Shown here: positions 1 through 64,000 of the stretch, in pieces
Position numbering within the stretch: position 1 is the first letter of the stretch
Layout of the letters: every line of letters starts with the position of its first letter
Origin: Blastocatellia bacterium
GTDB lineage: Bacteria > Acidobacteriota > Blastocatellia > UBA7656
DNA: 64,000 nucleotides
Assembly (NCBI GenBank): GCA_035293105.1
Contig: DATDOV010000066.1
Location: 97,967 to 161,966, forward strand
Reading direction: 5' to 3'
Notes under the pieces: generated by a model
Told to the model about the DNA's origin: nothing
Seen by the model: the letters and a program-made list of their open reading frames with translations, nothing else
Database searches by the model: none
Made by a program: the position numbers and the translations under genes

Positions 1-86
1 CTGACAACGCTATCAAGCAGGCTGGGCATGCTGTTGGTGGCACGTACGATCAGGGGTCGCCGACTTTTGCCACAACCGTTCCGCCA

Positions 87-431
87 TTGGATTCTAAGGA
101 GTCTGAGGCTTTAACAAGGAGGTATAGGGATGCTTATTTGGTGGCTAGGGCAACAATATTGATTGCAAGAGTGATAAAGATGATCGGCATATTCCTAATA
201 GTCCTGGCCGTTGTCGGCGGTATAGCCGCTGGGGCAGTCGGTCAATCCAACTTGGATTCGAGGGTATTCTTGGCGCTTGCGATTCTGATTGCTTTGCTGG
301 GATTAGTATTCTATTGTGTCGGCATCATCGTTGCGGCTCTGGGGCAGATTCTCCTTGCGACTCTCGATAGCGCCGTCAACTCCTCGCCGTTCTTAAACAA
401 TGGGCATAGAGCGAGAATAATGCACCTATGA
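87..431 (+). CDS. Small hydrophobic membrane protein, 114 aa with two predicted TM segments. The gene is more AT-rich than its surroundings.
   Basis: ORF with an AAGGAG-like motif at the start. Long hydrophobic stretches (IFLIVLAVVGGIAAGAV and LALAILIALLGLVFYCVGIIVAAL). No family recognised. Confidence 0.35.
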   Translation: MDSKESEALTRRYRDAYLVARATILIARVIKMIGIFLIVLAVVGGIAAGAVGQSNLDSRVFLALAILIALLGLVFYCVGIIVAALGQILLATLDSAVNSSPFLNNGHRARIMHL

Positions 432-513
432 CTATCGCTATTCCATTTTGTGAATCAACTGATGGCGCGCGGTAGTTGACCATCGGTGCTCATCCGTGGT
501 TCCAGTCTCTCAA

Positions 514-1527
514 CTATCGCAGAATGAACCCTTCCCTTAACGGATCGTCGGGCGCGATCACAAACACGTGGCGGCCGGTTATGTAAGCCCTGCCTTCCAC
601 CTCAGGTACGACCGCCGCATACTCGCCGAAACTCGTCGCGCGAACAACCCGACCCGTGAAACGCGCGCCGATCAAGCTCTCGATCACGAACGGCTGACCC
701 ACTTCTAACTTTCCCTTCGCGTGCTCGAGTGCGACGCGGCCGCTGACGCCCGTCCCGGTCGGCGAGCGATCGACCTCGCCCTCCGCGAAGATGCAGACGT
801 TCCGCGAGTGTGCGCCCTCGCTGTGAGGCTCTTCGTCGATGATCGTCCCGTACAAGAATCCTAAATCGGGTTCGAACGGGTGCCTTATTTCGAGCGCGGC
901 CATCACTGCGCGCTTGACCGCCATGCCGACTTCGATCAGCTTGCGAAAGTCTTCAGGAACAACTCGCACTCCGAGGTCTTCCGCTTTGCAATAAGCATAA
1001 AACGCGCCGCCGAAACCAACGTCGTAGCGGACCTCGCCGATGCCGGGGACGCTGACTGACTGATCGAGCCTATAAGCAAACGACGGCACGTTCTCGAAGG
1101 CCACGCTGCGGACTCGTTGGCCCTCGAAGTCGGCGCGAGCCGTGACGCGGCCGGCTGGCGTGTCGAGCCTGACCACTTCGCGCGGCGACAGCAGCCCGGT
1201 TTCGAGCAGCACGGTCACAAGCGCGATCACTCCGTGGCCGCACATCGTGCTGAAGCCTTCGTTGTGCATGAACAGCACGCCGAGATCGCCGTCTGATGTC
1301 ACGGGCTCGGTCACGATGCAGCCGTACATATCGGCGTGGCCGCGCGGCTCGAACATGAGCGAGCGGCGCAGGTGATCGAGGTGCTCACGGGCGTAGCGGC
1401 GCTTGGCGAGTATCGCATCGCCGGGTATCGGAGGAAGCCCGCCGGTGATCACACGCAGCGGTTCCCCGGCGGCATGTGCGTCGACGGTGGTTATTCGCGT
1501 CCAGTCGGACGGTGGAGTCCAGGTCAT
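514..1527 (-). CDS. Proline racemase family enzyme (4-hydroxyproline epimerase or trans-3-hydroxy-L-proline dehydratase class).
   Basis: The N-terminal DAHAAGEP motif and the MCGHG catalytic-Cys motif are typical of the proline racemase family. The ORF track starts at 1650, but family alignment favours the ATG at 1527 (MTWTPP...). Confidence 0.75.
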   Translation of the reverse strand: MTWTPPSDWTRITTVDAHAAGEPLRVITGGLPPIPGDAILAKRRYAREHLDHLRRSLMFEPRGHADMYGCIVTEPVTSDGDLGVLFMHNEGFSTMCGHGVIALVTVLLETGLLSPREVVRLDTPAGRVTARADFEGQRVRSVAFENVPSFAYRLDQSVSVPGIGEVRYDVGFGGAFYAYCKAEDLGVRVVPEDFRKLIEVGMAVKRAVMAALEIRHPFEPDLGFLYGTIIDEEPHSEGAHSRNVCIFAEGEVDRSPTGTGVSGRVALEHAKGKLEVGQPFVIESLIGARFTGRVVRATSFGEYAAVVPEVEGRAYITGRHVFVIAPDDPLREGFILR

Positions 1528-1781
1528 CGACCGGCAAGTGTACACTCCATCGCATCGAGTCGAAAGCGAGGCCGGAATTGGGTGTTGTCCTGACTCTGTG
1601 TTGTGGGTGTAACGGGAGGCGATTAACCGCCGAGCCGCCAAGAACGCCAAGGCAACGCCAAAATTCTCAACCTATTCTTGGTGGTGAGCTTGGCGTCCTT
1701 GGCGGCTTGGCGGTTTTCCCCCCAACAACCTCTTCGAAAAGGTTGTCAGCAAAGTGATGGATAACTCGCAGTTTCATGCGC

Positions 1782-3059
1782 TCACCCCTGCTTCTCAGGA
1801 ATCTTGAACCCGAGATAAGTACCCGCGCTGATGCCCTGTAATCCCAGCAGCGTCGCGCTGAATTCCGGCATAGACAAATCGTAGTAGACCGAAGACACGA
1901 ACATCACCCCCAGCACGAGCGTCCACACGAACATCTGGAAGCGGTGGAAGCAGACGCCGTTGGCATCGCTGAGGATGTCCTTCAGAAATCCCTTGGACGG
2001 CGGAGCAGGTTGGTTCTTGCTGACATCGACGACCGCCGCGCCGAGCGCCGTCCCCGATCCGATCCCGATCAAGGCCAGCACGCTTCCCGAGATCGTGTCC
2101 GAGGCGCCAGTTATCAGCCAGATGAGACAGTACGCGGAGACGACTACCAGGAACCAGAACGCCATCTGAAAGCGGGCGAGGCTGTAGGCTTTTGGCAGCG
2201 GCTGGCCGTTCTCGGCGACCGGTGGCGGACCCGCCGCGCGCAGGAGATCGCTCCTCCTCGCAAGCCTGATGAGCGAAAAGACGAGAACACCTATCGCAAT
2301 GAAGCCGGCGACGAACCAGCCTTTGTCGATGCGGACTAACAAGAAGCTGCGAACGGCTGTCGAAACAGGCGAGCCCTCCTGCAGACCTACGCTGATCTTC
2401 GAGGGGCGCAGGAAGAAGCCCGAGCCGAGCGGCGGCGCGCCTAGCAGGTCGGCCCACGCTTCGTTGTTGCCGCCGCTTCGGTGGAGGTGAAAGTGCAGCG
2501 TGCCCGCGTTCACGTCGACCGCCTCGGGAGCGATGCCGGTCATCTCTCGGCCGTCGATGAACAGCGCGAGCGGGCGCTCGATGCAGTTAGCCAGCGTCCT
2601 GTTGTCGTCATCGACGCAGCGAGACTGATTGACCAGACTCGCGAGTCCGTCCACTTTGACGATGATGATGTCATCGATCGCAGCGCTTGAGCGGTCCGTG
2701 TCGGCGGGGTCTTCGTGGCCGAACACGTAGACATCCCTGACGATCGTCGCGGTCGCCTGGGTTTTCGTTTGTGGGCCATTAGCCGTGCCCGGTTGCGTTG
2801 TTGCCTGGCTTGGCGGTTGGGCCGCAGGTGACTGTGTGCCGCCAACGCCCGCCGGCTGATTCGTGTGAGTCGCCTGAACGGTCGACGGACCACGAACGAC
2901 GCTGGGCAGAGAGGCAATCAACGTGCGCCCGTGAACAGCGCGCGCATCAGCTTCGGCAGCGGCGGCCAAAGCGCACAAGACCATTACCGCGGCCGCTGTA
3001 CACGTGGTGACGAGACGGGCCGTCTTCATCAAAGCGATCTTGATCCAAGCACTCCTCAT
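1782..3059 (-). CDS. Secreted and membrane-anchored hypothetical protein. It has a signal peptide, a Pro/Thr/Gln-rich low-complexity linker, a central domain and about 4 C-terminal TM helices.
   Basis: 425-aa ORF with an N-terminal hydrophobic signal, a TQPAGVGGTQSPAAQPPSQATTQPGTANGPQTKTQATAT linker and C-terminal hydrophobic segments. Confidence 0.5.
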   Translation of the reverse strand: MRSAWIKIALMKTARLVTTCTAAAVMVLCALAAAAEADARAVHGRTLIASLPSVVRGPSTVQATHTNQPAGVGGTQSPAAQPPSQATTQPGTANGPQTKTQATATIVRDVYVFGHEDPADTDRSSAAIDDIIIVKVDGLASLVNQSRCVDDDNRTLANCIERPLALFIDGREMTGIAPEAVDVNAGTLHFHLHRSGGNNEAWADLLGAPPLGSGFFLRPSKISVGLQEGSPVSTAVRSFLLVRIDKGWFVAGFIAIGVLVFSLIRLARRSDLLRAAGPPPVAENGQPLPKAYSLARFQMAFWFLVVVSAYCLIWLITGASDTISGSVLALIGIGSGTALGAAVVDVSKNQPAPPSKGFLKDILSDANGVCFHRFQMFVWTLVLGVMFVSSVYYDLSMPEFSATLLGLQGISAGTYLGFKIPEKQG

Positions 3060-3530
3060 TTGAGCGGTCCTCCTCTTTTGAACTGCTGTTGGAACTTCTC
3101 CTCAATGCTCAGATTCTGGTATGGTCTACCAGATTCGGAGACGATCTTCCAGCGCCGGCGTGAGCGAGGTGACAGATGTGAATGCCGCCCCCTGAAAACA
3201 CAATGCAAGCGAGAACCGGCAGCGCAGCGACAGGCCCGGAACGCTTGGGGCGCGGTCAAGCATGGGGCGGGACTTCGCCGCGTCGCGCGATGACTTCCAG
3301 GAGTAATGAGATGAGGCTGCCGGTCGACGCTCATGCTTTGATGTGGTACGTCGGCACGTCGATCAACATCACTTGCTCAGCCCGCCTCTCGTGCTGCCAT
3401 GACGATCCTTCCAATGATCTGCTCTTGAGCGCGGGCTCCATCTGGGGTATAGGCATTCAATGTTGGTGCTACGCCGGCGCCACACACGGCAATCTCCCGG
3501 CCGGCGGGTTGGGGTCGCTGGAGGATCAAC

Positions 3531-4403
3531 TTGAGAATATCAATCATCGGAGCAGGGCGAGTTGGCACGACGCTCGGCCGGCTCGCAAGACTCAACGGTT
3601 GTGAGATCGGAGACGTGGTATGCCGTTCTCGATCGTCCGCCGTGAACGCGGCTCGCTTCATCGGCGCCGGACGGCCCGCGTCGGCGGCGCGTGCGAAGCT
3701 GACTCGCGCCGACCTTCTTCTGATCGCAACGCCTGACAACGCAATCGCGGACGCCGTCGCGCTGATTCGTCGAAATGCGGCGGCAATCGGCTCGCCGATC
3801 GTTCTCCACACGAGCGGCGCACTTTCGAGCGACGTTCTCGGTCCACTGGCGCAACTGGGACTTGCGGTTGGATCCTGCCACCCGCTTCAGACATTCGAGA
3901 GCCCGTCGCGCGCGATTCGCCGCGTCGGTGGAAGCCACTTCTGTATCGAGGGCGACCGGCGCTCCCTTCGGGCTGCTCGGTTGTTGGTTCGCCGAATCGG
4001 GGCGCGGCACTTCACGATTCCGACCGAGGCCAAGGCGCTGTATCACGCCGCGGCCGTCCTGGCTTCGGGCGGGGTGGTCGCGTTGTTGAGCCTCAGCCTC
4101 GAGATGCTCTCCCTCTGCGGATTGAGCGAACGCGAAGCGAGACTGGTCTTGATGCCTCTCGTCGACGGCACAATCGCGAACGTCCGCACCCTCGGCCCGG
4201 CGCCCGCGCTGACCGGGCCGGTGCGGCGCGGAGACACCGATAGCATCGAGCGCAACATGCGAGCGGTAGCTGACGTTGATTCGCGATTGCTCGCGCTCTA
4301 TCGGCTTTTGGCTGAACGGGGTGCGGACCTGATGGAGCGCCAGGGTATGGACCGAGCCCACCTGACGAGACTGCGTCGGTTGCTGAAGAAGTTCCGCCCC
4401 TAA
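3531..4403 (+). CDS. Rossmann-fold NAD(P)-binding protein with a DUF2520-type C-terminal domain (ProC-like predicted oxidoreductase).
   Basis: TTG start preceded by GGAGG at 3521-3525. The N-terminal MRISIIGAGRVG dinucleotide-binding motif and overall length and layout match the DUF2520 family. Confidence 0.65.
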   Translation: MRISIIGAGRVGTTLGRLARLNGCEIGDVVCRSRSSAVNAARFIGAGRPASAARAKLTRADLLLIATPDNAIADAVALIRRNAAAIGSPIVLHTSGALSSDVLGPLAQLGLAVGSCHPLQTFESPSRAIRRVGGSHFCIEGDRRSLRAARLLVRRIGARHFTIPTEAKALYHAAAVLASGGVVALLSLSLEMLSLCGLSEREARLVLMPLVDGTIANVRTLGPAPALTGPVRRGDTDSIERNMRAVADVDSRLLALYRLLAERGADLMERQGMDRAHLTRLRRLLKKFRP

Positions 4404-4450
4404 GAGGCTGCTGAAAAAGCGATAACGGGCTTCCCCCAGAGGGTGGCGAC

Positions 4451-4477
4451 AATCCCACCAACTGCGTTGGTGGGATT
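4451..4477. repeat. Perfect 12-bp stem with a 3-nt loop (AATCCCACCAAC tgc GTTGGTGGGATT). It sits between two convergent 3' ends.
   Basis: Seen directly in the sequence. No downstream T-tract, so this is a REP-like or bidirectional structural element rather than a canonical intrinsic terminator. Confidence 0.5.
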
Positions 4478-4483
4478 GGGTGG

Positions 4484-5187
4484 CTACGGCCAGTCGCGGG
4501 CGGCGGCTTCGGCGGCTTCGAGTTCTTCCCGGCGGCGCCAGTAGCCGCACTGCTCGATGAGGGCGCGGGCGAGCTTCAACTCTTCTCGGTCGCGGAAGAG
4601 TCGGGCGCGGTGGAGGTGAACGTCGGCCATGTGAAGCCGCATCGGGCCGCGCTCGGCGATCTCCCAGGCTTCGTCGAGGTCTTCACGCGCGCCGTCCCGG
4701 TCGTTTTCGAGGAATCGCAACACGGCGCGGGACAGCAGGCCGCGAGGAACGTGATGCGTGGTGCCGGCACGGCGGAGACCGTCAACAGCGGCGGTGAGAT
4801 TGTCGCGCGCAGTTTGGAGCGCGGCCCCGTCTTGCACGTACGCCTCTTCGACATCATTGCTGCTGCGGCTGTCGATCGTGGCGCCTCGTTGCGCATCTTG
4901 CCGAGATCGACCGATTCTTCCGCGACGGGGACGATGTTGCAGCCCTCTTCAACGGCAGTCTCGAACTCGCGGCGCACCCAGTCCCCTTCGTCCGCGCAGC
5001 GATCCAACGCACCCGGCGGGGTGCGATGTTTATAGCGGTCGTCGAAGTGGTTCGCGCGCGCCCCAGCGGGGTGCAATGTCCGAGCGCCTACCGAGCATAG
5101 CCTTGAAATGACATCCGAGATTCTCTTCCAACGACGCATTGCACCCCGCTGGGGTGCGGATCGAATCACTCCCCATACTAGAAACAT
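4484..5187 (-). pseudogene. Remnant of a TIR-like plus TPR-like gene, split over two reading frames and truncated at the N-terminus.
   Basis: Frame A (about 4870-5060) encodes DEGDWVRREFETAVEEGCNIVPV, which resembles the C-terminal SxWCxxEl...iiPV motif region of bacterial TIR domains. Frame B (4484-4837) encodes helical repeat-like sequence. There is no intact N-terminal TIR core, and the 5' part overlaps the GC hairpin repeats. Confidence 0.3.
5009..5159. repeat. Cluster of three related GC hairpin repeats (GCACCCGGCGGGGTGC; CGCCCCAGCGGGGTGCAATG; CATTGCACCCCGCTGGGGTGCG). The last two form a 20-bp inverted repeat separated by about 58 bp.
   Basis: Direct reading: 5059-5078 is the exact reverse complement of 5137-5156, and a variant copy lies at 5009-5024. 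Confidence 0.55.
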
Positions 5188-5361
5188 TCCGCCCCCCTAG
5201 GGTGGAAACGTGGCGCCGAATTTTTTCTCATCTTCGTCAGTCGGCGGTATTCGCGTACCACTTTCACCCGAACAAACCTGTCAGCGTCTTCTCCCCTTGA
5301 TGTGACTCCGGCCGGATACTACTATGTGCGTCTCGTACATTTGATCCGGTAGGACGGACAT

Positions 5362-6339
5362 ATGCCGCACGTTAATACTGTAAAGGGACCTATTGATACC
5401 GCACAGCTCGGCGCGACGCTCATGCACGAACACGTGTTCGTCCTCGCGACCGAGATACTTCAAAACTACCCAGCCGAGTGGGGCGATGAAGAACAACGCA
5501 TCGCCGACGCTGTCGCGCGATTGAACGAGCTTAAGAGCCGCGGCGTCGACTCGATCGTCGACCTCACCGTCATCGGACTCGGCCGCTACATCCCCCGAAT
5601 TCAGCGCGTCGCCGCCGAAACCGATATCAACATCATCGTCGCGACCGGCGTCTACACCTACAACGACGTGCCGATGTATTTTCACTTTCGCGGACCCGGC
5701 ACCACACTCGGCGGGCCGGAGTTGATGGCCGACATGTTCGTCAAGGACATCGAAGAAGGCATCGCCGGAACCAGCGTCCGGGCCGCGATCCTCAAGTGCG
5801 CGACCGACGAGCCGGGCGTGACCCCGGGCGTCGAGCGAGTCCTTCGCGCGACCGCTCAAGCGCACCGGCGGACGGGCGTGCCGATCTCGACCCACACTCA
5901 CGCTCATACGCGGCGCGGGCTCGAGCAGCAACGCATCTTTCAAGAAGAGGGCGTCGACCTCTCGCGAGTGATCATCGGACATTCGGGCGACACGACCGAC
6001 ATCGACTATCTCGAAGAGCTGATCTCGAACGGCTCGTACATCGGCATGGACCGGTTCGGCATCGACGTGCTGCTTGGCTTCGAAGACCGCGTGAATACCG
6101 TAGCCCGGATGTGCGAGCGCGGCCACGCCTCGAAGATGGTCCTCTCGCACGACGCGGCGTGCTTCAATCACTGGCTGCCCGAAGCGATGGTGCCGGTGCT
6201 GCTGCCGAGGTGGAACTTCCTCCACATCCACAACGACGTGATTCCGGCGTTGAAGTCGCGCGGCGTCACCAACGAGCAGATCACGACGATGCTTGTGGAC
6301 AATCCGCGAAAGATTTTTGAGAGGCAGGGGGCGTACTGA
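5362..6339 (+). CDS. Phosphotriesterase family protein (PTE or PLL-type metal-dependent lactonase/hydrolase).
   Basis: The N-terminal LMHEHV HxH metal-binding motif and TIM-barrel amidohydrolase-like conservation are present. Length 325 aa. Confidence 0.8.
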   Translation: MPHVNTVKGPIDTAQLGATLMHEHVFVLATEILQNYPAEWGDEEQRIADAVARLNELKSRGVDSIVDLTVIGLGRYIPRIQRVAAETDINIIVATGVYTYNDVPMYFHFRGPGTTLGGPELMADMFVKDIEEGIAGTSVRAAILKCATDEPGVTPGVERVLRATAQAHRRTGVPISTHTHAHTRRGLEQQRIFQEEGVDLSRVIIGHSGDTTDIDYLEELISNGSYIGMDRFGIDVLLGFEDRVNTVARMCERGHASKMVLSHDAACFNHWLPEAMVPVLLPRWNFLHIHNDVIPALKSRGVTNEQITTMLVDNPRKIFERQGAY

Positions 6340-7841
6340 TGATCAAGCCGTTTGATCAATCCGGCATCACTCGTGGCGCGGACGGCGTAGCCCACTACGA
6401 CAATCGTCCGAACTCGCTGATCGAGATGCTCCGAGCGACGGTCGACAAGACTCCCGACAAAGAAGCGATCGTCGAGTTGGGCGGAGAGCGCGTGAGCTAC
6501 GAACAACTGTGGGACCGTTCGGCGCGCGTCGCAGGGGGGCTTGCGGCGCTCGGAGTCAATCGAGGTGATCGCGTGGCGATTCGGCTGGGAAACGGGCTCG
6601 ACTGGTGCGTCGCGTTTTTCGGCGGGTTGATGGCGGGCGCGGTCGTCGTTCCCGTCAACACGCGGTTCTCTGAGTCTGAAGTCGACTATGTGGTGACCGA
6701 TTCGGGCTCGCGGTTCACCTTCATGCCGGGCGAGCCGTTACCCGATGGCTCGCCGCTGGTCGTCGAAGACCTGTCGCGCGATGATCTCGCCGCAATCTTC
6801 TACACGAGCGGCACTACCGGTTTCCCGAAGGGCGCGATGATGACCCACGAAAACTTCCTGTCTAACACGGAGACCTGCCGTCGCGTCGTGAATCTCCCCA
6901 CCGACGGCCGGGTGAGGAACCTCGTGTCCGTGCCGCTGTTCCACGTAACGGGCTGCAACAGCCAGCTTCTGCCGACGTGTGAAACCGGAGATACGCTGGT
7001 CATCATGCCTGCGTTCGAAGTTCAGGCGTTCCTGAGCGCGATCCGCGATGAACGCATCAACCTGCTGACCTCGGTCCCGGCGGTCTACTGGCTGGCGATC
7101 AATCAGCCGAACTTTGCGGAGCTGGACACATCGGAGATCGGCTGGGTGAGCTATGGCGGCGCGCCGATCGCTCCGGAGCTTGTGGCGCGAATCATGGAGG
7201 CGTTTCCAAACGCGCGGTTGGGCAATGGCTTCGGTTTAACCGAGACCTCTTCGGTCGCGACGTTTCTTCCGCACGAGTACGCGCGCACGCGGCCGGAGTC
7301 GGTCGGGTTCGCCGCGCCGGTAGTCGATCTCGATTTGTTCGAGCCTGACCCGAGGACCGGCGCCGGCGAGTTGCTGGCGCGCGGCCCGAACGTGGTGAAG
7401 GGTTATTGGAACAAACCGGAGGCGACGGCGGAGACGTTTGTGAACGGCTGGCTTCACACGGGCGACATGGCCCGCATCGATGAGGACGGCTTCGTGCAGA
7501 TTGTGGATCGGATCAAGGACATGATCTGTCGGGGAGGAGAGAACGTCTACTGCGTCGAAGTCGAGAACGTGCTGGCCGCTCACCCGGCTGTGTTTGAAGT
7601 CGCGGTGCTCGGCGTGCCTGACGCGATGATGGGCGAGAAGGTGGGCGCGGTGATAGTGCCGCGTCCGGGCAAGGAGGCCGAGCCGACGGATATTCTGGCG
7701 TTCGCGCGCGAGCATCTGGCTGACTTCAAGGTCCCGCAGTACGTGGTGATCCGCTCGGAGCCGATTCCGCGCAACCCGGGTGGGAAGATGTTGAAGCCGA
7801 GATTGAGAAAAGAAGTTGAGTGGGGCAAACCGGTGCGGTGA
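6339..7841 (+). CDS. AMP-dependent synthetase/ligase (acyl-CoA synthetase).
   Basis: The YTSGTTGFPKGAMMTHENF AMP-binding signature is present, followed by a typical C-terminal GEKV...PRNPGGKMLK region. The start overlaps the upstream stop (TGATG). Confidence 0.85.
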   Translation: MIKPFDQSGITRGADGVAHYDNRPNSLIEMLRATVDKTPDKEAIVELGGERVSYEQLWDRSARVAGGLAALGVNRGDRVAIRLGNGLDWCVAFFGGLMAGAVVVPVNTRFSESEVDYVVTDSGSRFTFMPGEPLPDGSPLVVEDLSRDDLAAIFYTSGTTGFPKGAMMTHENFLSNTETCRRVVNLPTDGRVRNLVSVPLFHVTGCNSQLLPTCETGDTLVIMPAFEVQAFLSAIRDERINLLTSVPAVYWLAINQPNFAELDTSEIGWVSYGGAPIAPELVARIMEAFPNARLGNGFGLTETSSVATFLPHEYARTRPESVGFAAPVVDLDLFEPDPRTGAGELLARGPNVVKGYWNKPEATAETFVNGWLHTGDMARIDEDGFVQIVDRIKDMICRGGENVYCVEVENVLAAHPAVFEVAVLGVPDAMMGEKVGAVIVPRPGKEAEPTDILAFAREHLADFKVPQYVVIRSEPIPRNPGGKMLKPRLRKEVEWGKPVR

Positions 7842-8027
7842 ATGGCGTCGAGTATCTCCGTCGCACAACGTTTGGCTCGTGTCCTAATTTGAAGTCTTGC
7901 CCATAGCGGACTTTTGGTTGCGTTTTAAACGCGTGTTGCTCGCAGGCGCGAACGTGATAAGATGTGGCCCTACGCGCCGTAGCAACTTCCCGGCACGGAC
8001 ATGGAGTTAGATAAGCGGAAACCCTCT

Positions 8028-8056
8028 TTGCAAGCTGAACGAAGCATGCTATATAT
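8028..8056 (+). promoter_or_regulatory. Candidate sigma70-like promoter (TTGCAA, 16-nt spacer, TATATA) in the AT-rich leader of the island.
   Basis: Hexamers read directly from the sequence. The position is about 220 bp upstream of the 8275 ORF. Confidence 0.3.
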
Positions 8057-8274
8057 GGAATCAAATCTCGCACAGAGTAACGTCAAAGTATGCGTGTGCC
8101 TCTTTTGCTCAGTTCCGCCTGGGCTTGCGCTAGGCTCCGGCGTTCACCGCACCTCTGCGGAATTCTGAGCGATTCACGCTCATTTCGCCGGCGCTAGCAG
8201 CCCAACGAAGGTTCACAATTCGTTGCAAGCGCGGCAGGCAAGAAGTAAGGCCCGTCGACGAATCAGTAATCACC

Positions 8275-11200
8275 TTGGATGGCAAGCCTACGTTGAATCT
8301 AAAGGCCGAACTGCTGAAATACGGCGCTTCGAGCGACAGCATTCGTTCGCTTGGCGGACCCCCATCGTTGGAATTGCTCGACTACTTGGATTTGGTTGAA
8401 CGACCGGAGCCACGCCCGGGATTGTGGCCCCATTGTGTTGTGGAGAATCAGGGAAGACCGCTCCTGTTCGTTGTCGATGAAAGCGGCCTTGCGCTCCCCC
8501 CGGTGGAGTCACCAGCCGAGTTCGAGAACCTTCGGCGTTTGCTCGCTTGTCGGGGTGAGCGCTCCTACCTGGCCCGAGTGTTGCCAGGCGAATTGAAGGT
8601 CGTTCCGGTGGGCTTCGGGCCACTCCCCGGCTGGAAAACATACCGCCCTGGCACAGGCGACGCGACGACCTTTGTATCCAGACTGGCGTTTGGCGAGTAT
8701 GACGGCACCGGGGAACCGAGAGACACAGACTTTGTCTTCACCGAGATGTTTGAGCTGCTGACGGGAGTCGCCAATCGGCTGGTGGGAGCGATAAGCAAGC
8801 TTGACGTGCTATCGCTAATCGGCCGAGCCCTGTTCTTTCGCTTTTTGCGTGACCGCCACGTAGTAACCGACAGAGACACTCACGCGGTCGCACCAAGGGC
8901 AATCGAACTCCTCGCTTGTTTCGATAACGCGACGAACGCGGAAGCGACATGCCAATGGCTTGACCGCACTTTTAACGGCGATTTTCTGCCTCTAAGCGAT
9001 GGTGGCAGCGGACTATTCTTCGAGCGCGTAGAAGGGGAAACTAACGGCAGCGTCTTTTCAGAACTCAGCGCTATTCTCCGAAGCGAGAAGCCGGTCGGAA
9101 AGCAGAGCTATCAACTCCAGTTTGATTGGTCCGATTTCGACTTTGCGCACGTGCCGGTCGGTCTTCTGAGCCAGGTCTATGAAGCCTTCTGCTGGAAATG
9201 GGAGCCTCACCTTTCGAAGGAGACCAGCGTTCACTACACGCCGCGCGGCATAGCGGCAACGCTTGTGGGTGAGGTTTTCGACAAGCTGAGCGACGCCCAC
9301 AAGGCTCGCGTGCTGGACCCGGCATGCGGTGCGGGTATCTTCCTGGTACTGGCATTTCGTCGGCTCTATCGCGAGCATTGGAATGCGTTCGGAAAACGCC
9401 CAGATACAACGGATATTCGCAAAATCCTAGAAAGGCAACTCGTCGGATTCGACACCAGTGATTTTGCCCTCAGACTTGCCGCCCTTAGCCTTTACCTTAC
9501 CGCGATCGAACTGGACCCGAACCCAGTTCCACCTGAGAAGCTCAGTTTCAGAGCGCCTCTGCGCGATCGCGTACTGTTCAACTTCGGGCACCCAGACAAT
9601 GATCACGCTGCGGGATTCGAGATTGGTAGCCTCGGGCCAGAGGTGGACACGAGCTTTGATGGCGGATTTCATATAGTGTTGAGTAACCCGCCTTGGACTA
9701 CCTTACCTCCCGAGAAGAAGGAACTCGCGAAACAACTCGAAGAAGCCACCAGGTCTGTCATCCGTCGAAAGGGAGAGGTTGACATGGCGGGTGCTTACCA
9801 CAACCCCGACAACTCACCCGATCTCCCATTCATTTGGAAGGCAACGGAATGGTGTATGCCCGATGGACGTATCGCGATGGCATTGCCGGCCCGAATCCTG
9901 ATGAAGCAGGAGGAGACGCCGCGCTTTGCTCGTGAAATGCTGTTTCGTTTGGTAGAGGTGACTGGCATCATCAACGGTTCGAACGTTTCGGATACGAGAG
10001 TCTGGCGAAAGATGAATCAGCCGTTCATGCTTCTCTTTGCCAGGAACGGCCGGCCACGCAAGAGCGGAGTCCTTAGACTGATAACTCCTTACTACGACGC
10101 CCATCTCAATCGCCGGGGCGAAGTCAGGGTGGACTCAAAATCTTCCTATCCCCTCGAGGTGCAGGCCGCTCTGGATGAACCCTGGGTATGGAAGACACTT
10201 GCTATAGGCAGTTCTCTGGACGTTGACGTGGTGAGAAAGATAAAACGCTCGTCGGAAGTATCACTAAAGGATTACTGGGATGACCTCGAACTAGCGAGTG
10301 GGCAGGGTTATCAAATAGCCGATGACCAGGTTCAAAGCGATGCCGAGTTTCTGAAGGGCCTTCCGAACTTGGACTCGACCGATAAATTCCAGTTTGTCGT
10401 TGAGGCCGGAGAACTGAGTTCATTTGACCGAGAGACGCTTTGTTGGCCGCGAAAGGAGGAAATTTACGAACCTCCTCTGCTGCTCGCAAAGGCAGCACCT
10501 GGCAGTGACCGCAAATCAGGGCGGGCGCTGCTATGCCTAGAGAAGATCGCGTACAACGAAAGCTATTTTGGCTATTCCGCAGCCGGACATCCGGATGGGG
10601 AGTTTCTCATTCGCTATATACATCTATTCGCCCATAGTAACGTCTGGCTTTATTATGTGCTCATGACAAGCTCGGAGTTTGGCGCCGAACGACGCAAACT
10701 TCACAAGGCGGATTTGGATAGATGCCCGTTTCTTCTCCCCGAGCGACTGACTGCCGAACAGCGCCAAAAGGTGCTTCTTCTATCTGAAAGACTGGTCTCA
10801 AAAGACGTGACTGTGTTCGATGACATAGACACTTTCTTCTGCAGTCTATATGGCTTGGGCAAGCTCGAGATCGAGACCCTAAGGGACACTCTGGACGTCG
10901 GCCTGCCCTACAAGTCTGCGCGGCAACGCGCATGCGGACGTGCCAAACCCGAAGAAAGTGATAGCTTTTGTCGCCGAGTGGAGACGCTACTCCGGCCCTT
11001 TTTCAAGGTCATGGGGAACGAACCACGGGTCCGTGCGTGGGAGCCCAGTGACCCTTATGCAGCTTCTCACGCCCCGTTCGCCGTTATGGTAGTTAGCCGC
11101 ACTGATCGCACCGCACCGCTACCCGACGAGCTGTTTCGTACAACCATCCTGCCTCTTGCGAACGAAACTGGCGCGACCCGGATAATTCTGGAGCTAGACG

Positions 11201-11310
11201 GTGGGTTAGTAATTGGAATACTCAATCAGTATCGCTACTGGACACAAAGCAGAGCGAGGCTACTCGCGGGTGAATTGCTGGGCAATCACATGAGCGTATT
11301 CGAGACGTGA
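8275..11310 (+). CDS. Large 1011-aa protein with a gamma-class N6-adenine DNA methyltransferase core and long N- and C-terminal extensions. The architecture resembles Type IIG or IIL restriction-modification enzymes.
   Basis: Motif X-like VHYTPRGIAATLVGEVF, motif I RVLDPACGAGIFLVLAFRRL and motif IV VLSNPPW occur in gamma order. An MTase-like continuation (DGRIAMALPARIL) follows. The helical segment LIGRALFFRFLRDRHVV resembles the connector of MmeI-like enzymes. The gene has lower GC and a different codon flavour than neighbouring genes. Confidence 0.7.
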   Translation: MDGKPTLNLKAELLKYGASSDSIRSLGGPPSLELLDYLDLVERPEPRPGLWPHCVVENQGRPLLFVVDESGLALPPVESPAEFENLRRLLACRGERSYLARVLPGELKVVPVGFGPLPGWKTYRPGTGDATTFVSRLAFGEYDGTGEPRDTDFVFTEMFELLTGVANRLVGAISKLDVLSLIGRALFFRFLRDRHVVTDRDTHAVAPRAIELLACFDNATNAEATCQWLDRTFNGDFLPLSDGGSGLFFERVEGETNGSVFSELSAILRSEKPVGKQSYQLQFDWSDFDFAHVPVGLLSQVYEAFCWKWEPHLSKETSVHYTPRGIAATLVGEVFDKLSDAHKARVLDPACGAGIFLVLAFRRLYREHWNAFGKRPDTTDIRKILERQLVGFDTSDFALRLAALSLYLTAIELDPNPVPPEKLSFRAPLRDRVLFNFGHPDNDHAAGFEIGSLGPEVDTSFDGGFHIVLSNPPWTTLPPEKKELAKQLEEATRSVIRRKGEVDMAGAYHNPDNSPDLPFIWKATEWCMPDGRIAMALPARILMKQEETPRFAREMLFRLVEVTGIINGSNVSDTRVWRKMNQPFMLLFARNGRPRKSGVLRLITPYYDAHLNRRGEVRVDSKSSYPLEVQAALDEPWVWKTLAIGSSLDVDVVRKIKRSSEVSLKDYWDDLELASGQGYQIADDQVQSDAEFLKGLPNLDSTDKFQFVVEAGELSSFDRETLCWPRKEEIYEPPLLLAKAAPGSDRKSGRALLCLEKIAYNESYFGYSAAGHPDGEFLIRYIHLFAHSNVWLYYVLMTSSEFGAERRKLHKADLDRCPFLLPERLTAEQRQKVLLLSERLVSKDVTVFDDIDTFFCSLYGLGKLEIETLRDTLDVGLPYKSARQRACGRAKPEESDSFCRRVETLLRPFFKVMGNEPRVRAWEPSDPYAASHAPFAVMVVSRTDRTAPLPDELFRTTILPLANETGATRIILELDGGLVIGILNQYRYWTQSRARLLAGELLGNHMSVFET

Positions 11311-12029
11311 TTATGCCATATGGTTTTTACGATAAGCCAAGAGTCATAGAACTACCGCACCCGCCGGTAGCGCTCGCTGTCTTTCTCACCGTCGAGGCAG
11401 CGATGCTGGCCGCTTGGAATATCTTGCGTGTCAGACGCCGTCCAGGCTTCGACCTCTCGAATGCGGACGAAGACATCGTGACTCAGGAGCTTTATGAAGT
11501 CCTGTCCGACCAAGTGTTTGATAAGGGAGTCGTCGGCGGGTTTGACCGCGAACTTTTTACCGACATTAATCGCGAGTCGAAGTTTCGCAGTTACAACTAT
11601 GCCCATCTGGACAAGATGCCTGATCTGAACATTGGCCTTGTCGGCAGACAAGCTTTCTATCCGTCGCAGGACCGGATTTTCATGGAATGCAAGCCAGTAG
11701 ACTCAACGCACACCGTCGGTAAGCACTACTGCGGAATGGGCATTTTTCGGTTCGTCCGCGGGGAATATGCATGGACCATGACTAGCGTATTGATGATTGG
11801 CTACGTCCGCGAAGACTATAGGATAGTCCCAAAACTGACCGATGCCCTCAAGAGGGTGTCACACGAGATCAGTACTATCGGTGATCCGTATCAGTGCAGC
11901 AAATCCGAAGCCTCTTTGATCAGCGAGGCCGTCTACATTAGTCACCACGCTCGGAGGTTTGAGTACGTCGAAACTAGGTTGGCCGCTCCAGACATAACGA
12001 TCCGTCACCTCTGGCTACGTCGGGATTGA
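11307..12029 (+). CDS. Small 240-aa protein with a PD-(D/E)xK-like nuclease signature. It is translationally coupled to the upstream methyltransferase protein.
   Basis: The start overlaps the upstream stop (ATGA). The motif arrangement E(LFTDINRESKF) ... D(KMPDLNIG) ... ECK(IFMECKPVD) fits the E-(P)D-(D/E)xK pattern of restriction-endonuclease-like folds. It has the same low-GC character as the upstream gene. Confidence 0.45.
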   Translation: MIMPYGFYDKPRVIELPHPPVALAVFLTVEAAMLAAWNILRVRRRPGFDLSNADEDIVTQELYEVLSDQVFDKGVVGGFDRELFTDINRESKFRSYNYAHLDKMPDLNIGLVGRQAFYPSQDRIFMECKPVDSTHTVGKHYCGMGIFRFVRGEYAWTMTSVLMIGYVREDYRIVPKLTDALKRVSHEISTIGDPYQCSKSEASLISEAVYISHHARRFEYVETRLAAPDITIRHLWLRRD

Positions 12030-12225
12030 ATCACTGCCTGCTCGGAAAGTCTTCGTTTGTAATTTCCAGCCCAGACCAATCCTGGCACCGCGGGCTTGGT
12101 TAGAACATAGACGATCATCACAAGGTAATGACCCCACCTTTAGCCAGCGAGGAGCGCTTCTTCGCGGCCCGATTAATCATCCGTTGAATCAACTGCAACG
12201 AATTATTCCGCTACCAACTACTGAC

Positions 12226-15093
12226 TCATCGTCTTCCCGCCCACACACTGAAGACCGTCCCGCCGCCGGCTTGCGCGCCCCACTCGACCTCCGCTTCAAT
12301 CAAACTCGCGCGCGAGCGGATGTTCGCAAGCCCGCGCCCATTCGAAACACTCCTCGCCGCAGCATCAAATCCCCTGCCGTTGTCCTCAAGCCGAATCACC
12401 CAACGGCCCTCCGAGTCGCACGACACTTCCAACCGCACGTGCGTCGCCCCCGAGTGGCGGCACACGTTGCTGATCGCTTCCTGAACGATTCGATAGACCT
12501 GAATCTGGACGGCAGGCGCGAGTCGCAGCTTCTCTTCGATGGCTTCATCGCAAGCGAACTCGTACTCGAACCTTCCCTCCGCCGGCATGTGCGCGACCGC
12601 GTCCGCAACCGCCCACTCGAGCGCCGCCGCCAACCCGACATTCGCGAGCGCCGACGGGCTCAGGTCTTCGCATATCCGCCGAATCTCCGTCGATACCGCT
12701 TCGATCTCGTTGCGAAAGACCGCCGGCTCGATCCCGTCGCGTCGCTCGTCACCCTCGCGCGCCGGCAGTTGATCGGTCATCAACAGCAATCGTCTCAAGT
12801 CCGCCAGCGTCTGGTCGTGCAAGTCGCGCGCGATCCTCCGCCTCTCTGTCTCCGTTTCGTTGGCCAACTGCATTCGAGTCTCGGCAAGCTGCCGATTCGC
12901 ATCGCCGAGCGCGACGTTGCTTGCGGCCATCCGCTTGTTCTGACGGTGGCCCCACCACATCGCCACGAGCGCCAATCCGAGCAGCGCCGCAAGCGCCGTC
13001 GTCGTCCACGGAAAGGGCGCGCGCGCGACTCGAAACTCGAGCGCAAGCGGCTCTGAAACCACCAGGTCGTTGGTGAACGCGCGCGCTTCGATGCGATACC
13101 GGCCGGGCGTCAGGTTCTCGATCAGGAACTGCGAATCGCGCGCGAGCTTATGCCTGAGCGGCCTGCCCGCCGAATCCAGAAGGGAGAACGAATACTGAAA
13201 CTGCTCGGGGAATGTGCGGCCGCTCAGCGCCTCCACGTCGAGCGCGAGGCTGTTTTGCGGATAATCGAGATCGAGCCCCGCGCGAATCTCGTCGGGTTGG
13301 AACACCCGCTTGCTCATCACCCGCGCGGCTCGAAGCTGCGGAGCGACGCGGCCCGGAACGTAGCGCGCAACCCCGTGACTGGTCCCGACCCACAACACTT
13401 CTTCGCCCGATGCGCCGGTGGTGCTCAGAATCGCGAACGCATTCTCCGAAGGAAGACCCTGCTCCGTGTCGAGCCGCGCGACAATGGCTTCGCCTCCTTC
13501 GTCGAGCAGCACCTTGTAGAGCCCTCCGCCCGCGGTCACGCACCATGCCGCGTCGCCCTTAGCCGTCACTCTTCGCACGTCGTTGCCTTTAAGCGGCCAG
13601 AGCAACTCACCCGCGCGAAGCGCCGCAAGGCCTCGTGGCACCGCGACCCACAACACCCCGTCGCTCGTTCCGCCAATCGACCAGGCCGTCTCGTTGCTCA
13701 AACCGTCGAGCGCGGCGTCGCGTCGGACCTCTTTGCCGTCGAAGACGAGGACGCCGCCGTCCGCCGCGCCGATCCACAAGCGCTTGCCGTCGTCGGAGTG
13801 CAGGCTGACGAGCGAGTCATTCGCCCAGACGAGCGTGCGGCGATCTCGTTCCAGTCGCTCGAGACCTCGCCCGAAGCCCGCAATGTAAAACGAGCCTTGA
13901 AACTCGCAGATGGCCCGCACGCTTCCGGCGTCCCGGTCATCGGTTTTGACTCTTGTAAAGAGCCGTGAGCCCGCGAGCGCACCCGGCACTCCGCGAGCGC
14001 GCCGCTGCCGGGTCGTCGGCTTCGCGCCGGTGAATAGACCCGAGGCCGTACCGACGAGCAGATGTTCGGGTGCGTCTTCGGCAATCGAGTGAACCGTGTG
14101 GCCGCGTAGCTCAGGGACCTCAACCCAGCGATCGGCGCTCTTGTCGCGAACGAAGAGACCTCGATTCGTCCCGCACCATATCCATCCGTCTCGCGATTGA
14201 AAGAGCGCGCGGGCGAAGTTGCTCTCCGGACGATCGGAGACGGCTTCGATTCGAAGGCTGTTCGGATCGTAACGGCACGCGCCGCGATCGGTCCCGAACC
14301 AGATCACGCCTTCGCGATCGACGAAGACAGCGTAGATGTGATTCGACCGAAGCCCGCCTGCGGTGTTCTCAAACGTGAAGTGCTCGAGTTGGCGGGAGCC
14401 TCGATAGAGAAACGCGCCGTGACCATCTGAGACGATCCAGAGGTTGCCGTTTTGGTCGGGCGTCAGGGCCGTCACTTCGCGCGCGGGCACGGCCGGCGGT
14501 CGCATCGTCTCTCGGCTTTGGCCCGCCGCGCTTTGGTCGACGGTCGTCCGAGCGCCCGGTGACGGGCCTCGCGCGTCGGAGTCGGCAACAGGTTTGAATT
14601 CACCGTCGATCAGACGCACTGTGCCCGAGGCGGTTCCAATTCGGAGTGCACCGTCGTCGTCGATTTTGATAGCACGCACTCCGCCTAATGGAAGACCCTC
14701 AGCAGTGATCTTCTGAACACGGCGGCCGTCGTAGCGAGCGAGGCCGTTGTCGGTTCCGAACCAGATGAAGCCCTCGCGGTCCTGGGCTATGGCTCGCACG
14801 TGATCGGAGGGCAGGCCGTGGAACAACGTGACCGCGCCCCACTGATGGAGGTTTGTTGAGGGAGTTTGGAGCGCGGGCGTTTGCGCCGGAACTGCGCGCA
14901 GCGCGAGACACGTGAGCAGCACGCCGGCGAGGGAAGACCAGCCTTCAATCAAGCACAGTGCCCGCGCAGAAGGATAGGTCGCTGACTGGCCCAAGCTACT
15001 CGGTTTGCTTCTCACTTCGTGGAGTCTCATCACGACCCAAAATGTAGCCCGGAGCTCTTCATTAGGGTCCGAATGTTCGACGCTTGCGAACAC
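12226..15093 (-). CDS. Hybrid-architecture sensor histidine kinase. It has an extracytoplasmic two-component-regulator beta-propeller with Y_Y_Y-like repeats, a TM segment, a HisKA_3 dimerisation domain and a HATPase_c domain.
   Basis: Repeated WIGT/WFGT/WVGT propeller motifs, one TM helix (ALAALLGLALVAMWW), a NarL-class H-box (IARDLHDQTLADL) and a C-terminal ATPase G-boxes region. The true start is probably downstream of the ORF start. Confidence 0.8.
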   Translation of the reverse strand: MFASVEHSDPNEELRATFWVVMRLHEVRSKPSSLGQSATYPSARALCLIEGWSSLAGVLLTCLALRAVPAQTPALQTPSTNLHQWGAVTLFHGLPSDHVRAIAQDREGFIWFGTDNGLARYDGRRVQKITAEGLPLGGVRAIKIDDDGALRIGTASGTVRLIDGEFKPVADSDARGPSPGARTTVDQSAAGQSRETMRPPAVPAREVTALTPDQNGNLWIVSDGHGAFLYRGSRQLEHFTFENTAGGLRSNHIYAVFVDREGVIWFGTDRGACRYDPNSLRIEAVSDRPESNFARALFQSRDGWIWCGTNRGLFVRDKSADRWVEVPELRGHTVHSIAEDAPEHLLVGTASGLFTGAKPTTRQRRARGVPGALAGSRLFTRVKTDDRDAGSVRAICEFQGSFYIAGFGRGLERLERDRRTLVWANDSLVSLHSDDGKRLWIGAADGGVLVFDGKEVRRDAALDGLSNETAWSIGGTSDGVLWVAVPRGLAALRAGELLWPLKGNDVRRVTAKGDAAWCVTAGGGLYKVLLDEGGEAIVARLDTEQGLPSENAFAILSTTGASGEEVLWVGTSHGVARYVPGRVAPQLRAARVMSKRVFQPDEIRAGLDLDYPQNSLALDVEALSGRTFPEQFQYSFSLLDSAGRPLRHKLARDSQFLIENLTPGRYRIEARAFTNDLVVSEPLALEFRVARAPFPWTTTALAALLGLALVAMWWGHRQNKRMAASNVALGDANRQLAETRMQLANETETERRRIARDLHDQTLADLRRLLLMTDQLPAREGDERRDGIEPAVFRNEIEAVSTEIRRICEDLSPSALANVGLAAALEWAVADAVAHMPAEGRFEYEFACDEAIEEKLRLAPAVQIQVYRIVQEAISNVCRHSGATHVRLEVSCDSEGRWVIRLEDNGRGFDAAARSVSNGRGLANIRSRASLIEAEVEWGAQAGGGTVFSVWAGRR

Positions 15094-15100
15094 GTGACTT

Positions 15101-15880
15101 CTAATTCTCTATTCCACTCTTGCCGCGCGGGGCTTGCTCCTCCAGGTACCTCTTCCGGTCGCGGTCGATCCAACCCTCCAGCTCCTTCGCGGCCTTCTCA
15201 AGCTCGTCGCTGTTCAACAATCCGCGCCGCAGCGCTTCGAAGAACGCCCTCGTGCGAATGTTATAGGCCAGCTTGTCGTAAGCTTCGTTGGGCGTTCCTT
15301 CGGGCGATGACGCGAACAACTTCTCATACAAGGTCGCCAGCCGGCTCTCGACCCCACGAAGGCTCAGGCTGCACTTGCGCGCGATGGCCCAGTTCGACAG
15401 CCCAAGCGCGAGGTAGTACAACGCCTCGGCTTCGAACTCGGTCAGCAGCGGCCGCTTGAACGAGTCTTTGAACGCCGGGTCGATCATATCGGCGCCGTCT
15501 TCGAGGACCGCGGCGACGAAGCGCAGGAAGCGAGTCTCGGGGTTGTTCTTGTCGATGAAACCGTAAGCGGGCTGGGGCTGGACCGACTTGATGATCTTGC
15601 GAATCTCGTTGATGTAGATCTCGTGAGGGAACTGGGTCCAGAAGATTATTCGCGCGGCCGGAAAGCCTCGCCATATCGCGCGCGCGGCTTTGACACCCGA
15701 GAGCTTCGGCATCTGGATGTCGAGCACGCAGAGCTCCGGCCGGTGACGCAGCGCAAGCTCGACCGTCGTTTCGCCGTCGCCCGCTTCGATGACCGGTGCG
15801 CGCGAGGGGAACTCGCGTTCGAGCAGTTCGCGCAGGTAGCTGCGTTGAGCGACGTTGTCTTCGGCGATTAGTATGGACAT
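15101..15880 (-). CDS. Response regulator with a CheY-like receiver and a LuxR/FixJ-type HTH, plus an extended C-terminal tail.
   Basis: Receiver consensus (LIAEDN ... LDIQMPK), HTH (EALYYLALGLSNWAIARKCSLSLRGVESRLATLYEKL), about 50 extra C-terminal residues. Confidence 0.8.
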   Translation of the reverse strand: MSILIAEDNVAQRSYLRELLEREFPSRAPVIEAGDGETTVELALRHRPELCVLDIQMPKLSGVKAARAIWRGFPAARIIFWTQFPHEIYINEIRKIIKSVQPQPAYGFIDKNNPETRFLRFVAAVLEDGADMIDPAFKDSFKRPLLTEFEAEALYYLALGLSNWAIARKCSLSLRGVESRLATLYEKLFASSPEGTPNEAYDKLAYNIRTRAFFEALRRGLLNSDELEKAAKELEGWIDRDRKRYLEEQAPRGKSGIEN

Positions 15881-16076
15881 ATTCCCATCGTACCGGTTTG
15901 TTGCCTTGGCAGATGAGTCCGGCGGCTCTGATGCTATGACCGCTTGCGCGGTTGGTCAATGTGGTTACCCTCAGTCAACCGTAGCGTGTTAGCCCGCCGC
16001 TCGCGCCGGGACCTCCCTCCTCGATCCTGTTGGCGCCCGCGTTACCGATTCCATCCCCGCCGACAATAATGTCCGC

Positions 16077-17663
16077 GTGCTGGCGCCGACAGCGAACTTC
16101 ATCCGCAGCCACGCGAGACTCTCGCTCCTAATCGCGAGCCTGGCGATCGCACCCTGCGCATGGCTTGTGTGGGCTGCGCACTCGCGGCCGCGAGCGTGGG
16201 CCGTCCGTGAAGTCCCGATAGCCTTCTGGGCGTGGCAATCCAACGCGCCCGCGCAAGCAGACGTAGAGCGGGCCCTCCATCAGACCGGCGCGCGAACCTT
16301 GTTCATGCGAGCCGGCCAGCTCGACTACGAGCGCGGAACGTGCCGTCTTATCCGCGCAGCGAGCGGGCCGTTCCCGCGCGGCGTCGAGTTGCACCTCGTC
16401 TACAATGCGACGCCCGACTTGCTCGCCGCCTTCGAGACCATCGACATTCAAGCGCTCGTTTCTGCGATTGCCGAAACCTACGCGGCGGATTCTGAGCGCG
16501 CCGCTAGGGGGCGCGCCGAGGTCGCCGGGCTTCAACTCGACCTCGACGTTCCCACGCGGCTTCTCCCGAAGTATGAAGGGCTCTTGCGAATGTTGCGCGA
16601 GCGGCTGCCCGAAGGAATCAAGCTTTCGATCACCGGGCTGCCGACCTGGATGAGATCACTTGCGCTGGCAACAGTGCTTGAAGCGGTCGATTTCTGGGTG
16701 CCTCAGTGTTACGGCGCGACGATCCCCGAACAGCTCGAGCGGGCCACACCGATCGCTTCGCTCGCAGCGGTCGCCGATGCGATCGATGGCGCGCGCGGGC
16801 TCGGCCGGCCTTTCTACGCGGGGCTTGCGGCTTATGGCTACGCGATCCACTACTCGCCGGACGGCCGCCGAATTCAAGTGAGCGGGACGTTGGATCCTGA
16901 ACTTGTCGCAAACAGCACGAGCCTCGAGCTTGTTGAGCGCCGGCGGTTCGGCTCGGGTGAGAACTCTTCGAGCGAGTGGCGGCTCGTGTACCGGGCGAGG
17001 GAGGCATGCGTGTTGGGCGGCCTATTCCTGCGCGAGGGCGAGTGGCTGATGCTGGATTTGCCGACTGCCGAATCGTTGCGAGCAGCAGCGCGGACGGTGC
17101 GCGAGCGGGCGGGTCCGCGCTTGCTCGGAGTTTGTGTTTTCCGTCTGCCGTCGGCGAGCGACAAGACCACGCTGACGATCGAAGAGGTCGCCGATGCTCT
17201 GTTGGACCGGCCGCCAAGTGTCGCGCTGGAGGTGACGGCCAAACTCGCGCCACTCTCTCAATCGGCGACACCTGGCGAGCGGACGCGTGTCGAGATCGCC
17301 TGCGTGAACACCGGGTCGACCGGTGCGCTCTGTGGCGAGGATGCATTGATGGTCGAAGCGCAGGTTCCGGCCGGCCGGCTGCGCACAATCGAGCTTAACG
17401 GCTTCGGTTCTTCGGAGACGCTATTCGCGCCGGCAGGAATAGACGGCCGCTCGGACGAAGTCGTTGCGTGCGGGGTCCGGAGAGCGAACCTGGTCAGATT
17501 GATGAAGCGCACGTGGCGACCCGGCGAGACGGCGTTTGTTGTTCTCGAATTCAGCGGGGAGCCGCCGGACGCAACCTCGCTGACGATCAGCGTCCGACGT
17601 GATGAACGAACCGCGTGGCAGGAGACCCGGACGGTTGCGATCGAGAGGGAGAACCGCTGGTGA
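16077..17663 (+). CDS. Membrane-anchored hypothetical protein. It may be DUF3142-like or glycoside-hydrolase-like; the family assignment is uncertain.
   Basis: N-terminal TM helix, then a 480-aa soluble region. It is translationally coupled to the downstream TPR gene. Confidence 0.45.
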   Translation: MLAPTANFIRSHARLSLLIASLAIAPCAWLVWAAHSRPRAWAVREVPIAFWAWQSNAPAQADVERALHQTGARTLFMRAGQLDYERGTCRLIRAASGPFPRGVELHLVYNATPDLLAAFETIDIQALVSAIAETYAADSERAARGRAEVAGLQLDLDVPTRLLPKYEGLLRMLRERLPEGIKLSITGLPTWMRSLALATVLEAVDFWVPQCYGATIPEQLERATPIASLAAVADAIDGARGLGRPFYAGLAAYGYAIHYSPDGRRIQVSGTLDPELVANSTSLELVERRRFGSGENSSSEWRLVYRAREACVLGGLFLREGEWLMLDLPTAESLRAAARTVRERAGPRLLGVCVFRLPSASDKTTLTIEEVADALLDRPPSVALEVTAKLAPLSQSATPGERTRVEIACVNTGSTGALCGEDALMVEAQVPAGRLRTIELNGFGSSETLFAPAGIDGRSDEVVACGVRRANLVRLMKRTWRPGETAFVVLEFSGEPPDATSLTISVRRDERTAWQETRTVAIERENRW

Positions 17664-20566
17664 ATAGCATCTCGATACGAGGAAAGTTCTTTCGCCTGCT
17701 GACCCGCGCTGTTTTGTGGTCGGCTGGTATTGCGGCTACCGGGCTCGCGTGCGGGTGGTTGGGCGGAGCGGGAGAGCGATCGGTGCGGTTCAACTGGTAT
17801 GCGAAATCCGGACGCGACTTCGCTCTGCTGCCGCCTCTGTCAAAGAGCTTCGTCATAGAGACGCCACGCGTCAATCGGATCGGCGACTATGGCGACATAT
17901 GGGATCGAGCAAAACAGTTGCTCGATGAAATCGGCAAGTTATGGGACGACGCGCTGGAGGCGGAGGAGCGCGGCGACCTGAACGCGGCTCGCAATCTGCT
18001 GAGCAAGTATTTGGAGCGCACCGAGCCCCCGCGACAGACACTTCGGGTTAACGGCGACCTGTACTCTCACTATGAGCCGCTCGACATCAAAGACCGGCGG
18101 GAGCGAAGGAACTCCGCTCAAGACCAACTCGACGCAATGGGCAACCTGGTCAGAGGCGCGCGCCCCGCGGCAGTGAGCCAGTACCTCCAAGCCAGAGGCG
18201 CTTATGACTCCGACGCCCCGGACGAGGAAGTGACGAAGACGCTCGACGCGATTCGAGACCCCAGCTTGCGCGACAACGTGGCCTATCTGCGCGCGGCGCT
18301 CCCCTATCGCGCCGACAAGTTTGAAGAGGCCGCTGATGCTTTCACCGCTCTTGCGCACACATATCCGGGCAGCGAAAAGCGAGAGGCGGCCCTGTTGATG
18401 GCCGCGCTCGCAACCATGAAGCAGAGCGAGGTCTATGACGCGCCTTATGTGCGCAACCGAGACGATCGGGGACAGCCGCACACCGCGAAGGACGACGCAT
18501 GGTACGCGGCGCGGACCGGGTTTCAGAGACTGATGCGCGAGTACCCGCGCGGGCGATACTTCAACGATGCGCGGGGGTGGCTTGCTTATTTGTCCTACCG
18601 GGCGGGCGACTGGCCCGACGCGATGGTCGATTACTACAGGATGCTTGGCGACGCGGGGGACGCGAGCGCGCGGCTGGAAGCAACTTTCTCTCTGTACATC
18701 GTTCGCAGCGAGGTCACGGACTCCGAGATGCGCGAGGTCGAAGCGCGGCTCGAGCGAGAGCCGGCGGCGGCACTCGCTTACTGCTATCACGAGATGTACA
18801 ACTTCGCGACGGGCTACTGCGAGTACCCATACGATTACCCCGAAGACCGCAGCGAGTTCCGCGTTCGCAGCACCGAGTCACGCAGGCGAATCGCGGCGTT
18901 CGCGAACCGGCTGGCCGCTCGCGCCTCGGTCAACGCGGCGTTCGTGCTGCGAGCGGCGATGGCCAATCTGGAGGTCGAGGATTACGCGGCGGCATCGCGG
19001 CTTGCGAGGCGCGCATTGCAGCTAGGGTCAACCGGTGAGCAGAGAGCTCGGGCATTGTGGGTCGAAGGAGTCGCCGATCACTTGCGAGGCGAATACCGCC
19101 TGGCTCGCGACGCGATGAAGCGGCTCATCGCCGAAAAGCCGGCTGTTGATCTCCGGGAACGGGCCGAGCGCTACCTCCCAATCATCCTCGAAGACATGGG
19201 CGACATCGAGGGCGCGCTCGACCAGTACCTTGCGCTCAATTACCACGTCGACGCCGCATACTTCATTGATGTTCTGATGACGCCCGAGCAGTTGGCGCAT
19301 TTCATCGAGGGTCATCCGATGAGCCCGAAGCGCGATGAGCTGCTTTACGCGCTCGGCGTTCGGTACCTGCGCGACAAGCGATGGAATGAAGCGCGAGCCA
19401 CGTTGGCGAAGGCGCGGACGACGGCTCGCGGCGTCGATGATGATTACAATGACGAGCACAGTCACCTCTATCCGATGTATGGCTCCGAGCCCGAGACGCT
19501 TAAGGAGGACCCTGCTGATCCGGCAGTTCCCGGCGTCAGACCGCAGTGGGTCGAGCAGGATTTGAGGACCGCGAACGACCTCGAACGCCTGGCGCGCGAC
19601 GTAGACCAAGCGGAAGGCCACGAAGCGAAGGCCGAGGCGCTCTATCAACTGGCGAGTTATCAGTATCAGGGCAATCTGCTGTTCTACAATTCTGCGGCAT
19701 GGCGGTGGGAACGGCACGATCATCTGTACGACTTGAACAACAGCGGCTTGTTTCGTCAGCCGGGCGAAGCACAACTACTCTTTCGGAACATGCAATCACA
19801 CGATGCGGCGGCGCGCTCGCTGGAGGATTTCCTCGAGGTCGTGCGGCGCTTCCCGAACACTCGGGCGGCGCGTGATGCGCTGTACACGGCGGCGGTTTGC
19901 CACGAGCGGCTCTCCGAGTACAACAACTACTGGCGAGACATCTACTCGAGGGGCGGTTACGCGGGCAGCCGGCTTGTCACGTACAAAGACGTGAGAGCGG
20001 CCTATCCCGATTATCAACTGCCGCGAGGGACATTCGGTTGGCAGCCGGCTACGCGGACGGTCAACGGCGGTCCGGGTTGGAAGCCGCCGCCAAAGCCTAT
20101 CCCACGGACGCCGCGGTGGAAGCGTTACACTAGCGTCCTCGTAGTGACATTGTTGGACATGCGGCAGCGGCTCAACACGGCGGCACTAGAGATCGCGAAG
20201 CTGTGTGTGTACCTGAGCTGGTTGCAGTTCCAGTGTTTCATCATTGGGATGGCGGGGTATGCCTGGTATCTGTGCTTCAAGGCGAAGCGCCGGCTGATGG
20301 CGGAGATGTGCGAGTATGGAGGGTGGCCTCGCGCGCTGATAGGGCCGGCGCCGCAGGAGTTGTCGCCGCGAATGCCGATTCAGAGCTACCGCGATTTTCT
20401 GAGGCACGAGGCGCGTGACGAGTGGATTCGGAATGCGCGGCGTTGGCTTCAAAACACTACGTGCCTGTTGTTGCACACGAGGGCCGGGCCGGTACTCGTG
20501 ACAAACTTCATGCTGTACGGCTCAGCGCTGGTGTTTCTGGTTATGCTACTCAGTGTGATCGTATGA
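17660..20566 (+). CDS. Large TPR-like repeat protein with a C-terminal membrane anchor.
   Basis: The GTG start overlaps the upstream stop (GTGA). Helical-repeat-rich sequence throughout. C-terminal hydrophobic helices (VYLSWLQFQCFIIGMAGYAWYL; VLVTNFMLYGSALVFLVMLLSVIV). Confidence 0.55.
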   Translation: MNSISIRGKFFRLLTRAVLWSAGIAATGLACGWLGGAGERSVRFNWYAKSGRDFALLPPLSKSFVIETPRVNRIGDYGDIWDRAKQLLDEIGKLWDDALEAEERGDLNAARNLLSKYLERTEPPRQTLRVNGDLYSHYEPLDIKDRRERRNSAQDQLDAMGNLVRGARPAAVSQYLQARGAYDSDAPDEEVTKTLDAIRDPSLRDNVAYLRAALPYRADKFEEAADAFTALAHTYPGSEKREAALLMAALATMKQSEVYDAPYVRNRDDRGQPHTAKDDAWYAARTGFQRLMREYPRGRYFNDARGWLAYLSYRAGDWPDAMVDYYRMLGDAGDASARLEATFSLYIVRSEVTDSEMREVEARLEREPAAALAYCYHEMYNFATGYCEYPYDYPEDRSEFRVRSTESRRRIAAFANRLAARASVNAAFVLRAAMANLEVEDYAAASRLARRALQLGSTGEQRARALWVEGVADHLRGEYRLARDAMKRLIAEKPAVDLRERAERYLPIILEDMGDIEGALDQYLALNYHVDAAYFIDVLMTPEQLAHFIEGHPMSPKRDELLYALGVRYLRDKRWNEARATLAKARTTARGVDDDYNDEHSHLYPMYGSEPETLKEDPADPAVPGVRPQWVEQDLRTANDLERLARDVDQAEGHEAKAEALYQLASYQYQGNLLFYNSAAWRWERHDHLYDLNNSGLFRQPGEAQLLFRNMQSHDAAARSLEDFLEVVRRFPNTRAARDALYTAAVCHERLSEYNNYWRDIYSRGGYAGSRLVTYKDVRAAYPDYQLPRGTFGWQPATRTVNGGPGWKPPPKPIPRTPRWKRYTSVLVVTLLDMRQRLNTAALEIAKLCVYLSWLQFQCFIIGMAGYAWYLCFKAKRRLMAEMCEYGGWPRALIGPAPQELSPRMPIQSYRDFLRHEARDEWIRNARRWLQNTTCLLLHTRAGPVLVTNFMLYGSALVFLVMLLSVIV

Positions 20567-20576
20567 GGGCGAAGAC

Positions 20577-20762
20577 ATCCACGAAGAACACGAAGGAACA
20601 CGAAGAATGGGAAGGGAAAAACACTCGATTCGAAAAAGAGAAAGGCTCTTTGTTCATGGTCAGGGACGCGCCGACTGGTTGGGTCTCGGTGAAGAGCCTC
20701 GACCGAAGAAGTCCGCAGGCCCCGCAGCTTTTCTTCGTGTTACTTCGTGTCCTTCGTGGATG
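20577..20762. mobile_element. MITE-like unit 1. It is about 186 bp, bounded by about 30-bp imperfect terminal inverted repeats, each made of three CACGAAG heptads at 9-10 bp spacing.
   Basis: Left end TCCACGAAGAACACGAAGGAACACGAAGAA. Right end TTCTTCGTGTTACTTCGTGTCCTTCGTGGA, which is the reverse complement apart from 3 mismatches. Confidence 0.55.
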
Positions 20763-20777
20763 AAACGGAGAAGGATA

Positions 20778-20961
20778 TCCACGAAGGCCACGAAGAAACA
20801 CGAAGAATGAGAAGGGGAAAATTCACTGGATTCGGAAAAAGAGGCTCTTTGTTCGTGGTTGGGGCCGTGCCGATTGTTTGGGTCTTTGGTGAAGAGCCTC
20901 GACCGAAGAAGTCCGCAGGCCCCACAGCTTTTCTTCGTGTTACTTCGTGGCCTTCGTGGAT
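20778..20961. mobile_element. MITE-like unit 2, a tandem copy about 90% identical to unit 1 with the same TIR structure.
   Basis: Direct alignment to unit 1, separated from it by a 15-bp spacer. The antisense and sense ORFs in this region encode repeated peptides and are artefacts of the repeat. Confidence 0.55.
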
Positions 20962-20964
20962 GAA

Positions 20965-21333
20965 TCATCTTACGAACTTCTTCCATTCGAGCTTTCCGGT
21001 ACTGCCAAAGTTGATCAGCAGCCCAACCCGCAGACCCGTCGCTTTCAGGTAGTTCAGTATCTGCGACTCTTCACGCCCGCCGAGGCCATCAAGCGCCTTG
21101 ATCTCGACGACGATCTGCCCATAGCAAATGAAATCCGCCTGATACTCTTTGTTCAGACGCTCTCCTTTGTAGTGGATCACAAGCGGCGCTTGCGCGACGA
21201 AGGGGATGCCACGGCTGCGAAGTTCTCGCTCCAGCGCTTCTTGATAAACCGGTTCGAGGAATCCTGACCCAAGCTCGCGGTGGACTACTATCGCCGCTCC
21301 AATGACGGCGTAGACCTCGTCTTTCAGAATCAA
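20965..21333 (-). CDS. GxxExxY family protein (PD-(D/E)xK nuclease-like superfamily).
   Basis: The 122-aa protein carries the family signature (IGAAIVVHRELGSGFLEPVYQEALERELRSRGIPF ... DFICYGQIVVEIKA). Confidence 0.75.
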   Translation of the reverse strand: MILKDEVYAVIGAAIVVHRELGSGFLEPVYQEALERELRSRGIPFVAQAPLVIHYKGERLNKEYQADFICYGQIVVEIKALDGLGGREESQILNYLKATGLRVGLLINFGSTGKLEWKKFVR

Positions 21334-21455
21334 CTCCGTCGTTCTTTCTCCTTCGTGATACTTATCCGATTCTTTTCTCCGGCCAGTTCGGGAAAGCTTT
21401 GCCAGGGCCTTTCGTTGATGCCCTACATCGATCCTCCGGCACCAACTCTTCCCTG

Positions 21456-21484
21456 TGTGTTATTGCCTTCGTGTTTCTTCGTGT
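21456..21484. repeat. Solo copy of the triple CTTCGTG array (right-TIR-like), about 125 bp upstream of the GxxExxY gene start.
   Basis: CCTTCGTGTTTCTTCGTGTCCTTCGTGGA matches the right TIR of the tandem units. A single extra CTTCGTG lies at about 21348. Confidence 0.5.
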
Positions 21485-21495
21485 CCTTCGTGGAT

Positions 21496-22296
21496 TCACT
21501 TCCCCCTAAACTCCGGCTTACGCTTTTCGTGAAACGCCGCGATTCCTTCCTTCACATCATCGCAGTAGTTCACAACCATCGTCCCGAGCGCCGCGTCTTC
21601 GAGCGCGTTCTCCAGGTTCATCGTCTGCTGCTTGTACATCATCCGCTTCGTGGTCCTGATGGCGATGGGTGGTCCGTCGGCGAGACGCTCGGCCCACTCG
21701 CGCGCCCGCGCCATTAATTGCCCGTCAGCGACGACCTCGGTGACCAGTCCCAGTTCTTTCGCTTCGCGCGCCGTGTAGACCTCCGAGAACAGCGACATCT
21801 TCAGCGCGTTCTGCAAGCCCATGTACTTCGGAAAGAGATACGCGCCGCCTTCGTCCGGGATGAGCGCGAACTTGAGGCTGGTGTCGCCGAGTCTTGCACT
21901 CTCGGCCGCGATGCGAAAATCGCAACAGAGCGCCAACGTCAGCCCGCCCGCGACTGCCGCTCCATTCACCGCCGCGATCGTCGGCTTATCGAAGCGCCGC
22001 AAGAACGTGACGAGCTGATGCATGTTCTCGCGCATCTCGAGCATCGACTCCATCCTGTGCCCGCGATAACGCGCCGGATACTGGAAATCGCGGCTGATGT
22101 CGCCGCCCGAGCAGAAGCCGCGGCCCGCGCCGGTGATTATCACTGCCCTGATGTTGTCGTCGTCGCGCGCATCGGCGAGCGCGGCCAGCATCTCGTGGAC
22201 CATCACTTCCGAATAAGCGTTGAGCTTTGCGGGCCGGTTCAAAGTGATCGTCGCAACGCGGTTCTCTTTGGCATGAATGATCTCTTGAAACTCCAT
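21496..22296 (-). CDS. Enoyl-CoA hydratase/isomerase (crotonase) family protein.
   Basis: Crotonase fold motifs (ITGAGRGFCSGGDI; AAVNGAAVAGGLTLALCCDFRIA). Start chosen at MEFQE, preceded by a GAGGAGG ribosome-binding site. Confidence 0.85.
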   Translation of the reverse strand: MEFQEIIHAKENRVATITLNRPAKLNAYSEVMVHEMLAALADARDDDNIRAVIITGAGRGFCSGGDISRDFQYPARYRGHRMESMLEMRENMHQLVTFLRRFDKPTIAAVNGAAVAGGLTLALCCDFRIAAESARLGDTSLKFALIPDEGGAYLFPKYMGLQNALKMSLFSEVYTAREAKELGLVTEVVADGQLMARAREWAERLADGPPIAIRTTKRMMYKQQTMNLENALEDAALGTMVVNYCDDVKEGIAAFHEKRKPEFRGK

Positions 22297-22424
22297 GAGT
22301 CGTCCTCCTCTGCAACGACGGATGAACGCTGACGGGTACAACAAGACTGCCGCCGCCGTTCTTCAGAGCAGCCACAAACATGGGCGACTACCCGAGTTCA
22401 TAGGTGTTCATCCATGGTTGCTTC

Positions 22425-23216
22425 TCATCTTCCGGTGAACTTCGGCGGGCGCTTTTCCATGAAAGCCCGGACGCCTTCCTTATGGTCCTGGGTCTCGCCG
22501 CAGCGCAAGTGGGTCTCGGCTTCGCGATCCAGCAGCGTTCGGAAGTCGCTGCTCGCTGCCAGATTCACGTTAGCCTTCATGTAGCGGAAGCTGGTTAGCG
22601 GGCCGTGAGCAATCGTTGAAGCGACTCCCGCGACCGCAGACGCAAGCTGTTCGGGCTCGACGACGCTGTTGACCAGTCCAAGCCGGTGCGCCTCAGTCGC
22701 GTCGAGCGTCTCGCCGAGAAAGAACAGTTCCTTGGCCTTCGGCGCGCCGACGTAGTGAGTCAGGAGCCACGTCGTTCCGAAGTCTCCGCCATAACCGACC
22801 CTGGCATAAGCCGTTCCGAATCGCGCGCTATCGGACGCGATGCGCAGATCGCACGCGAGGCAGACGCCGAGGCCGGCGCCCATCGCAAAGCCGTTCACCG
22901 CCGCAATCGTGACCTTCGGCATGTTGTACAGCAGCCACGACAGCTCGTGCATCTCGCGCAAGCCGTCGATCTTCTGCTCGAGTGTCTGCTCGTCGCCGTC
23001 GCGCGCCATCATCGACACGTCGCCCCCTGCGCAGAACGCCCGTCCCGCTCCGGTCACTACGACGCACCCTATTTCGGACTCACCGGCCCAATTGGTCAAC
23101 ACGTCGATCGACTGAGCGATCAGATCGCGGCTCAGCGCGTTCAGTTTGTCGGGCCGGTTGAACGTCAACGTCGCGATTCTATCGGCGACATTGGTCAAAA
23201 CGACACCTTCAGGCAT
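22425..23216 (-). CDS. Enoyl-CoA hydratase/isomerase (crotonase) family protein, second paralogue.
   Basis: VTGAGRAFCAGGDV and AAVNGFAMGAGLGVCLACDLRIA motifs. GGAGG ribosome-binding site upstream. Confidence 0.85.
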   Translation of the reverse strand: MPEGVVLTNVADRIATLTFNRPDKLNALSRDLIAQSIDVLTNWAGESEIGCVVVTGAGRAFCAGGDVSMMARDGDEQTLEQKIDGLREMHELSWLLYNMPKVTIAAVNGFAMGAGLGVCLACDLRIASDSARFGTAYARVGYGGDFGTTWLLTHYVGAPKAKELFFLGETLDATEAHRLGLVNSVVEPEQLASAVAGVASTIAHGPLTSFRYMKANVNLAASSDFRTLLDREAETHLRCGETQDHKEGVRAFMEKRPPKFTGR

Positions 23217-23274
23217 GGTTGTACGACCTCCGTTCTTGTAGAGTGATCAGACTCGCCGCAGGGCCACGACTCGG

Positions 23275-25062
23275 TCAACGGCGTAATACAGAATCGTCTT
23301 CGACGGCTCTTCGCACGTTCCATCCGTGTCTCTTCAGGCGTGCGCGCGCCTGTTCGTAAGAGTCGCCCTTGATTTGAGCCACCAGCCGGACGGCGCGATC
23401 GCGCAGCTTCTCGCTCGTCGGCTTCAAGTCCACCATTAGGTTCGATTTCACTTTGCCCATCCGAATCATGCTGCACGTTGAGAGAATGTTGAGCGCGAGT
23501 TTTGTGGCGGTCCCGGCCTTGAGACGTGTTGAGCCTGCTATCAGCTCCGGGCCCGTCGGCAGATCGATCTCCACGTCCACCGGAACCAGGAGACCGCGCC
23601 GCGCCGGATTGCACGTTAGCAGAATCGTCCTGGCTCCGATTCGGCCTGCCCTTTCGATCGCGCCGATGACGAACGGTGTCCGCCCGCTGGCCGTGATTCC
23701 GCACACTACATCGATCTCTCCTACGCCGCGTTCGGTTAGCGCCAGCGCGCCGTTCGCCGGATTGTCTTCGGCGCCTTCGACGCTTGCGTGAAGTGCCGCG
23801 GCCCCGCCGGCGATTATTCCCTGTACCCGATCGGGCGGCTCACCAAACGTTGGTGGAGTCTCACTCGCGTCGAGGACTCCGAGACGGCCGCTCGTCCCTG
23901 CGCCAACGTAGAAGAGCCGGCCACCCCGCGTGAATGCCTCGACGATCAGCTCGACGGCGTCTGCGAGCGCTCGCCGACAAGATTGAAGGGCGTCGGCGAC
24001 GAAGCGTTCTTCGGCGATGAAGAGATCGATCATCTCGGGCGTCGTCATCTGATCGATGAGCCGCGAGCGCGGGTTGGGCTGTTCGGTCGTCGCGGCGGCC
24101 AGCTCTTCTATCGGCACTTGCGGCGCCGAATCGGCGACGTCGATAGAGAGTTGTGCGAAGCCGCCCTGGGCTGCAAGCCGCGCGGCGCCGAGCGAGCCCG
24201 ACCGCTCGCAGACTTGAACTCCAGCCGAGGGCAGCAACGATCTCAGAGCTTCGCGATAAAGCTCGACGTAGACCGGCTGATTCAGGAACACGCCGCCGAA
24301 CAACCTGACCTCGGGTGAATCGACCTCGAGCCGGCGAGCAACCGCGTCGGTGTAGAGCGCCAACTCGCGCGCGCCATCCTCGATGATGCGGCGCATTTCT
24401 CGATCGCCCTCATCCGCTACGCAAAACATTACGGGCGTCAGCCGCGCAACCGACATTTTGTCCGCGCTGTGAGCCCAGCTAACCAGTTCGTCGATACCAT
24501 TCAGCGCCAGCTCTCTCAGAATGCTGACCGCGAGCGGGGTCACTTCGTGTTGAAGGTCGTACTCCTCGAGCGCGAGCCGAAGCCCCTCCATAGAGATAAT
24601 GTATCCGCCGCCGCCATCGCCCAGCAGGTGACCGCGGCCGCCTGCCTTCTCGACGCGGCCTCCTCTGCGGCCCGTCACCGCAGAACCCGTCCCGCTTATG
24701 ACCGCGATGCCGTCCCCGTCGCCGAAAGCCGTAGCGAGACTCGAATCGCGATCGCTGCCGGTGACGATGCGCGCGGCGGGCCATACTTGCCTGGCCAGTT
24801 CGCGCAGCCGGCGGTTGTCGTGGTCATCGACACAGCCGGCAAGGAACACCCCGACTCGCGTTGCGTCGCGCGGCAGTTCTCTAAGTATTCGGCTTAGGGC
24901 GTCATCGTTGACCAGCCGCAGGTTGGACGGAGGAAGCTGACCGCGGCTGAGGAGAGTCGTCTCGGCGCCGTATTGACTGAGATAAACCCAGTCGGTCTTC
25001 GTTCCGCCGCCTTCAATACCGAGAACGAGGTCTTCTGCGCCGACCATACTGAAGCTCACCAA
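23275..25062 (-). CDS. murQ: Fusion protein. The N-terminus is a BadF/BadG/BcrA/BcrD-type sugar kinase (MurK/NagK-like) and the C-terminus is an N-acetylmuramic acid 6-phosphate etherase (MurQ, SIS domain).
   Basis: The N-terminus has LGIEGGGTKT, the ATPase phosphate-1 motif. The C-terminus has GRLFYVGAGTSGRLG and ITASGRTP, the MurQ SIS signatures. Confidence 0.7.
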   Translation of the reverse strand: MVSFSMVGAEDLVLGIEGGGTKTDWVYLSQYGAETTLLSRGQLPPSNLRLVNDDALSRILRELPRDATRVGVFLAGCVDDHDNRRLRELARQVWPAARIVTGSDRDSSLATAFGDGDGIAVISGTGSAVTGRRGGRVEKAGGRGHLLGDGGGGYIISMEGLRLALEEYDLQHEVTPLAVSILRELALNGIDELVSWAHSADKMSVARLTPVMFCVADEGDREMRRIIEDGARELALYTDAVARRLEVDSPEVRLFGGVFLNQPVYVELYREALRSLLPSAGVQVCERSGSLGAARLAAQGGFAQLSIDVADSAPQVPIEELAAATTEQPNPRSRLIDQMTTPEMIDLFIAEERFVADALQSCRRALADAVELIVEAFTRGGRLFYVGAGTSGRLGVLDASETPPTFGEPPDRVQGIIAGGAAALHASVEGAEDNPANGALALTERGVGEIDVVCGITASGRTPFVIGAIERAGRIGARTILLTCNPARRGLLVPVDVEIDLPTGPELIAGSTRLKAGTATKLALNILSTCSMIRMGKVKSNLMVDLKPTSEKLRDRAVRLVAQIKGDSYEQARARLKRHGWNVRRAVEDDSVLRR

Positions 25063-25131
25063 CGGAACGTTCTGAGTTCAACCTTTAGGTTGCTGTCGCG
25101 GAAGTGGCAAGCTGAAGCTTGAACTCAAACG
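25049..25131. repeat. REP-like composite palindromic intergenic repeat, copy A.
   Basis: Contains GTTCTGAGTTCA, AACCTTTAGGTT and GCAAGCTGAAGCTTGAAC modules shared with the copies at 49563-49640 and 51136-51217. Confidence 0.6.
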
Positions 25132-26154
25132 TCACTTGCCCGCCCATGCCATCCCATCCGGTTGCTGTCCGGTCTGGATCGTTCCCGAAAGCGCGAGTCT
25201 CTCGAGATCGATCACCAGCACTTTGTTCCCTCGCGTTGCGGCGACGAAGGCCCTCCGCCCGTCGGGGGTGATCAGAATGCCGACCGGCGTTTCGGGCACC
25301 GGAATTCGCTTGATTTCCTTCCGCGTGCGCGCGTCGAAGACCACGACCTCGCCGCCCTGCGCATCCGAGACGAGCACGCGTTCACCGTTAGGCGTGAACT
25401 TGACGCGAATCGGCATGCGGCCGGCCTTGATCGTCTCTTTAACCTTGTTGGTCGCGGTGTCGATGATCGAAAGTCCGCCGTCTTCATTGTGTCCCACCCA
25501 CACCTCGCTGCCGTCTGGCGATATCGCGATTCCCTCGGGCGCCTTGCCGACGCCGATGTGGGCGATCTTCGGCGCGCCTTCGAGCTCGATCGCGGTGACG
25601 GTGTCCGACCCGACGTTCGCGGTGTAGAGCCGCTTGCCGTCCTTGCTCACGACTACCATGTGAGTTCGGTTCTGGCCGGTTCCGCTCAGCCAGTCAATGC
25701 GATTGGCAGCAGGGTCGTAGCGGGCGACTGCGCGGCTGCCTTCTATTGTGAAGAAGACCTTGCCTGCGGATTCCACGATGCCGTGAGGCCTGGTGAGCGG
25801 CCCGAGGTCGACCCGCCTCAGTTCCTTGCGCGCGGCGACGTCGATGACAGAGATCGTGTTGCCCGGCTTCGGCCCGGTGCCGTAGTTCGCTACGAACGCG
25901 AGCCGACCGTCCGCGGATGCGGCGACTTCGTGCGGGGCTTCGCCTGTCGGGACTACTGCGACGGTTTGCAGCGTTGCCGGGTCTATGATCGACATGGTGT
26001 TGTCGGTCTTGTTGAGCACGAGCAACCACGCTTTGTCGGGCTGAGCTGCTGACGTGTGTCCGGCGCTCGCCGCGAACGCGCCGGCTATCGAAGCCACTGC
26101 GATGAGCAAGGTCAGTGCAACAGTAGTCCGCGGCTGTCTTCGGTGCGTCTTCAT
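25132..26154 (-). CDS. YVTN-family beta-propeller repeat protein (secreted, lactonase-like 7-bladed propeller).
   Basis: Signal peptide. Repeated ~40-aa blades with motifs such as P.G.A.S.DG..LYVAN. Confidence 0.7.
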   Translation of the reverse strand: MKTHRRQPRTTVALTLLIAVASIAGAFAASAGHTSAAQPDKAWLLVLNKTDNTMSIIDPATLQTVAVVPTGEAPHEVAASADGRLAFVANYGTGPKPGNTISVIDVAARKELRRVDLGPLTRPHGIVESAGKVFFTIEGSRAVARYDPAANRIDWLSGTGQNRTHMVVVSKDGKRLYTANVGSDTVTAIELEGAPKIAHIGVGKAPEGIAISPDGSEVWVGHNEDGGLSIIDTATNKVKETIKAGRMPIRVKFTPNGERVLVSDAQGGEVVVFDARTRKEIKRIPVPETPVGILITPDGRRAFVAATRGNKVLVIDLERLALSGTIQTGQQPDGMAWAGK

Positions 26155-26375
26155 TTGATCGGCCTCCGTTTCGGAACTTCAAGACTCACTGACAAGCGCG
26201 TTCATTCTACCCTTTTGGGTGATGGTTGAAACAGCGAAGCTGCCCGGTTGCGCTCGCCGCTGTGTTTCGTTGCAAGAGGCGCCGCGCGACGCATTCTTAT
26301 CGGCGAAGGATGAAACCAGGGCGCGCCTTCGCCGAAGCAGTCGGCTGGCGCGCTCTTCTATGGAGAGAAACAGAA

Positions 26376-27854
26376 ATGAGAGATTCAATCAAACGTGTGC
26401 CCGGAAGATTCAGATTATTCGGTGTGCTGTTGACTTCGCTGTCGCTCGTACCCGTCGCGCCTTCCTTTGCGAGCACAAGCGGCGAAGATCAAACCAGCAG
26501 TGCCGAGACTCAGAAGTCAGTCGCCATCACGATCTACAACGTCAATCTCGGATTGGTTCGCGACCGCCGCGACATTCAGCTCCCTCGCGGTGAAACGTCG
26601 TTGAACTTCGCCGGGGTCGCCTCGCAGATCAATCCGGCGACGGTTCACATCCGCTCGCTAACCGAGCCTGGCGCCCTTTCGGTCGTCGAGCAGAATTACG
26701 AATACGATTTGCTGTCACCGCAAAAGCTGCTCGATAAGTACGTCGGCAAGTCGCTGACGCTCGTGCTGCGCAGCTACGTGAATCAGAGCGAACAGCTAAC
26801 CCCGACCGAAGCCGTGCTGCTCGCGAACAACAACGGCGCGGTCTGGCAGATCGGAGACAAGATCGTCATCAACCCGTCAAACATCGCCGAGATTCGATTC
26901 CCGCAACTTCCTGAGAGCCTCATCGCCAAGCCGACTTTGGTGTGGCGGCTGGCGAACGACCGCCTCGCGTCGCACTCTGTCGAGGCGTCCTACTTGACCG
27001 GCGGCATCAACTGGCGAGCCGATTACGTCATGCTGGTCAATCCGGATGAAACGCGCTCGGACATCACCGGCTGGGTGACGATCGAGAACAACAGCGGCGC
27101 CGAGTACCGCAACGCCGAGTTGAAACTGGTCGCGGGCGACATCCATCGCGCCGAGAACCGGCAGGCTTACGAGATGAGGATGCGCGAGGAACTGGCCGCC
27201 AAAGCCGCGAGAGACGAGAACTTCAAGGAGGAGTCCTTCTTCGAGTATCACCTCTACACGTTGCAGCGTCGCACGACGATCAAGAACGCGCAGACGAAAC
27301 AGATCAGCATGCTGGACGCAAGCGGCGTAGGTTCTCGCAAACAGTTCGTGATCTACGGCCAGCCTTATTACTATCACGGGTACAACAACCCGGGTGAGCC
27401 GATCAAAGAGAAGATCGGCGTTTACATCGAATTCGCCAACTCGGAGAAGAACGGGTTGGGCAAGCCCTTGCCGGCGGGGATCGTGCGGCTCTACAAGGCG
27501 GACTCGTCAGGCGGGCAGCAGTTCATCGGCGAAGACCGGATCGACCACACGCCTAAGGACGAGATGGTCAAGGTGAAGGTCGGCGACGCGTTCGACATCG
27601 TCGGCGAGCGGAAGATGATGGACTATCGCGCGATCAGCTCGCGGGTCTACGAGTACGCGTACCAGATCGTGCTGCGCAATCACAAGAAGGAAGCCGTGAC
27701 GATCGTAGTCAACGAGCCGATCGGGGGCGACTGGGAGATGTTGACGTCGAGCCACGAGTGGACCAAGACCGCTGCATTCGCCGCGCGGTTCAACGTACCA
27801 GTGGCGGCCGATGGGACGGCGACCTTGTCGTACCGGGTCCGTGTTAGGTGGTGA
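26376..27854 (+). CDS. Secreted DUF4139/DUF4140 (TIGR02231, mucoidy-inhibitor-MuiA-like) family protein.
   Basis: Signal peptide after the ATG at 26376, which is preceded by [48 protein letters not shown] matches the family N-terminal pattern. Confidence 0.5.
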
Positions 27855-28097
27855 CCCGGTTCAGTGATGGGGTAAGTGGGAACGGCCACCCAACGCGGTG
27901 GCCGTACTTATTCACGACGCACTTGATCGCAACCTGACGTGTGCGCGCGAGGTATACCCCAACCTCGGCGCAGGCCGGCACGGCCCGCCGGGAATGCTTG
28001 CGCACGCCGCCCTCGGATTCATATTCTCTACGAGTCGAAGAAAACACACCGCGAATCGTTGGGCCTGAGAGGTCCTGAGACTTCGAGAGAGAATGAT

Positions 28098-29363
28098 GTG
28101 CTAGCCGCCGGTCCGGCAAAGAACAAGGTCGAACGCCGCAGCGATGTAGACGTCCTAAGAGCAGCCGTCGTCCTCGGGTTGATCTTTTTTCACACCGCCA
28201 AGATCTTCGACCTCCTTCCGTACTATGTCAAAAACGAGCAAACGAGCATCCTCCTGATGGCCCTCGTAGGCTTCGTCTCCCAGTGGGGCATGCCGCTGCT
28301 TTTCTTCATGGCCGGCATCGCTACCTGGCATTCGCTGGGCGTTCGAACTCCAACTCAATTCGTCAGGGAGAGATTCAGGCGCCTCGTCGTCCCTTTCATC
28401 TTCGGTATGTGTGTCATTGTCCCGCCAATGCGCTATTACAACTTGCTGACCAACCCCGATTATCACGACTCCTTCCGTCAGTTCTATCCCAAGTTCTTCA
28501 GCGTTGTTCTCAAGCTCAGCTTCCCGAGGTTCATCCAGCCGGACCCGGCCGTTGGCATATTCGAGACCGCGCATCTGTGGTTCCTGTACTACCTATTCGT
28601 TTTTTCTTTGATGGCGCTGCCGCTGTTTGTTTGTGTGAGAAGCGATGCGGGACAGAGACTCGTTGCGCGACTGGCGGGGCTCTGCCGGCGAAGAGGCGCG
28701 ATACTGCTGCTGGCAATCCCGGTTGTTTCAATTGAGCTGTTTGTTGGGCTGGGCGAGTCTGTCGGGTGGAATCGCTACTCATTCTTGAGCTTCTTGATCT
28801 TCGGCTACCTCTTCGCTTCCAATGCCGGCTTCGAGGAACTCGCGAAGCGGGATTCAACAATCGGGCTGATCGCTGGGACTATCACGGTCGCGGCTTTCTT
28901 CTGGGTTTCCGTTCTCGCGTGGCAAGCAGGGACTGACCCAAGCCACGGATATGCACTGGAGAGCGTTCTCTGGAGGTTGTTCAAGGGTTGCAGTTCGTGG
29001 TTCTGGGTGATCGCCATTGGGGGGCTCGGACAGAGGTACAAGCAGCATCGCGCGTCACGGGAACAGAGGGCTGATCTCCGTGCGGGCGAGCCTGGCCCGG
29101 CCCACAAAGTCCTGCAATACGCCAACGAGGCTGTCATGCCGTTTTATGTCATCCACCAGGCAGTGATCGTGATAATCGGCTTCTACGTAGTGAAATGGGA
29201 CGCGGGAGTGATGGCGAAGTATTGGATCATAAGCCTGGCTTCGCTGGCGGGATCGCTTCTGCTCTATGAAACACTCGCCAGACGAACCAGCGTCACGCGC
29301 TTCTTGTTCGGGATGAAACCGATTGCACCTCGCGAGGCAAGCGGGCCTGTCGGTCATCGCTGA
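28098..29363 (+). CDS. Acyltransferase family 3 (OpgC/OafA-like) integral membrane protein.
   Basis: RRSDVDVLRAAVVLGLIFFHT matches the conserved R-x-D-x-l-R-a-x-A-v start of Acyltransferase_3. About 10 TM helices. A GTG start at 28098 is likely; the ORF track's 5' extension from 27939 is GC-rich, non-hydrophobic, and probably not translated. Confidence 0.6.
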   Translation: MLAAGPAKNKVERRSDVDVLRAAVVLGLIFFHTAKIFDLLPYYVKNEQTSILLMALVGFVSQWGMPLLFFMAGIATWHSLGVRTPTQFVRERFRRLVVPFIFGMCVIVPPMRYYNLLTNPDYHDSFRQFYPKFFSVVLKLSFPRFIQPDPAVGIFETAHLWFLYYLFVFSLMALPLFVCVRSDAGQRLVARLAGLCRRRGAILLLAIPVVSIELFVGLGESVGWNRYSFLSFLIFGYLFASNAGFEELAKRDSTIGLIAGTITVAAFFWVSVLAWQAGTDPSHGYALESVLWRLFKGCSSWFWVIAIGGLGQRYKQHRASREQRADLRAGEPGPAHKVLQYANEAVMPFYVIHQAVIVIIGFYVVKWDAGVMAKYWIISLASLAGSLLLYETLARRTSVTRFLFGMKPIAPREASGPVGHR

Positions 29364-29390
29364 CCGACGGGTAAGAGAGGTGATACAATC

Positions 29391-30326
29391 GTGTCAACGT
29401 GGAACACGTATGAGTCAGGTTCACGTATGAGTCAGGAATTCGCAGCATACGACCAGACGCGCAATAGGCAGTTCAAAGGCCTCGAAAGGTCGCGAAGGAA
29501 GTTCTTTGCGCTGATTTTGGTCGCGCTTTTTCCGTCGTCGGTCTTTTATGGCTTGCGTCATCTCGAAAGGGCCCTGACGTTTCATCCGCTACGCTACGCG
29601 CCCGGGCAGTTTTGGAATCCGCCGGCCGGCGCGGAAGACGTTCAACTCGCGAGCAGTGGCGTGCGGCTTCACGGTTGGTTCATTCCGTCCGCCATCCGTC
29701 CCGCGCGAGCGACGGTGATCTACTTTCACGGCAACGCCGGCAACATCGCCAATGTCGGATGGCTTGGAGCAAGCCTGGCCGCGCGTGGATTCGACGCACT
29801 TATGTTCGATTACCGGGGATACGGGCGCAGCGAAGGCGAGATCCGCGACGAGCGCGACCTCTATTCGGATGCCGGCGCGGCTTACGACTACATCGTCGGC
29901 GAGCGGGGCGTGTCGCCGGATCGCATCGCGCTCTACGGTCAATCGCTCGGGACCGCGGCGGTGGCCGACCTCGCGTCGCGGAAGAGATGCGGTGCGATCA
30001 TACTGGAATCGGGCATGAGCTCGGCGACCGACATGGCCGCGGTCGCGCTGCCCTGGCTTCCGCGATGGCTCCACGGGATGGGCAGCAACCGTCTCGAGTC
30101 GAAGCAAAAGCTCTCGCTGGTTCATTGCCCCGTGCTCATCGCTCACGGCGACCCCGACGACACAGTCCCCACGAGTCAGGGACTCTCGCTGTTTGCTGCC
30201 GCCAATGAACCCAAGAAGCTGCTCCTGGTACCCGGGGCTGGTCACAACGTGGCTGGCTCGAGCGGCGACAAGTATCTCGACGAGGTAGCCGCTTTCATTA
30301 GCGAGGCAATCGCCCCTCCTAACTAA
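29391..30326 (+). CDS. Alpha/beta-hydrolase fold serine hydrolase.
   Basis: HGNAGN oxyanion region, GQSLG nucleophile elbow, and C-terminal D and H (HGDPDDTVP, GAGHN). Confidence 0.7.
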   Translation: MSTWNTYESGSRMSQEFAAYDQTRNRQFKGLERSRRKFFALILVALFPSSVFYGLRHLERALTFHPLRYAPGQFWNPPAGAEDVQLASSGVRLHGWFIPSAIRPARATVIYFHGNAGNIANVGWLGASLAARGFDALMFDYRGYGRSEGEIRDERDLYSDAGAAYDYIVGERGVSPDRIALYGQSLGTAAVADLASRKRCGAIILESGMSSATDMAAVALPWLPRWLHGMGSNRLESKQKLSLVHCPVLIAHGDPDDTVPTSQGLSLFAAANEPKKLLLVPGAGHNVAGSSGDKYLDEVAAFISEAIAPPN

Positions 30327-30597
30327 ACACTCTCTACTCCAACCCGGCACTCAAGCGAGAGAGCTTCTTCTCTTTCTAGAGGTGAAACGTGTACACGAGC
30401 GCCGGGCTGTTCTCGCGCGACAGCCTGTTACACGCCTTCGGGTTGTGCACGCGGAGCAGGTCCGGCTACCGATTGCGAGTCTCGAAATCACCTTCTCACT
30501 CTCAAAGGCCGGTGATAGAATCACGACGCTTTGGGGGTCATACTCATCGAGACCCGCGCGTCGTCGCGCAACTCGGTAGGTCAGAGGAGAAAAGGAA

Positions 30598-31173
30598 ATG
30601 TGGGAGTCGCTCAGCGCGCTCACCGTCTTTCTGGCCATAGCCGCCGTCGGGTTCCTGTTCCTGCTCATCTCGCTCATCTTCGGCGGACTCTTTGCGCACT
30701 TCGATTTCGCCCACGACGTCGGCCACGACCTGGGCCACGGAGGGCCGGGCTTTTTCAGCGTGCAGGGCATCGCCGTGTTCATCACCGCCTTCGGCGGCGT
30801 CGGGGCGATCGGCACCTATCTCGGCTACAGCGTATTCCCCAGCTCCGGCTTCGGTTTCATCAGCGGCATAGTGCTGGCGACGCTGGTCTACTTCTTCGCG
30901 CGTTTCCTATACGGGCAGCAGGCCTCCAGTACCACGACCTCGGCCGAATTGGTGGGGCGCAGCGCTCAGGTCTCGGTCGGCATCCCCGCGAACGACGTGG
31001 GCCAGGTCCGCTGCCTGGTTGGCGAAACCATGGTCGACAAGATCGCGCGGTCGAGGGACGGCAACGCCATCGCTCACAACTCAGTGGTCAGGATTGAAGA
31101 GATAGTCGGAGAATCCGTCATCGTCAGTCTAATCACGAACCGGCAAACAACTGATAACGCCCACAACTCCTGA
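30598..31173 (+). CDS. NfeD-family membrane protein with a C-terminal OB-fold.
   Basis: Three TM helices and a C-terminal beta-rich OB-like region. It sits immediately upstream of the flotillin gene, which is the classic pairing. Confidence 0.6.
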   Translation: MWESLSALTVFLAIAAVGFLFLLISLIFGGLFAHFDFAHDVGHDLGHGGPGFFSVQGIAVFITAFGGVGAIGTYLGYSVFPSSGFGFISGIVLATLVYFFARFLYGQQASSTTTSAELVGRSAQVSVGIPANDVGQVRCLVGETMVDKIARSRDGNAIAHNSVVRIEEIVGESVIVSLITNRQTTDNAHNS

Positions 31174-31207
31174 GAGAGCAACTGTAAGTCAGGGAGGTAT
31201 AGTTCCA

Positions 31208-32794
31208 ATGATCGACTTTAACACTCTCGCGATTCCGCTTCTCGTATTAATGGTCCTATTATCGATCCTGATCGTGATGTGGCTGTTTGCCCGCAACTAC
31301 ATCAAGGTCCCGCCCAACGCGGCCGCAGTCTTCTCTGGCCGCAAACGCAAGCTCCCGGATGGACGCGTGGTCGGCTACCGGCTCGTCAGGGGCGGCGCCG
31401 CGCTGCGAATCCCGCTGCTCGAGAAGGTCGACTACCTCGCGCTCAACGTCATGACCATCCCGCTCGAGATTCGCCGCGCCTACACGCTGAAAGGCGTGCC
31501 GGTGTCGGTCAAGGCGGTGGCCAACGTCAAGATCAAGAGCGACGACGTCTCGCTGCAGGCGGCAGCCGAACGCTTCCTCGGCATGTCGGTCCCGGAAGTG
31601 CAGAAAGTCATCTTCCAAACTCTTGAAGGTCACCTGCGCGCGATACTCGGCACGCTTACGGTCGAAGAGATCAATAACGACCGCCAGAGCTTCGCCCAAA
31701 AGCTCACTACCGAAGCCACGACCGACCTCGAGCGCATGGGCATAGGCGTCGACGTTCTGACGATCCAGGAGATCAGCGACGAGGAAGGCTACCTCGACGC
31801 GCTCGGCAAGAAGCGAACCGCCGAGGTCAAGCGCGACGGCCAGATCGGCGAGGCAGAAGCGACCCGCGATTCGAAGATCCAGTCGAGCCTCGCCATGCAG
31901 GAAGGGGAGAAGGTCAAGCTCGATACTGAAGCGAACATCGCGCTTGCCCAGCGCGAGCTTTCAGTCCGCCAGGCTCAGTACCAGGCCGAAGTCGAGCGCG
32001 AGCGCGCCACCGCCGAACAGTCCGGCCCGCTCTCTTCGGCGAAAGCCCGCCAGGCCGTTGTCGCCGAAGAGGTCCGCATCGAGAAGGTCCGCACCCAGGA
32101 ACAGATATCGGTTCAGGAACAGGAAATCCTGCGGCGTGAAAAAGAACTCGAAGCAACCGTCGTGAAGCCGGCCGATGCCGCCCGCACGGCCGCCGTGCTC
32201 AAAGCCGAAGCCTCGAAGCAATCCGCCATCCTCGAAGCCGAAGGCAGGCGAGCCGCAGTAATAGCCAGCGCCGAAGCCGAACAGGAACGGCTGCGCAAAG
32301 AAGGTCAGGGCCGCGCCGCTGCGATCGAAGCCGAAGGCAAAGCCGAAGCCGCCAAGATCGAAGCAATCGGACTCGCTCAGGCAAAGGCCATCGAAGCGCA
32401 AGGCGTCGCCGAAGCAACCGCGATCCTCAAGAAGGCCGAAGCGTGGAAGGAGTTCAACGAGGCAGCGCGCCTTCAGACGGTGCTCGAGAAACTGCCGGCC
32501 ATCATTCAAGCTTCAGCTCCGGTCTTCGGGGCGGTGGCGGCGCCGCTTGGCAACATAGATAAGGTCGTGGTGATAGAGCATGGCAACGGCAACAGCCAAG
32601 GGGGCGTGAGTCGCTTCGCTGCGAACGCGCCTTCGGTGATATTTGGGTTGTTGCAGCAGCTCGAGGCGCTAGGGTTGAACATACCGAACTTGATGTCGCA
32701 GTTAGGAGTCAAGTCCGGAAACGAGAACGTCGCGACCACGCAGGTTCAGCCGAAGGTGGTGGAGTCCGAAAAGGAGAGCGGCTCTTCTGAATAA
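31208..32794 (+). CDS. Flotillin-like SPFH/band-7 protein (FloT/YqiK-like).
   Basis: N-terminal TM helix, SPFH domain, and a long Ala/Glu-rich coiled-coil with EA repeats (AEAxxIEAEGxAEA). Confidence 0.8.
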   Translation: MIDFNTLAIPLLVLMVLLSILIVMWLFARNYIKVPPNAAAVFSGRKRKLPDGRVVGYRLVRGGAALRIPLLEKVDYLALNVMTIPLEIRRAYTLKGVPVSVKAVANVKIKSDDVSLQAAAERFLGMSVPEVQKVIFQTLEGHLRAILGTLTVEEINNDRQSFAQKLTTEATTDLERMGIGVDVLTIQEISDEEGYLDALGKKRTAEVKRDGQIGEAEATRDSKIQSSLAMQEGEKVKLDTEANIALAQRELSVRQAQYQAEVERERATAEQSGPLSSAKARQAVVAEEVRIEKVRTQEQISVQEQEILRREKELEATVVKPADAARTAAVLKAEASKQSAILEAEGRRAAVIASAEAEQERLRKEGQGRAAAIEAEGKAEAAKIEAIGLAQAKAIEAQGVAEATAILKKAEAWKEFNEAARLQTVLEKLPAIIQASAPVFGAVAAPLGNIDKVVVIEHGNGNSQGGVSRFAANAPSVIFGLLQQLEALGLNIPNLMSQLGVKSGNENVATTQVQPKVVESEKESGSSE

Positions 32795-32868
32795 CGCTTT
32801 TCCGAATTGCCAATTACATTGTGTCAAACGAGTGGTGAAGCGCAGTTTATCCCGATGGCGGCCGTCGC

Positions 32869-33096
32869 TTAAGCAACGCCCAGAGCGGCCTTCAGGCAAC
32901 CATCAACTTGCGACATCGCCAGAACGGACAAGCTTCCCAGAATACGAAGAATCAAGTCCCGATCATAGGTGATGAGGTTCTCGCATTGGATAATCGAATC
33001 AAGCCGCAGCCCGGACTGCCGCCCCTCAGCCGTCGCAATGTCGACGAACAACTGCGTCGCGGCTCCGACTCGCCGATGCCGGCTGCTTGTGATCAA
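32869..33096 (-). pseudogene. Possible remnant of the C-terminal half of a PIN-domain (VapC-like) gene.
   Basis: DSIIQCENLITYDRDLILRILG resembles the C-terminal D-x-iIaA ... LvT.D.dF..i.gl block of PIN toxins. The N-terminal half with the first acidic residues is missing. Confidence 0.2.
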
Positions 33097-33368
33097 GGCG
33101 AGAATAGTATCGTCAAGCCGCTGGTTCCATGCATCTGCCTGAACTACTAATGCTGGACGGACCTTGCTTCCGGTTTAATCGCTGTACGGAAAACCTACGA
33201 GTACGATATCGCCACGGTGAATGGTCCGGCAAGGCATGTGGCGGGCAGTGCGGGCGTGCACGGAAACTCGAAGGCGTAAAGGCCAGGGTGCGTCAGGATT
33301 TCGCGCGATGCGATCACCCGGTCGGCCCGGCGCGACTCAGGTGGACAGGGCCGCCGAGAAGAAAATGT

Positions 33369-33495
33369 TCAGAGTACCGGCTTTAGCCGGGCGGTGTTCC
33401 TTAGCATGAGGCCCTTCCGGTGAAAGCTCGGAATGACGCACTCAGCGTAATCGACCTTAACGAAGTCCACTACCCGGCTAAAGCCGGTACTCTGA
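33369..33495. mobile_element. 127-bp element bounded by perfect 23-bp terminal inverted repeats (TCAGAGTACCGGCTTTAGCCGGG ... CCCGGCTAAAGCCGGTACTCTGA). It is either MITE-like or a structured RNA.
   Basis: Direct reading. Each arm also contains an internal near-palindrome, CCGGCTTTAGCCGG. Confidence 0.5.
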
Positions 33496-33650
33496 GCGCC
33501 TTCTTCTCAATGCGCCGTCTGACTTGAGAGTTACGTAAGCCGAAACCCTGACGCGCATCCTAAAGGCAGGCCAACACGTGTGGTAAAAGCAAGGAGGATA
33601 GCGGTATACTCCAGACGGTCGCGGTTCCAGGCACACCGGAGAAACAGGCG

Positions 33651-34046
33651 ATGGAACAAAACATTGAATCCGCTTCCCGCAAGCAATTGGTCCAAGCCGT
33701 TGAACGGTTGAGTCCGGCGGAACTAGATGATTTTGTGGACCACGTTGCGGCACTGCGGGCGCGACGCCACGCGCCAATGTTGTCAGACGATGAGTCGTCA
33801 CTTTTCGCCGTCATCAACCAGGCCCTGCCGGAATCTGATCGTCAGCGCCTCGCAGAGCTGGTTGAACGGCGATCAGACGAAATGCTGACGCCGGGCGAAC
33901 ACTCTGAACTGCTGCAGCTTCAACAGCGGCTTGAAGCCCTGCACGCGGCGCGGGTTAAAGCACTGGCAGAGCTAGCTCGGACGCGGGGTGTCACTCTCAA
34001 TGTGGTGATGGAGCAGCTAGGCATACGGCTCCCGGATCATGCCTGA
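33651..34046 (+). CDS. Hypothetical all-helical 131-aa protein, encoded 5 bp upstream of the HNH endonuclease gene.
   Basis: ORF with an AGGAG-like motif upstream. Acidic, helical, with no recognised family. Confidence 0.4.
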   Translation: MEQNIESASRKQLVQAVERLSPAELDDFVDHVAALRARRHAPMLSDDESSLFAVINQALPESDRQRLAELVERRSDEMLTPGEHSELLQLQQRLEALHAARVKALAELARTRGVTLNVVMEQLGIRLPDHA

Positions 34047-34051
34047 AGTCG

Positions 34052-34498
34052 ATGTCTGAAAAACACATTCCGGCCGAACGCCGCCGGGTGATTCGCGATC
34101 AGGCCAATGGAATCTGTGAATACTGCCGCAGCCAGGAGTGCTTCTCGCCTCAGCGGTTTTCCGTCGAACACATCAAGCCCCGCTCGGCTGGGGGGCAACC
34201 GACCCGGGAGAATCTGGCTCTCTCCTGCCAGGGCTGCAATGGGCACAAGTACACGAAGCAAAAGTCACCCGATCCCGTCACGGGCGATGTCGTTGCACTG
34301 TTTCACCCGCGAAGACAAAGGTGGCGCGATCATTTTGCCTGGAGTGTAGATGCCTCGCTCATTGTGGGTCTAACGCCTGTCGGACGAGCGACGGTTGAAG
34401 CGTTGCGGATGAATCGCATTGAACTGGTCAACCTGCGGGAGGTCCTCTATGGCGCGCAGAAACATCCCCCCGCTGAACCCGATGAAGAATACGGATAG
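34052..34498 (+). CDS. HNH endonuclease.
   Basis: CEYC ... EHIKPRSAGG ... N ... CQGCNGHK gives the full HNH zinc-finger signature. Confidence 0.75.
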   Translation: MSEKHIPAERRRVIRDQANGICEYCRSQECFSPQRFSVEHIKPRSAGGQPTRENLALSCQGCNGHKYTKQKSPDPVTGDVVALFHPRRQRWRDHFAWSVDASLIVGLTPVGRATVEALRMNRIELVNLREVLYGAQKHPPAEPDEEYG

Positions 34499-34588
34499 GC
34501 GCCGAACCAAACGTTGTTCTCCCATGGGATCACGCGACTGCTCTGGAATCTGACGCCATTCGACCGTTGACCTGGAGAATCATCACTA

Positions 34589-34929
34589 ATGAGTAAGGCG
34601 GTGAATAAAAGAAAGCGGCGCCAACGCATCTGGGTGCGATCCTATATGTAAGAGAAGACAACCTGAGAGAAGACAACCTGCCGGGCGCTGGAATCAACCA
34701 GACACAGCTTGCCAAGTTGATCGGAGTATCCAGACGCACAGCGCATGACGTTGTGCATGAACGGTGCCCGCTGAGTGTTGACCTAGCGCAGCGCCTCTCG
34801 CGCATACTCGGGAATTCTCCTCTAGGACGCGGTAAGTTCGCACTTCAGAAACGGCTCAGTTCAAAAGTGTCTCGTCCACGATGGCGTCCATGGATGATGA
34901 TCGGACGTTTGCAACACCAGTGCGCCTGA
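34589..34929 (+). pseudogene. higA: HigA-family (XRE-HTH) antitoxin-like gene, disrupted by a frameshift in an A-run. It also contains a 13-bp tandem duplication.
   Basis: HLGAIL ... NQTQLAKLIGVSRRTAHDVVHERCPLSVDLAQRLSRILGNSP closely parallels the HigA pattern HPGEIL ... NALAKALGV ... RITADTALRLGRYFGTSAEFW. The ATG at 34589 (MSKAVNKRKRRQ ...) is in another frame and runs into a stop, so one base is missing in AATAAAAGAAAG. Confidence 0.5.
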
Positions 34930-35052
34930 TGTGAAAATGGGCAACTAAGTCGTTGATGAGACGAGTGCCTGGTTTCATCTGCGATGCGAGCCGCAGGCCC
35001 ATGACTGGCTACAGCGAATGAGACTCTCCCTGAGAGTGTGGGGTGACAACAC

Positions 35053-35721
35053 ATGAGGCCGGAGAATGACATTTCAATGGGTAAAGCCGGTGTCGGCGAT
35101 GGTGATTTGGAAGTGAACCAGCGGGGCCTGCCGTTGCGCTTACCTGAAAAAGTCACCATGGTTTGGCTCCTTCATAACGTTCCGGTAACAGTCTGGCTCT
35201 GGTTTGCTGGCATAGTCATTGGAGCCCTCGTCTTAGGAGGAGCAGTAGGGCAAACGACTTTTGTCAAGGAACTTCTTAACAAAAAGCCAGAAGCTACTAT
35301 TCAACCACCACAAATTTCGTCCCACGAGACGACGGGCAGTCAGAAGGATGCAGTTACTAAAAATGATGAGCCGAATACTGGCCCACTCAGAATGAGTGAA
35401 CCAACGCCACAGCAAATCAATGAAGCAATCGACAAGGCGCCGCCACTACAGCAAGGAGACATCAAGCGACGTTATGAAGGTGTGAAGGTCGATTGGGAAC
35501 TCATGTTCGATCACGCTTCGTCAATAGGGAAAGACAACGTTGTCGTTTTGTTTAGAGATTCCGAATCCTTTAGTATGTTGAGCGTGCGGTGCGTCGTAAA
35601 GCTGCCGCTATACAGAGACCTGGCGATAATGAACCGAGGGAAGAGAATCAGAGTGGTTGGTACTATTCACGACGTTGATTTTCCCTTCATAACTTTGGAA
35701 GACGTCCAGTTGACGTATTGA
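35053..35721 (+). CDS. AT-rich orphan gene encoding a membrane-anchored hypothetical protein.
   Basis: One TM helix (VWLWFAGIVIGALVLGGAV) followed by a hydrophilic domain. The composition is markedly lower in GC than the genomic background. Confidence 0.35.
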   Translation: MRPENDISMGKAGVGDGDLEVNQRGLPLRLPEKVTMVWLLHNVPVTVWLWFAGIVIGALVLGGAVGQTTFVKELLNKKPEATIQPPQISSHETTGSQKDAVTKNDEPNTGPLRMSEPTPQQINEAIDKAPPLQQGDIKRRYEGVKVDWELMFDHASSIGKDNVVVLFRDSESFSMLSVRCVVKLPLYRDLAIMNRGKRIRVVGTIHDVDFPFITLEDVQLTY

Positions 35722-35957
35722 ACCGCGTACAAAGCTTCCGCAGCGAAGGGGGATCCGCGCAACGTCTTACGACGCTGCAGAGGGCTCGCGCGGCTTGGAT
35801 GATCGTGCGGCTCGAGTCAGGAGAGGAAGCGAGTATTTCTGGAATCAAGTCCAGAAATCTCACAACAGGCTCGCTAATGCGAAAACCCGTTCCCGAGGGC
35901 TTTCACACTCTGGCGACCTGCCTAATCAGATGGTTGTGGGGGCATCGCGAGGTGGAA

Positions 35958-36424
35958 TGAACACCAAGCCTTCATATCGCGCGGCCGCCGGGCGGCAAGA
36001 CTCGGGCGCCGAAGCGGTCGTCGTTCATTGCAGCGACCATCGATTCCAGCAGGCGTTCCGCGAGTTCCTGTCCGAGGCGCTCGGCCTTGCTTCATACGCC
36101 CTGCTGGCAATTCCGGGCGGCGCCCACTTCAACTCGATGGAGGAACTGCAGCCCAAGTTCGCCAAGGCCGGATTGCAGAGCTTGAAGTTCCTGGTGAATC
36201 GGACCGGCGCGCAAAGGATCATCCTGATCGGCCACGATGACTGCCTGTTCTTCAAAGAGCAGCTTCAGTTCTTCTTCACCGAAGCCGATTTGAACCAGAA
36301 GCAGATCACAAGCTTGATACGGGCCCGTCAGTCCCTGCAGGGTTGGTTCACGCGAGCCCGCGTGGAACTCTACTTCGTCGCAGCCGACTCGGCCGGGTCC
36401 CTCCAGTTTCTTGGAATCGAATAG
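35958..36424 (+). CDS. Hypothetical protein with beta-carbonic-anhydrase-like zinc-ligand motifs (CxDxR ... HxxC).
   Basis: VVVHCSDHR and IILIGHDDC fit the beta-CA CxDxR and HxxC ligand pattern. Start chosen at the ATG preceded by GAGGTGG. The ORF track's longer N-terminus has no ribosome-binding site. Confidence 0.3.
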
Positions 36425-36541
36425 GATGGCGATCTGGTGTTCAATCCTCATTTCCTTTGACCTCTGCGCGCATCGTCTTTATAATGCCGCCCGTTTCTCT
36501 CGGTTAGTGAAACGCCCGCACAGCAAGTCGATCAAAACACG

Positions 36542-37855
36542 ATGGCCGCGGAAGCGAAACCTACACTCTTCTCCTGGACCAGTGAAGTGAGCCGGTACCA
36601 ATGGCTCGTGCTTCTGGTCGCGTGGCTCGGGTGGGTCTTCGACAGCATGGACGGGACGCTGTTTTCTCTCGTGCAGAAACCGTCGATGACCGAGTTGATG
36701 GGGCCAGGCACGACGGACGCGGCCATCGGTTTCTACAGCAGCGTCGTGTTCTCGGTGATGCTGCTCGGCTGGGCGGCGGGCGGAATCTCTTTCGGAATAA
36801 TCGCCGACTACATCGGGCGAACCAAGGCGCTGGTGGCGACGATCTTGATCTATTCGCTGTTCACGGGATTGTCGGCCGCCGCTCAAAGTTGGGAGCAGTT
36901 GGCCGCGTTTCGATTCATCACCGGACTCGGGCTGGGCGGAGAATGGGCCGCCGGAGCCGCTTTGGTGGCGGAGGTGTGGCCGGAGGGGCTTCGCGCAAAG
37001 GCAGGAGCAATGCTTCAGTCGGCCGCCGCGTTCGGGTACTTCTTCGCCGCGCTGATAACCCGCGCCGTAGACGTCGCCTCGTGGCGATACGTTTATCTCG
37101 TCGGCGCGGCGCCCGCCCTCTTCGTCTTGGTCATTCGTCTCCTCGTCAAAGAGCCCGAGCGGTGGATCGAGGTCCGGGACCAGCGCAAGCGCGCGAAGGC
37201 CCAGGGACACCACGCGCCATCCGAGCTTGACGCGTTCACGCTCAAGCAACTTTTCGGCGCGAAGCTTCGCCGCGACACGCTCGTCGCATCGGCGCTTGCG
37301 TTCACGGTTCTGCTTGCGCTGTGGGGCGCGACTATGTGGATTCCGTCGGTGATTCGGGAGGCCGGCAAGCGCGAGGGGCTCGATCTTGCCGAGCAGAGCA
37401 GGTACGCGACCTACGCGGTGATGTTGCTCAACGGAGGCTCGCTGTTCGGTTATCTCGGATTCGGCCCGCTTGCAGATCGCTTCGGGCGGCGCGCCGCATT
37501 CATGTGTTTCTTCATCGGCGGCGTGATCCTGTTTCCAGTGACGTTCCTGATGACGAGCACGATCACGCAGATGTTCATCCTGATGCCGCTGGTCGGCGTG
37601 TTCACGCTCGGGATCACGAGCGGCTTTCCCATCTACCTGCCGGAGTTGTTCCCGACTCGCGTGCGGACGACGGGCGTCGGACTCTGTTACAACCTCGGCC
37701 GTATAGTGACGGCGGGCGGCGTACTGATCACGGGCACGCTGGTCGGGTTCTTCGGGTCGTACGCAAAGGCGGCGAGCGCCGTCAGCCTGATCTACGTGGT
37801 GGGTCTGTTCGTGCTGATCTTCGCGCGCGAGACGAGAGGGGAGCGCCTCGGATGA
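36542..37855 (+). CDS. MFS transporter.
   Basis: 12 TM helices. An MFS motif A-like GRxxDxxGR segment is present (ADYIGRTKA; LADRFGRR). Confidence 0.8.
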   Translation: MAAEAKPTLFSWTSEVSRYQWLVLLVAWLGWVFDSMDGTLFSLVQKPSMTELMGPGTTDAAIGFYSSVVFSVMLLGWAAGGISFGIIADYIGRTKALVATILIYSLFTGLSAAAQSWEQLAAFRFITGLGLGGEWAAGAALVAEVWPEGLRAKAGAMLQSAAAFGYFFAALITRAVDVASWRYVYLVGAAPALFVLVIRLLVKEPERWIEVRDQRKRAKAQGHHAPSELDAFTLKQLFGAKLRRDTLVASALAFTVLLALWGATMWIPSVIREAGKREGLDLAEQSRYATYAVMLLNGGSLFGYLGFGPLADRFGRRAAFMCFFIGGVILFPVTFLMTSTITQMFILMPLVGVFTLGITSGFPIYLPELFPTRVRTTGVGLCYNLGRIVTAGGVLITGTLVGFFGSYAKAASAVSLIYVVGLFVLIFARETRGERLG

Positions 37856-37921
37856 CGGCGTTCATGAACGTAAGGCCTGAGGCGCGCGGCGTCGAGTCGA
37901 GCACGATGATTCGTCAACTGC

Positions 37922-40159
37922 TCACCTTGCGCCCCCGGCGCCGGCGCCGCCCAGCTTCGAAGGCGATTCCTCCGAAATCTTGAATCGCGCGATTGCCTCG
38001 TTGAGCAAGTCCGAAAGCTGGACCAGCCCTGAAACGGTACGCGCGGTCTCGTGTGCGCCGCCCGACGATTCTATCGCGATGGCTGAGATCGTCTGCATCG
38101 CGCGCGCAAGCGCCGAGGTCACTCGAGCTTGCTCGTCCGAGGCGAGCGATATTTCTTCGATGAGCGCAGACGACTGCCCTACGGCTTCCGATATGTCCGA
38201 ATAGGCTTGCTGAGCCTGCCGCGCGAGCAGGTTGCCTTCCTCGACTTCTTTCGCGCCTGCGTCCATTGCCGAGATGGCTTCCTCGGTCTCGGTCTGAATC
38301 GCGCTGATTAGTGCGGCTATGTCTCGCGCGGCGCGGTTCGACCTGTCGGCGAGCTTGCGGATTTCTTCGGCGACGACCCCGAATCCCGCTCCCGCGTCGC
38401 CGGCGTGCGCGGCTTCGATCGCCGCGTTGAGCGAGAGCAGATTAGTCTGCGCGGCGATCTCGGTGATCAACCCTATGATCTCGGATATCTCGCGGCTGCG
38501 TCTCTCGAGCGCGGTCATCTTGCCGGCAGTCTGCTGGACGGCCTCGTTGATCTTCGTCATCGCTTGCGACGTCGCATGCACGGAAGCGGCACCCATGCCG
38601 GCCATTTCCAGGGTCCGCCGCGCGGTTGCAGCCGTCGCTTCTGCGTTGCGAGACACCTGGGTCATTGAAGCGGCCATCTCTTCGACGGCGCTCGACGTGT
38701 TGGTGATTTCGTCCATTTGCTGCTCGGCGCCTCTTGCGATCTCCTCGGATGCGGCGAGTATCTGAGTTGCGCTCGACGAGACCGAGATGCCGAGTTCCTT
38801 GACCTGCCGGAGCATCGCCGCGAAGCCTTCGAGCATTTTGTTCACCGGCTGGATGATTCTTCCCAGCGACTCATCCGATTCGTTCGCCCGCACTGCGAGA
38901 TTCCCCGCCGACGCCTTCGACATCAGGGCTTCGAATTGGGCGAGGCTTTTCTCGAGCGCCTCCTCGGCCCGCTTCTTCGCGGTCATATCGCGGATGATCG
39001 TCAGAATCGTGTCGTGTCCGCCGTATTCGAGCACAGACGCGGTCGCCAGCAGGTTGATCGGCGTCCCGTCCTTTCTGACGTGGACCGCCTCGAAGCTCTC
39101 TCGCCTCCGGTGCTCGAGCGTCTCGCGAATGCGTTGCTGAGTGAGCGCGGCGTTTTTAGTGAGCTGGCTCATCGTAACTCCCACGAGCTCGCCCGGCTCG
39201 TAGCCGTAGACTTCGCACGCCTTCTTGTTCGCGACGACTATGCGGCCGTCGCCCGGCTCGAAGATCAGGATTGCGTCGTTGGCCGCGTCCAGAAGGTTGT
39301 GATACCTGGCTTCGGACGAGCGCAGCTCCGCCTCGATTTGCCGGCGATCCGTTTCGGACTGCACGAGCGCCGATTCAAGCGCCGCTCGCGCGTAACGGTC
39401 CGAGAACACCTGGATCCACGCCTTCTCGCCGCGAGTCGTTGCATCAACCGCCGCCACCCGAACATCAAAGATCGAGCCGCCGCCGGAGCGCGTCTTCAAC
39501 TGTGCCGTCCCCTTCCACTCACCGGTTCGGCCGAGTGCCGCGAGCGCATCGCGCGCTATTAGCGGATCGGCGAACAGCGCTGGGATGGTCTTCTCGCAGC
39601 CGAGGCGCTCGGGCTCAAAGGCGAAGACCTCGGTGAACCGTTTGTTGACGCACGCGGTCGCAATCTCGGGATGGCTGAGGCAGATGGCGTCGCCGCACTC
39701 TTCGAGCGCGTCGCCGAGCTTGCGCAGCCAGTCGGCGTTCAGGGCCTTCGACTCCTCGGCTTGAGCTCCCATAGCGTTCAGCGCCGCGGAGAGTTTTTCG
39801 ATCTCGTCGCCGGTTCGCAGCTCAAGCGCTCCGGCGTCGCCGGCTGCCTGGCGCTCGGCCGCCGCAGCAACGTCACTGATCAAGCTCGCGAGTCCGCCCA
39901 GATGAGCCAGGTAGAAGATCGTCACCACCGCCGCCGCCATTACCGACGCCCAACGCGGCAACGGCGAGATGAGGAGCAGAGCCAGCAGCGCGCCGTAGAC
40001 GAATGCGATGACGTACAGTTTGGCGCGCATGCTCGCGAAGCCGATTCTCCCGAGAACCTTTAAGAGGCTAAAACGATGAAGCCGGGTGGGACGGCGGGCC
40101 TCATCTGCCGTGTGCCGGGGCGAAACCATTGAGCACCTCCTCACGCGCCGGCGAGCCAC
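37922..40159 (-). CDS. Methyl-accepting chemotaxis protein with PAS domain(s), HAMP and a C-terminal MCP signalling domain.
   Basis: Highly conserved MCP signalling region ([31 protein letters not shown]). PAS-like regions with DGTPI and VRKDG blocks. Two TM helices. The likely true start is at about 40030 ([10 protein letters not shown]). Confidence 0.8.
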
Positions 40160-40429
40160 TGGCCTTTCGGCAAGTGGGGACGCTCGGGACGATTCCGGCG
40201 CCGTTCGGTCTGAACCTCAGACCTATTCCTTTTCTTGAGACGAGGGACGCTGGACGGCACTGCCGAGCGCCGTCCGGGAACTTTTCGTTGGAGAGGCGTC
40301 TCTCCCGCCGCGTATTATGCATCGGAATGCGCAGCAGCAACAGTATTTTTTTAGACCCCTCGGATCACCGGAGAGAATCCACTGTGGTTGCAGCGGTGAA
40401 ACCTCCGGCTTATGTGAAGTGATAGTTCT

Positions 40430-40465
40430 TGACATTCGCCTGTTTGGGTGTAGACTCACGGAAAT
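40430..40465 (+). promoter_or_regulatory. Candidate sigma70 promoter for the TonB-dependent receptor (TTGACA, 16-nt spacer, TAGACT), followed by a partial Fur-box-like dyad.
   Basis: Hexamers read directly. Downstream GATAGAACTCATCTCATCAT matches the 19-bp Fur consensus at about 11 of 19 positions. The 5'UTR is about 220 nt. Confidence 0.3.
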
Positions 40466-40682
40466 TTTCTTGATAGAACTCATCTCATCATAAAGAACGG
40501 CTCGGCTTCTCGGGTGAGTATGGAAGGAATCCGGCTAGGCGAACAGGTAATGGCTCAGGTGCGTCACCTGCCCCGCGCGGCACATCTCACGTGGCATCGT
40601 ACAGAACCGATTCTCGATGGTTTGTCCCTTCAAAGGGCTGTGCCCTTTGTAACTAGACTTCGTTTCGACTTAGGAGGTAAAC

Positions 40683-43600
40683 ATGAAACGTTCCCGCGTA
40701 GCTCTCAGCCTGCTGCTTACAGTCAACCTCATAATCGTCTGCGGCGTCGTGAACGCTCAGACCACGACCGCGACGCTCGAAGGCCGCGTCGTTGACAGCT
40801 CCGGCGCCGCCGTTGCCGGAGCTAATGTCACCGCCGTCAACGCGAGCACCGGCATCTCGCGCTCGGCCGTCGCGTCCGATTCCGGCGAATACCGAATTCC
40901 GCTGCTGCCGGTCGGTGACTACACCGTCACCGCCGAACACTCGGGCTTTGCAAAAGCCACAAAAAACGTCACCCTGCAAATAGGTCAGGTCGCCGCCCTA
41001 GACTTCACGATGCAAGCGGGCGGCGTCAGCGAGAAGGTCGAAGTCCAGGCCGGCGAAACAGTGATGGAACCGACTCGGACCGAAGTCAGCTCGGTCATCA
41101 GCCAGCGCCAAATAGTGAATCTGCCGGCCAACGGACGTCAGTTCATCGACTTCGTGCTGCTCGCGCCCGGCGTGACCATCGGCGACACGACTTCCGGCAG
41201 CACCGACGTCATCGTCGAGCCGGTCACCAAGATTTCTTTCGCCGGCCAGAATATCCACTACAACTTCGTCGCAATCGACGGCGCCGACAATATGTCGACC
41301 GCGTCGGGGATTCAAAAGACAACGCCCTCGCAAGGCGCCGTCCAGGAATTCCGCGTCGTCAACACGGTCTACACCGCGGAATTCGGCCGCGCCGTCGCCG
41401 GCATCGTCAACATCATCACCAAGGGCGGCACCAACGACCTGCACGGTTCGGTCTACGAGTTCTTCCGCGATGACGCACTCGACGCGCGAAGCATCCTGTC
41501 GTCGCCGGGACTCGACAAGCTCCGCCAGAACCAGTTCGGCGCGACCATAGGCGGACCGATGAAGAAGGACAGCGCATTCTACTTCATCAACTATGAGGGC
41601 CAGCGCCGCAGCGAATCGCCGTTCTACAATTCGACCGTGCTTGCAAACATCAACGCGATCAACAACGCGAAGGTCACGCGCTATGGCCTGCCGCGAGAGG
41701 ACCTCAACGTGATCCGCGAGTCGAACGCCGACAACGTTCTGGTCAAGCTCGACAACAACCTCGGCAGCCGAAACAACCTGAGCTTCCGGTACTTCTTCAA
41801 CGATGCCCGCTACACCAACGTCTCTCCGCTCAACGACGGCTTCGACCTGCCGTCGGGATTCAAGGACAACTTCCTGCGAGACCAGTCGCTGGTCGGCAAC
41901 TTGATTACGACCGCCGGCTCGTTCTCCAATGAGCTGCGCGGCCAGTACGCGCGCCGCTTCTTCGACTTCCCGACCGTGAGCACCCAGCCCCACCTCGAAG
42001 TCGCCAACACGTTCGCGATCGGAGTCAACCGCGGCAATCCCGATTTCTACAAGGAGAGCCGCTTCGAAGTCGTGGACAACGTGACTGCAACACGCGGCCG
42101 CCACACGATCAGCTTCGGCGGGAACATCAACTTCGTGCGCACCACCGAATCGTTCCCGCTCTTCTACCCGTTCGAAGCCACCTTCGCTTCGCTGCAAGAC
42201 TTGCTTGACGGAAACCCGTTCGTGATCTTCTTCCAGCGATTCCGCGCGCCCAATTTCGACGAGCCGACAATCGCCACCTCGGCCTATAACGACGCGCGAA
42301 TCCCGGACAGCGTTCGCAACCAGGCGAAGGGCGAAATGGACCACACCTACAACGGCGTGTTCATTCAGGACAAAATGCGGCTCGGCAGCCGGCTGACGGT
42401 GAACGCCGGGCTGCGTTACGAATTCGAGACCTGGCCGTCGAAGGCGCTCAACAACGACCTGAACAACTTCGATCCGCGGGTCGGCTTCGCGTTCGACGCC
42501 GGCACGAAGTGGAACGTGATCATTCGCGGCGGAGCGGGTCTCTTTCACGGCACGATTCCGTCGCCGCTCTTGTCGTGCCAGATTCCTTCATGCGGCGGGC
42601 CGAAGAAGTACCCGGGGCGCGAGGACAAACAGGACGATCTGAATTCGACGACCGGCCTGTTCGCGTTCGGGGCCGACCCCGTCACCATGCAGGCCGCGCT
42701 CGCCAACCTGATCGGGCCCGCCGTCGCGACGGGAATCTATCCGAGGTTCGCGCCCGGGCCCGGCGGCGATGCTCAAAAGGCGACGATCGTGCGGTTCGCA
42801 AAGGACCATCAGGCGCCCTACGGAATTCAGATGAGTCTGGGGCTCGAGTTTGAACCGCGTCAGGGAACCAACATCGGCGCTTCGTACCTGCGCGTCAGGG
42901 GGGTTCATCTGGGCAGTTTCTTCAACGTGAACCAGCCGGAGCCGACAGGGAGACTTCAGAGCGGCGCGCCGGATTATGCCGCGTTGCGTCCGCTGTCGTT
43001 CTGCCGGCCGTGCTTGCTCGACCGGCGGATCGCGGTGCCCGGATTCCGCAATCCGGAATTCGGGGTCTTCTTCGAGGCCGATTCGAGATGGAACTCGACT
43101 TATGACGGCTTGTTGGTCAACGCCAACCAGCGGGTGAAGAACTGGTTGAACTTCGGGATCGGCTACACGTTCTCCAAGTCGATCGACGACGGTCCCAATC
43201 CGAGCTTCGTGTTGATACCGGTCAACTCCGCGCGCATCGATGAGGAGCGGGCGCTGTCGGCCGACGACGCGCGGCACCGGTTCGTTGGCAACGCCACGTT
43301 CGCCACGTCGCCCGCCGGGAACGCGTTCACGCGCGACTTCCAGTTGAGCTTCATAGTGACGCTGGAATCGCCTCACCACTTCACCAAGTTCGCCGGCTTC
43401 GATGCGAACGGCGACGTGTTCGGGGTCAACGACCGTGTCGGACTGGATGGCAGAAACACATTCGAGGGTGATGACCTCAAGACCGTGGATATCCGGGTGT
43501 CGCGGTCGTTCAAGATCCGCGAGAACGCCCGCATCGAGTTGATCGCCGAAGCGTTCAATCTCTTCAACACGCTGAACGTGCGGTTCTTCAACACGGTGTA

Positions 43601-43760
43601 CGGGGATTCGATTTTCCATCCGGCCAACAGCTCGATCAACGATCCGCTGCTGGGCCCGATTCCGACGTTCCGCGAGGGCGCGCTCAATCCGGCTTATGGG
43701 AACCCGAGGGCGATCTTCAATCCCCGCCAGGTTCAGTTCGCCGCGCGCTTCAACTTCTGA
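40683..43760 (+). CDS. TonB-dependent receptor with an N-terminal carboxypeptidase-regulatory-like (CarboxypepD_reg) domain.
   Basis: Signal peptide, then TLEGRVVDSSGAAVAGANVTAVN ... GEYRIPLLPVGDYTVTAE (the CarboxypepD_reg fold), then a plug region and a long beta-barrel ending in an aromatic C-terminal residue (RFNF). Confidence 0.85.
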   Translation: MKRSRVALSLLLTVNLIIVCGVVNAQTTTATLEGRVVDSSGAAVAGANVTAVNASTGISRSAVASDSGEYRIPLLPVGDYTVTAEHSGFAKATKNVTLQIGQVAALDFTMQAGGVSEKVEVQAGETVMEPTRTEVSSVISQRQIVNLPANGRQFIDFVLLAPGVTIGDTTSGSTDVIVEPVTKISFAGQNIHYNFVAIDGADNMSTASGIQKTTPSQGAVQEFRVVNTVYTAEFGRAVAGIVNIITKGGTNDLHGSVYEFFRDDALDARSILSSPGLDKLRQNQFGATIGGPMKKDSAFYFINYEGQRRSESPFYNSTVLANINAINNAKVTRYGLPREDLNVIRESNADNVLVKLDNNLGSRNNLSFRYFFNDARYTNVSPLNDGFDLPSGFKDNFLRDQSLVGNLITTAGSFSNELRGQYARRFFDFPTVSTQPHLEVANTFAIGVNRGNPDFYKESRFEVVDNVTATRGRHTISFGGNINFVRTTESFPLFYPFEATFASLQDLLDGNPFVIFFQRFRAPNFDEPTIATSAYNDARIPDSVRNQAKGEMDHTYNGVFIQDKMRLGSRLTVNAGLRYEFETWPSKALNNDLNNFDPRVGFAFDAGTKWNVIIRGGAGLFHGTIPSPLLSCQIPSCGGPKKYPGREDKQDDLNSTTGLFAFGADPVTMQAALANLIGPAVATGIYPRFAPGPGGDAQKATIVRFAKDHQAPYGIQMSLGLEFEPRQGTNIGASYLRVRGVHLGSFFNVNQPEPTGRLQSGAPDYAALRPLSFCRPCLLDRRIAVPGFRNPEFGVFFEADSRWNSTYDGLLVNANQRVKNWLNFGIGYTFSKSIDDGPNPSFVLIPVNSARIDEERALSADDARHRFVGNATFATSPAGNAFTRDFQLSFIVTLESPHHFTKFAGFDANGDVFGVNDRVGLDGRNTFEGDDLKTVDIRVSRSFKIRENARIELIAEAFNLFNTLNVRFFNTVYGDSIFHPANSSINDPLLGPIPTFREGALNPAYGNPRAIFNPRQVQFAARFNF

Positions 43761-43780
43761 AGGGCTGGAGACTATAATCG

Positions 43781-43823
43781 GCGGCGCAGGCTCGTCAGGG
43801 AGCCGCGCCGCCGCTATTATTTG
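43781..43823 (+). terminator. Rho-independent terminator after the TonB-dependent receptor gene.
   Basis: GGCGGCGC ... GCGCCGCC stem followed by TATTATTT. Confidence 0.6.
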
Positions 43824-43850
43824 GCCGGTGCATTCGAGGAGACAATCATT

Positions 43851-44297
43851 ATGCCGAACGGAGCGAAGGAAAAGCTGATGGGGCCCGCCATCGGGCTGAT
43901 AGTGACCGGGGCGCTCAACGCGATGGTCGGTCTGCTGTTCACCATCTCGGGCGTAATACAACTCGGCCAGGGTCCGCGCGGTATGAGCAGCGACGCGGAA
44001 GAGGCAGGCTGGTATGCAGGCGCTGCTGCAGCGCTCGGATGCGGTGTGCTGAGCGTTCTGCTCAGCCCTCTGATCATCTATGGCGCTTCGCAGATGCTCA
44101 AGGCGAAAAACTACGGGCTGTCGAAGACGGCGGCAATTCTCGCCATCATTCCCTGCACTTCGATTTGCTGTCTCGCGGGTGTGCCGCTCGGTATATGGGC
44201 GGTCGTTACGCTCAACAAGCCTGAGGTTAAGCTTGCCTTCGAAGGTGCGCCGCCGTCCGCGCCGAACCCGAATGCCAATCCCTGGACGACCCCATGA
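43851..44297 (+). CDS. Small integral membrane protein (hypothetical).
   Basis: ATG preceded by GAGGAG. Four hydrophobic segments. Confidence 0.4.
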   Translation: MPNGAKEKLMGPAIGLIVTGALNAMVGLLFTISGVIQLGQGPRGMSSDAEEAGWYAGAAAALGCGVLSVLLSPLIIYGASQMLKAKNYGLSKTAAILAIIPCTSICCLAGVPLGIWAVVTLNKPEVKLAFEGAPPSAPNPNANPWTTP

Positions 44298-44327
44298 CGA
44301 TTAGAAAGCGCACGAAAGGCTGACAAC

Positions 44328-45383
44328 ATGAGATTCGGCATCTACTGCGAGATTCAATCGCCGCCGGGAAAATCGCATTACGACCTGACCTGGGAAATCT
44401 TCCGGCAGATCGAGCACGCCGATCAGGTCGGCTTCGATGTTTACTCCGTGATCGATCATCACTTCTTCGAGAAGTTCTCGATTTCGGCGAACCCGCTCGC
44501 GTTGTTCACCGCCGCCGCCCAGCGCACCAAACGAATTCGCTTCCGCACGGCGCTCCATACGTTGCCGCTTGAGAACCCGATGCGCCTGGCAGGTGAGATC
44601 GCCGTCGCCGACATTCTCACCAACGGCAGGCTCGAATGCGGGCTCGGCCGCGGACACGCGTGGCTGTACGATCCGACGAACGTCCAGATGGAAGAAAGCC
44701 GGCCGCGATACTACGAAGCGATCGAGATTCTGATCCGCGCGTGGACCCGCGACCGCTTCTCATTCGACGGCGAGTTCTACACTGTTCGAGACCTCTCGGT
44801 CGTGCCAAAGCCGCTCCAGAAGCCTCATCCGAGGTTGTTCACCGGCGGCACAAGCGACATCACCTACCAGATGGCAGGCGAGCGCGGCTGGGGCGTTTTC
44901 GTGCCGCCGTTGTTGCCGTACAAGGTCCTCGAAGCTCCGCTCGAGATTTACAAGAATGCGTGCGCCGACAGCGGCCACACTCCCGACATCGTTTACATCC
45001 GTCCGGTCTACCTCGGCGACGACGACGCTCAGATTCGCGAAGAGGTCGAACAAGCGCTGCTCAACTTTCTCGCCTTCAACGCGTCGCCGGTCGACTCGCT
45101 GCAAGGCGAGGACAAAAAGGTCGAGTTGCGATTGAAGGGGTACAGCTTTTACGCAAGCGGCGCGCTCGAGGCGCTGACCGAACTCTCTTACGACGAGATC
45201 GTCGGGCAGGAGATCGGCTTCATCGGCACGCCTGAAAAAGTCATCGAACAGATCAAAGGTCTTCAGGAGAAAGGCGGCATCGGCGAGCTGGCGATCGTGA
45301 GCAACTTCGGCGGCCTGGAACACTCGAAGTCGATCAAGACTCAGCAACTTTTTGCCGACCGCGTGATGCCGGCGTTTCGCTAG
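44328..45383 (+). CDS. LLM-class flavin-dependent oxidoreductase (luciferase-like monooxygenase family).
   Basis: TIM-barrel LLM signatures (HHFFEKFS ... RFRTALHTLPLENP ... ECGLGRGH). Confidence 0.8.
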   Translation: MRFGIYCEIQSPPGKSHYDLTWEIFRQIEHADQVGFDVYSVIDHHFFEKFSISANPLALFTAAAQRTKRIRFRTALHTLPLENPMRLAGEIAVADILTNGRLECGLGRGHAWLYDPTNVQMEESRPRYYEAIEILIRAWTRDRFSFDGEFYTVRDLSVVPKPLQKPHPRLFTGGTSDITYQMAGERGWGVFVPPLLPYKVLEAPLEIYKNACADSGHTPDIVYIRPVYLGDDDAQIREEVEQALLNFLAFNASPVDSLQGEDKKVELRLKGYSFYASGALEALTELSYDEIVGQEIGFIGTPEKVIEQIKGLQEKGGIGELAIVSNFGGLEHSKSIKTQQLFADRVMPAFR

Positions 45384-45421
45384 AGGGATATCCGCGAATC
45401 ACGCAAATCAAAGCGAAGCGA

Positions 45422-46582
45422 TTGCCGGCTTCGCGTCCTCCCGTCGATATGGTCACGGACGACATGGATTCCTCCCGGAGCAACGACACCGCCTCGCCGC
45501 CTCTCACGAGCGCGCGGCGACTTCTCGTCATTGGCGGGATTGTTCTTATCGCTGCTGGGATGATCTTCGGCGACGTCTTCGCTGTATTCGTTCTCCATCA
45601 GAATGCGAGCCGGGTTGGAGAACAACTGACCCTTGCGGCAGATTCGGTGGCCGCGCAAAACCCCGAAGCGGTCAAGTCGCATTTCGCAACCCTCGGCGCG
45701 TTGATGGAGAACCGGGGCACGAAGGTTGACACTCACGTTCACGCGATCGACTTCGGCTATCTCGCGTTGTTGCTCGCGCTCGTTGCGCCCTATGCCCGTT
45801 TGGAAGAGCGGCGTAAAAAGTTTTTGGCGGGGCTTTTTCTCACCGGGTCGGTCATGCTGCCGGTGTCGGTTTTCTTGATTCACTACGTCGGCCTCACCTA
45901 CAGCCCGCTTTCATCGATCGGCTGGGCGAGCATCACGGCGGACCTCGGCGGCTTGCTGGTGATCATCGCCTGCGCGGGTTTTTTGATCGGTGTGTGGCGG
46001 CATATCAGACGAGCGGAAGGAGCCACACGAGAAAATGCAGGGGCCAATACGTGCGGCGATTGGGCCGGCCGCGCGCTTCTAACCGGGGGAACGCTGCTCG
46101 TGCTTGCCGGATTCCTGCACGGGGCACATTACGCCGTGGTCGACCTCGACGAGCACGAGGCTCGCGACCGGGCGACGCTTCAAGAGATCGTCGACTCGTC
46201 GCGCAAGGCGCAGATGGCACCAGGGCGCGATATAACCGACGCACACAGGTCAATCGAGGCTTACGGGATGCTTCAAGCCGAAAAGGCGGTCAAGATCGCG
46301 GCGCACTCGCACATCATCGAGTTCGGCTTGCTCGCGATGCTGCTGGCTTTCATTCAGCACTACGTCTTTTTGAGCGAGCGATGGAAGCGGCGTCTCGTCG
46401 TTGTGATGCTGGCGGGTTCGATCATACTGCCGGTCTTCGTGCTGCTGGAGTTGAAGTGGGGCCTGATTGCGGGAGGAATCGCCGACGCGGGCGGGCTACT
46501 GGTAGTGATCTCATTGATCGGGATGCTCGCCGGCGTCGTGCGACACACGGGGAAGGCGGACGGCCAAAGGGAGGCGGCATGA
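45422..46582 (+). CDS. Integral membrane protein with two internal copies of an about 150-aa repeat domain.
   Basis: Repeats centred on DTHVHAIDFGYLALLLAL and AHSHIIEFGLLAMLLAF, each with about 4 TM helices. Confidence 0.5.
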   Translation: MPASRPPVDMVTDDMDSSRSNDTASPPLTSARRLLVIGGIVLIAAGMIFGDVFAVFVLHQNASRVGEQLTLAADSVAAQNPEAVKSHFATLGALMENRGTKVDTHVHAIDFGYLALLLALVAPYARLEERRKKFLAGLFLTGSVMLPVSVFLIHYVGLTYSPLSSIGWASITADLGGLLVIIACAGFLIGVWRHIRRAEGATRENAGANTCGDWAGRALLTGGTLLVLAGFLHGAHYAVVDLDEHEARDRATLQEIVDSSRKAQMAPGRDITDAHRSIEAYGMLQAEKAVKIAAHSHIIEFGLLAMLLAFIQHYVFLSERWKRRLVVVMLAGSIILPVFVLLELKWGLIAGGIADAGGLLVVISLIGMLAGVVRHTGKADGQREAA

Positions 46583-47082
46583 CGCGAGCGAGAAAGCTAT
46601 TACTCGCGGGCGGCCTCGCGCTCGCGGTGTGGGGTATGAGCTACGGCTTGTACTACGCACTGTTTGACGAGCACCAGACGCTCGAGCAGATCGGCGGTTC
46701 GCTTGCGGCGAGTTTTGTCAGCGCGGCCGAGGGAAAGCTGCCCGAAGCGCACGCGGCGCTCGACCGGTACGCGGCCGCCAGCTACGAGTACGTGCGCGAG
46801 GTCGATGTTCACTCGCACTGGATCGGGCTGGCGATGCTGTTGATCCTGATGGGAGTGATCTTCGATCGCGTCGCGTTCGACGAACGAAAGAGCTTCCGGC
46901 TCGCGGTGGCACTCGTGACTGGGTCGGTTGTTTTTCCGCTCGGCGTGATACTGCAAACGGCAATGCAGGGCCAGACGCCGAGGGCCATCGCCGTAGCCGG
47001 ATCAGCTTTGATCATCATTGCACTCGCGCTCATTGCGGTTGGGTTCTGGCGAAAACATATAAGTGGAGGAGAAAGAGGATGA
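46579..47082 (+). CDS. Integral membrane protein homologous to the repeat unit of the upstream gene (a third copy).
   Basis: The start overlaps the upstream stop (ATGA). DVHSHWIGLAMLLILMGVIF parallels the motifs in the upstream protein. Confidence 0.5.
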   Translation: MTRARKLLLAGGLALAVWGMSYGLYYALFDEHQTLEQIGGSLAASFVSAAEGKLPEAHAALDRYAAASYEYVREVDVHSHWIGLAMLLILMGVIFDRVAFDERKSFRLAVALVTGSVVFPLGVILQTAMQGQTPRAIAVAGSALIIIALALIAVGFWRKHISGGERG

Positions 47083-48011
47083 ATAAGAAGTCGCTACCGC
47101 GCGTCATATTCGCGATCACGCTCTGTGTGGTTGCGGCGGCGGCTCAGGAGTCGCAGAAGGGCCCTGCGCCCCAGAAATCGCGGCGTGAGATCGTCGCCGA
47201 TTTCATCAACACGGTTCGCTCTGCGCGAGTGATCGAGTTGAACTTCGTGTGGGACCGGAGCTCGCCGCTTCTTGGGCTGAACCCGCCGTTCTCGCTCGGT
47301 CTTCACACTTCACACAAGCAGACTAAAGGCATCATACCCGGCGGCATCGCGTTCGCCGCCGATATGATGTTCTTCAGCGGCCAGCACGGTGCGCCGACTA
47401 TCGACGCAATCGGTCACATCTCCGACGAACAGAAGCTGTTCGGCGGCCTCGATGCGCCGTCCAACGAAGGCCCGACCGGCTTGCTGGCGCTCGGAATCGA
47501 GACCTATCCCAAAGAGCGCTTCACGAATCGGGCGGTGCTGTTGGACGTCGCGCGCTTCAAGAAGGTCGACGCGCTCGCGCCGGGCCAGGAGATCACCGCT
47601 GAGGATTTGGAGGCGACCGCCAAAGCCGAGGGCGTGGAGATTCGGGCGGGCGATTCGGTGTTGATACGAACGGGTTATGGCAGGTTCTTCGAGTCGGACC
47701 GGGCGAAGTTCTCCGGGTTCCGGCCGGGCCCGGGTGAGGGGGCGGCGCGGTGGCTTGCGGCGAAGAAGATCTTTCTTGCGGGCGACGATCAGATGAGCTT
47801 CGAGGTGGTCCCCGAGAAAGGGACGGTCTTTCCGTGTCACCGAATACTGATCGCGGATAATGGGATCTACATCGTCGAGAATTTGAACCTGGAAGAGCTG
47901 GCGAGCGTGCTGGCTAATGAGAGGGTGTGGGAGTTTTTGTTGGTGCTGAACCCGCCGCGAATCCGCGGAGCGACCGGCGCGGCGTCGAACGCGTTTGCGA
48001 TCATACCGTAG
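47079..48011 (+). CDS. Putative cyclase family protein (kynurenine-formamidase-like fold), secreted.
   Basis: Signal peptide. GQHGAPTIDAIGH resembles the HxGTHxDAPxH metal-binding motif of the cyclase family. The start overlaps the upstream stop. Confidence 0.7.
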   Translation: MNKKSLPRVIFAITLCVVAAAAQESQKGPAPQKSRREIVADFINTVRSARVIELNFVWDRSSPLLGLNPPFSLGLHTSHKQTKGIIPGGIAFAADMMFFSGQHGAPTIDAIGHISDEQKLFGGLDAPSNEGPTGLLALGIETYPKERFTNRAVLLDVARFKKVDALAPGQEITAEDLEATAKAEGVEIRAGDSVLIRTGYGRFFESDRAKFSGFRPGPGEGAARWLAAKKIFLAGDDQMSFEVVPEKGTVFPCHRILIADNGIYIVENLNLEELASVLANERVWEFLLVLNPPRIRGATGAASNAFAIIP

Positions 48012-48124
48012 CTTGGAGTGCGGCGACCTGGCGCCGCTTTGGAAGTCTTCCCTGGAGGCGCGCCGTTTCGATGAGACTACCAAAGCGGCGCCGGGTCGCC
48101 GCACTCCGAAGCAGGCAGGGCAGT

Positions 48125-49270
48125 ATGAAGATCACGATCATCGGGGGCGGACCCGCCGGACTCTACTTCGCAATCCTGATGAAGAAGCAGGACCCGTCGC
48201 ACCAGGTCACCGTGATCGAGCGCGACGGACCAAATGACACCTTCGGCTGGGGAATAGTCTTTTCGGACCAGACCTTCTCCTACCTCGAAGAGAGCGACCA
48301 GCCGTCGTACGCCGCAATCTCGGGCAACTGCGAAACGTGGGACAACGTCGACATCGTTCACCGCGGCCAGAAGATCACAATCCGCGGCAACAAGTTCTCG
48401 GGAATAGCGCGGCTGGCGTTCTTGAACATACTGCATCGGCGATGTCACGATCTGGGCGTCGATCTCAGGTTTCACACCAACGTTGCCGACATAAGCGAGC
48501 TGGAACCCTGCGACCTTCTGGTCGGCGCCGACGGCGCGAACAGTCTGGTGCGGCGCACTTACGGTGACTTCTTTCATCCCGCCGTCGACATCAGAAGGAA
48601 CAAGTACATCTGGCTCGGCACTCACCGGTTGTTCCATGGCCTGACGCTCACCTTTCGCGAGCACGACGCAGGGCTGTTCATCGCCCATTCGTACAAGTTC
48701 AACAGGACGACCAGCACTTTCATTGTGGAGTGCGGCGAAGAGACCTGGCGCGCGGCAGGTTTCGAATCGAAGACCGACGCCGAGACGTGCGAGTACCTCG
48801 CCGCGGTGTTCAAGCAGGACCTCGATGGTGAGCCGCTGCTTGCGAACAACTTCGTCAGGTGGCTCAACTTTCCTCTGGTCCGGAACGGGGTGTGGCGGCA
48901 TGATAACGTCGTGTTGTTGGGCGATGCCTTGCACACGGCGCACTTCTCGATCGGATCGGGAACCAAGCTTGCAGTCGAGGATTCGATCGCGCTTGCGGGC
49001 TGCTTTGCGACCGGCCGGGGAGTCAGCGCCGCGCTCGATGAATTCGCGCGAGTGAGAAAACCGATTGTCGACGCGCTTCAGGAGGCGGCATACTCGAGCC
49101 TGCTGCTGTTCGAGAACGCTCGCGACGAGTTACACCTGGACCCGCTGCCGTTCGCATACAAGTTAATGACCCGGAGCAAGAAGATCGACTATGAGAAACT
49201 GAAGCAACGAGACCCGGAGTTCATCGCGGCCTACGACAACTGGCGGCGAAACTCCGAACAACGATCGTAG
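48125..49270 (+). CDS. FAD-dependent monooxygenase (group A flavoprotein hydroxylase).
   Basis: MKITIIGGGPAGLY GxGxxG FAD-binding motif, an internal DG motif region and a GD motif (LLGDALHTAHFSIGSGTKLAVED). Confidence 0.8.
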   Translation: MKITIIGGGPAGLYFAILMKKQDPSHQVTVIERDGPNDTFGWGIVFSDQTFSYLEESDQPSYAAISGNCETWDNVDIVHRGQKITIRGNKFSGIARLAFLNILHRRCHDLGVDLRFHTNVADISELEPCDLLVGADGANSLVRRTYGDFFHPAVDIRRNKYIWLGTHRLFHGLTLTFREHDAGLFIAHSYKFNRTTSTFIVECGEETWRAAGFESKTDAETCEYLAAVFKQDLDGEPLLANNFVRWLNFPLVRNGVWRHDNVVLLGDALHTAHFSIGSGTKLAVEDSIALAGCFATGRGVSAALDEFARVRKPIVDALQEAAYSSLLLFENARDELHLDPLPFAYKLMTRSKKIDYEKLKQRDPEFIAAYDNWRRNSEQRS

Positions 49271-49285
49271 GAAGGAAGGAACGGA

Positions 49286-49561
49286 ATGCCAAGATTCGTT
49301 ATCGAGAGGGAAATTCCAGGAGCCGGAAAGCTGTCGCCGGCCGAACTGCAAGCCATTTCGCAAACATCGTGCGGGGTGTTGCAAAAGATGGGACCGCGGA
49401 TTCAGTGGCTGCAAAGCTTCGTCACCGATGACAAGATCTACTGTGTCTACATCGCGCCGGATGAGGCGACGATACGTGAGCACGCCAATCAGGGCGGCTT
49501 CCCCGCCAACCGGGTGTCGGAGGTGAAGTCGATCATCGATCCAACGACCGCGGAACGGTGA
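49286..49561 (+). CDS. DUF4242-family small protein.
   Basis: 91 aa. The pattern MPRFVIEREIPGAG ... YCVYIAPDEATIREHA is characteristic of DUF4242. Confidence 0.55.
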   Translation: MPRFVIEREIPGAGKLSPAELQAISQTSCGVLQKMGPRIQWLQSFVTDDKIYCVYIAPDEATIREHANQGGFPANRVSEVKSIIDPTTAER

Positions 49562-49562
49562 T

Positions 49563-49640
49563 GTTCTGAGTTCAGCCTTGAGGCTGCTGGTCTCCGAAGC
49601 GGGCAAGCTGAAGCTCGAACTCAGAACGGAACTCAGAACC
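49563..49640. repeat. REP-like composite palindromic intergenic repeat, copy B.
   Basis: GTTCTGAGTTCAGCCTTGAGGCTG ... GCAAGCTGAAGCTCGAACTCAGAAC GGAACTCAGAAC. It shares its modules with copies A and C. Confidence 0.6.
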
Positions 49641-51119
49641 ATGTGGCGCGCCCCGAATCCAATCCGTCACCACATTCCCGAAACGCGCTGGCCCACCGAC
49701 GGTGAAGCCGCGCGCTCACTGCTGTTCAGCCCGCTTCGCATCGGGCCAATCGCAATCGAGAGCCGCACGTGGGTCCCGGCGATGGTTCCGTGGCGCGCTA
49801 CTGAGGACGGCTTCGTCACCCGCAACATCATCGAGTGGTACGGGCGCTTCGCTGCCGGCCGTCCCGCAGTCATCGTCGTCGAAGCTACCGGCGTGCGCGA
49901 CATTGCAAGCGGCCCGCTGCTTCGCATCGGGCACGACCGGTTCATCCCCGGCCTCAAAGAACTGGTCGAAACCGTCAGACGAGAGAGCGGCGGTCACACG
50001 CGACTGTTCATCCAGATCATCGACTTCCTTGCGGTCAAGCGCCGACCCGAAAAGGAAAAGTTCTTCGAGCGCTTCTTTGAGGTGACCGATCACCACCGTC
50101 GCGCGCTGACTGAAGCGACCGAGGATAAACGCTGGCTCGTCGCCGGGGATTCTGACGTGCGCGCGCTGCTGGGAACCGCAAGCGACGAATTGCTGGATCG
50201 CGTTCTCGACGAGCGCGAACTCGAGTCGCTCAGGTTCGGGTATCGCGAGCGGGTGACCGACATGCATCTCGCTCACGTGCGAGAGCTGCCCCAAGTCTTG
50301 CCCGATATCTTCTCCGCAGCGGCGTGGCGCGCGCGTGAGGCGGGCTTTGACGGCGTCGAGCTCCACTACGCGCACGCGTACACGATGGCGTCTTTTCTGA
50401 GCGCTAAGAATAACCGGGAGGACGGCTACGGCGGTGAGAGAGAGAATCGCGCGAGGCTCCCGCTCGAAGTTTACCGCTCGGTTCGCGCAACGGTGGGCAG
50501 CGATTATGTTGTCGGCGTCCGGTTTCTGAGCGACGAGGTGATCGAGGGAGGCAGCCATCTTGAAGACGCGGTTTACTTCGGCGTTGAGTTTGCCGGCGCG
50601 GGCTTCGATTACCTTTCAGTGTCGAAGGGCGGAAAGTTCGATGACGCCAAACAGCCGAAAATCGGGCAGGCTGTTTATCCTTACACGGGCCGGAGCGGCT
50701 ACGAGTGCATGCCTACCGTGCTGTCGGATGAGCGAGGCCCATTCGGCCGCAACGTCCCGCTCGCAGCAGAGATCAAACACGCCGTGAACGCCGCAGGCTA
50801 CACGGCGCCGGTGGTGACCTCGGGAGGGATCGCGACGTACGAGCAATGTGAGAGCATTCTTCAGAAGGGAGAGGCCGACATCGTTGCCGCCGCTCGCCAG
50901 TCGCTCGCCGACCCGGACTGGTTTTTGAAGATGCGACTCGGGCGCGGAGACGAGATTCGGCGCTGCGTCTTCACGAACTATTGCAAGGGGCTCGACCAGA
51001 TGCACAAGCAGGTGACGTGCAAGCTTTGGGACCACGTCGGACTCGACGAGCCTGGAATCACGCTGAGCGACGACGGCCGCCGCCGGCTTGTTGCCCCGAG
51101 CGACGCGACGCGCCGTTGA
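49641..51119 (+). CDS. Old-Yellow-Enzyme family NADH:flavin oxidoreductase (TIM barrel, 2,4-dienoyl-CoA-reductase-like N-domain).
   Basis: OYE conservation (PLRIGPIAIESRTWVPAMV ... HYAHAYTMASFLSAKNNRED ... VRFLSDE). Start placed at the ATG immediately after the repeat. The ORF-track N-terminus (LKLELRTELRT) is a translation of the repeat. Confidence 0.8.
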   Translation: MWRAPNPIRHHIPETRWPTDGEAARSLLFSPLRIGPIAIESRTWVPAMVPWRATEDGFVTRNIIEWYGRFAAGRPAVIVVEATGVRDIASGPLLRIGHDRFIPGLKELVETVRRESGGHTRLFIQIIDFLAVKRRPEKEKFFERFFEVTDHHRRALTEATEDKRWLVAGDSDVRALLGTASDELLDRVLDERELESLRFGYRERVTDMHLAHVRELPQVLPDIFSAAAWRAREAGFDGVELHYAHAYTMASFLSAKNNREDGYGGERENRARLPLEVYRSVRATVGSDYVVGVRFLSDEVIEGGSHLEDAVYFGVEFAGAGFDYLSVSKGGKFDDAKQPKIGQAVYPYTGRSGYECMPTVLSDERGPFGRNVPLAAEIKHAVNAAGYTAPVVTSGGIATYEQCESILQKGEADIVAAARQSLADPDWFLKMRLGRGDEIRRCVFTNYCKGLDQMHKQVTCKLWDHVGLDEPGITLSDDGRRRLVAPSDATRR

Positions 51120-51135
51120 TGGTCATTCACGTCGG

Positions 51136-51217
51136 TGTTCAAGCTCTGAGTTCAAGCTTTAGCTTGCGGTCGTCGTGGGCAACCTGGTGGGCAACCTAAA
51201 GGTTGAACTCAGAACTG
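51136..51217. repeat. REP-like composite palindromic intergenic repeat, copy C.
   Basis: GTTCAAGCTCTGAGTTCAAGCTTTAGCTTGC ... GCAACCTAAAGGTTGAACTCAGAAC. Confidence 0.6.
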
Positions 51218-51246
51218 CCGGTGATCTTCGCGAGAGGAGGCTCCTC

Positions 51247-51792
51247 TTGAGCGGATACTGCATAGTGGCGCCGGGCCATCCCTATCACGGACCCTGGCAC
51301 GACCGGGAGTACGGTTTTCCTACTCGCAACGACACGGCGTTGTTTGAGCGGCTCGCGCTCGAGATCAACCAAGCCGGGCTGTCCTGGCTAACGGTACTCA
51401 AGAAGCGCGAGGCATTTCGGTTAGCGTTCGATGGTTTCGACATCGACCAGGTAGCCGCGTACGGGGGGCGCGAGCGCTCGCGGTTGCTCGGCGACGCGGG
51501 CATCATTCGCAACCGGTTGAAGATTGACGCCGTGATCGAAAACGCCTGCCGGATCGTGACCATTCGAGGGGGCCACGGAAGCTTCGCCAAATGGCTCGAG
51601 GCAAATCACCCGCGTTCCAAAGACGAATGGGTCAAGCTGTTCAAGCAGACGTTCGTGTTCACCGGCGGAGAGATCACCGGCGAGTTTCTCATGAGCACGG
51701 GCTATCTACCCGGCGCCCACGCCCGGACGTGCCCGGTTTACGGCAGCATCGCAAAGAAGAACCCGCCGTGGATGCGCGCGGTCCGCAAGTGA
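51247..51792 (+). CDS. tag: DNA-3-methyladenine glycosylase I (Tag).
   Basis: CIVAPGHPYHGPWHDREYGFP parallels the E. coli Tag N-terminus (C ... YHDNEWGVP). QAGLSWLTVLKKRE is highly conserved. A TTG start at 51247 is preceded by GAGGAGG. The ORF-track N-terminus is a translation of the repeat. Confidence 0.7.
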   Translation: MSGYCIVAPGHPYHGPWHDREYGFPTRNDTALFERLALEINQAGLSWLTVLKKREAFRLAFDGFDIDQVAAYGGRERSRLLGDAGIIRNRLKIDAVIENACRIVTIRGGHGSFAKWLEANHPRSKDEWVKLFKQTFVFTGGEITGEFLMSTGYLPGAHARTCPVYGSIAKKNPPWMRAVRK

Positions 51793-51956
51793 TTGACGAC
51801 TGCGAGCACAAGCCTCAGCGTAACCGAAAGCCGCCGACGTGATGCTCTGAGCAGTAATGCCTTGTTGTGGCATGCCTCAGGTTCTACAATTGCCGGGACT
51901 GTTTGACGAGAGACGCTGGACGCTCAAAGTGATCACTTCGAGTGGAGTCATAAGGA

Positions 51957-53273
51957 ATGAGCGCAGAGTTGGTGAGCAAGATAGCCGGACACCGAGCCGC
52001 GATCGGCGTGATCGGCCTGGGCTACGTTGGGCTGCCGCTGGCGGTCGAGTTTGCGCGCGGCGGGTTTCCGGTCACCGGATTCGACGTCGATGAATCGCGC
52101 GTCGCGAAGATCAACCAGGGCGAGTCTTATATTCCCGATGTCCCGTCTGAAGTTGTGCGGACTCTCGTCGAGCGGGAGAAGCTGTCCGCGTCGTCGGACT
52201 TCTCGAAGCTCAAGCAAACTGACGTCGTGATCATCTGCGTGCCGACCCCGCTCCGCAAGACCAAGGAGCCCGACGTCTCCTTCATCCTTGCCGCGGCCGA
52301 GCAGGTTCAGGCGAATCTCCATCCGCAACAGTTGGTGATACTCGAATCGACCACGTATCCGGGGACAACCGATGAAGTGCTGCTGCCGATGTTCGAAGAG
52401 ACCGGCCTCAAGCTCGACACGGATTTCTACCTCGCCTTTTCGCCCGAGCGCGTCGATCCGGGCAACAGGCAATTCCAGGCTCACAACATTCCCAAAGTCG
52501 TCGGCGGCGTTACGGCGATCTCGACTGATGTTGCCGCCGCGCTTTATCAGACGGTCGTCGAGCGGGTCCACAAGGTCTCCAGCGCGCGCGTGGCCGAGAC
52601 GGCGAAGCTGCTCGAGAACACTTTTCGCTCGGTCAACATCGCGCTTGTGAACGAAATGGCGCAGCTCTGTTATCACCTCGGCATCGACTCGTGGGAAGTG
52701 ATCCGCGCGGCAGAGACCAAACCTTTCGGGTTCATGGCGTTCTATCCCGGCCCCGGCATCGGAGGGCATTGCATCCCGCTCGACCCGCACTACCTGTCAT
52801 GGAAGGCCCGGTTGCACGGCTTCGAGGCGAGGTTCATCAGCCTTGCCGAAGAAGTGAACTCTCACATGCCGCGTCACGTCGTGCAGCTCGTTCAAGACGG
52901 ATTGAACCAGCACGCGAAGGCAGTCAAAGGCGCGCGGGTGCTGGTGCTCGGCGTCGCGTACAAGCGCGACATCGACGACGTGCGCGAGTCGCCGGCGCTC
53001 GGGATAATCGATCAACTGCTCCACAAAGGCGCCGAGGTGAGTTATTATGACGGCTTCATACCTGAGCTGCAGCTCGATGGCAGTGGGTCGCTCGTTTCGG
53101 TGACCCTCACCGATGAAGTGCTCGCTGGCTGCGACTGCGCGGTCATCGTGACCGACCATTCAAATGTGGACTACTCGCGAGTTGTTCGGCTCGCTCCTCT
53201 GATAGTGGATACGCGCAACGTTACGCGCAAACTCGGCACCAACGAACACGACGACAAGATTGTAAGGTTGTAA
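51957..53273 (+). CDS. Nucleotide-sugar dehydrogenase (UDP-glucose/GDP-mannose dehydrogenase family, probably a UDP-N-acetyl-hexosamine dehydrogenase).
   Basis: N-terminal IGVIGLGYVGLPLA Rossmann motif, catalytic-Cys region (GPGIGGHCIPLDP) and C-terminal UDP-binding domain. Confidence 0.85.
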   Translation: MSAELVSKIAGHRAAIGVIGLGYVGLPLAVEFARGGFPVTGFDVDESRVAKINQGESYIPDVPSEVVRTLVEREKLSASSDFSKLKQTDVVIICVPTPLRKTKEPDVSFILAAAEQVQANLHPQQLVILESTTYPGTTDEVLLPMFEETGLKLDTDFYLAFSPERVDPGNRQFQAHNIPKVVGGVTAISTDVAAALYQTVVERVHKVSSARVAETAKLLENTFRSVNIALVNEMAQLCYHLGIDSWEVIRAAETKPFGFMAFYPGPGIGGHCIPLDPHYLSWKARLHGFEARFISLAEEVNSHMPRHVVQLVQDGLNQHAKAVKGARVLVLGVAYKRDIDDVRESPALGIIDQLLHKGAEVSYYDGFIPELQLDGSGSLVSVTLTDEVLAGCDCAVIVTDHSNVDYSRVVRLAPLIVDTRNVTRKLGTNEHDDKIVRL

Positions 53274-53286
53274 TCCGAGCCGCCCG

Positions 53287-54240
53287 GTGATTAGAGCGAA
53301 GTTATTAGCGAGCCTTTTCGCCCTCGCCCTTGTCTCATGTGGCGGCAAGCGGGCTCCGCTATCAAGTGAGGGTCACTGGAGGGCGAAGGCGCCGGCCGGC
53401 AAGCTCGATCTTCTCGCGGTCGATTTCGTCGATGCGCAAACGGGCTGGGCGGTGGGCGACATCGACCCCGCCGGCTCAGGAGGCGCGATCTTCCGAACCG
53501 GCGACGGAGGGGCGAGTTGGCAGCCGATTGCGCGCACGACCGAAGTGCTTGCGGCCGTCCATTTCATTAACCGCTCCGAGGGCTGGGCGGCGGGTTACGC
53601 CGGACGCATCAGCCGCACGAGCGACGGCGGACAGACCTGGACTAACCAGCGAGTCGAACGAGAAGGCGAGGTTTTGAATTCGATCTTTTTCATAGACGCC
53701 GAACAAGGCTGGGTGGCTGGCGGCGCGGGATTGGTGCTTCGCACGCTGAATGGGGGCGCGACCTGGGACGCGGCGCCGACCCGACGCGTCGAGGACCTCT
53801 GGTGTGTGCGCTTCGCTTCGCGCGATCGAGGCTGGATCGCCGGTGACGACGGGCTTGTTCTCGCAACCACGGATGGCGGGAACTCGTGGACGCCGCAGCA
53901 GTCCGGGATCAAGCGCGCGCTGTACGGAATCGCGGTTTCTGAAACCGGCTTGGCGGTTGTGACAGGAGAGGGCGGTACAATCGTGCGAAGCGCGGACGGC
54001 GTGACGTGGGAGAGAGTCGAGTCCGGCACGAGTGAGACGCTCAACGCCGTCTCGCTCGCGGGGAAGGAGACTCTGTGGGCCGTCGCGTCGAAAGGCGTGA
54101 CGCTGGGATCGACGGACGGCGGACGAACATGGAGCGCCATCAAACCGGTTTCTTCCGCCGATCTGCTGTCGGTTGATGTGATTAGTGCCTCGCGCGGCGC
54201 GGCAGTCGGTCGGCGCGGCGCAGTTCAAGTGCTCGAGTGA
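53287..54240 (+). CDS. Lipoprotein with BNR/Asp-box-like repeats (Ycf48-like beta-propeller).
   Basis: Lipobox (LVSCGG). Repeated GW(A/V)xG ... T.DGG.(S/T)W blocks. Confidence 0.6.
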   Translation: MIRAKLLASLFALALVSCGGKRAPLSSEGHWRAKAPAGKLDLLAVDFVDAQTGWAVGDIDPAGSGGAIFRTGDGGASWQPIARTTEVLAAVHFINRSEGWAAGYAGRISRTSDGGQTWTNQRVEREGEVLNSIFFIDAEQGWVAGGAGLVLRTLNGGATWDAAPTRRVEDLWCVRFASRDRGWIAGDDGLVLATTDGGNSWTPQQSGIKRALYGIAVSETGLAVVTGEGGTIVRSADGVTWERVESGTSETLNAVSLAGKETLWAVASKGVTLGSTDGGRTWSAIKPVSSADLLSVDVISASRGAAVGRRGAVQVLE

Positions 54241-54256
54241 AGCGGGAGTCTTACTT

Positions 54257-55009
54257 ATGACGCGTTGGTTCAAAATCATGTCGGTTCTTGCGGGCGCGGC
54301 GCTGCTCCTGATCGCAAGTGCCGGCGGCTCGTATGCTCATCACGCGGTATTGCGGTTCAACCTTGAAGAGATGACCGCGACGGCTAATCGAATCTTCGTC
54401 GGCCGGTGCCTCGCAGTCGAAGAAACCGAGGAGATGATCGCGCAGGGCATCCTGCCCGTGACCCGATACACCTTCGAGGTCGAGCGCGCGATCAAGGGAC
54501 GGCTGCCGAGGGTCGTGACATTTCGCCAGCTTGGTCACCCGGCAAAGCGGGCGCTCAGCAAGGGCGGCGGGATGACTGTGCACGGCCGCGCCGCCTCGCC
54601 GGATAGTTTTCTTCACGGCATGAGCGAATACCGGCGAGGCGACCGCGTGATCCTGTTCCTCATACCCGACTATATGGGCGGCAAGGTCACCTATCCCGTC
54701 GGTCTCTATCAGGGCGCGTTCTTCGTTTCCGAGATGCCTTCGGGCGAGAAGCTCGTGCGGAACAGCATAAACAACCTCGGCCTGTTTACCGCGCCTTACA
54801 ACGGCACGAAGATGAAAGAGTCCGATGCGAGGATCATCTTTCCCGCGAGCGGCGATCTGTCTCGCATCCCGGACGGCGAGTCGCTTGCGCGCAAGCGCGG
54901 GGCGTTGCCGCTCGATCAGTTCATCAACGTAGTCGATCAGATAGTCGCCGCGCATGGAGACGAGAAGGGCACGATAGGCGGCCCGCGGAAGGGAGTTATT
55001 CAACAATGA
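54257..55009 (+). CDS. Secreted hypothetical protein.
   Basis: Signal peptide (MTRWFKIMSVLAGAALLLIASAGGSYA). No family recognised. Confidence 0.4.
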   Translation: MTRWFKIMSVLAGAALLLIASAGGSYAHHAVLRFNLEEMTATANRIFVGRCLAVEETEEMIAQGILPVTRYTFEVERAIKGRLPRVVTFRQLGHPAKRALSKGGGMTVHGRAASPDSFLHGMSEYRRGDRVILFLIPDYMGGKVTYPVGLYQGAFFVSEMPSGEKLVRNSINNLGLFTAPYNGTKMKESDARIIFPASGDLSRIPDGESLARKRGALPLDQFINVVDQIVAAHGDEKGTIGGPRKGVIQQ

Positions 55010-56787
55010 CTACGAGGCGGTTGATCCTTTCACTGACGATGTCGATCGCGGCCGTTTCGGCCACTGTTTCATGGGCGCAGGCCGGCGGGCCGCTTGCCAT
55101 GCTCAATGGCCAGCCGGTGCGCTGGGCGCGCAGCGAGGTCAGAGGCGGGCCGCTCAATTCGGCGACGGTCGATTCGGCGGGCCGCGTCTTGTATCACGTC
55201 GATTCCGGCACGCTCGGGCCCGTTTCCGGGGCTCAGGCAACAGCGTTCGTCGACAGAATATTCGGGCTCTACACCGGAATCCCGACCGCTTCGATTGAGT
55301 TCGTTAACGCGGGCAGCATCATGGACCCGCTGACCAATCAACCGGTGGATGTCAACGGGTCGAACGTGGGCCGGTTCATCAGCCGTGCAAGTCCGACGTT
55401 TCAGAACCCGATAATCTTCGACAGCGACGGTTCGATCACGGGCAGTGGTGGAGTGCTCGGGTTCTTCGGCTTCTCGCAGGTCGACGAACCCAGCGGCTCG
55501 CTCCGCGAAGGGTTCGTCGTGCTCAACGGCAGATCGCTGACGACCGGCGTACTGAGTACGACTTCGTTTCTCGGTGTCTTCACGCACGAATTCGGCCACT
55601 TCGCCGGTCCGCTCGATCACGCCCAGATCGACGGCAACATCGCGTCAGACGGCGATGGTGCGGTCCTTCCATCGGGATTCTCTGAGGCTCAGGCGTACGA
55701 CCTTTACGCGCCGTTTACGGAAACGCTCTACCCGTTTCTTTTCCTGGCGCCGGCCGGCTCGCAGCTTGGCGGGCAGTTCCCGGACTCGGGCGCTTTTGTG
55801 GCAACGCTCGACCTCGATACGCAGAACGCGTTGTCGAACCTCTACCCAACAGTGGATTACCTCGCAAACAACGGCTCCGTCGAAGGCCGGGTGGTCATAA
55901 GAACGCAAACCGGCGACATCCCGATAAGCGGGATCAACGTCGTCGCTCGTCGTGTAGATCAGGGAGCCTACCCGCCGCCGCCGGGGACCTCAGCTTTTCC
56001 CGCGGCGCCCGTCCTGGACGCCGACGGGGTCCCGCAGATTCCGCCGCCGCAAGCCGCTACGGATTCGCTTGCGACGATTTCGAGCGCGGTGACCGGACTG
56101 GAATTCGGCGCCGGCACCTATCGTATTCAGGGATTGCCGCCGGGCCAGTACCTGGTTGGCATTCAACAAATCAACCCGGATGCGACCGGCGGGTCTGGAA
56201 TAGGTCCCCTCGGCGAGCAGTTCCCGCTCCCCCAGCCCGAAGAATTCTTCAATGGTCCGAACGACTCATCGAACACCCCGGCGACGTTCATGGCCGTCGC
56301 GGTGGCCGCGGGTCAGGTGACCACCGGCATCGACATCATCCTCATGCTGAATCCGTTGGCGCCGCCCACGCCGGTGGCCGAGATAGAGCCGAACGAAAAC
56401 AAGAAGAAGGCGCCGCGGATCGCGTTCCCGGTCGAGGTCACGGGCAACGCCGCTTCGACAGACGCCTCAACGCTGAAAATGAGCTTCGGTAGCTCCGGCA
56501 CTGACAAGATTGAGGACCTGTACCGTTTCACGGTCACCGAGACCCGCACCTTCTACGTCTTTTTGGACGCGACTTCGGGAGTGGGCGATCTCGATTTGTA
56601 CCTGTTCGCGAGCAGCGTGAGTAAGAAGAAGACCTCGCTGGATGATCCGAATCTGCTGGGACTCAGTCTGAGCGAGACTTCCGCCGAGGTGATCGGAGTT
56701 CAGTTGGCGCCAGGGACGTACATCGTCGGGGTGAGCGCGTTCGCCGGGAGCCAGAGCTACCGGCTGCGGATAATCACTTCGGCGTGA
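55006..56787 (+). CDS. Secreted zinc metalloprotease-like protein (HExxH) with a C-terminal pre-peptidase (PPC)-like beta domain.
   Basis: Signal peptide. HEFGH motif (FTHEFGHFAGPLDH). C-terminal region with DLDLYLF and YRLRI resembling a PPC domain. The start overlaps the upstream stop. Confidence 0.55.
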   Translation: MTTRRLILSLTMSIAAVSATVSWAQAGGPLAMLNGQPVRWARSEVRGGPLNSATVDSAGRVLYHVDSGTLGPVSGAQATAFVDRIFGLYTGIPTASIEFVNAGSIMDPLTNQPVDVNGSNVGRFISRASPTFQNPIIFDSDGSITGSGGVLGFFGFSQVDEPSGSLREGFVVLNGRSLTTGVLSTTSFLGVFTHEFGHFAGPLDHAQIDGNIASDGDGAVLPSGFSEAQAYDLYAPFTETLYPFLFLAPAGSQLGGQFPDSGAFVATLDLDTQNALSNLYPTVDYLANNGSVEGRVVIRTQTGDIPISGINVVARRVDQGAYPPPPGTSAFPAAPVLDADGVPQIPPPQAATDSLATISSAVTGLEFGAGTYRIQGLPPGQYLVGIQQINPDATGGSGIGPLGEQFPLPQPEEFFNGPNDSSNTPATFMAVAVAAGQVTTGIDIILMLNPLAPPTPVAEIEPNENKKKAPRIAFPVEVTGNAASTDASTLKMSFGSSGTDKIEDLYRFTVTETRTFYVFLDATSGVGDLDLYLFASSVSKKKTSLDDPNLLGLSLSETSAEVIGVQLAPGTYIVGVSAFAGSQSYRLRIITSA

Positions 56788-56806
56788 TGCAGGGGGAGAG
56801 GAAGAG

Positions 56807-57934
56807 TCACGGCTTCTTACGCTTCTTCTCCTTCTCCTTCTCTTTCTCCATCTCGCGCTGTTTCATCATCTCTTCCTGCACCTCCGTCCACGTCGTCTGT
56901 CTCGCGAACGTCAGCTCTTCCCGATAGGTCGCGCTCACCGGCTTGCCGTTCAACAGCGCGGGCGAAAATCTGTACTGGCGAAATGCTTCGATCGCGCGAT
57001 CATCGATGACCGGGTCCAGCCCGCGCAAAACACGAACGTTGATGATCTTACCCTCGCCGGTGACTACGCCTCCCAGCAACACCGACCCCTGCACGTGACG
57101 GCCCGTCTCGAACTTCGGCGCGACCCGTTCGAGCGCCACCGGCGGAGTGAAGCGGTCGCCTTCGCTCATCTGAATCGGGCTGCCGTGTTCGTCGACCGGA
57201 TGCGAGAGCTCCTGCGGCCGGTTGCGAAGGTTCGCGACCGGCACGATCTCGGGCGTGACCGAAATCAGCAGCGTGCGCTCAACCGGCGCGGTCTCCTGGC
57301 CCCCGCCCGGACCGATGAAATACTTCAATCCGAACATGCCCTTTCCGCCGCGCAGCATCACCGTCTCGAAGTTCTCAAACTCGACCTCCTTCGCGTCGAG
57401 CAGCGGTTCGTTCCCGTATCGAGCGCGCATGTCGAGTTTCATGTATCCGCGCACGACCTCGCGGGGCGTTACCGAAAAGACCATGTACTCCGGCCCCAGC
57501 AGCACCGCGTCGTTGAACGCCTCGCCGTTGCGAAGTCCGACCGAGCGAATGTGCCGCACGTCGACGCCTTCCAGCTTGTATTTGTCCTTCAGGTGAGAAA
57601 TCTCTTCCTGGGCGGTCGAGTAGGTCCCAGTCAGCCGGAGAACCGGTTCGATCACCGGCGACCGCGCCGCGTCGTACTGATAAACGGCGAAGGTGAGGTT
57701 CACCGCGTACGGACGCCCTCCGGCGCGCGAGATGGGCGGCCCGCTCTGAGCAGAGGCGTACTGAGTCACGGCGAGGAGAAGTACGGCGAAAAGAGAGAGC
57801 AACCGCAGAGACCGAAGAGCGCAGAGGTCGCCGTGTCGCCGCGTCCCCGCGTCCCCGCGTCGTTTTGGTTGCGGCTGTAAGCCTCTGCTGCGTCCCTCCG
57901 CGGTGTTAATTCGTGTACCAATCATGAGGTTCAC
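56807..57934 (-). CDS. TonB-family C-terminal domain protein (energy transducer TonB-like).
   Basis: The C-terminal 90 aa match the TonB_C pattern (P.YP..A...g.eG.V.v.f.vd.dG.v.nv.v. ... SsG...LD.aAleAvr.w.f.Pa..nGkpV). The alternative ATG start at 57925 is more likely. Confidence 0.6.
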   Translation of the reverse strand: MNLMIGTRINTAEGRSRGLQPQPKRRGDAGTRRHGDLCALRSLRLLSLFAVLLLAVTQYASAQSGPPISRAGGRPYAVNLTFAVYQYDAARSPVIEPVLRLTGTYSTAQEEISHLKDKYKLEGVDVRHIRSVGLRNGEAFNDAVLLGPEYMVFSVTPREVVRGYMKLDMRARYGNEPLLDAKEVEFENFETVMLRGGKGMFGLKYFIGPGGGQETAPVERTLLISVTPEIVPVANLRNRPQELSHPVDEHGSPIQMSEGDRFTPPVALERVAPKFETGRHVQGSVLLGGVVTGEGKIINVRVLRGLDPVIDDRAIEAFRQYRFSPALLNGKPVSATYREELTFARQTTWTEVQEEMMKQREMEKEKEKEKKRKKP

Positions 57935-58782
57935 TCTCGGTCGGATTTGGCCTGCTCGGCCAGCATCAGCCTGTAGGCTTCGCTCTTCGTGATTCCGCGC
58001 GAGCGGGCGACGCGTTTGAGCGCGCTCTTACGGTCGATGCCTTGTTCGAGCATTAGCGCTTCAACCTCATTCAGGAGTGAGGCGGTCACGGGCCTGGTCA
58101 GATTATCATCGAGCGGCGGGCCGATGAGCAACACGATCTCCCCCTTCACCTGCGCGTCTTTCATCGCCTCTTCGATTTCCGCGAGGCTGCCTCGAAGAAA
58201 CTCCTCGTGGAACTTGGTCAACTCGCGCGCGATTACGCACTGGCGGTTGCCGAGAACTTCGAGCGCGTCGGTGATCGTCTGCGTGATTCGATGCGGGGCT
58301 TCATAAAATATGAGCGTTGCGCGACTCGTTGCGAGCTCGGCGAGCCGCGCACGCCGGGCCCCGCGCCGCGCAGGCAGGAATCCCGCGAAGGTGAACTGGT
58401 CGGTAGGCAGGCCCGACGCGGCGAGCGCGGTGATGAGCGCCGACGGTCCGGGTATCGATACGACGCGGATTCCGCGCTGAACGGCTTCGCGCACCAGTCT
58501 GTAGCCGGGGTCGGAGACGGTTGGGGTCCCGGCGTCGCACACGAGAGCGATATCGATCCCGGCTTCAAGCTTGTCCGCTAACCCGGCGGCGCGCGCGCGT
58601 TCGTTGTGCTCGTGGAGCGCAGTGAGCGGCTTCGAGATTTGATAATGCGAGAGCAGTTTGCGCGTGTGGCGAGTGTCTTCGCAGGCGATCAGGTCAACCT
58701 GTCGGAGAATACCGAGCGCCCGCATGGTTATGTCTTCGAGGTTGCCGATCGGGGTGGAGACAAGGTATAGGATGCCAGACAT
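57931..58782 (-). CDS. rsmI: 16S rRNA (cytidine1402-2'-O)-methyltransferase RsmI.
   Basis: The N-terminus (GILYLVSTPIGNLEDITMRALGIL) and the tetrapyrrole-methylase fold are conserved. Start taken at the family-typical Met rather than the ORF-track start. Confidence 0.8.
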   Translation of the reverse strand: MSGILYLVSTPIGNLEDITMRALGILRQVDLIACEDTRHTRKLLSHYQISKPLTALHEHNERARAAGLADKLEAGIDIALVCDAGTPTVSDPGYRLVREAVQRGIRVVSIPGPSALITALAASGLPTDQFTFAGFLPARRGARRARLAELATSRATLIFYEAPHRITQTITDALEVLGNRQCVIARELTKFHEEFLRGSLAEIEEAMKDAQVKGEIVLLIGPPLDDNLTRPVTASLLNEVEALMLEQGIDRKSALKRVARSRGITKSEAYRLMLAEQAKSDRE

Positions 58783-59114
58783 GAAAAACCATCCGCGAAT
58801 AATTGGAGTCATCACGAACGTGCGCCGAAGGCGCGTCGTCGGAAACGTCGGATTATAGCTCATTTGATAAATCGAGCGGCATTAATCGGTGCCTCGGTAG
58901 TCGGGTCAAAAACTGGTCGCGGTCTAGCCCGACTTAAAGAAGCGCTGAGAATTGCTTAGCTTACCCATTAGCTTATTAGCTTATCCAGAGGCTTGACAAG
59001 CTCTCCGACTTAGTGAAGCATTGAACCCCCCGTGAGATTTATCCACAAGAAAGGATGATCTTGCATTTCCATAACGGGAAGCTTAGCATCATAGTTTAGG
59101 AGGTACGAGGGTCA

Positions 59115-59348
59115 ATGGAATCCCACTTCTTGATTGGTAATCCATCGTTTCTATCTGGTATGTCCAGAACCCTCGATCTGCGAGGGGTGTTTGACGATTA
59201 TAACTATAGCCTGACACCGGAACAGGCTGATCAAATAGCGCTCTTCTTAGACTGGTACATGACGAGTCAAGATATTCAAGGCGCAGTCAAAGCGCACGAG
59301 ACAGAACGTAGCGCGGCGCTAGAGACTCTTTCGAGCGTAAGCCGATAA
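59115..59348 (+). CDS. AT-rich small hypothetical protein (77 aa).
   Basis: Strong AGGAGG ribosome-binding site 7 nt upstream of the ATG. No recognised family. Confidence 0.4.
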   Translation: MESHFLIGNPSFLSGMSRTLDLRGVFDDYNYSLTPEQADQIALFLDWYMTSQDIQGAVKAHETERSAALETLSSVSR

Positions 59349-59352
59349 TCGA

Positions 59353-59853
59353 ATGTCCGACCCCGAACGCCCCGACGACTCTCGTACAAACGCCGTTGAG
59401 GCATCTGAACCGACAGGTTCACCCCACATTATCCGCCAAGAAGTCATTGTTAAATACGAGGCTCCACTGCCGCCGCCAGGAATGATGGAGCACTACGAGC
59501 GGATACTGCCCGGTAGTGCTGACAGAATTGTTACAATGGCGGAAAAACAATCCGCACACCGCCAAGACATCGAATCGCGGGTCATCACATCGAATATTGG
59601 TAACGAGCGATTAGGGCAAATCTTTGCTTTTATTCTTGGCCTAATCGGGTTAATTGGAAGTATTGTGCTAGCATCTTTGGGCAGAATCTCGATTGGACTA
59701 ATAATGTTTCTTGCTATCTTGGTTAGTTTAGTTGCGGTCTTCATCGTGGGCAGATATGCACAAAGTAGAGAACGTGAAACTAAACTGGACAAGTTAAGGG
59801 ATGCGCTCAAGTCAGCCGCCGTCGAGCCTGAACATCCGACGCTGCCTAAATAA
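59353..59853 (+). CDS. DUF2335-family predicted membrane protein.
   Basis: PPPGMMEHYERILPGSADRIVTMAEKQSAHRQDIE matches the characteristic DUF2335 N-terminal block. Two TM helices follow. Confidence 0.6.
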   Translation: MSDPERPDDSRTNAVEASEPTGSPHIIRQEVIVKYEAPLPPPGMMEHYERILPGSADRIVTMAEKQSAHRQDIESRVITSNIGNERLGQIFAFILGLIGLIGSIVLASLGRISIGLIMFLAILVSLVAVFIVGRYAQSRERETKLDKLRDALKSAAVEPEHPTLPK

Positions 59854-60013
59854 CAGCGGCGCTAAGTCAGCAACACGCTAATACCTACTATCGGCGCCTC
59901 CGTGGACGCTACCAAGAAGGTCAGGCGCGCCGCCGCTATGGAGCATTCCGGTACTTATCGAGTATAATCCACCCTCTGATTAAGACATCTAATCGAGCCG
60001 AGAGGAGCAGACA

Positions 60014-60595
60014 ATGGACAATATTCAGATAAGAGCGGACGTCGACAGGAACGACATACAAGTCTGCCGCTTCACGGTTGACAGGGCGGTGCATTCGGGC
60101 TCGGATGCCTACGCCAGCCCTGAAGAGGCCAAAGCGGACCCCCTGGCGGACAAGATACTCAACATTCCAGGCATCGCGAAAGTCGAGCTCTCAGAGAACG
60201 TCGTCACTGTCACCCAGGACGCGGGGCAGGACTGGCGCCAGATCGGCAAACGAGTCGGCACGGCCATCCGGCACTTTATCAATCCGCCGCCGGAGATAGC
60301 CGAGGGTGACAGGCTTCCTTCCGAGGCCGTCAGGGAGCGAATTCAGCGGATTCTCGATACGCAGATCAACCCGGGCGTCGCCGCGCATGGAGGCTTCGTC
60401 GAGTTGATCGACGTCGCGGACGACACGATATACATTCGCATGGGCGGCGGGTGCCAGGGGTGCGGCGCGGCGGATGTGACTCTGAAGATGGGAGTCGAGC
60501 GATTGATCCGCGAAGAGGTGCCCCAGGTGCGCGAGATACTCGACACAACTGATCACGCCGGCGGCACGAATCCCTACTACGCGCCGTCGAAATAG
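60014..60595 (+). CDS. nfuA: NifU/Nfu-type Fe-S cluster scaffold protein (NfuA-like).
   Basis: C-terminal Nfu domain with the CQGC motif (YIRMGGGCQGCGAADVTLK). Confidence 0.8.
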   Translation: MDNIQIRADVDRNDIQVCRFTVDRAVHSGSDAYASPEEAKADPLADKILNIPGIAKVELSENVVTVTQDAGQDWRQIGKRVGTAIRHFINPPPEIAEGDRLPSEAVRERIQRILDTQINPGVAAHGGFVELIDVADDTIYIRMGGGCQGCGAADVTLKMGVERLIREEVPQVREILDTTDHAGGTNPYYAPSK

Positions 60596-60637
60596 GACAC
60601 GGCGATCACGAGTTTCGATTAAATCGGATTCAAGCAT

Positions 60638-60672
60638 CAAGCTCAGGCTGGCGACCGTGCCAGTCTGAGCTT
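60638..60672 (+). terminator. Rho-independent terminator after the nfuA-like gene.
   Basis: AGCTCAGGCTGGC gaccgt GCCAGTCTGAGCT (13-bp stem with 1 mismatch), followed by TGTGTTGTATTT. Confidence 0.55.
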
Positions 60673-60700
60673 GTGTTGTATTTGGAAGCGAGAGCGTCGA

Positions 60701-62014
60701 ATGGGAACGACCGTTGAGCGAAGCGCCCTCCCGCCGGTTCGCAAGACAGAAATCCTGGGCTGGTGCATGTACGACGTTGCGGACTCGGCGTTCACGACGG
60801 TCATCGTCACCGCGCTCTACGCCCCCTACTTCAGCAAGATAGTCGTCGGGAATTCGCAGCAAGGGGATTTCCTCTGGGGCCTGGCCGCTTCGATATCCGA
60901 ACTGGTCGTCGCCCTGCTCGCCCCGATCCTCGGCGCCATCGCAGACTTTTCCGGAAGCCGAAAGAAGTTCCTCGCGGTGTGCGCGGTGACGATCGTCTTC
61001 TTCACAGCCGCATTGTACTTCGTAGGGCCGGGAATGACGGCGATGGGGTTCGCGCTTTACGTTATTGCGAACATCGGGTTCTCGGGCGGCGGGGTGTTCA
61101 TCGACAGCTTCCTGCCGGGCATCTCGAACGAGAAGAACGTCGGGCGCCTATCCGGCCTCAAGTGGGGTATGGGATACGCGAGCGGCCTGGTGGCGACGGC
61201 GTTGTGCCTGCCGCTCTCGAAGGGCATCGTGGACAACCCGACGCCCGACGAGTTGTTCGAGGCGCGGCTGATCCCGGTCGTCGTCGCGGTTTACTACGCC
61301 GTCACGGTCATCCCGACTTTCGTATTCTTGCGCGACAGAAGCGTCAGGAAGCCTCTGCCCGCGGGCGAGGGCTACGTCACGGTCGGCTTCCGCCAGCTCA
61401 AGCGGACGCTCAAGCACATCCGGCGGTATCGCGAGCTGTTCAAGCTGCTCATCGCGTTTCTGGTGTACAACGACGGCATTGTGACCGTGATCTACTTCGC
61501 GGCGCTCTACGCTACGGAGACGATCAAGTTCACGACCGAAGAGGTCGCGGTGATGTTCATAGCGATGAACGTGATCGCTGCTGCGGGCGCTCTTTCATTC
61601 GGGCTACTCGCCGACCGCATCGGCCAGAAGCGAACCATCTTCATCTCGCTCGGCATATGGATGGCGGCGGTCGTGCTCGCGTACTTCGCGCACTCAAAAG
61701 GGAGCTTCTACGTCGTTGCGACGCTCGCGGGCATCGGGATGGGATCGTGTCAGTCGGTCACTCGCAGTCTGCTCGCGCTGTTCACGCCTAAAGAGAACGC
61801 CGCCGAGTTCTTCGGTTTTTTGGGCATCGCGGGCAAGGCGCTGGCGTTTCTGGGCCCGATCATCTTCGGAGTCGTCTCAAAGACGACGCACAGCCAGCGG
61901 CCGGCTATCCTCTCGGTGGGCACCTTCTTCGTCATTGGAGCGATCCTTCTCGCCTTCGTCAATGAGCGACGAGGCAAAGAGGCGAGCGCGATCCCGGTCG
62001 ACAGGGAGGTGTGA
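60701..62014 (+). CDS. MFS transporter (UMF1/Atg22-like subfamily).
   Basis: 12 TM helices. The N-terminal EILGWCMYDVADSAFTTVIVTALYAPYF is typical of the UMF1 family. Confidence 0.7.
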   Translation: MGTTVERSALPPVRKTEILGWCMYDVADSAFTTVIVTALYAPYFSKIVVGNSQQGDFLWGLAASISELVVALLAPILGAIADFSGSRKKFLAVCAVTIVFFTAALYFVGPGMTAMGFALYVIANIGFSGGGVFIDSFLPGISNEKNVGRLSGLKWGMGYASGLVATALCLPLSKGIVDNPTPDELFEARLIPVVVAVYYAVTVIPTFVFLRDRSVRKPLPAGEGYVTVGFRQLKRTLKHIRRYRELFKLLIAFLVYNDGIVTVIYFAALYATETIKFTTEEVAVMFIAMNVIAAAGALSFGLLADRIGQKRTIFISLGIWMAAVVLAYFAHSKGSFYVVATLAGIGMGSCQSVTRSLLALFTPKENAAEFFGFLGIAGKALAFLGPIIFGVVSKTTHSQRPAILSVGTFFVIGAILLAFVNERRGKEASAIPVDREV

Positions 62015-62095
62015 TGCCTGAAGCGTATTTGCGGAGAACCGCAACGCGTCCGTGAGCCTGCGACCTGCCTGCCATCACGAGTCGATCACGATTCC

Positions 62096-64000
62096 TCACG
62101 TGCTCTCGATATTCCAGATGTCTCTCGCGTATTCCCAGATGGTGCGGTCGCTCGAGAATTTGCCAATGCGGGCGACGTTCAGGATGGCTTTGCGCGCCCA
62201 CTTGTCGTGGTTGTTGAACAGGCGCGCGGCCCTTTCGTGCGCGTCGAGGTACGACGGCAGGTCGGCCAGATGAAAGTAGCAGTCGCCGCCGTCGACGATC
62301 GTTTGATAGATCCAGTCAAACAATCCCGGCTCGCGCGGATTGAACAGCCCGGCCGTGAACGAGTCCATCACCCGTTTCACAGCGCCATTCGTCTCGTAAA
62401 TCTCGCGCGGATTGTAAGAGCCTTCTTTTCGCAGCTCCCTGATCTGGTCGAATCTCAATCCGAAGGTGAAGATGTTGTCGGCGCCCACTTCTTCGAGTAT
62501 TTCGATGTTCGCGCCGTCGAGGGTGCCGATCGTCAGCGCACCGTTCATGGCGAACTTCATGTTACCGGTACCCGACGCTTCCATGCCGGCGGTTGAAATC
62601 TGCTCGCTCAAATCGGCCGCGGGTATGATCCTCTCCGCAAGCGACACGCGGTAATCGGGCACGAAGACGACCTTGATCTGCCCGCCGGTCCTCGGATCGC
62701 CGTTCACGACTTCGGCAACGCTGTTTATCAGCTTGATGATCTGTTTGGCGGCCCAATAGCTCGGCGCCGCCTTGCCCGCGAATATGTAAGTGCGCGGGAC
62801 GGTGGGCGGCCGGTTGTCCTCGATCAGGCAGAGGTATTCATGAATGATGTGCATGCAATTGAGCAACTGCCGCTTGTACTCGTGAATCCGCTTGACGTGA
62901 ACGTCGAAGAGCGAATCGGGATCGACGACAACGCCGGTCGTCTGGGCGATGAGCCTCGCGAGCCGTTCCTTGTTTGCGAGCCTGGCTTTCTTGAACTCGC
63001 CCTGAAAGACCGGATCGTCGCAGAACGGATCGAGGTCCCGGAGCTTTTCTAGATCGGTGATCCAGCGGTCCCCGATCGCCTCGGTGATCAGCTTCGACAG
63101 GTGAGGATTGGCCTTCAGCAACCACCGCCGCTGGGTCACGCCGTTGGTCTTGTTGTTGAACTTTGAGGGCCACAGTTGGTAGAAATCCGCCGCCAGCGAC
63201 GTTTCGATCAAGGCAGTGTGAAGCGCGGCGACGCCGTTGACCGAATGGCTTCCGACCATCGCCAGGTGCGCCATGCGAACGTGTTTGTGTTCGCCGTCCT
63301 CGAAGATCGACATGCGATCCAGGCGGTCGCGATCGTCGCCGAGTACCGTGATCACTTCGTCGAGAAACCTCCGATCTATCTCGTGGATGATCTGGAGGTG
63401 CCTCGGCAAAACGTATTCGATCAATGACTCGGGCCACTTTTCGAGTGCTTCGGGCAACAGCGTATGATTGGTGTAGGCGACGGTCTCGTGCGTGATCGCC
63501 CAGGCGGTTTCCCAACTCAACTCCTTTTCATCGACCAGCAGACGCATCAGCTCGGCTATCGCAAGCGCGGGATGAGTATCGTTGAGTTGAATGGCGACCT
63601 TCGACGGGAGGTCCTCCAGCCGCTCGTGGTCTTTAAGGTAGCGCCTGACGATGTCCCTGACGGCGCAGGCTACGAGGAAGTACTCCTGGACGAGCCGCAG
63701 CTCGCGGCCGGCCTTAACCGAGTCCGAGGGGTACAGGACCTTTGTGATCGTTTCGGTCGCGATCTTCTGCTCGACCGCTTTACGGTAGTCGCCGTTGTTG
63801 AAGACGGCGATGTCGAACTCCTGAGACGAGCGCGCGGAATACAATCTCAAGTAGTTGACCGTGCGCCCGCCGTATCCGACGACGGGCATATCGTTAGGGA
63901 CTCCGAGCATCACGTTGTAGTCCAGCCATACCGGATGCGGATTGCCATCGCGGTCGTGGACATCCTCGATCTTGCCGTAGACTGGAATGACGCATGCCTC
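62096..64000 (-). CDS. glgP: Glycogen/alpha-glucan phosphorylase. The 5' end is truncated by the window edge.
   Basis: Strong family conservation, including the pyridoxal-phosphate lysine region (EASGTGNMKFAMNGALTIGTLDGANIE). The frame stays open upstream of 63913 to the window end (... EACVIPVYGKIEDVHDRDGNPHPVWLDYNV ...). Confidence 0.85.
   Translation of the reverse strand, partial: EACVIPVYGKIEDVHDRDGNPHPVWLDYNVMLGVPNDMPVVGYGGRTVNYLRLYSARSSQEFDIAVFNNGDYRKAVEQKIATETITKVLYPSDSVKAGRELRLVQEYFLVACAVRDIVRRYLKDHERLEDLPSKVAIQLNDTHPALAIAELMRLLVDEKELSWETAWAITHETVAYTNHTLLPEALEKWPESLIEYVLPRHLQIIHEIDRRFLDEVITVLGDDRDRLDRMSIFEDGEHKHVRMAHLAMVGSHSVNGVAALHTALIETSLAADFYQLWPSKFNNKTNGVTQRRWLLKANPHLSKLITEAIGDRWITDLEKLRDLDPFCDDPVFQGEFKKARLANKERLARLIAQTTGVVVDPDSLFDVHVKRIHEYKRQLLNCMHIIHEYLCLIEDNRPPTVPRTYIFAGKAAPSYWAAKQIIKLINSVAEVVNGDPRTGGQIKVVFVPDYRVSLAERIIPAADLSEQISTAGMEASGTGNMKFAMNGALTIGTLDGANIEILEEVGADNIFTFGLRFDQIRELRKEGSYNPREIYETNGAVKRVMDSFTAGLFNPREPGLFDWIYQTIVDGGDCYFHLADLPSYLDAHERAARLFNNHDKWARKAILNVARIGKFSSDRTIWEYARDIWNIEST

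What the first reader, a model, noticed from the sequence alone, without database searches (positions are those of the whole stretch)
7842..12225. Low-GC two-gene island inserted between housekeeping genes
The acyl-CoA ligase gene ends at 7841. A 430-bp AT-enriched leader follows, then two overlapping genes with clearly lower GC and an AT-rich codon flavour (many AAA, TTA and GAT codons) compared with the roughly 65-70% GC neighbours. The sensor kinase gene converges on the island at 12226. This composition is typical of horizontally acquired defence cargo.
Basis: seen in the sequence. Interest (0 to 1): 0.6.

Follow-up and report, generated by a model that had tools for sequence, protein, structure and literature searches.

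The report
Horizontally acquired two-gene restriction-modification cassette
The low-GC stretch is a self-contained, horizontally moving two-gene cassette: a large adenine DNA methyltransferase plus a small restriction-endonuclease-like protein. It is most likely an ordinary restriction-modification system from a family that nobody has characterised.

Summary
Window 7842-12225 is 52-57% GC against 61-66% in the flanks, and its two genes have the lowest GC3 (0.60/0.615) and the lowest codon-adaptation index of 35 long ORFs.

Comparison with the same cassette in a different genomic context sets its limits at 7932-12042: a 343-nt non-coding leader, gene A and gene B.

- Gene A (8275-11310, 1011 aa) is a gamma-class N6-adenine DNA methyltransferase with intact motifs (DPACGAG, NPPW). 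Its layout resembles a Type IIG enzyme and it has an HsdS-like target-recognition domain. No conserved nuclease triad was found in its N-terminal domain.
- Gene B (11313-12029, 238 aa) matches no Pfam, NCBIfam, PADLOC or PHROG model. It folds confidently (pLDDT 91) as a PD-(D/E)XK restriction endonuclease (OkrAI, BglII, BamHI neighbours) with invariant PD...ExK.
- The pair occurs with the same order in Acidobacteriota, Chloroflexota and Verrucomicrobiota and on proteobacterial plasmids. Neighbours always differ, and GC is always lower than the flanks.

Best reading: a mobile restriction-modification cassette. Activity, recognition site and whether B acts alone or docked on A are untested. An empty-site comparison was not possible. 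This is a new member of a known kind, of modest interest.

The parts
7932..12042 (+). Whole mobile cassette (leader + gene A + gene B + 13 nt)
   Evidence: blastn of window 7001-13000 against L093 and L092, which carry the same cassette between TPR and ATP-sulfurylase genes. One colinear match covers window 7932-12042, at 89% and 82% nucleotide identity, and nothing matches outside it. GC is 0.547 against 0.608 for the rest of the window.
7932..8274 (+). Non-coding leader that travels with the cassette (5' region of gene A)
   Evidence: It is conserved at about 84% in L092/L093, but indels break every small ORF. It is not conserved in distant family members, and tblastx finds no hidden ORF shared across clades. 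There is no Rfam match. Long leaders of 340-515 nt precede gene A in other loci too.
8028..8055 (+). Candidate promoter, found by eye only: TTGCAA, 16 nt, TATATA
   Evidence: Read directly from the sequence. The block is almost invariant in L092/L093. The consensus scanner did not call it, so it is a lead, not a finding.
8275..11310 (+). Gene A: 1011-aa gamma-class N6-adenine DNA methyltransferase with a Type IIG-like layout (TTG start)
8275..8790 (+). A, N-terminal alpha/beta domain (aa 1-172) of unknown function; not a canonical nuclease
   Evidence: No Pfam hit in any of 26 members. D68/E106/K108 of the window protein are N/D, E/Q and variable in homologues. Across 15 sequences including the plasmid copies, the only invariant acidic residue is E57. 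No profile similarity to B or to PDB sequences.
9313..9348 (+). A, SAM-binding motif I (LDPACGAGIFLV, aa 347-358)
   Evidence: L347, D348, P349, A350, G352 and F356 are invariant in 26 family members. Coordinates.
9685..9696 (+). A, catalytic motif IV (NPPW, aa 471-474)
   Evidence: Invariant in 26 members. Motif I lies before motif IV and the recognition domain lies C-terminal, which is the gamma-class order (direct reading). Coordinates.
10222..10764 (+). A, approximate target-recognition domain (aa ~650-830), HsdS-like fold
11313..12029 (+). Gene B: 238-aa PD-(D/E)XK restriction-endonuclease-fold protein (alternative GTG start at 11307 overlaps A by 4 nt)
11613..11696 (+). B, catalytic motif K101-M-P-D104 ... 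E125-C-K127
   Evidence: K101, M102, P103, D104, E125, C126, K127 and P128 are invariant in 30 sequences. In the model D104 lies immediately before the strand at 105-109, and E125/K127 lie within the strand at 121-129. This is the canonical PD-(D/E)XK placement. Coordinates.

Best explanation
A 4.1-kb mobile restriction-modification cassette was acquired horizontally by a Blastocatellia (Acidobacteriota) genome.

Gene A is a SAM-dependent N6-adenine DNA methyltransferase. It carries its own HsdS-like target-recognition domain and marks host DNA at a still unknown sequence. Gene B, whose start lies 3 nt after A's stop (a spacing compatible with translational coupling), is a Mg2+-dependent PD-(D/E)XK endonuclease that cuts DNA lacking that mark. 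The pair therefore restricts incoming phage and plasmid DNA and, like other R-M pairs, can behave as an addictive selfish unit.

Shown here: the composition anomaly, the cassette limits, the domain and fold assignments, intact catalytic motifs in both proteins, strict A-then-B linkage with co-divergence, and patchy multi-phylum distribution in unrelated contexts.

Inferred: methylation, cleavage, defence, and the division of labour between the two proteins.

On the division of labour I lean only slightly (about 55:45) towards B working docked on A rather than as an independent Type IIP-like dimer. A keeps the N-terminal domain and helical connector that couple nuclease to methyltransferase in Type IIG enzymes, but no conserved catalytic triad was found in that N-terminal domain.
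For: Composition and codon usage:
- GC, GC3 and codon index are outliers.
- The cassette is lower in GC than its flanks in all 8 other hosts checked.

Mobility:
- The cassette is delimited at 7932-12042 by comparison with a copy in another context.
- The A-B pair appears in about 10 independent contexts, always in the same order. B starts 3 nt after A's end in the seven metagenome loci and in the window; spacing varies in the plasmid copies.
- One plasmid copy lies in a defence island with AbiE, another REase, an integrase and dnd-like genes, preceded by an XRE regulator.
- The pair is absent from 96 loci related to either flank.

Gene A:
- N6_Mtase, MmeI_Mtase and Eco57I domains; a Type IIG profile match.
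- Invariant DPACGAG and NPPW motifs.
- Structural neighbours BpuSI, M.BseCI, CamA, PglX, MmeI and HsdS.

Gene B:
- A confident REase fold with invariant PD...ECK.

Co-divergence:
- A and B distances correlate at r = 0.83, with 0 of 2000 Mantel permutations reaching that value. Pairs were inferred from shared contig lengths.
Against: - No activity, methylation motif or phage phenotype is known for any member, and I found no paper on the family.
- PD-(D/E)XK proteins also act in repair, recombination and toxin roles.
- The AF2 model of A is poor in the methyltransferase core (pLDDT 30-50 over residues 281-645).
- A is unusually uniformly conserved, with no hypervariable recognition domain.
- No empty site, flanking repeats, tRNA or integrase document the insertion event.
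- The GC difference is moderate (about 6 points).
Confidence: 0.75

Rival explanations
1. Gene A alone is a complete single-chain Type IIG restriction-modification enzyme, which is how an automated annotator would label it. B is then an unrelated or accessory neighbour.
Against: The PADLOC match covers only residues 173-485 and not the N-terminal nuclease part. D68, E106 and K108 are not conserved in the family: they are N/D, E/Q and variable. No nuclease Pfam domain appears in any of 26 members. B is invariably linked to A, co-diverges with it and carries a perfect catalytic motif.
Confidence: 0.07
2. This is not a restriction system. A is an orphan or regulatory (epigenetic) methyltransferase. 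B is a PD-(D/E)XK protein with another role, such as repair, recombination, or a toxin held in check by A.
For: Close structural neighbours of A include the orphan methyltransferase CamA. The PD-(D/E)XK fold is shared with Hjc, Cas4, NucC and CdiA toxins, which also appear in B's hit list. The uniformly high conservation of A, including its recognition region, resembles conserved orphan methyltransferases.
Against: Patchy multi-phylum distribution, lower GC than the host in every case, plasmid and defence-island locations, and an upstream XRE/MerR-type regulator in some copies are hallmarks of mobile R-M or defence modules, not housekeeping epigenetic enzymes. The top 5 structural hits of B are all Type II restriction enzymes.
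Confidence: 0.1
3. A non-classical, BREX/DISARM/MADS-like methylation-based exclusion system. The PglX-like methyltransferase marks self, and interference does not rely on simple site-specific cleavage.
For: A matches PglX, DrmMI and MAD2 profiles weakly. PglX/BrxX are structural neighbours. A has a non-catalytic N-terminal domain, as PglX does.
Against: Scores are far below the family cut-offs: 46 bits against 720 for MAD2, and 28-31 bits against 400-900 for PglX models. None of the obligatory partners (PglZ, BrxC, BrxL, DrmA/B/C, the other mad genes) lies next to the pair in any of about 10 contexts.
Confidence: 0.05
4. The low GC is not a sign of transfer. The two genes are ancestral and simply have an unusual amino-acid or codon composition.
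For: The GC difference is moderate. The window has other low-GC stretches. No empty site could be found.
Against: The effect is strongest at third codon positions. The identical cassette, with its leader, sits in a different locus in another organism. The family is scattered over phyla and plasmids.
Confidence: 0.03

Closest known systems
Type IIG / IIL restriction-modification enzymes (BpuSI, MmeI, DrdV)
   Different: The N-terminal domain lacks a conserved PD-(D/E)XK triad and matches none of the other Pfam MmeI domain models. A separate nuclease gene always follows. Sequence similarity is confined to the methyltransferase and connector regions.
Classical Type IIP R-M pairs with BamHI-like endonucleases (BamHI, OkrAI, BglII, BstYI)
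   Different: There is no detectable sequence similarity (7-11% identity in structural alignments). B has a D...ExK triad, whereas BamHI uses D...ExE (textbook knowledge). The partner methyltransferase is 2-3 times larger than usual for Type IIP systems and is monomer-like with a single HsdS-like recognition domain.
Type I and Type III R-M systems (logic only)
   Same: The recognition domain sits on the methyltransferase side, with an HsdS-like fold and an HsdM-like N-terminal helical region. The nuclease is a separate polypeptide that could depend on the methyltransferase for targeting.
   Different: B has no helicase, translocase or ATPase domain. There is no separate S subunit. The system has two genes only.
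BREX PglX / DISARM DrmMI / MADS MAD2 methyltransferases
   Same: Large gamma-class adenine methyltransferases with extra N- and C-terminal domains.
   Different: Scores are far below the family cut-offs, and none of the partner genes is present in any context.

Membership tests
Restriction-modification system (generic) | A DNA methyltransferase with intact SAM-binding and catalytic motifs | tested here: met
   N6_Mtase, MmeI_Mtase and Eco57I Pfam hits above the cut-offs. DPACGAG and NPPW are invariant in 26 members. Structural neighbours are DNA adenine methyltransferases. Enzyme activity was not tested.
Restriction-modification system (generic) | A linked endonuclease with catalytic residues | tested here: met
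Restriction-modification system (generic) | Cleavage of unmodified DNA is blocked by the cognate methylation, and foreign DNA is restricted | not testable with these tools
   This needs cloning, methylome sequencing and cleavage or phage assays.
Type IIG (single-chain R-M) enzymes | Endonuclease catalytic domain fused in the same polypeptide as the methyltransferase | tested here: not met
   No conserved D...(D/E)xK in the N-terminal domain. No nuclease Pfam domain in 26 members. The PADLOC IIG match excludes residues 1-172. A is therefore not filed as Type IIG, although its layout is IIG-like.
Type IIG (single-chain R-M) enzymes | Gamma-class methyltransferase followed by a C-terminal target-recognition domain | tested here: met
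   Motif I lies before motif IV. An HsdS-like domain follows the methyltransferase.
PD-(D/E)XK nuclease superfamily (protein B) | [quoted passage not shown] | tested here: met
BamHI-like Type IIP endonuclease family (protein B) | Sequence-level homology, homodimer, palindromic recognition | tested here: inconclusive
BREX (PglX) | PglX scoring above the model cut-off together with PglZ, BrxC and other partner genes | tested here: not met
   24-31 bits against cut-offs of 400-900. No partner genes in any neighbourhood.
MADS (methylation-associated defence system) | MAD2 equivalog score and the multi-gene mad cluster | tested here: not met
   46 bits against a cut-off of 720. Two-gene cassette only.
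Genomic island / horizontally acquired DNA | Atypical composition and presence of the same unit in unrelated contexts | tested here: met
   (composition). (same cassette in another context). (other phyla and plasmids).
Genomic island / horizontally acquired DNA | An empty site in a close relative, or integration hallmarks (tRNA, integrase, flanking repeats) | tested here: inconclusive
   No close enough relative exists in the GTDB representatives or JGI metagenomes. No tRNA, integrase or convincing direct repeats were found.

The most novel reading that the evidence does not exclude
The cassette represents a distinct R-M architecture, a 'split Type IIG' system. The methyltransferase keeps the IIG scaffold, meaning a non-catalytic N-terminal docking domain, helical connector, methyltransferase and HsdS-like recognition domain. 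It recruits a free-standing BamHI-fold nuclease (B) that has little or no sequence specificity of its own. Recognition, modification and cleavage would then be coupled in a two-protein complex without any ATPase. B would also found a new, widespread restriction-endonuclease family (hundreds of 50%-identity clusters) that current defence-system and domain libraries do not detect.
Probability: 0.35. Interest if true: 0.45.

Novelty: new member of a known kind. Interest (0 to 1): 0.33.

Why it matters
If the reading is right, this is a widespread R-M family in soil phyla (Acidobacteriota, Chloroflexota, Verrucomicrobiota) and on proteobacterial plasmids. Its endonuclease is invisible to Pfam, NCBIfam, PADLOC and PHROGs, so surveys of defence systems undercount it or mislabel gene A as a stand-alone Type IIG enzyme.

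The pair could yield a restriction enzyme and methyltransferase with a new specificity. If B depends on A, it would be a natural example of how fused Type IIG enzymes and multi-subunit systems interconvert. For this genome, it marks a recent horizontal acquisition at the junction between two conserved gene blocks.

It does not open a long-standing question. R-M cassettes in low-GC islets are common.

Tried and rejected
1. Synteny or empty-site test. A scan of GTDB representative genomes with the ligase found Blastocatellia relatives at 82-83% identity. They keep PTE-ligase but not the kinase block. A scan of JGI metagenomes with the kinase found relatives at 61% identity or less. They keep RR-kinase(-DUF3142) but not PTE-ligase. 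No empty site was available.

2. Flanking direct or inverted repeats, tRNA genes and integrases. Nothing convincing was found.

3. Leader as a structured RNA or hidden gene. There is no Rfam hit and no conservation beyond close relatives. Indels break the ORFs, and tblastx finds nothing shared across clades. The promoter scanner found no site. One promoter candidate was seen by eye only.

4. Third conserved gene. The upstream and downstream neighbours of different copies are not homologous. Only the Pseudomonas and Burkholderia upstream proteins resemble each other.

5. N-terminal domain of A as a degenerate copy of B or a known nuclease. hhalign found no relation and the PDB profile search found nothing.

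6. Sequence searches of B against PDB. Only a spurious ISG17 hit at E = 0.024.

7. Guessing the recognition site from palindrome avoidance. CAGCTG is absent (0 observed against 11.5 expected). The same depletion occurs in relatives without the cassette, so it cannot be attributed to this system.

8. Phage carriage. No hit in 50,697 phage records and one hit in IMG/VR.

9. Literature searches found nothing on this family. The Haloferax HVO_A0006 paper (PMC4389544) concerns an unrelated Type IIG fragment.

10. The AFDB fold library was unavailable. An A-B complex prediction was not possible because structure jobs were exhausted and the combined length exceeds the limit.


Full report
**Observation.**
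- An AMP-binding ligase ORF (6339-7841) is followed by a 433-bp spacer of 53.8% GC.
- Two same-strand ORFs follow: 8275-11310 (1011 aa) and 11307/11313-12029 (240/238 aa).
- A Reg_prop/HATPase sensor kinase then converges on the minus strand, ending at 12226.

In 400-nt windows, GC is 0.52-0.58 across 7800-12200 and 0.60-0.67 on either side. The effect is strongest at third codon positions: GC3 is 0.601 and 0.615, against 0.68-0.83 for 32 other long ORFs. A leave-one-out codon-adaptation index ranks the two genes lowest of 35 ORFs, at 0.511 and 0.518, with the next at 0.550.

Minor corrections:
- The neighbours are 61-66% GC, not 65-70%.
- TTA is not enriched. AAA, GAT, GAA and ATT are enriched, and ATC is strongly depleted.
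- The window has three other, milder low-GC stretches.

**Limits of the unit.** The closest homologues of gene A (P0122 at 90% and P0123 at 84% identity) lie on contigs L093 and L092. These two contigs are syntenic with each other but have quite different neighbours from the window: STAS/TPR upstream and ATP-sulfurylase downstream. Their flanks have no counterpart in the window.

blastn of window 7001-13000 against them gives one colinear match, window 7932-12042, at 89% and 82% identity. Similarity fades at both ends within a few bases. The transferred unit is therefore 4.1 kb: a 343-nt leader, gene A, gene B and 13 nt after B's stop.

**Gene A.** Pfam finds N6_Mtase, MmeI_Mtase and Eco57I methylase domains, all within residues 297-565. 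The same three families match all 26 family members tested, and nothing else does.
- PADLOC's best matches are two Type IIG profiles of the same length as A. The alignment covers only residues 173-485, that is the helical connector and the first half of the methyltransferase.
- BREX PglX, DISARM DrmMI and MADS MAD2 models match weakly and far below their cut-offs.
- Motif I (LDPACGAGIFLV, aa 347-358) and motif IV (NPPW, aa 471-474) are conserved in 26 homologues: NPPW is invariant, as are L347, D348, P349, A350, G352 and F356 of motif I. They occur in the gamma-class order.
- The AF2 model is mediocre overall (pLDDT 65). It is poor in the methyltransferase core but good for residues 650-1011.

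A thus has a Type IIG-like layout: N-terminal alpha/beta domain, helical connector, gamma-class methyltransferase, HsdS-like recognition domain and a C-terminal helical/alpha-beta domain.

The one thing missing is a nuclease. The D68...E106-x-K108 pattern seen in the window protein is not conserved (N/D, E/Q, variable). With plasmid homologues included, E57 is the only invariant acidic residue of the N-terminal 175 residues. Profile comparisons of this domain with B and with PDB sequences found nothing.

**Gene B.** There is no match in Pfam, NCBIfam, PADLOC or PHROGs, either for the window protein or for 30 family members or three plasmid homologues. The family is well conserved (64% mean column identity) and has 45 invariant positions, including K101-M-P-D104 and E125-C-K127-P128.

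An exhaustive profile search finds 625 cluster representatives at 50% identity (471 at E <= 1e-10). The best 150 listed are all free-standing proteins of at most 274 aa, with no fusions.

**Linkage and distribution.** In every context inspected the order is A then B. In the seven metagenome loci and the window, B starts 3 nt after A's end; in the three plasmid copies the spacing varies. The contexts are the window and its sister contigs, L005, L007, L008, L010/L011, L092/L093, L178, L179 and three proteobacterial plasmids. The surrounding genes are unrelated from case to case.

Source names place homologues in Acidobacteriota, Blastocatellia, Pyrinomonadaceae, Chloroflexota, Dehalococcoidia and Verrucomicrobiota. 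The plasmid copies are in Pseudomonas, Agrobacterium, Burkholderia and Allorhizobium. The Pseudomonas and Agrobacterium methyltransferases are full-length homologues of A, at 34-36% identity over about 1000 residues.
- In Agrobacterium the pair sits in a defence island (AbiE, a restriction endonuclease, an integrase, dnd-like genes) behind an XRE regulator.
- L007 has a MerR regulator upstream.
- The window copy has only the non-coding leader.

Pairwise distances of A and of B across 25 presumed pairs correlate at r = 0.83, with 0 of 2000 Mantel permutations reaching that value. The module has lower GC than its flanks in all eight other hosts examined. It is essentially absent from phage records: 0 of 50,697 records, and 1 hit in IMG/VR.

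**Host and insertion site.** The ligase's best matches are Blastocatellia MAGs at 82-83% protein identity, so the window is from an acidobacterium of that class. In those and 14 further relatives the PTE-ligase pair is kept, but neither A/B nor the kinase follows.

Conversely, 80 metagenomic relatives of the kinase (61% identity or less) keep the response regulator in 61 cases and DUF3142 with the next gene in 7-8 cases. None has A/B and only one has a ligase homologue, with no PTE. The cassette therefore lies at the junction of two independently conserved blocks and is not part of either. A true empty site could not be found. No tRNA, integrase or convincing flanking repeats are present. Such 'bare' R-M insertions are documented alongside repeat-flanked ones (Furuta et al. 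2010, PMC2853133).

**Mechanism.** The best-supported reading is a two-gene restriction-modification cassette. A recognises a DNA sequence through its HsdS-like domain and methylates adenine N6. B cleaves DNA that lacks the mark.

What is shown is architecture, motifs, fold, linkage and mobility. Activity is inferred.

Two sub-models remain:
- B is an independent Type IIP-like enzyme. Its size and closest folds favour this.
- B is a trans-acting nuclease docked on A. Favouring this, A retains an N-terminal domain and helical connector with no apparent use in a stand-alone methyltransferase. The A-stop/B-start spacing is invariant in the metagenome copies. B is as conserved as A (mean distances 0.385 and 0.366).

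I lean slightly to the second sub-model but cannot separate them with these tools.

The alternatives are each disfavoured by the tests listed in the membership table:
- A as a complete Type IIG enzyme.
- An orphan methyltransferase with an unrelated nuclease.
- A BREX-like system.
- No horizontal transfer at all.

**Novelty and verdict.** The kind of system, a mobile R-M pair in a low-GC islet, is well known. The specific family appears uncharacterised. B is not covered by any of the four profile libraries, sources call it 'hypothetical protein', and I found no paper on it.

I rate it a new member of a known kind, with interest about 0.33. There is a roughly one-in-three chance that it is a genuinely distinct 'split Type IIG' architecture, which would raise the interest to about 0.45.

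Noticed in passing
window 20574-21495: Two tandem units of about 200 nt (84-97% identical, 20574-20964), each bounded by ~29-nt inverted termini (GATATCCACGAAG...CACGAAG / CTTCGTG...CTTCGTGGAT). A third copy of the right terminus lies at 21467-21495. The 122-aa PDDEXK_3-type ORF at 20965-21333 (-) is therefore bracketed by these termini. This looks like a MITE-like element in a second low-GC stretch.
   Followed up: partly
window 33651-34498: A 131-aa ORF is followed by a 148-aa ORF with an HNH-endonuclease-like motif (CEYC...HIKPRSAGG...CQGCNGHK). They lie at the edge of another low-GC stretch (34-37 kb, GC 0.54-0.56) and may be another small mobile or defence module.
   Followed up: no
window, outside 7932-12042: The palindrome CAGCTG is absent from about 60 kb (0 observed, 11.5 expected). 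AGATCT occurs 4 times against 12.3 expected and AGTACT once against 6.1. CAGCTG is also about two-fold depleted in 917 kb of related metagenomic loci and in relatives without the cassette, so the cause is not this cassette and remains unexplained.
   Followed up: partly
window 58000-61000: A third low-GC stretch (0.545) holds a 166-aa membrane-protein ORF (59353-59853) and a NifU-like ORF (60014-60595).
   Followed up: no
window 5362-7841; L012-L027: The phosphotriesterase-family gene and the AMP-binding ligase overlap by one base (ATGA). They are kept as a pair at 72-83% identity in Blastocatellia and Terriglobia MAGs. Neither their upstream nor their downstream neighbours are kept, so the pair itself behaves as a small portable operon.
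   Followed up: partly
L094 3496-3951, L096 3276-3767, L095 3600-3890, L007 4161-4640, L179 3522-3935: Some family members carry a small gene directly upstream of the methyltransferase. It is an XRE-type HTH in Agrobacterium and MerR_1 in L007. In Pseudomonas and Burkholderia it is a pair of homologous 151/163-aa proteins with no Pfam match (26% identity, E 4e-10). These are possibly controller proteins. The window copy has none.
   Followed up: partly
L096 3748-6737 (Burkholderia glumae plasmid p22s3p): In this copy the methyltransferase is annotated as two consecutive ORFs (548 aa 'N-6 DNA methylase' and 448 aa hypothetical) ahead of the B homologue. This is either a natural split or a frameshifted, decaying copy.
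   Followed up: no
window 8275 vs 8293: Gene A has no ATG start. The ORF opens with TTG at 8275, and a second in-frame TTG at 8293 would give MNLK..., the N-terminus called for several homologues. Homologues with the longer MxxxxTLNLK N-terminus favour 8275.
   Followed up: partly

Follow-up and report, generated by a model that had tools for sequence, protein, structure and literature searches.

The locus described here raises the question of which protein would cut DNA in an apparent restriction-modification (R-M) system whose methyltransferase has the architecture of a fused Type IIG enzyme. In the window (the whole 64,000-nucleotide stretch of DNA that we analysed), a gene on the forward strand at 8275-11310 with a TTG start and a TGA stop at 11308-11310 encodes a 1011-aa N6-adenine methyltransferase and target-recognition protein, the putative M subunit. 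A second gene on the same strand encodes a stand-alone nuclease, the putative R subunit. Our results make it very probable that the two form an R-M pair in which the active nuclease is a separate protein; how closely the two proteins work together is the less certain part of the answer.

The original prediction placed the gamma-class motifs X, I and IV in the expected order in the 1011-aa protein, and all three are found in this order: HYTPR (motif X, aa 320-324, nt 9232-9246), DPACGAGIFL (motif I, aa 348-357, nt 9316-9345, with DPACGAG at nt 9316-9336) and NPPW (motif IV, aa 471-474, nt 9685-9696). They lie in a methyltransferase core (aa 291-600, 9145-10074, forward strand) supported by Pfam matches and invariant motifs. 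The N6_Mtase (3e-12), MmeI_Mtase (1e-10) and Eco57I (5e-6) families all score above their curated cut-offs, and the methyltransferase call stands. D348, G352 and N471-P-P-W474 are kept in 75/75 homologues, and because motif I and NPPW are invariant throughout this set the methyltransferase is predicted to be active. By sequence, the core matches Type I M subunits in the PDB; in structure, the protein is best matched by BpuSI, M.BseCI, CamA, PglX and MmeI. The full-length AF2 model is weak in the core, with pLDDT below 50 at residues 313-364 even though this is the best conserved region, and we therefore make no residue-level structural claims for the core.

The flanking regions are also those of a Type IIG relative. 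The core is preceded by a helical connector (aa 173-290, 8791-9144, forward strand), the boundaries of which correspond to those of the BpuSI connector (175-289). The MmeI-like helical segment expected ahead of the methyltransferase motifs, ALFFRFLRDR, is found there at aa 185-194 (nt 8827-8856), and the connector motifs SLxGRALFFRFLxDR and WLDxTFNGDFLPL are near-invariant in the homologue alignment (residues conserved in at least 95%). The target-recognition domain and a conserved C-terminal region make up aa 601-1011 (10075-11307, forward strand). The recognition domain is single and HsdS-like, and aa 651-725 are the most variable stretch; QYRYWTxSRARLL (aa 985-997, nt 11227-11265) is invariant in the C-terminal region. 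The proposed kinship with Type IIG enzymes is thus borne out by the match of the domain boundaries to BpuSI and by structural neighbours that include BpuSI and MmeI. PADLOC Type IIG profiles match the protein at about 1e-25 from profile position ~172 on, which leaves the N-terminal 170 aa unmatched.

That N-terminal domain (aa 1-172, 8275-8790, forward strand) is presumably a decayed PD-(D/E)xK nuclease domain, conserved but lacking a catalytic triad. A relic of a PD-x15-ExK motif, PHCVVENQGRPLLFVVDESG, is found at aa 52-71 (8428-8487, forward strand), where H53, E69 and G71 occupy the D, E and K positions at a spacing identical to that of BpuSI D60-x15-E76-x-K78; the segment FVVDESG (aa 65-71) has no lysine at the ExK position. 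Among 121 close homologues D53 is found in 81%, E69 in 93% and K71 in 3% (arginine in 70%); the corresponding figures for 75 wider homologues are 79%, 56% and 5%. The full D-E-K set is retained in only 4/121 close and 4/75 wider homologues, and the partner gene is still present beside these variants. More than 95% of members have R, H, S, Q or G at position 71, or a gap there, and the homologue alignment contains no invariant lysine anywhere in aa 1-172. The suspicion that the domain lacked a clear triad is therefore confirmed at the BpuSI-equivalent positions, where lysine occurs in 3-5% of homologues, and the alignment for residual PD-ExK residues recovered only a relic, with no intact triad in the 1011-aa protein.

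Loss of the triad has not been accompanied by loss of constraint. Among close homologues the N-domain is as conserved as the catalytic core; Y37, D39, E57 and R93 each show at least 97% conservation in the 75 wider homologues, E57 and R93 being present in all 75 and D39 in 73. Such strong conservation despite the lost triad implies, as far as sequence comparison can tell, that the domain retains a non-catalytic role. The N-domain matches no Type IIG N-domain profile, and an N-domain profile searched against all PDB sequences gave no match. Even at lenient thresholds (E up to 5-10), Pfam scans of 36 methyltransferase homologues left the N-domain, connector, recognition domain and C-terminus unmatched.

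The partner gene (11313-12029, forward strand) encodes 238 aa from an ATG start that sits 2 nt past the methyltransferase stop. The open reading frame was listed from an alternative GTG at 11307, overlapping that stop, and partner residue numbers count from 11307; we favour the ATG at 11313 as the likelier start because 238 aa is the length of a 100%-identical database protein, P0121. The catalytic motif is of the form PD-x20-ExK (11613-11696, forward strand) and consists of K103-M-P-D106 (11613-11624) and E127-C-K129-P130 (11685-11696), with E55 (nt 11469-11471) on the preceding helix. E55, P105, D106, E127, C128 and K129 are invariant in 37/37 and 83/83 partner homologues. Many further residues outside the active site are invariant as well. 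More than 2,300 partner homologues were found, the best 120 of them with 54-90% identity over the full length, and the partner is therefore a real protein and not a chance open reading frame. The partner structure predicted from a single chain (pLDDT 90) has a restriction-endonuclease fold, with OkrAI, BamHI, BstYI and BglII as its nearest matches, and fits the PD-(D/E)xK pattern of an alpha-beta core, a helix glutamate, and (P)D followed by (D/E)xK on the next strand. Across 638 clusters at 50% identity the partner is 230-270 aa long and never fused. It had no family match in any library searched, lenient Pfam scans of 37 partner homologues (E up to 5-10) found nothing, and a partner profile against all PDB sequences gave only a chance match.

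The expected nuclease-like gene is thus indeed a PD-(D/E)xK protein, with an entirely invariant motif and with linkage to the methyltransferase in every testable case. The proposal that cleavage had moved to a separate subunit holds as regards a separate nuclease, but a literal move does not, as no homology between the partner and the N-domain could be detected. Alignment of the two by hhalign gave a probability of 0.07%, and the sole aligned stretch, which overlays both "PD" motifs, is not significant. The lack of detectable homology points to nuclease replacement rather than gene fission. An origin of the partner by fission or duplication is likewise unsupported by the hhalign result.

The two genes are tightly associated. 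In 77 of 80 genome loci the methyltransferase gene lies directly upstream of the partner on the same strand; two of the remaining three have no upstream DNA, and the third (L061) has 2.1 kb of upstream sequence with no match. Intergenic gaps of homologous pairs are mostly -7 to 0 nt, and the linkage is also seen for pairs at ~35% identity. Searches of 72,556 plasmids with the partner and with the N-terminal 300 aa of the methyltransferase matched the same five. Confirmed matches to the partner family occur at 254 places in a collection with one genome per species. Candidate carriers in culture include Zavarzinella formosa DSM 19928, Malonomonas rubra DSM 5091, Pseudomonas frederiksbergensis ERDD5:01 (plasmid NZ_CP017887) and Agrobacterium tumefaciens K224 (pAtK224b). 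We found no translocase and no universal third gene, and the flanking genes are different in every locus. A LexA-family repressor gene is directly upstream in 14 of the 80 loci, and the copy in A. tumefaciens sits in a defence island; in the window neither LexA nor any other regulator gene lies beside the pair.

Our preferred explanation, which we put at a little short of an even chance, is a two-gene R-M module of Type IIG ancestry in which the nuclease acts in a complex with the methyltransferase. The module would have been acquired horizontally. The 1011-aa protein would recognise a DNA sequence through its single HsdS-like domain and mark host DNA by adenine N6 methylation at that site, its own N-terminal nuclease domain no longer cutting. 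The 238-aa endonuclease, translated from the same transcript 2 nt downstream, would cleave unmarked DNA after docking on the retained pseudo-nuclease domain and helical connector. In Type I and Type IIG enzymes these are the regions that link cutting to methylation. Methylation and cleavage would then share one recognition domain, as in the systems designated "Type IIG*" in REBASE but without a translocase. A complex is suggested by the combination of a lost triad in the N-domain, an intact triad in the partner, the linkage of the genes and the absence of a third gene, from which we infer that the pair restricts DNA and that its two proteins bind each other. Against a complex, the structures nearest to the partner are self-sufficient, sequence-specific homodimeric Type IIP enzymes and not FokI-like non-specific modules, its size is typical of stand-alone enzymes, and the invariant residues beyond its active site could be its own DNA-recognition residues. 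The fuller proposal, slightly more doubtful again, is a translocase-free two-protein restriction enzyme in which the dead nuclease domain is the docking site and one recognition domain directs both methylation and cleavage in trans. Such a minimal "Mod/Res-like" design could have arisen from a Type IIG enzyme through non-orthologous nuclease replacement, and its range would extend over at least 254 bacterial species, with one sub-clade placed behind a LexA-type repressor.

An alternative, nearly as likely as the complex-forming version and in our estimate holding roughly one chance in three, is that these are the separate endonuclease and methyltransferase genes of a conventional Type II (IIP-like) R-M system at one locus. 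The 238-aa protein would recognise and cut a short palindrome by itself as a homodimer, and the large protein, of Type IIG descent, would be only the cognate methyltransferase that modifies both strands of the palindrome, its dead N-domain being kept for folding, regulation or DNA binding and not for nuclease docking. This leaves unexplained the strong selection on the dead N-domain and connector (~290 aa) in every member, and the finding that the plasmids with the N-terminal region are precisely those with the partner. In the window the palindrome CAGCTG was observed 0 times against 11.9 expected. In 733 kb of pooled host loci, which is a weak test, no palindrome was specifically avoided, CAGCTG being about two-fold depleted like many others, and the counts do not point to a target sequence. 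Methylomes of the cultured hosts Zavarzinella, Malonomonas, Pelagicoccus and Kuenenia are absent from the supplements of Blow et al. 2016. Independent action of the partner also sits poorly with its divergence, which follows the recognition domain least. In a mirror-tree comparison that controlled for divergence of the methyltransferase core, with phylogeny uncorrected, partner divergence correlated better with that of the N-domain (partial r 0.33) than with that of the recognition domain (0.14), and the difference was zero or less in 2.6% of bootstrap replicates. This signal is small and is a weak hint, not a proof, of co-divergence between the partner and the N-domain.

It is very unlikely that the 1011-aa protein still cuts DNA by itself as an ordinary single-chain Type IIG enzyme, through a non-canonical site in its N-domain (for example D39/E57 and another base), with the downstream gene an accessory or unrelated nuclease. 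The invariance of E57, the near-invariance of D39 (73/75), the frequent D53 and E69 and the few close homologues with a full triad would fit such an enzyme, but the lysine position is replaced in nearly all members, E69 is gone in 44% of the wider set, the window copy has H53 and G71, and aa 1-172 have no invariant lysine. Even the D-E-K variants still have the partner, whose triad is 100% conserved. Somewhat less remote, yet still improbable, is a non-classical function, either a methylation-linked defence or addiction module whose nuclease has another trigger, such as DNA damage or abortive infection, or a repair-type nuclease beside an orphan regulatory methyltransferase. The LexA-family repressor directly upstream in 14/80 loci and the defence-island setting of the A. 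tumefaciens copy are compatible with this, and in BREX the PglX-type methyltransferases function with no known cleavage (PMC11341690). Against it, the partner genes of BREX, DISARM and MADS are all absent, the PADLOC/NCBIfam matches to PglX, DrmMI and MAD2 are limited to the methyltransferase core and fall far under their cut-offs, flanking genes vary in every locus, and the window copy lacks LexA or another regulator. A methyltransferase gene adjoining a PD-(D/E)xK gene is moreover the textbook signature of R-M.

The reading as an R-M pair can be placed among known systems. BREX requires PglZ, BrxC, BrxL and other genes, and no PglZ or BrxC/BrxL-type neighbour is present in the window or the related loci. 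The 1011-aa protein scores 24-31 bits against NCBIfam PglX models with cut-offs of 400-900. Sub-threshold scores and missing partner genes thus lead us to reject membership of BREX, DISARM or MADS. The N-terminus of PglX is a helical bundle and not a nuclease-like domain (PMC11341690). Like BpuSI/Eco57I-type Type IIG enzymes, the 1011-aa protein has collinear domains with a connector and a single C-terminal recognition domain. Its family differs from them in that the catalytic D/E/K is not conserved (H/E/G in the window copy), in an extra conserved C-terminal region, and in an accompanying gene that encodes a separate nuclease instead of an extra methyltransferase. For the MmeI family (Type IIL), MmeI_Mtase is the sole match. 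With E values up to 5, no non-methyltransferase Pfam family matches more than one of 36 members, and the rest of the MmeI architecture is therefore unrecognised at the sequence level. The family is further set apart from MmeI by an N-domain with no working nuclease and by the partner gene. The partner itself shares the PD-(D/E)xK fold and a similar size with the Type IIP enzymes BamHI, OkrAI, BglII and BstYI, as well as a helix glutamate and a PD...ExK-type active site. In the heterodimeric Type IIS enzymes BtsI and BspD6I there is also a small catalytic subunit, but the large subunit is a nicking nuclease and not a methyltransferase, and the likeness to the window pair is a functional analogy only.

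Split Type IIG-like systems have been described before, and the window pair is a further variant. In the "Type IIG*" systems AchA6III, OspHL35III and MexAMORF1192P, a methyltransferase and recognition protein of MmeI architecture lacks PD-ExK, the endonuclease is encoded in an adjacent gene, and the whole system presumably relies on a single recognition domain (Blow et al. 2016, PMC4752239). All three described examples carry a translocase, and their nucleases are of the PLD, GIY-YIG or HNH type (PMC4752239). The window pair shares the PD-ExK-less methyltransferase-recognition protein and the adjacent endonuclease, whereas in its family a translocase is absent and the nuclease is a small stand-alone PD-(D/E)xK protein; this distinction is drawn from published descriptions. 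A split Type IIG system with the nuclease and the methyltransferase/recognition functions on separate polypeptides has also been proposed for HVO_A0006/HVO_A0237 of Haloferax volcanii, where the nuclease is a fragment homologous to a Type IIG N-terminus and the genes are non-adjacent (PMC4389544). In our pair, by contrast, the methyltransferase protein retains a dead N-domain, and the partner belongs to an unrelated PD-(D/E)xK lineage.

The two-gene variant is widespread and unnamed, and of a known R-M kind; as it would be an R-M system whether or not the proteins form a complex, no major concept is changed. If the nuclease is guided by the methyltransferase, the pair would be a compact two-protein restriction enzyme with its specificity in one recognition domain, a design that would be attractive in the search for new specificities or in their engineering. 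It would also illustrate clearly how a pseudo-nuclease domain can be turned into a subunit interface, and would bridge a gap that separates fused Type IIG enzymes from multi-subunit systems of the Type I/III and Type IIG* kinds. Even as a conventional Type II pair it would add a large nuclease family that is nameless in every library searched. Current pipelines label the partner "hypothetical protein", and single-gene logic may misfile the methyltransferase as a fused Type IIG enzyme.

Upstream of the pair is a non-coding spacer of 433 nt (7842-8274), presumed to hold the promoter, with no regulator gene. It contains short open reading frames only, no Rfam match and no sigma-70-like site, and a promoter and terminator scan gave nothing usable. 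Among 50,697 phage genomes there were no matches, and IMG/VR contributed one provirus-like contig; with this near-absence from phage collections we rule out a phage-borne system. A repeat search aimed at locating island borders revealed no meaningful flanking repeats. The G+C content of the gene pair is low, as for an acquired island.

The gene at 8275-11310 (+), a 1011-codon ORF with a TTG start and a TGA stop, encodes an N6-adenine methyltransferase that is intact and has one recognition domain. The motifs quoted in the original prediction are all present in the stated order, and the Pfam search bears out the methyltransferase call (N6_Mtase, 3e-12; MmeI_Mtase, 1e-10; Eco57I, 5e-6); D348, G352 and N471-P-P-W474 are 100% conserved in 75 full-length homologues. 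The top two PADLOC models are Type IIG restriction-methyltransferase profiles (~1e-25) whose alignments start at about profile position 172 and protein residue 173, so that the first 170 residues are left unrecognised. Identity as PglX, DrmMI or MAD2 was rejected, the matches being restricted to the methyltransferase core and far under the curated cut-offs (PADLOC, NCBIfam). An AlphaFold model based on an alignment of 36 homologues is of middling quality as a whole (pLDDT 72), good at residues 630-1000 and fair in the N-domain. When this predicted fold was compared with the PDB by Foldseek, BpuSI came first, aligned full-length, followed by M.BseCI, CamA and M.TaqI (methyltransferase plus recognition domain) and then by PglX/BrxX and DrdV. 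BpuSI consists of a nuclease (6-174), a connector (175-289), a methyltransferase (293-579) and a recognition domain from 580 (PMC3185434), and the boundaries of the large protein (1-172, 173-290, 291-600 and 601 to the end) coincide with these. The SAM-binding part of the core, residues 313-364 (window 9211-9366), has a pLDDT below 50 although few regions are better conserved, a low value that the shallow alignment of 36 sequences probably accounts for. Residues 985-997 (window 11227-11265), QYRYWTxSRARLL, are nearly invariant even at 30-34% identity and have no library match; this region could be a surface that binds a partner or DNA.

The catalytic residues of BpuSI are D60-x15-E76-x-K78 (PMC3185434). 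In the N-domain (residues 1-172) the same spacing is present as P52-H53 ... E69-S70-G71, which the model would place on a beta-hairpin (54-58/61-68), with the first half opening one strand and the second half closing the strand after it. Position 53 is D in 81% of 121 close homologues, position 69 is E in 93% and position 71 is K in 3% (R in 70%); the values in the wider set, the 75 full-length homologues of 37-60% identity, are 79%, 56% and 5%. The full D-E-K triad occurs in 4/121 and 4/75, and no conserved lysine was found anywhere in residues 1-172 across the homologue alignment. The predicted Type IIG-like protein without an N-domain triad is thus confirmed, and from its sequence the N-domain appears to be a decayed nuclease domain. 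Despite the decayed triad it is not drifting. Its column identity among close homologues is 0.73-0.83, the same as in the catalytic core, and while the canonical D/E/K decays, none of Y37, D39, E57 and R93 (window 8383-8391, 8443-8445 and 8551-8553) falls below 97% in the 75 homologues, and E57 and R93 occur in 75/75. The connector motifs SLxGRALFFRFLxDR and WLDxTFNGDFLPL are the best conserved of the N-terminal third, and the dead, nuclease-like N-domain and the connector are thus both conserved.

The nuclease-like gene expected next to the methyltransferase is present on the same strand. In the ORF listing it begins at GTG 11307, from which residues are numbered here, and ATG 11313 would fit better as its start because it agrees with the homologues and with a 100%-identical database protein of 238 aa (P0121); this ATG lies 2 nt after the methyltransferase TGA. 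Its product, the partner, matched nothing in Pfam, NCBIfam, PADLOC, PHROGs or the PDB sequences, even when profiles were used and thresholds relaxed. Invariant in 37 homologues are E55, K103-M-P-D106, Q121 and E127-C-K129-P130, which make up a PD-x20-ExK motif, and E55, P105, D106, E127, C128 and K129 are 100% conserved in 83 homologues (down to ~35% identity). Searching 1.84 billion representatives with a profile gave 638 clusters, 477 of them at E <1e-10; the 150 clusters listed are all stand-alone proteins of at most 274 aa, none fused, the shorter ones being fragments. Because hhalign found no relation between partner and N-domain, the partner appears to belong to a different nuclease lineage and not to be a piece split off the N-domain. 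The original prediction, a Type IIG relative whose cleavage function may have moved to a separate subunit, is supported as to ancestry, dead N-domain and linked nuclease, although the nuclease appears to have been replaced and not relocated; functional coupling of the two proteins is putative.

The partner is an intact PD-(D/E)xK nuclease, closely linked and tightly coupled to the methyltransferase. A GTDB scan with one genome per species yielded 254 confirmed partner genes, and in 77/80 of the loci kept from it the partner is immediately preceded, in the same orientation, by a methyltransferase homologue, a count that includes two loci matched over the C-terminal part alone. Two of the remaining three loci have no upstream sequence; at the third, L061, no methyltransferase match was found in the 2.1 kb upstream of the partner. 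The C-terminal-only matches, at L046 and L056, begin at residue 507 or 745 despite 5 kb of available upstream sequence. Pseudogenes, assembly problems or solo nucleases could explain these two loci and L061. Estimated gaps between the two genes are mostly -7 to 0 nt across related loci. Among 72,556 plasmids the partner matches five records and the N-terminal 300 residues of the methyltransferase match the same five; RefSeq labels the genes 'N-6 DNA methylase' and 'hypothetical protein' at the two loci inspected. The pair is intact in four metagenomic/MAG loci in which every neighbour differs, and two distant partner homologues (E ~1e-31 to 1e-35) lie directly behind a homologous methyltransferase, in one case 34% identical over its full length, N-domain and C-terminal YRYWTPSRARLL motif included. 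The four loci whose methyltransferase retains D-E-K still carry the partner (two of the four were checked). Clustering of all flanking ORFs revealed no universal third gene or translocase. Most carriers belong to Verrucomicrobiota, Planctomycetota, Acidobacteriota, NC10 and Desulfobacterota, and a few are Proteobacteria plasmids; phage collections were essentially negative.

In R-M systems methylation shields host DNA, leaving unmodified DNA to be cut by the nuclease, and because of this established knowledge it is very likely that the pair works in the same way. How the two proteins would cooperate is a matter of two readings. That the methyltransferase recruits the partner for cleavage in a putative complex, by analogy with split Type IIG-like systems, has in our view close to an even chance; it would account for why the dead N-domain and the connector are under selection and why the N-terminal region and the partner co-occur one to one. 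With methyltransferase-core divergence regressed out, partner divergence correlates at 0.33 (bootstrap 0.18-0.46) with the N-domain, the highest value, and at 0.14 (-0.01 to 0.30) with the recognition region, the lowest; this is a weak, phylogeny-uncorrected hint in favour of such a complex. The partner could instead be an autonomous Type IIP-like enzyme of a conventional Type II system, with the large protein merely its methyltransferase; its size and the fold neighbours of its predicted structure favour this arrangement, which we regard as only a little less probable than the complex.

The two-gene R-M modules of Type IIG ancestry to which this pair belongs make up a large family without a name, and we found no paper describing the pair in the open-access literature. 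A review of Type I and IIG enzymes defines the latter as gamma-methyltransferases whose N-terminal cleavage domain is 'permanently present', and it lists no organisation that combines a dead domain with a separate nuclease (PMC3874165). With its decayed N-domain, the large protein lacks this defining feature though it shares the architecture. The general idea of a nuclease separate from a Type IIG-like methyltransferase has precedent in the 'Type IIG-like' (IIG*) systems, in which an MmeI-type methyltransferase/recognition protein lacks PD-ExK and a second peptide carries the nuclease (Blow et al. 2016, PMC4752239). Examples are AchA6III (translocase fused to a PLD nuclease), OspHL35III (GIY-YIG nuclease and translocase) and MexAMORF1192P (HNH nuclease and two translocases) (PMC4752239). 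The present family fits this concept with three differences: it has no translocase, its nuclease is a small PD-(D/E)xK protein, and the relic domain is visibly retained. PglX of BREX is likewise a nuclease-less relative depending on partners (PMC11341690), but it has a helical bundle at its N-terminus (PMC11341690) and the BREX partner genes are absent here. The heterodimeric Type IIS enzymes BtsI and BspD6I offer a mechanistic analogy, a small catalytic subunit needing a large recognising one, whereas H. volcanii HVO_A0006 is, unlike the partner, a true fragment (PMC4389544).

Some related loci have further genes. A LexA-family gene (~213 aa; LexA_DNA_bind and Peptidase_S24 domains) lies 0-115 nt upstream of the methyltransferase on the same strand in 14/80 loci (L049, L062, L066-L070, L076-L078, L081 and L084-L086, at about locus positions 1200-1950). 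These form a divergent sub-clade, which suggests a variant of three genes controlled by an SOS-type or self-cleaving repressor; the window lacks the LexA-family gene. On the A. tumefaciens plasmid pAtK224b (L088, NZ_CP115927 92811-107284) a homologous pair, immediately preceded by an XRE regulator, sits within a defence island that also holds an integrase, an AbiEi/AbiEii pair, a further restriction endonuclease, and clustered genes for cysteine desulfurase, DUF4007 and an ATPase.

The methyltransferase and partner genes (55.2% and 52.4% G+C) are lower in G+C than the window mean (60.4%) and the flanking housekeeping genes (62-64%), an acyl-CoA ligase gene at 6339-7841 (+) and a sensor histidine kinase gene at 12226-15093 (-), which gives the pair the look of a small acquired island. 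The palindrome CAGCTG is absent from the whole window 1-64000 (0 observed, 11.9 expected under a Markov model, z = -4.5); its depletion in other hosts of the family is only about two-fold, so its absence cannot be attributed to the pair. A second low-G+C stretch (34-36 kb, 54% G+C) contains a 148-aa HNH endonuclease ORF at 34052-34498 (+; Pfam HNH, 1.6e-11), adjoined by ORFs without a Pfam match, and may be another acquired element. At 40683-43760 (+) lies an outer-membrane protein gene with CarboxypepD_reg and beta-barrel domains, which, taken with the closest homologues of the pair, gives a hint of the host lineage; proteins of this type are abundant in Acidobacteriota.

Follow-up and report, generated by a model that had tools for sequence, protein, structure and literature searches.

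The window, by which we mean the whole 64,000-nucleotide stretch of DNA that was analysed, contains a low-GC island of two genes (7842–12225, no strand assigned) that is inserted with a housekeeping acyl-CoA-ligase-like gene on one side and a sensor-kinase gene on the other. The first gene of the island (8275–11310, + strand) encodes a protein of 1011 aa, which was identified by Pfam, PADLOC and its orthologues as a type IIG-like gamma-class N6-adenine methyltransferase and which we call the large subunit. The second (11313–12029, + strand) encodes a stand-alone PD-(D/E)xK endonuclease-fold protein of 238 aa, the predicted small nuclease. An earlier, sequence-only reading of this DNA had stated that the two genes share a low GC content, and we confirmed that their base composition is foreign to this neighborhood: GC was 0.524 in the nuclease gene and 0.552 in the methyltransferase gene, versus 0.617 and 0.622 in the flanks, and GC3 was 0.60–0.615 in the module genes versus 0.79–0.81 in the two upstream neighbors. 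No tRNA genes or integrase were found at the island, no flanking direct or inverted repeats were convincing, and terminator-like sites were not above chance.

Upstream of the methyltransferase gene lies a non-coding spacer of 433 nt (7842–8274; GC 0.54), in which we found no sigma-70-like promoter match, no conserved small ORF and no convincing regulator gene. A 55-aa ORF within it (8001–8168) had no Pfam match, and most of the spacer is enclosed by the arms of an inverted repeat (7832–7847 and 8138–8153; 16 nt, 88% complementary). Just downstream of the island, the - strand (12226–15880) encodes a sensor histidine kinase of 955 aa, which has a large repeat region at its N-terminus, and a response-regulator-like protein of 259 aa; both have host-like GC and are apparently unrelated to the module.

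The ORF of 240 codons at 11307–12029 (+ strand) that the sequence-only reading had described was present in our ORF call of the window, and its translation contains all of the peptides quoted there (ELFTDINRESKF, DKMPDLNIG and IFMECKPVD). That reading had also proposed translational coupling to the methyltransferase gene through an ATGA overlap. The tight junction was borne out, but the ATGA was not: the only start codon that overlaps the upstream stop codon (TGA, 11308–11310) is a GTG at 11307–11309, so that the real 4-nt overlap is GTGA. The junction reads ...GAG ACG TGA tt ATG CCA... (ACG TGA tt ATG, 11305–11315, + strand), with an ATG at 11313, 2 nt past the methyltransferase stop. Because an identical database protein (P0001) is 238 aa long and the homologues all begin with M-x-x-G-F-Y, we chose this ATG as the probable start of the nuclease gene, with the GTG at 11307 as an alternative that would yield 240 aa. 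The arrangement in the window is compatible with translational coupling.

Fold and conserved residues of the small protein

The small protein had been proposed to carry the E...PD...ECK pattern of restriction endonuclease folds, with the glutamate placed in the peptide ELFTDINRE. We evaluated this proposal in an alignment of 239 full-length homologues with identities down to 28%. The PD and ECK elements were upheld, as D104, E125 and K127 were invariant (100%), P103 was conserved in 99% and C126 in 97% of the sequences. The glutamate, however, had been misplaced: E88, in ELFTDINRE, was conserved in only 59% of homologues, whereas E53 was conserved in 99%. The codon for E53 (11469–11471, + strand) lies at the start of the core helix alpha1, the P103-D104 codons that specify the 'PD' of the catalytic motif (11619–11624, + strand) directly precede strand beta2, and the E125-C126-K127 codons that specify its '(D/E)xK' (11685–11693, + strand) fall within strand beta3. 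Y139, G143, Y152 and R214 were also invariant in this alignment. As the pattern PD-x10-30-[DE]xK arose in 7.4% of shuffles of the 238-aa protein, the motif alone is not significant, and the weight of the assignment rests on conservation and on the predicted fold.

An AlphaFold2 model of the small protein, built with 38 sequences as input (pLDDT 92, pTM 0.89), contained a helix at residues 53–69, strands at 82–87, 105–109 and 121–129, a helix at 135–148 and a strand at 158–165. This is the alpha-beta-beta-beta-alpha-beta core with canonical PD-(D/E)xK geometry, as the sequence-only reading had anticipated, and D104 before beta2 and E125-x-K127 in beta3 are found family-wide. Together, the model and the alignment show a predicted PD-(D/E)xK fold with conserved putative catalytic residues. 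According to profile scans and the model, the protein is a single domain that lacks any extra reader domain. Inactive proteins with nuclease folds are known (e.g., Sen15 and Sen54), and the small protein might likewise be a catalytically dead structural or regulatory partner, such as a specificity or assembly factor. We find this barely conceivable, as all four catalytic residues were 99–100% conserved over 239 sequences that diverge down to 28% identity, whereas dead nuclease folds lose such residues, as the N-terminal domain of the large subunit illustrates (see below).

A remote homology search yielded many relatives, but neither a named family nor a PDB sequence match. The 238-aa protein matched no profile in Pfam, NCBIfam, PADLOC or PHROGs, and a Pfam scan of 38 family members gave no matches; a PDB sequence search with the family profile returned chance-level matches only, and Foldseek comparison of the model with the PDB gave no significant match. 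The best structural matches were BamHI-like enzymes, and the model suggests that the small protein folds like an endonuclease of the BamHI/BglII class, yet it fails every sequence-family test: identity to the type IIP enzymes BamHI, OkrAI, BglII and BstYI was only 7–11%, and neither profiles nor Foldseek gave a match. In place of the canonical Lys that the small nuclease has as its third motif residue, BamHI contains Glu and BglII Gln.

Relatives of the small protein were found in 281 of 185,579 species genomes, belonging to NC10, Acidobacteriota, Planctomycetota, Verrucomicrobiota, Nitrospirota, Desulfobacterota, Pseudomonadota and Abditibacteriota; no homologue was found in the phage genomes searched. 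A word-indexed database search returned 189 relatives, all labelled hypothetical and all without Pfam domains, and an exhaustive search returned 467 representatives at 50% identity. Among the matches listed (150 of these 467 representatives), all were stand-alone proteins, with full-length members of about 215–290 aa.

Several cysteines and histidines of the small protein were conserved in addition to C126 (codon at 11688–11690), namely H212 and H232 (99% each; 11946–11948 and 12006–12008), H133 and C140 (~81%; 11709–11711 and 11730–11732), and C195 (66%, with 28% gaps; 11895–11897). From their conservation, a structural metal site is possible.

Pairing with the large methyltransferase across genomes

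Fetching genome loci by means of the nuclease yielded 80 loci, 78 of which had upstream DNA (L051 and L055 start at a contig end). A full-length homologue of the large methyltransferase was encoded directly upstream, on the same strand, in 75 of the 78. The three exceptions were L049 and L059, in which the methyltransferase is truncated, and L062, where no methyltransferase was found in the 2.1 kb of available upstream DNA. In the reverse direction, each of three methyltransferase orthologues that had been picked independently of the nuclease was immediately followed by a gene for a protein of 238–241 aa with no Pfam match. The nuclease gene is therefore linked to a methyltransferase gene with intact catalytic motifs, as in type II restriction-modification systems, and the near-obligate pairing in both directions, together with the fold and its conservation, supports the earlier suggestion that the small protein is the nuclease subunit of a methyltransferase-TRD protein.

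The genes that flank the pair differed at every locus examined, and no conserved third gene was present beside it in the 12 or more neighborhoods that we inspected, which suggests that the two genes are the unit that moves. Two candidates for a third component were considered and rejected: small ORFs overlapping the methyltransferase start in L004, L089 and L090 were not conserved elsewhere and were absent from the window, and XRE/HTH genes were clade-specific.

The close spacing seen in the window recurred throughout. In 82 of 84 distinct methyltransferase-nuclease junctions, the distance from stop to start codon was between -4 and +8 nt, and the commonest junction types were a distance of +3 (32 junctions), an ATGA overlap (15) and TGATG or TAATG (11). 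Judged from these junctions, tight coupling is a trait of the whole family.

The two truncated loci bear on whether the nuclease could act by itself. IS/transposase genes break up the methyltransferase gene of L059 (2975–5168 and 5206–6714), and that of L049 (4497–6720) lacks its N-terminal half and with it both catalytic motifs; the nuclease ORF that follows is still intact at both loci and keeps its PD and ECK motifs. Since an autonomous type II endonuclease should be lethal without its methyltransferase, the nuclease may need the large subunit for targeting or activation, like the R subunits of type I and type III systems, and these ORFs suggest that it would be harmless without its partner. 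The evidence is thin, as it consists of two loci, both of which come from metagenome bins and could be assembly artefacts or very recent events.

This observation weighs against a type IIP-like explanation, in which the 238-aa protein would be an autonomous sequence-specific homodimer, like BamHI and BglII, and the 1011-aa protein its cognate methyltransferase, with no complex between them. The fold itself fits this explanation equally well, in that the best structural matches are autonomous, sequence-specific dimers. However, type IIP enzymes are autonomous and are accompanied by a small independent methyltransferase, whereas the partner here is a type IIG-like protein of 1000 aa and the truncated loci hint that the small nuclease is not autonomous. 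Moreover, strict translational coupling across 8 phyla speaks against it, and a full type IIG scaffold, with a vestigial nuclease domain and a helical connector, would be hard to explain in a plain methyltransferase. We therefore regard the type IIP-like arrangement as unlikely, if still the most serious competitor.

The pairing also bears on the earlier suggestions of a type IV-like enzyme or an abortive-infection effector, for neither of which did we find any support: the nuclease has no extra reader domain and is paired with an apparently active methyltransferase. More broadly, the small protein could cut in a methylation-dependent manner, like type IV enzymes, could be a toxin or abortive-infection effector curbed by the large protein, or could be a nuclease of DNA repair or recombination. 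Several points make this group of explanations very improbable: a methylation-dependent nuclease would turn on its own host if it were permanently coupled to an active adenine methyltransferase, we saw no conserved sensor, ATPase or signalling gene in the vicinity, and the pairing pattern is that of restriction-modification genes.

The large subunit and its N-terminal domain

Full-length orthologues of the large subunit were found at 54–90% identity. Pfam matches to N6_Mtase, MmeI_Mtase and Eco57I cover residues ~297–565, and PADLOC REase_MTase_IIG profiles match the protein only from residue ~173 onward. Within the methyltransferase are motif I, the SAM-binding site (V346-L-D-P-A-C-G-A-G354; 9310–9336, + strand), whose residues D348, P349, A350 and G352 were invariant in orthologues, and motif IV (N471-P-P-W474; 9685–9696, + strand), which is catalytic in N6-adenine methyltransferases and was invariant in 31 orthologues. 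The Pfam families MmeI_N, MmeI_hel, MmeI_TRD and MmeI_C were not detected in the large subunit, and its C-terminal region, which is presumed to serve in target recognition, matched no TRD family. In a Burkholderia glumae plasmid (L090, NZ_CP100242), the annotation divides the large subunit between two genes that overlap (3748–5394 and 5391–6737), one for a 548-aa N-6 DNA methylase and one for a hypothetical protein of 448 aa, and the nuclease homologue comes next; this is either a frameshift or a natural separation of the methyltransferase from the C-terminal recognition region.

The ~150 N-terminal residues (8275–8724, + strand) form a restriction-endonuclease-like fold with a decayed motif, P52-H53...E69-S70-G71, and are followed by a helical connector domain (residues about 153–290; 8731–9144, + strand) as in type IIG enzymes and HsdM. 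A model of residues 1–300 (pLDDT 82) contained strands at 54–58, 61–68, 98–103 and 106–111, a helix at 80–91, and then a helical bundle at 153–268; a PDB sequence search with a profile of the methyltransferase N-terminus returned nothing. The type IIG enzyme BpuSI consists of a nuclease domain (residues 6–174) with a PD-x15-ExK site, a connector (175–289) and a methyltransferase (293–579) (PMC3185434). The large subunit reproduces this domain plan, and the BpuSI site corresponds to P52-D53-x15-E69-x-71. At these positions, D53 was present in 81% and E69 in 57% of 70 orthologues, and at position 71 Arg was found in 63% but Lys in only 4%. In the window the sequence is P-H...E-S-G, with H53 and G71. 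This decay indicates that the canonical site of the N-terminal domain is not under purifying selection, in sharp contrast to the perfectly conserved active site of the small protein. The functional PD-(D/E)xK motif that type IIG enzymes have in their fused N-terminal domain is thus absent from the large subunit. The sequence-only reading, which viewed the small protein as the missing nuclease subunit, was supported as to its role as partner, but the large subunit does not simply lack a nuclease; it has kept a decayed nuclease-fold domain.

Comparison of the N-terminal domain with the small nuclease family by hhalign gave a probability of 0.1%, so the two are not detectably related. We therefore ruled out that the small gene arose by detachment of a copy of the fused domain.

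Four residues of the N-terminal domain (D39, E57, R93 and G105) were invariant and, from their conservation, may be structural or form an interface. The invariance of D39, E57 and R93 also leaves room for a non-canonical active site, in which case the pair would be a heterodimeric nuclease with two active sites, the N-terminal domain being catalytic via D39 and E57 and each protein nicking one strand, as in BspD6I, BtsI and BsrDI. We consider this quite improbable, as the type IIG PD-x15-ExK positions are eroded, position 59 is variable (Q, D, S, R, H or L), no lysine is conserved in the domain, and the invariant residues could equally well be structural or interface residues.

Relation to known systems and proposed mechanism

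The large subunit shares with type IIG/IIL enzymes (BpuSI, MmeI, DrdV and Eco57I) the domain order of nuclease fold, connector, gamma-class N6-adenine methyltransferase and C-terminal region, as well as the PD-x15-E-x spacing. It differs from them in that the fused nuclease triad is eroded and a separate, unrelated nuclease gene is attached. In the type IIS/IIT enzymes BspD6I, BtsI, BsrDI and BbvCI, methylation is carried out by separate proteins and the large subunit has nickase activity of its own, whereas here the large subunit is itself the methyltransferase and bears a decayed nuclease motif. By analogy, the nearest functional counterpart would be a BspD6I-like heterodimer with a small catalytic subunit, joined to a type IIG scaffold. 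The nuclease would depend on the methyltransferase/recognition subunit for targeting, as it does in type I, type III and type IIB (BcgI/BsaXI) systems, and loss of the modification subunit would be expected to abolish restriction rather than kill the cell. Neither protein contains the motor/ATPase of type I, type III and ISP enzymes, however, and the module consists of two genes only, without the separate S subunit of type IIB systems.

BREX, MANTIS/Gao_RL, MADS and DISARM distinguish self from non-self by adenine methylation, as the module would do, and the large subunit gave weak profile matches to PglX, MAD2 and DrmMI around its methyltransferase motifs. Its scores against the methyltransferases of these systems were 24–46 bits versus cut-offs of 400–900 (for MAD2, 46 versus 720), and PglZ, BrxC/L, AAA+ ATPase or helicase-nuclease partners were not conserved in the 12 or more neighborhoods inspected. 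On the basis of these low scores and missing partner genes, we rejected membership in BREX, MANTIS (gene composition as in bioRxiv 10.64898/2026.09.23.753747), MADS and DISARM. Our search of the searchable literature, which did not extend to REBASE, where an earlier listing as a putative R gene is possible, found no description of a split type IIG system.

Most likely, the two proteins are the subunits of a restriction-modification system that serves in defence. We further consider it probable that 8275–11310 and 11313–12029 constitute a two-gene restriction-modification module that descends from a type IIG enzyme and was acquired horizontally. In the mechanism that we propose, the 1011-aa protein would recognize DNA via its C-terminal region and methylate adenine through its NPPW motif, thereby marking self DNA, while its N-terminal nuclease-fold domain has lost the canonical PD-x15-ExK site. 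The 238-aa protein would be an active, Mg-dependent PD-(D/E)xK endonuclease (E53, D104, E125 and K127), made in step, or stoichiometrically, with the large subunit through translational coupling. It would most likely act in a complex with the large subunit, perhaps with the vestigial nuclease domain as its docking site, and would cut unmethylated DNA at or near the recognized site.

The genes upstream of the pair, which often overlap the methyltransferase start, encode regulators that differ among loci. A LexA-like gene (~210 aa; LexA_DNA_bind and Peptidase_S24) was found upstream at at least 12 loci, mostly from Desulfobacterota and Acidobacteriota (L066, L069, L071, L072, L075, L076, L077, L081, L084, L086, L087 and L088) that make up one clade of the module; its ORF either runs up to the start of the methyltransferase gene or overlaps it (e.g., 2322–2963 in L072; also 2032–2817 in L052). 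The presence of this gene suggests control via DNA damage or self-cleavage at those loci; the window has no LexA-like gene. Elsewhere the upstream gene encodes a WYL-domain protein (L061, 2011–2817; L073, 2046–2912), a MerR protein (L068, 2178–2606) or an XRE protein (L097, 2600–2890; L098, 2423–2713), with HTH_26 in L003 (6638–6904), and small zinc-ribbon ORFs lie upstream in L012, L065 and L082. These clade-varying regulators look like interchangeable controller genes. Among mobile defence and restriction-modification operons, it is typical for the upstream regulator to be exchangeable.

A more specific model can be offered tentatively, as one that we think may well not hold in every part: the module would be a split type IIG system, a widespread but so far unrecognized class of two-subunit restriction-modification enzyme, in which the large subunit has lost its own site and its vestigial domain serves as a docking or activation platform for an unrelated, BamHI-like nuclease acting in trans, and in which LexA-like or WYL regulators in several clades would let DNA damage or infection induce restriction. 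If this split arrangement is true, it would represent an evolutionary route by which an enzyme that once combined restriction and modification in one chain hands cleavage over to a recruited nuclease, it could be a source of enzymes that cut with a new geometry, and the annotation of several hundred supposed orphan methyltransferases would be corrected. As the module would still be a restriction-modification system, the conceptual surprise is moderate.

The small-nuclease family is nameless in Pfam, NCBIfam, PADLOC and PHROGs, and its database copies are all labelled hypothetical, so that current defence annotators report these loci as nothing more than an orphan or 'type IIG-like' methyltransferase. 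The loci affected occur in soil and water bacteria of at least 281 species, as well as on Pseudomonas, Burkholderia and Agrobacterium plasmids. Cultured carriers of the pair include Malonomonas rubra DSM 5091, Zavarzinella formosa DSM 19928 and Pelagicoccus sp. SDUM812002. The plasmid-borne copies were found in Pseudomonas frederiksbergensis (NZ_CP017887), Burkholderia glumae, Agrobacterium tumefaciens and Allorhizobium pseudoryzae, where AbiE, toxin-antitoxin, SIR2, HNH, integrase and IS66 genes are among the neighbors of the module. In one metagenome contig (L003), a Tn7-like transposition module (TnsA, TnsB, TniB/TnsC and TniQ/TnsD; 14732–20723) lies ~4 kb downstream of the pair, which may be cargo of this Tn7-like element.

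Follow-up and report, generated by a model that had tools for sequence, protein, structure and literature searches.

A GxxExxY nuclease gene and its triple-heptad arrays in a Blastocatellia genome look like a very small mobile element of an undescribed type

Introduction

Among described systems, the REPIN/RAYT elements (PMC3116915, PMC3337134) come closest to the locus reported here, as they comprise a single gene flanked by inverted repeats that are found elsewhere as hairpin-forming doublets, with a repeat type that tracks the associated gene, no target-site duplication and persistence at orthologous sites. All of these features recur in the present case. The differences lie in the enzyme, which is a HUH/Y1 (IS200-like) transposase in RAYT and a predicted PD-(D/E)XK nuclease of about 120 aa here, and in the repeat, which is a GTAG- or CGTC-headed sequence in REP and a triple heptad array at helical-turn spacing here; the array termini read (A/G)(A/T)C-C(A/G)C... 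and carry no GTAG or CGTC head. RAYT genes are also mostly single-copy and vertically inherited, whereas the GxxExxY family (TIGR04256), to which the present gene belongs, is reportedly multi-copy in some genomes, with a strikingly skewed copy number and a rich complement in Gemmata obscuriglobus, and has homologues across phyla.

MITEs and their parent insertion sequences (IS) are likewise made up of short non-coding units whose terminal inverted repeats match the ends of a gene-bearing unit, and they too occur as dispersed copies with presence/absence polymorphism. The arrays differ from them in having neither target-site duplications nor a DDE transposase, and in combining arms that are conserved across phyla with loops that are unrelated among copies; the only gene that has the same ends as the hairpins is GxxExxY (PF13366). 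With the IS200/IS605 elements they share the lack of target-site duplications, a very compact build and hairpin-forming ends that are plausible single-stranded DNA substrates. IS200/IS605 elements, however, are without terminal inverted repeats and use a Y1 HUH enzyme, and the strand specificity of their single-strand transposition has no counterpart seen in the arrays.

Integron cassettes consist of a small promoterless gene followed by an imperfect palindrome, attC, in which the core triplets AAC...GTT are conserved, and the same arrangement is found here, with outer triplets that often read AAC...GTT. In contrast to integrons, no integrase lies nearby, inverted arrays usually bracket the gene, the heptad periodicity is unlike attC and the loci are single cassettes. 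GxxExxY also differs from Cas4/RecB and other minimal PD-(D/E)XK nucleases in lacking both an Fe-S cluster domain and a CRISPR context.

Our literature search returned nothing on the motif itself, and GxxExxY, PF13366 and TIGR04256 were met only in incidental mentions and in a superfamily table (PMC3424549), where the function of PF13366 is given as unknown and multiple transfers are already noted for the family. In this paper, we report a computational analysis of a cluster of such arrays around a GxxExxY gene in a member of the Blastocatellia (Acidobacteriota), and of related arrays and genes in other genomes.

Materials and Methods

The window is the whole stretch of DNA that was analysed, 64,000 nucleotides in length. 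An array was defined by the pattern CACGAAG-nn-CACGAAG-nnn-CACGAAG (26 nt). The family was sampled broadly as 80 metagenomic GxxExxY loci with 49-68% identity, 71 of which had enough flanking sequence, and an upstream array was scored where at least three like 7-mers at 8-12-nt spacing were present within 90 nt 5' of the gene. In the code used for the configurations of 66 loci, a forward array is A, the reverse-complement array is a and the gene is a vertical bar, spelled out as "gene" in the text below.

Results

The protein encoded within the cluster belongs to the GxxExxY family as originally predicted, with matches to PF13366 (E 4e-40) and TIGR04256 (E 3e-40) and a profile score of 137 bits, the curated cut-offs being 35 and 22. 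Judged by its sequence, GxxExxY is a minimal Cas4/RecB-like PD-(D/E)XK nuclease with its predicted active site intact: the putative active-site residues E27, D67, E77-x-K79 and Q91-xxx-Y95 are invariant, and so are G24, E27 and Y30 of the G-x-x-E-x-x-Y motif. A weak fold match to I-Bth0305I added nothing specific, and a sequence-level search of solved structures with the window protein gave no match. Among the PADLOC anti-phage defence profiles no family was matched at E ≤0.01; some homologues are nevertheless located within BREX-like operons.

The family is very large, since one search alone gave thousands of relatives. MAGs whose names point to different phyla, such as Chloroflexota and Desulfomonilia, contain homologues that are 70-79% identical, and many homologues are found on contigs only about 1 kb long. 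Two GxxExxY loci were present in IMG/VR, and searches of the phage and plasmid collections gave eight plasmid records and no phage match.

Within the window, CACGAAGnnCACGAAGnnnCACGAAG has five exact matches, the positions and strands of which are included in Table 1. These are the five triple-heptad arrays of the original prediction, at the places where it had put them, and shuffles of the window contained no array match even when up to three mismatches were allowed. The heptad CACGAAG occurs 35 times in the whole window against an expectation of 12.2. All five arrays belong to a single cluster, beyond which no further array and no second GxxExxY gene was found in the 64-kb window.

Table 1. 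Features of the GxxExxY locus (coordinates within the window; a dot marks features without strand)
Feature	Position	Strand	Evidence
5' terminal array of the gene-bearing unit	21467..21495	-	reads ATC-CACGAAG-GA-CACGAAG-AAA-CACGAAG; exact match at 21467-21492 (-)
Leader, 133 nt, from array to start codon	21334..21466	-	contains the 16th heptad
GxxExxY gene, 122 aa, TTG start	20965..21333	-	profile matches
Gene-less hairpin unit 2	20777..20961	.	array 20933-20958 (-) and inverted partner 20780-20805 (+), 127-nt loop
Spacer between units, 15 nt, outside the repeat	20762..20776	.	window sequence
Gene-less hairpin unit 1	20577..20761	.	arrays 20733-20758 (-) and 20580-20605 (+)

Four of the arrays bound, as inverted pairs, the two units of about 185 bp that had been recognised at the outset; their identity, first put at about 90%, is close to this at about 87% by blastn. 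Both units have arms of 31-32 nt that are 94-97% complementary, with 123 nt between the arms, and each folds into a stem of about 32 bp (z-score -7.0 as DNA, and -9.2 as RNA for both units together). The heptad columns of the two units are identical at 42 of 42 positions, against 127 of 152 for the other columns (Fisher p = 0.0014), and their loops are 84.6% identical.

The remaining array directly follows the TGA stop codon (21496-21498) of an enoyl-CoA hydratase (ECH) gene. Two details of the original prediction required correction at this end, as the feature runs to 21495 and the end first given, 21484, cuts the last heptad, and as the array starts 134 nt upstream of the start codon and not about 125 bp. 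The gene does lie among 15 copies of the heptad as had been counted, and there is also a sixteenth, in which CACGAAG (21351-21357, minus strand) is followed by a Shine-Dalgarno-like GAG and which ends 17 nt before the TTG start. On the other side of the gene, the first array of unit 2 reads CACGAAG on the minus strand 6 nt past the GxxExxY stop codon. A gap of 10 nt separates unit 1 from the stop codon of the convergent TPR/YfiO-like ORF (983 aa, 17615-20566), and the insertion occupies nearly all of the 929-nt intergenic gap. The source is a Blastocatellia population; the same structure is present on eight contigs from other samples, and no homology to the leader or the loops was found outside the contigs of the source species.

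If the units were mobile, copies would be expected elsewhere, and the exact CACGAAG array was found at a minimum of 120 loci (at least 120) in a species-representative genome set, in more than ten phyla. These include Acidobacteriota, Planctomycetota, Verrucomicrobiota, Desulfobacterota, Chloroflexota and Bacteroidota, and further Gemmatimonadota, Proteobacteria, Ignavibacteriota, Sumerlaeota and Dormibacterota. The exact array is also found in 44 viral stretches of IMG/VR, beside capsid, terminase and portal genes, and a search of the plasmid collection for the CACGAAG hairpin gave no match. The consensus of the copies is tTAAC-CACGAAG-GA-CACGAAG-nnn-CACGAAG-GAAA, and an inverted partner follows downstream in about half of the occurrences, usually 16-30 nt off and at most about 200 nt. 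Pairs of loci have a hairpin of 75-145 nt in common within unrelated flanks, and at a few orthologous locus pairs the element is retained. The loops are unrelated from copy to copy; spacers and loops drift, and the heptads are kept. For the most part the elements are located between genes that run in the same direction, often just a few nucleotides from stop or start codons, and one MAG holds two copies of a single hairpin family. A CRISPR-like array was considered for one locus (L020) and rejected, as its seven 84-nt units are complete hairpins and not repeat-spacer units. In existing annotations, the arrays give rise to spurious "HEGHEG" or "FVSFVV" peptides and to extended ORFs.

Among the matches listed, a GxxExxY ORF was present at 7 of 120 array loci, in all seven within 138 nt of the array, and was absent from the fetched stretch at the other 113 genome loci and at all 44 viral stretches. 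That most arrays have no GxxExxY gene in the fetched stretch counts against the reading that we favour below. The original prediction had held that frequent copies away from GxxExxY would argue against a specific functional link; taken literally the figures are of this kind, but they mislead, as the link is strong and family-wide when approached from the protein side. The only Pfam families that recur beside the arrays are PDDEXK_3 and DinB_2, with four members each, and the 201 array-neighbouring ORFs included one phage integrase and no transposase.

Approached from the protein side, arrays like those of the window were indeed found at other GxxExxY loci, with a heptad that differs from locus to locus. 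An upstream triple array was present in 44 of the 71 loci (62%), and in 34 (48%) it was accompanied by at least two reverse-complement copies 3' of the gene; controls at shifted positions gave 3/171 and 9/171 (2-5%). About 40% of the loci have no clear upstream triple array, which also counts against the favoured reading. The commonest configuration was array-gene-inverted array (A-gene-a, 23/66), followed by array-gene-hairpin (A-gene-Aa, 8/66), the type seen in the window, a-gene-a (6/66) and Aa-gene-Aa (4/66), and another 15 patterns, all less frequent, made up the other 25 loci. The length of a gene-bearing unit, taken between its outermost heptads, is 419-562 nt (median 465 nt).

The heptads identified included CACGAAG, CACGAAT, CGCGAAT, CGCAGAT/CACAGAT, CACGAAA, CACGGAA, CGCTAAT, CACAAAT and CACTGAG, with the general form C-R-C-N-R-A-N, a period of 9-10 nt and termini that read RWC-CRC...GYG-GWY. 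A single heptad is used throughout each locus, for example CACGGAA in 6 copies, CACAGAT in 8 or CACAAAT in 12. In 55 of 77 cases a locus and its nearest protein neighbour were of one heptad class, compared with an expectation of 18%, a value that none of 2000 permutations reached, and in 24 of 37 cases distal arrays within about 2 kb were of the resident gene's class (19% expected). Heptad class is independent of GC content, one class covering loci of 34% to 67% GC. CACGAAG arrays are found around members of two protein clades with an identity of only 40%, and the tie of heptad class to protein phylogeny may come simply from linked DNA being inherited together; both points count against the favoured reading. 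The alignment columns V7/T/C, K114/S and W117/Y also track heptad class, with a signal that is inseparable from phylogeny. In some loci of the CACGAAA class, the 9-nt-period array is in frame with the gene and yields an N-terminus of the form MNHEKHEK...

The layout of the window recurs in homologues of about 75% identity, both in those from BREX-like operons (P0019, P0070) and in one from an ispF operon (P0120). It consists of an upstream stop codon, directly after it ATC-(CACGAAG)x2-3, the gene, (CACGAAG)x1-2, a short loop and (CTTCGTG)x3-GAT. Each of the three was found in a single context, in many samples, and no gene-bearing copy was found in two contexts, which counts against the favoured reading. 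So does the finding that matched arrays at times bracket other genes, such as a toxin-antitoxin pair (L083).

Bearing on mobility is a Blastocatellia relative (L231), in which a solo hairpin, ATCCACAAAG...CTTTGTGGAT, lies between two hydratase genes at a site that holds only 13 nt in two others (L229 and L230). This sole clean pair of filled and empty sites concerns a gene-less hairpin, and this too counts against the favoured reading. As for the window insertion, it is lacking in relatives that have ECH orthologues at 88-89% identity, in which synteny is lost at the other flank; in the BREX operons, the position behind the methylase is taken up by other accessory genes in relatives, with no clean empty site. 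Downstream of a GxxExxY gene in the isolate Gemmatirosa kalamazoonensis lies a CGCGGAT hairpin of which 17 copies are present on two megaplasmids (6 and 11), and GxxExxY is found at three places on one of the Gemmatirosa plasmids.

Target-site duplications, for which a search had been proposed at the outset, were found at no tested offset: 51 solo hairpins had no excess of direct repeats at offsets of 0-8 nt and lengths of 2-6 nt, and the palindrome reaches just 2-3 nt past the heptads. The original description of the units as MITE-like with terminal inverted repeats is borne out as regards the dispersed hairpins, the filled and empty site and the arrays as inverted ends of a gene-bearing unit. 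It does not extend to canonical MITEs, as target-site duplications are missing and no DDE transposase is associated.

Discussion

Taken together, the arrays and GxxExxY have the look of a very small mobile element of a type not described before. We consider it probable that they form a REPIN/RAYT-like system, in which the arrays are both the termini and the recognition sites of a GxxExxY cassette of about 450 nt. The window would then hold one array-bounded GxxExxY cassette and two gene-less derivatives, placed between two convergent housekeeping genes, and the triple heptad arrays would be the inverted termini of the element. The three copies at helical-turn spacing, their concerted change and the tracking of the protein tree suggest that a protein that travels with the heptad reads its sequence, beyond any role of pairing. 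We infer that the encoded nuclease would bind the arrays sequence-specifically, each arm taking up three protomers spaced by one helical turn, and that it would cut where the element ends, the substrate probably being a hairpin, a cruciform or single-stranded DNA. Such cutting may be what moves the elements, and the gene-less hairpins would be non-autonomous relatives that arose by mobilisation in trans or by deletion between arrays. No PD-(D/E)XK enzyme is known to work as a transposase on its own, which counts against this reading.

A further step would be to regard the GxxExxY proteins as the mobilising enzymes of an unrecognised mobile-element superfamily, with units of about 420-560 bp that encode a nuclease of about 120 aa between triple-heptad inverted termini, make no target duplication, insert at gene boundaries and seed gene-less hairpins in large numbers, in phages and in more than ten phyla. 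This wider proposal is tentative, and we would at present give it somewhat less than an even chance.

A different account of the same arrangement is that GxxExxY is a free-standing homing-type endonuclease that cuts older host hairpins and is copied into them by repair, with the arrays themselves unmobilised. PD-(D/E)XK homing endonucleases exist, and the A-gene-Aa layout (eight loci and the window) is what would be expected from insertion in or beside the left arm of a hairpin; arrays that far outnumber the genes, and two clades as distant as 40% identity that are both flanked by CACGAAG, would fit as well. The commonest layout, however, is A-gene-a, in which the gene is the sole content between inverted arms, and the heptad class tracks the protein tree closely. 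Homing also does not account for the presence of hairpins with intact heptads in phages and in more than ten phyla. We regard homing as unlikely, if the best placed of the alternatives.

The stability of the stems, with the z-scores given above, raises the question of a role in RNA, in which the 5' and 3' arrays would pair in the transcript and the stem would insulate, stabilise or, through RNase III, excise a promoterless GxxExxY message, the gene-less hairpins being RNA elements of a terminator or processing type. No sigma-70-like promoter was found in the cassette, elements lie mostly between co-directional genes close to stop or start codons, and on one phage contig (L273) the hairpins stand just before GAGG-N8-ATG, all of which would agree with such a role. 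The comparison of the two arms is less favourable to it. Heptad positions of the second arm are about 93% conserved, while the spacers are only 44-69% complementary between arms, and pairing explains neither these exact heptads nor the presence of three copies of one heptad per arm with a 9-10-nt period, nor the joint switching of all copies within a locus. Position 4 of the second-arm heptad looks loosely read: its commonest change, C to T, is compatible with G-U pairing and occurs 24 times, but a change to A or G occurs 21 times. Terminator-like sites in the region were not in excess of shuffles (three against 1.7 expected), with none on the arrays and no T-run after the units. Rfam searches of the region in E-value mode gave only sub-threshold miRNA-precursor models, which are generic hairpin matches to the inter-unit hairpin with a 15-nt loop, and 20 loci of other heptad classes gave no Rfam match. 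An RNA module is, in our view, a little less likely again than homing.

It is improbable that the arrays are att-like sites of a recombinase encoded elsewhere, with GxxExxY as merely the commonest cargo of an integron-like system, even though direct array repeats flank both the window's gene and the toxin-antitoxin pair of L083, the outer triplets resemble the attC core and the cassettes are small, apparently promoterless and placed after stop codons. No intI was found in the flanks of the window or among the array neighbours, and no integrase or recombinase recurs near the arrays, the single phage integrase being the only one seen. Most genes are flanked by inverted and not by direct arrays, each locus holds one cassette where an integron would have a row of them, the heptads differ in structure from the attC R/L boxes, and the heptad class tracks the phylogeny of the supposed cargo itself.

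The other option of the original prediction, in which a winged-helix or response-regulator protein would bind the cluster and the heptads would be host operators, is very improbable, for although the heptads are about one helical turn apart and mirrored on both strands, and the source contig has a response regulator gene at a distance of about 5 kb, identical arrays occur beside unrelated genes in more than ten phyla and in phages, chiefly at 3' ends and within operons and not at promoters, close relatives with the same flanking genes are without them, and the heptad type tracks GxxExxY phylogeny and not the host.

Conclusions

Among known kinds of element, the REPIN/RAYT-like reading places the locus with gene-associated palindromic repeat systems, and there is a substantial chance that it represents a new class of mobile element. 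The matching arrays around the genes, the concert of heptad and lineage and the same arrays scattered as hairpins turn a family listed as of unknown function into a concrete and testable system, consisting of a nuclease and its probable DNA sites. The arrays account for widespread intergenic palindromes in Acidobacteriota, Planctomycetota, Chloroflexota, Desulfobacterota and other phyla, and for the spurious peptides and over-long ORFs in annotations, and they may also explain contig breaks at GxxExxY genes, given how many homologues come from contigs only about 1 kb in length. Were the nuclease to prove the mobiliser of the arrays, one more class of enzyme would be added to those known to move DNA in bacteria. 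Should the GxxExxY proteins prove to be the mobilising enzymes of a superfamily, its members would be the smallest gene-bearing mobile elements in bacteria, and a heptad specificity that co-evolves with the nuclease would provide a natural set of small, programmable-looking DNA-recognition modules.

Tandem, nested and enlarged hairpins

In a Blastocatellia genome (L231), the loop of a solo CACGAAG hairpin is itself a second hairpin, composed of three ACAGGAT repeats and their complement, and one array is thus nested within another; the site of this hairpin is empty in the relatives L229 and L230. Seven 84-nt hairpin units are arranged head-to-tail in a Bacteroidales MAG (L020), where the first arm of every unit carries three exact CACGAAG heptads and the second arm is of the CTTTGTG type, compatible with G-T/G-U pairing. 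Terriglobia MAGs contain a larger palindromic element, with the outer ends GTAGTGGGTCAGTTT...AAACTGACCCACTAC, that has the CACGAAG hairpin at its centre; one of these MAGs holds two copies.

Positions of array-associated features in the window and in the fetched stretches of other genomes and contigs
Stretch	Positions	Source	Feature
L011	2364-2507	Terriglobia MAG	~145-nt palindromic element
L038	7806-7945	Terriglobia MAG	~145-nt palindromic element
L073	3411-3552	Terriglobia MAG	~145-nt palindromic element
L075	3110-3252	Terriglobia MAG	~145-nt palindromic element
L020	5240-5840	Bacteroidales MAG JAISWE010000169.1	tandem hairpin units
L231	4330-4500	Blastocatellia GCA_046331565.1	nested hairpins
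L234	25698-25790	Gemmatirosa kalamazoonensis plasmid 1	triple-repeat hairpin
L273	560-700, 2840-3040, 7105-7305	IMG/VR contig	CACGAAG hairpins
L293	7100-8400	viral contig	adjoining arrays of several classes
L241	2440-2530		ispF frame through 5' array
Window (= L122)	20577-20810 (L122: 5081-5281)		66-aa ORF
L083	6590-7800		toxin-antitoxin pair
L162	770-2140		gene pair and zinc-ribbon ORF

Other repeat words and viral contigs

A triple-repeat hairpin on the Gemmatirosa plasmid is built from a different word, GGACTGAAG, which has an 11-nt period and does not fit the C-R-C type (C-R-C-N-R-A-N); it lies 3' of a 1146-aa ORF and is without an attached small gene. In the IMG/VR phage contigs (L251-L294), CACGAAG arrays adjoin capsid, terminase and connector genes, and no GxxExxY gene was found within the fetched stretches. 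Each hairpin of L273 is directly followed by the GAGG-N8-ATG of the next gene. Arrays of the classes CACAGAG, CGCTGAT/CGCAGAT and CACGAAG adjoin one another in a single viral contig (L293), with an apparent junction that joins arms of two different heptad classes.

Cassette insertion sites and translated arrays

The slot directly 3' of the PglX-like N6_N4 methylase is variable in BREX-like operons (L126-L145, L236-L240) and, depending on the relative, is occupied by GxxExxY, McrBC, an AAA_15 protein or Vsr and Dcm; in many, a 23S_rRNA_IVP (four-helix-bundle) gene is located 5' of the methylase. The cassette in L241 is inserted on or at the stop codon of the host gene ispF, whose frame reads through the 5' array and gains about 20 residues (..STKDTKNTKNKTHEHLDPER).

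Gene callers place a 66-aa ORF across the hairpin units of the window, and the N-terminal 'MIHEGHEG' extensions of GxxExxY homologues (P0029) are translated arrays; both are probably annotation artefacts. At some loci of the CACGAAA class (L209), the sole available start codon seems to lie within an in-frame array.

Arrays beside other small modules

In L162, a solo CGCAGAT hairpin is separated from a GxxExxY gene by a DUF4160-like/DUF2442-like pair and a zinc-ribbon ORF, all named from sequence motifs; the GxxExxY gene has two flanking arrays, both in reverse orientation. A UPF0175 and PIN-like toxin-antitoxin pair in L083 has a direct repeat of about 70 nt on either side, both copies ending in CACGAAG arrays, hence the arrays are able to bracket other small modules.
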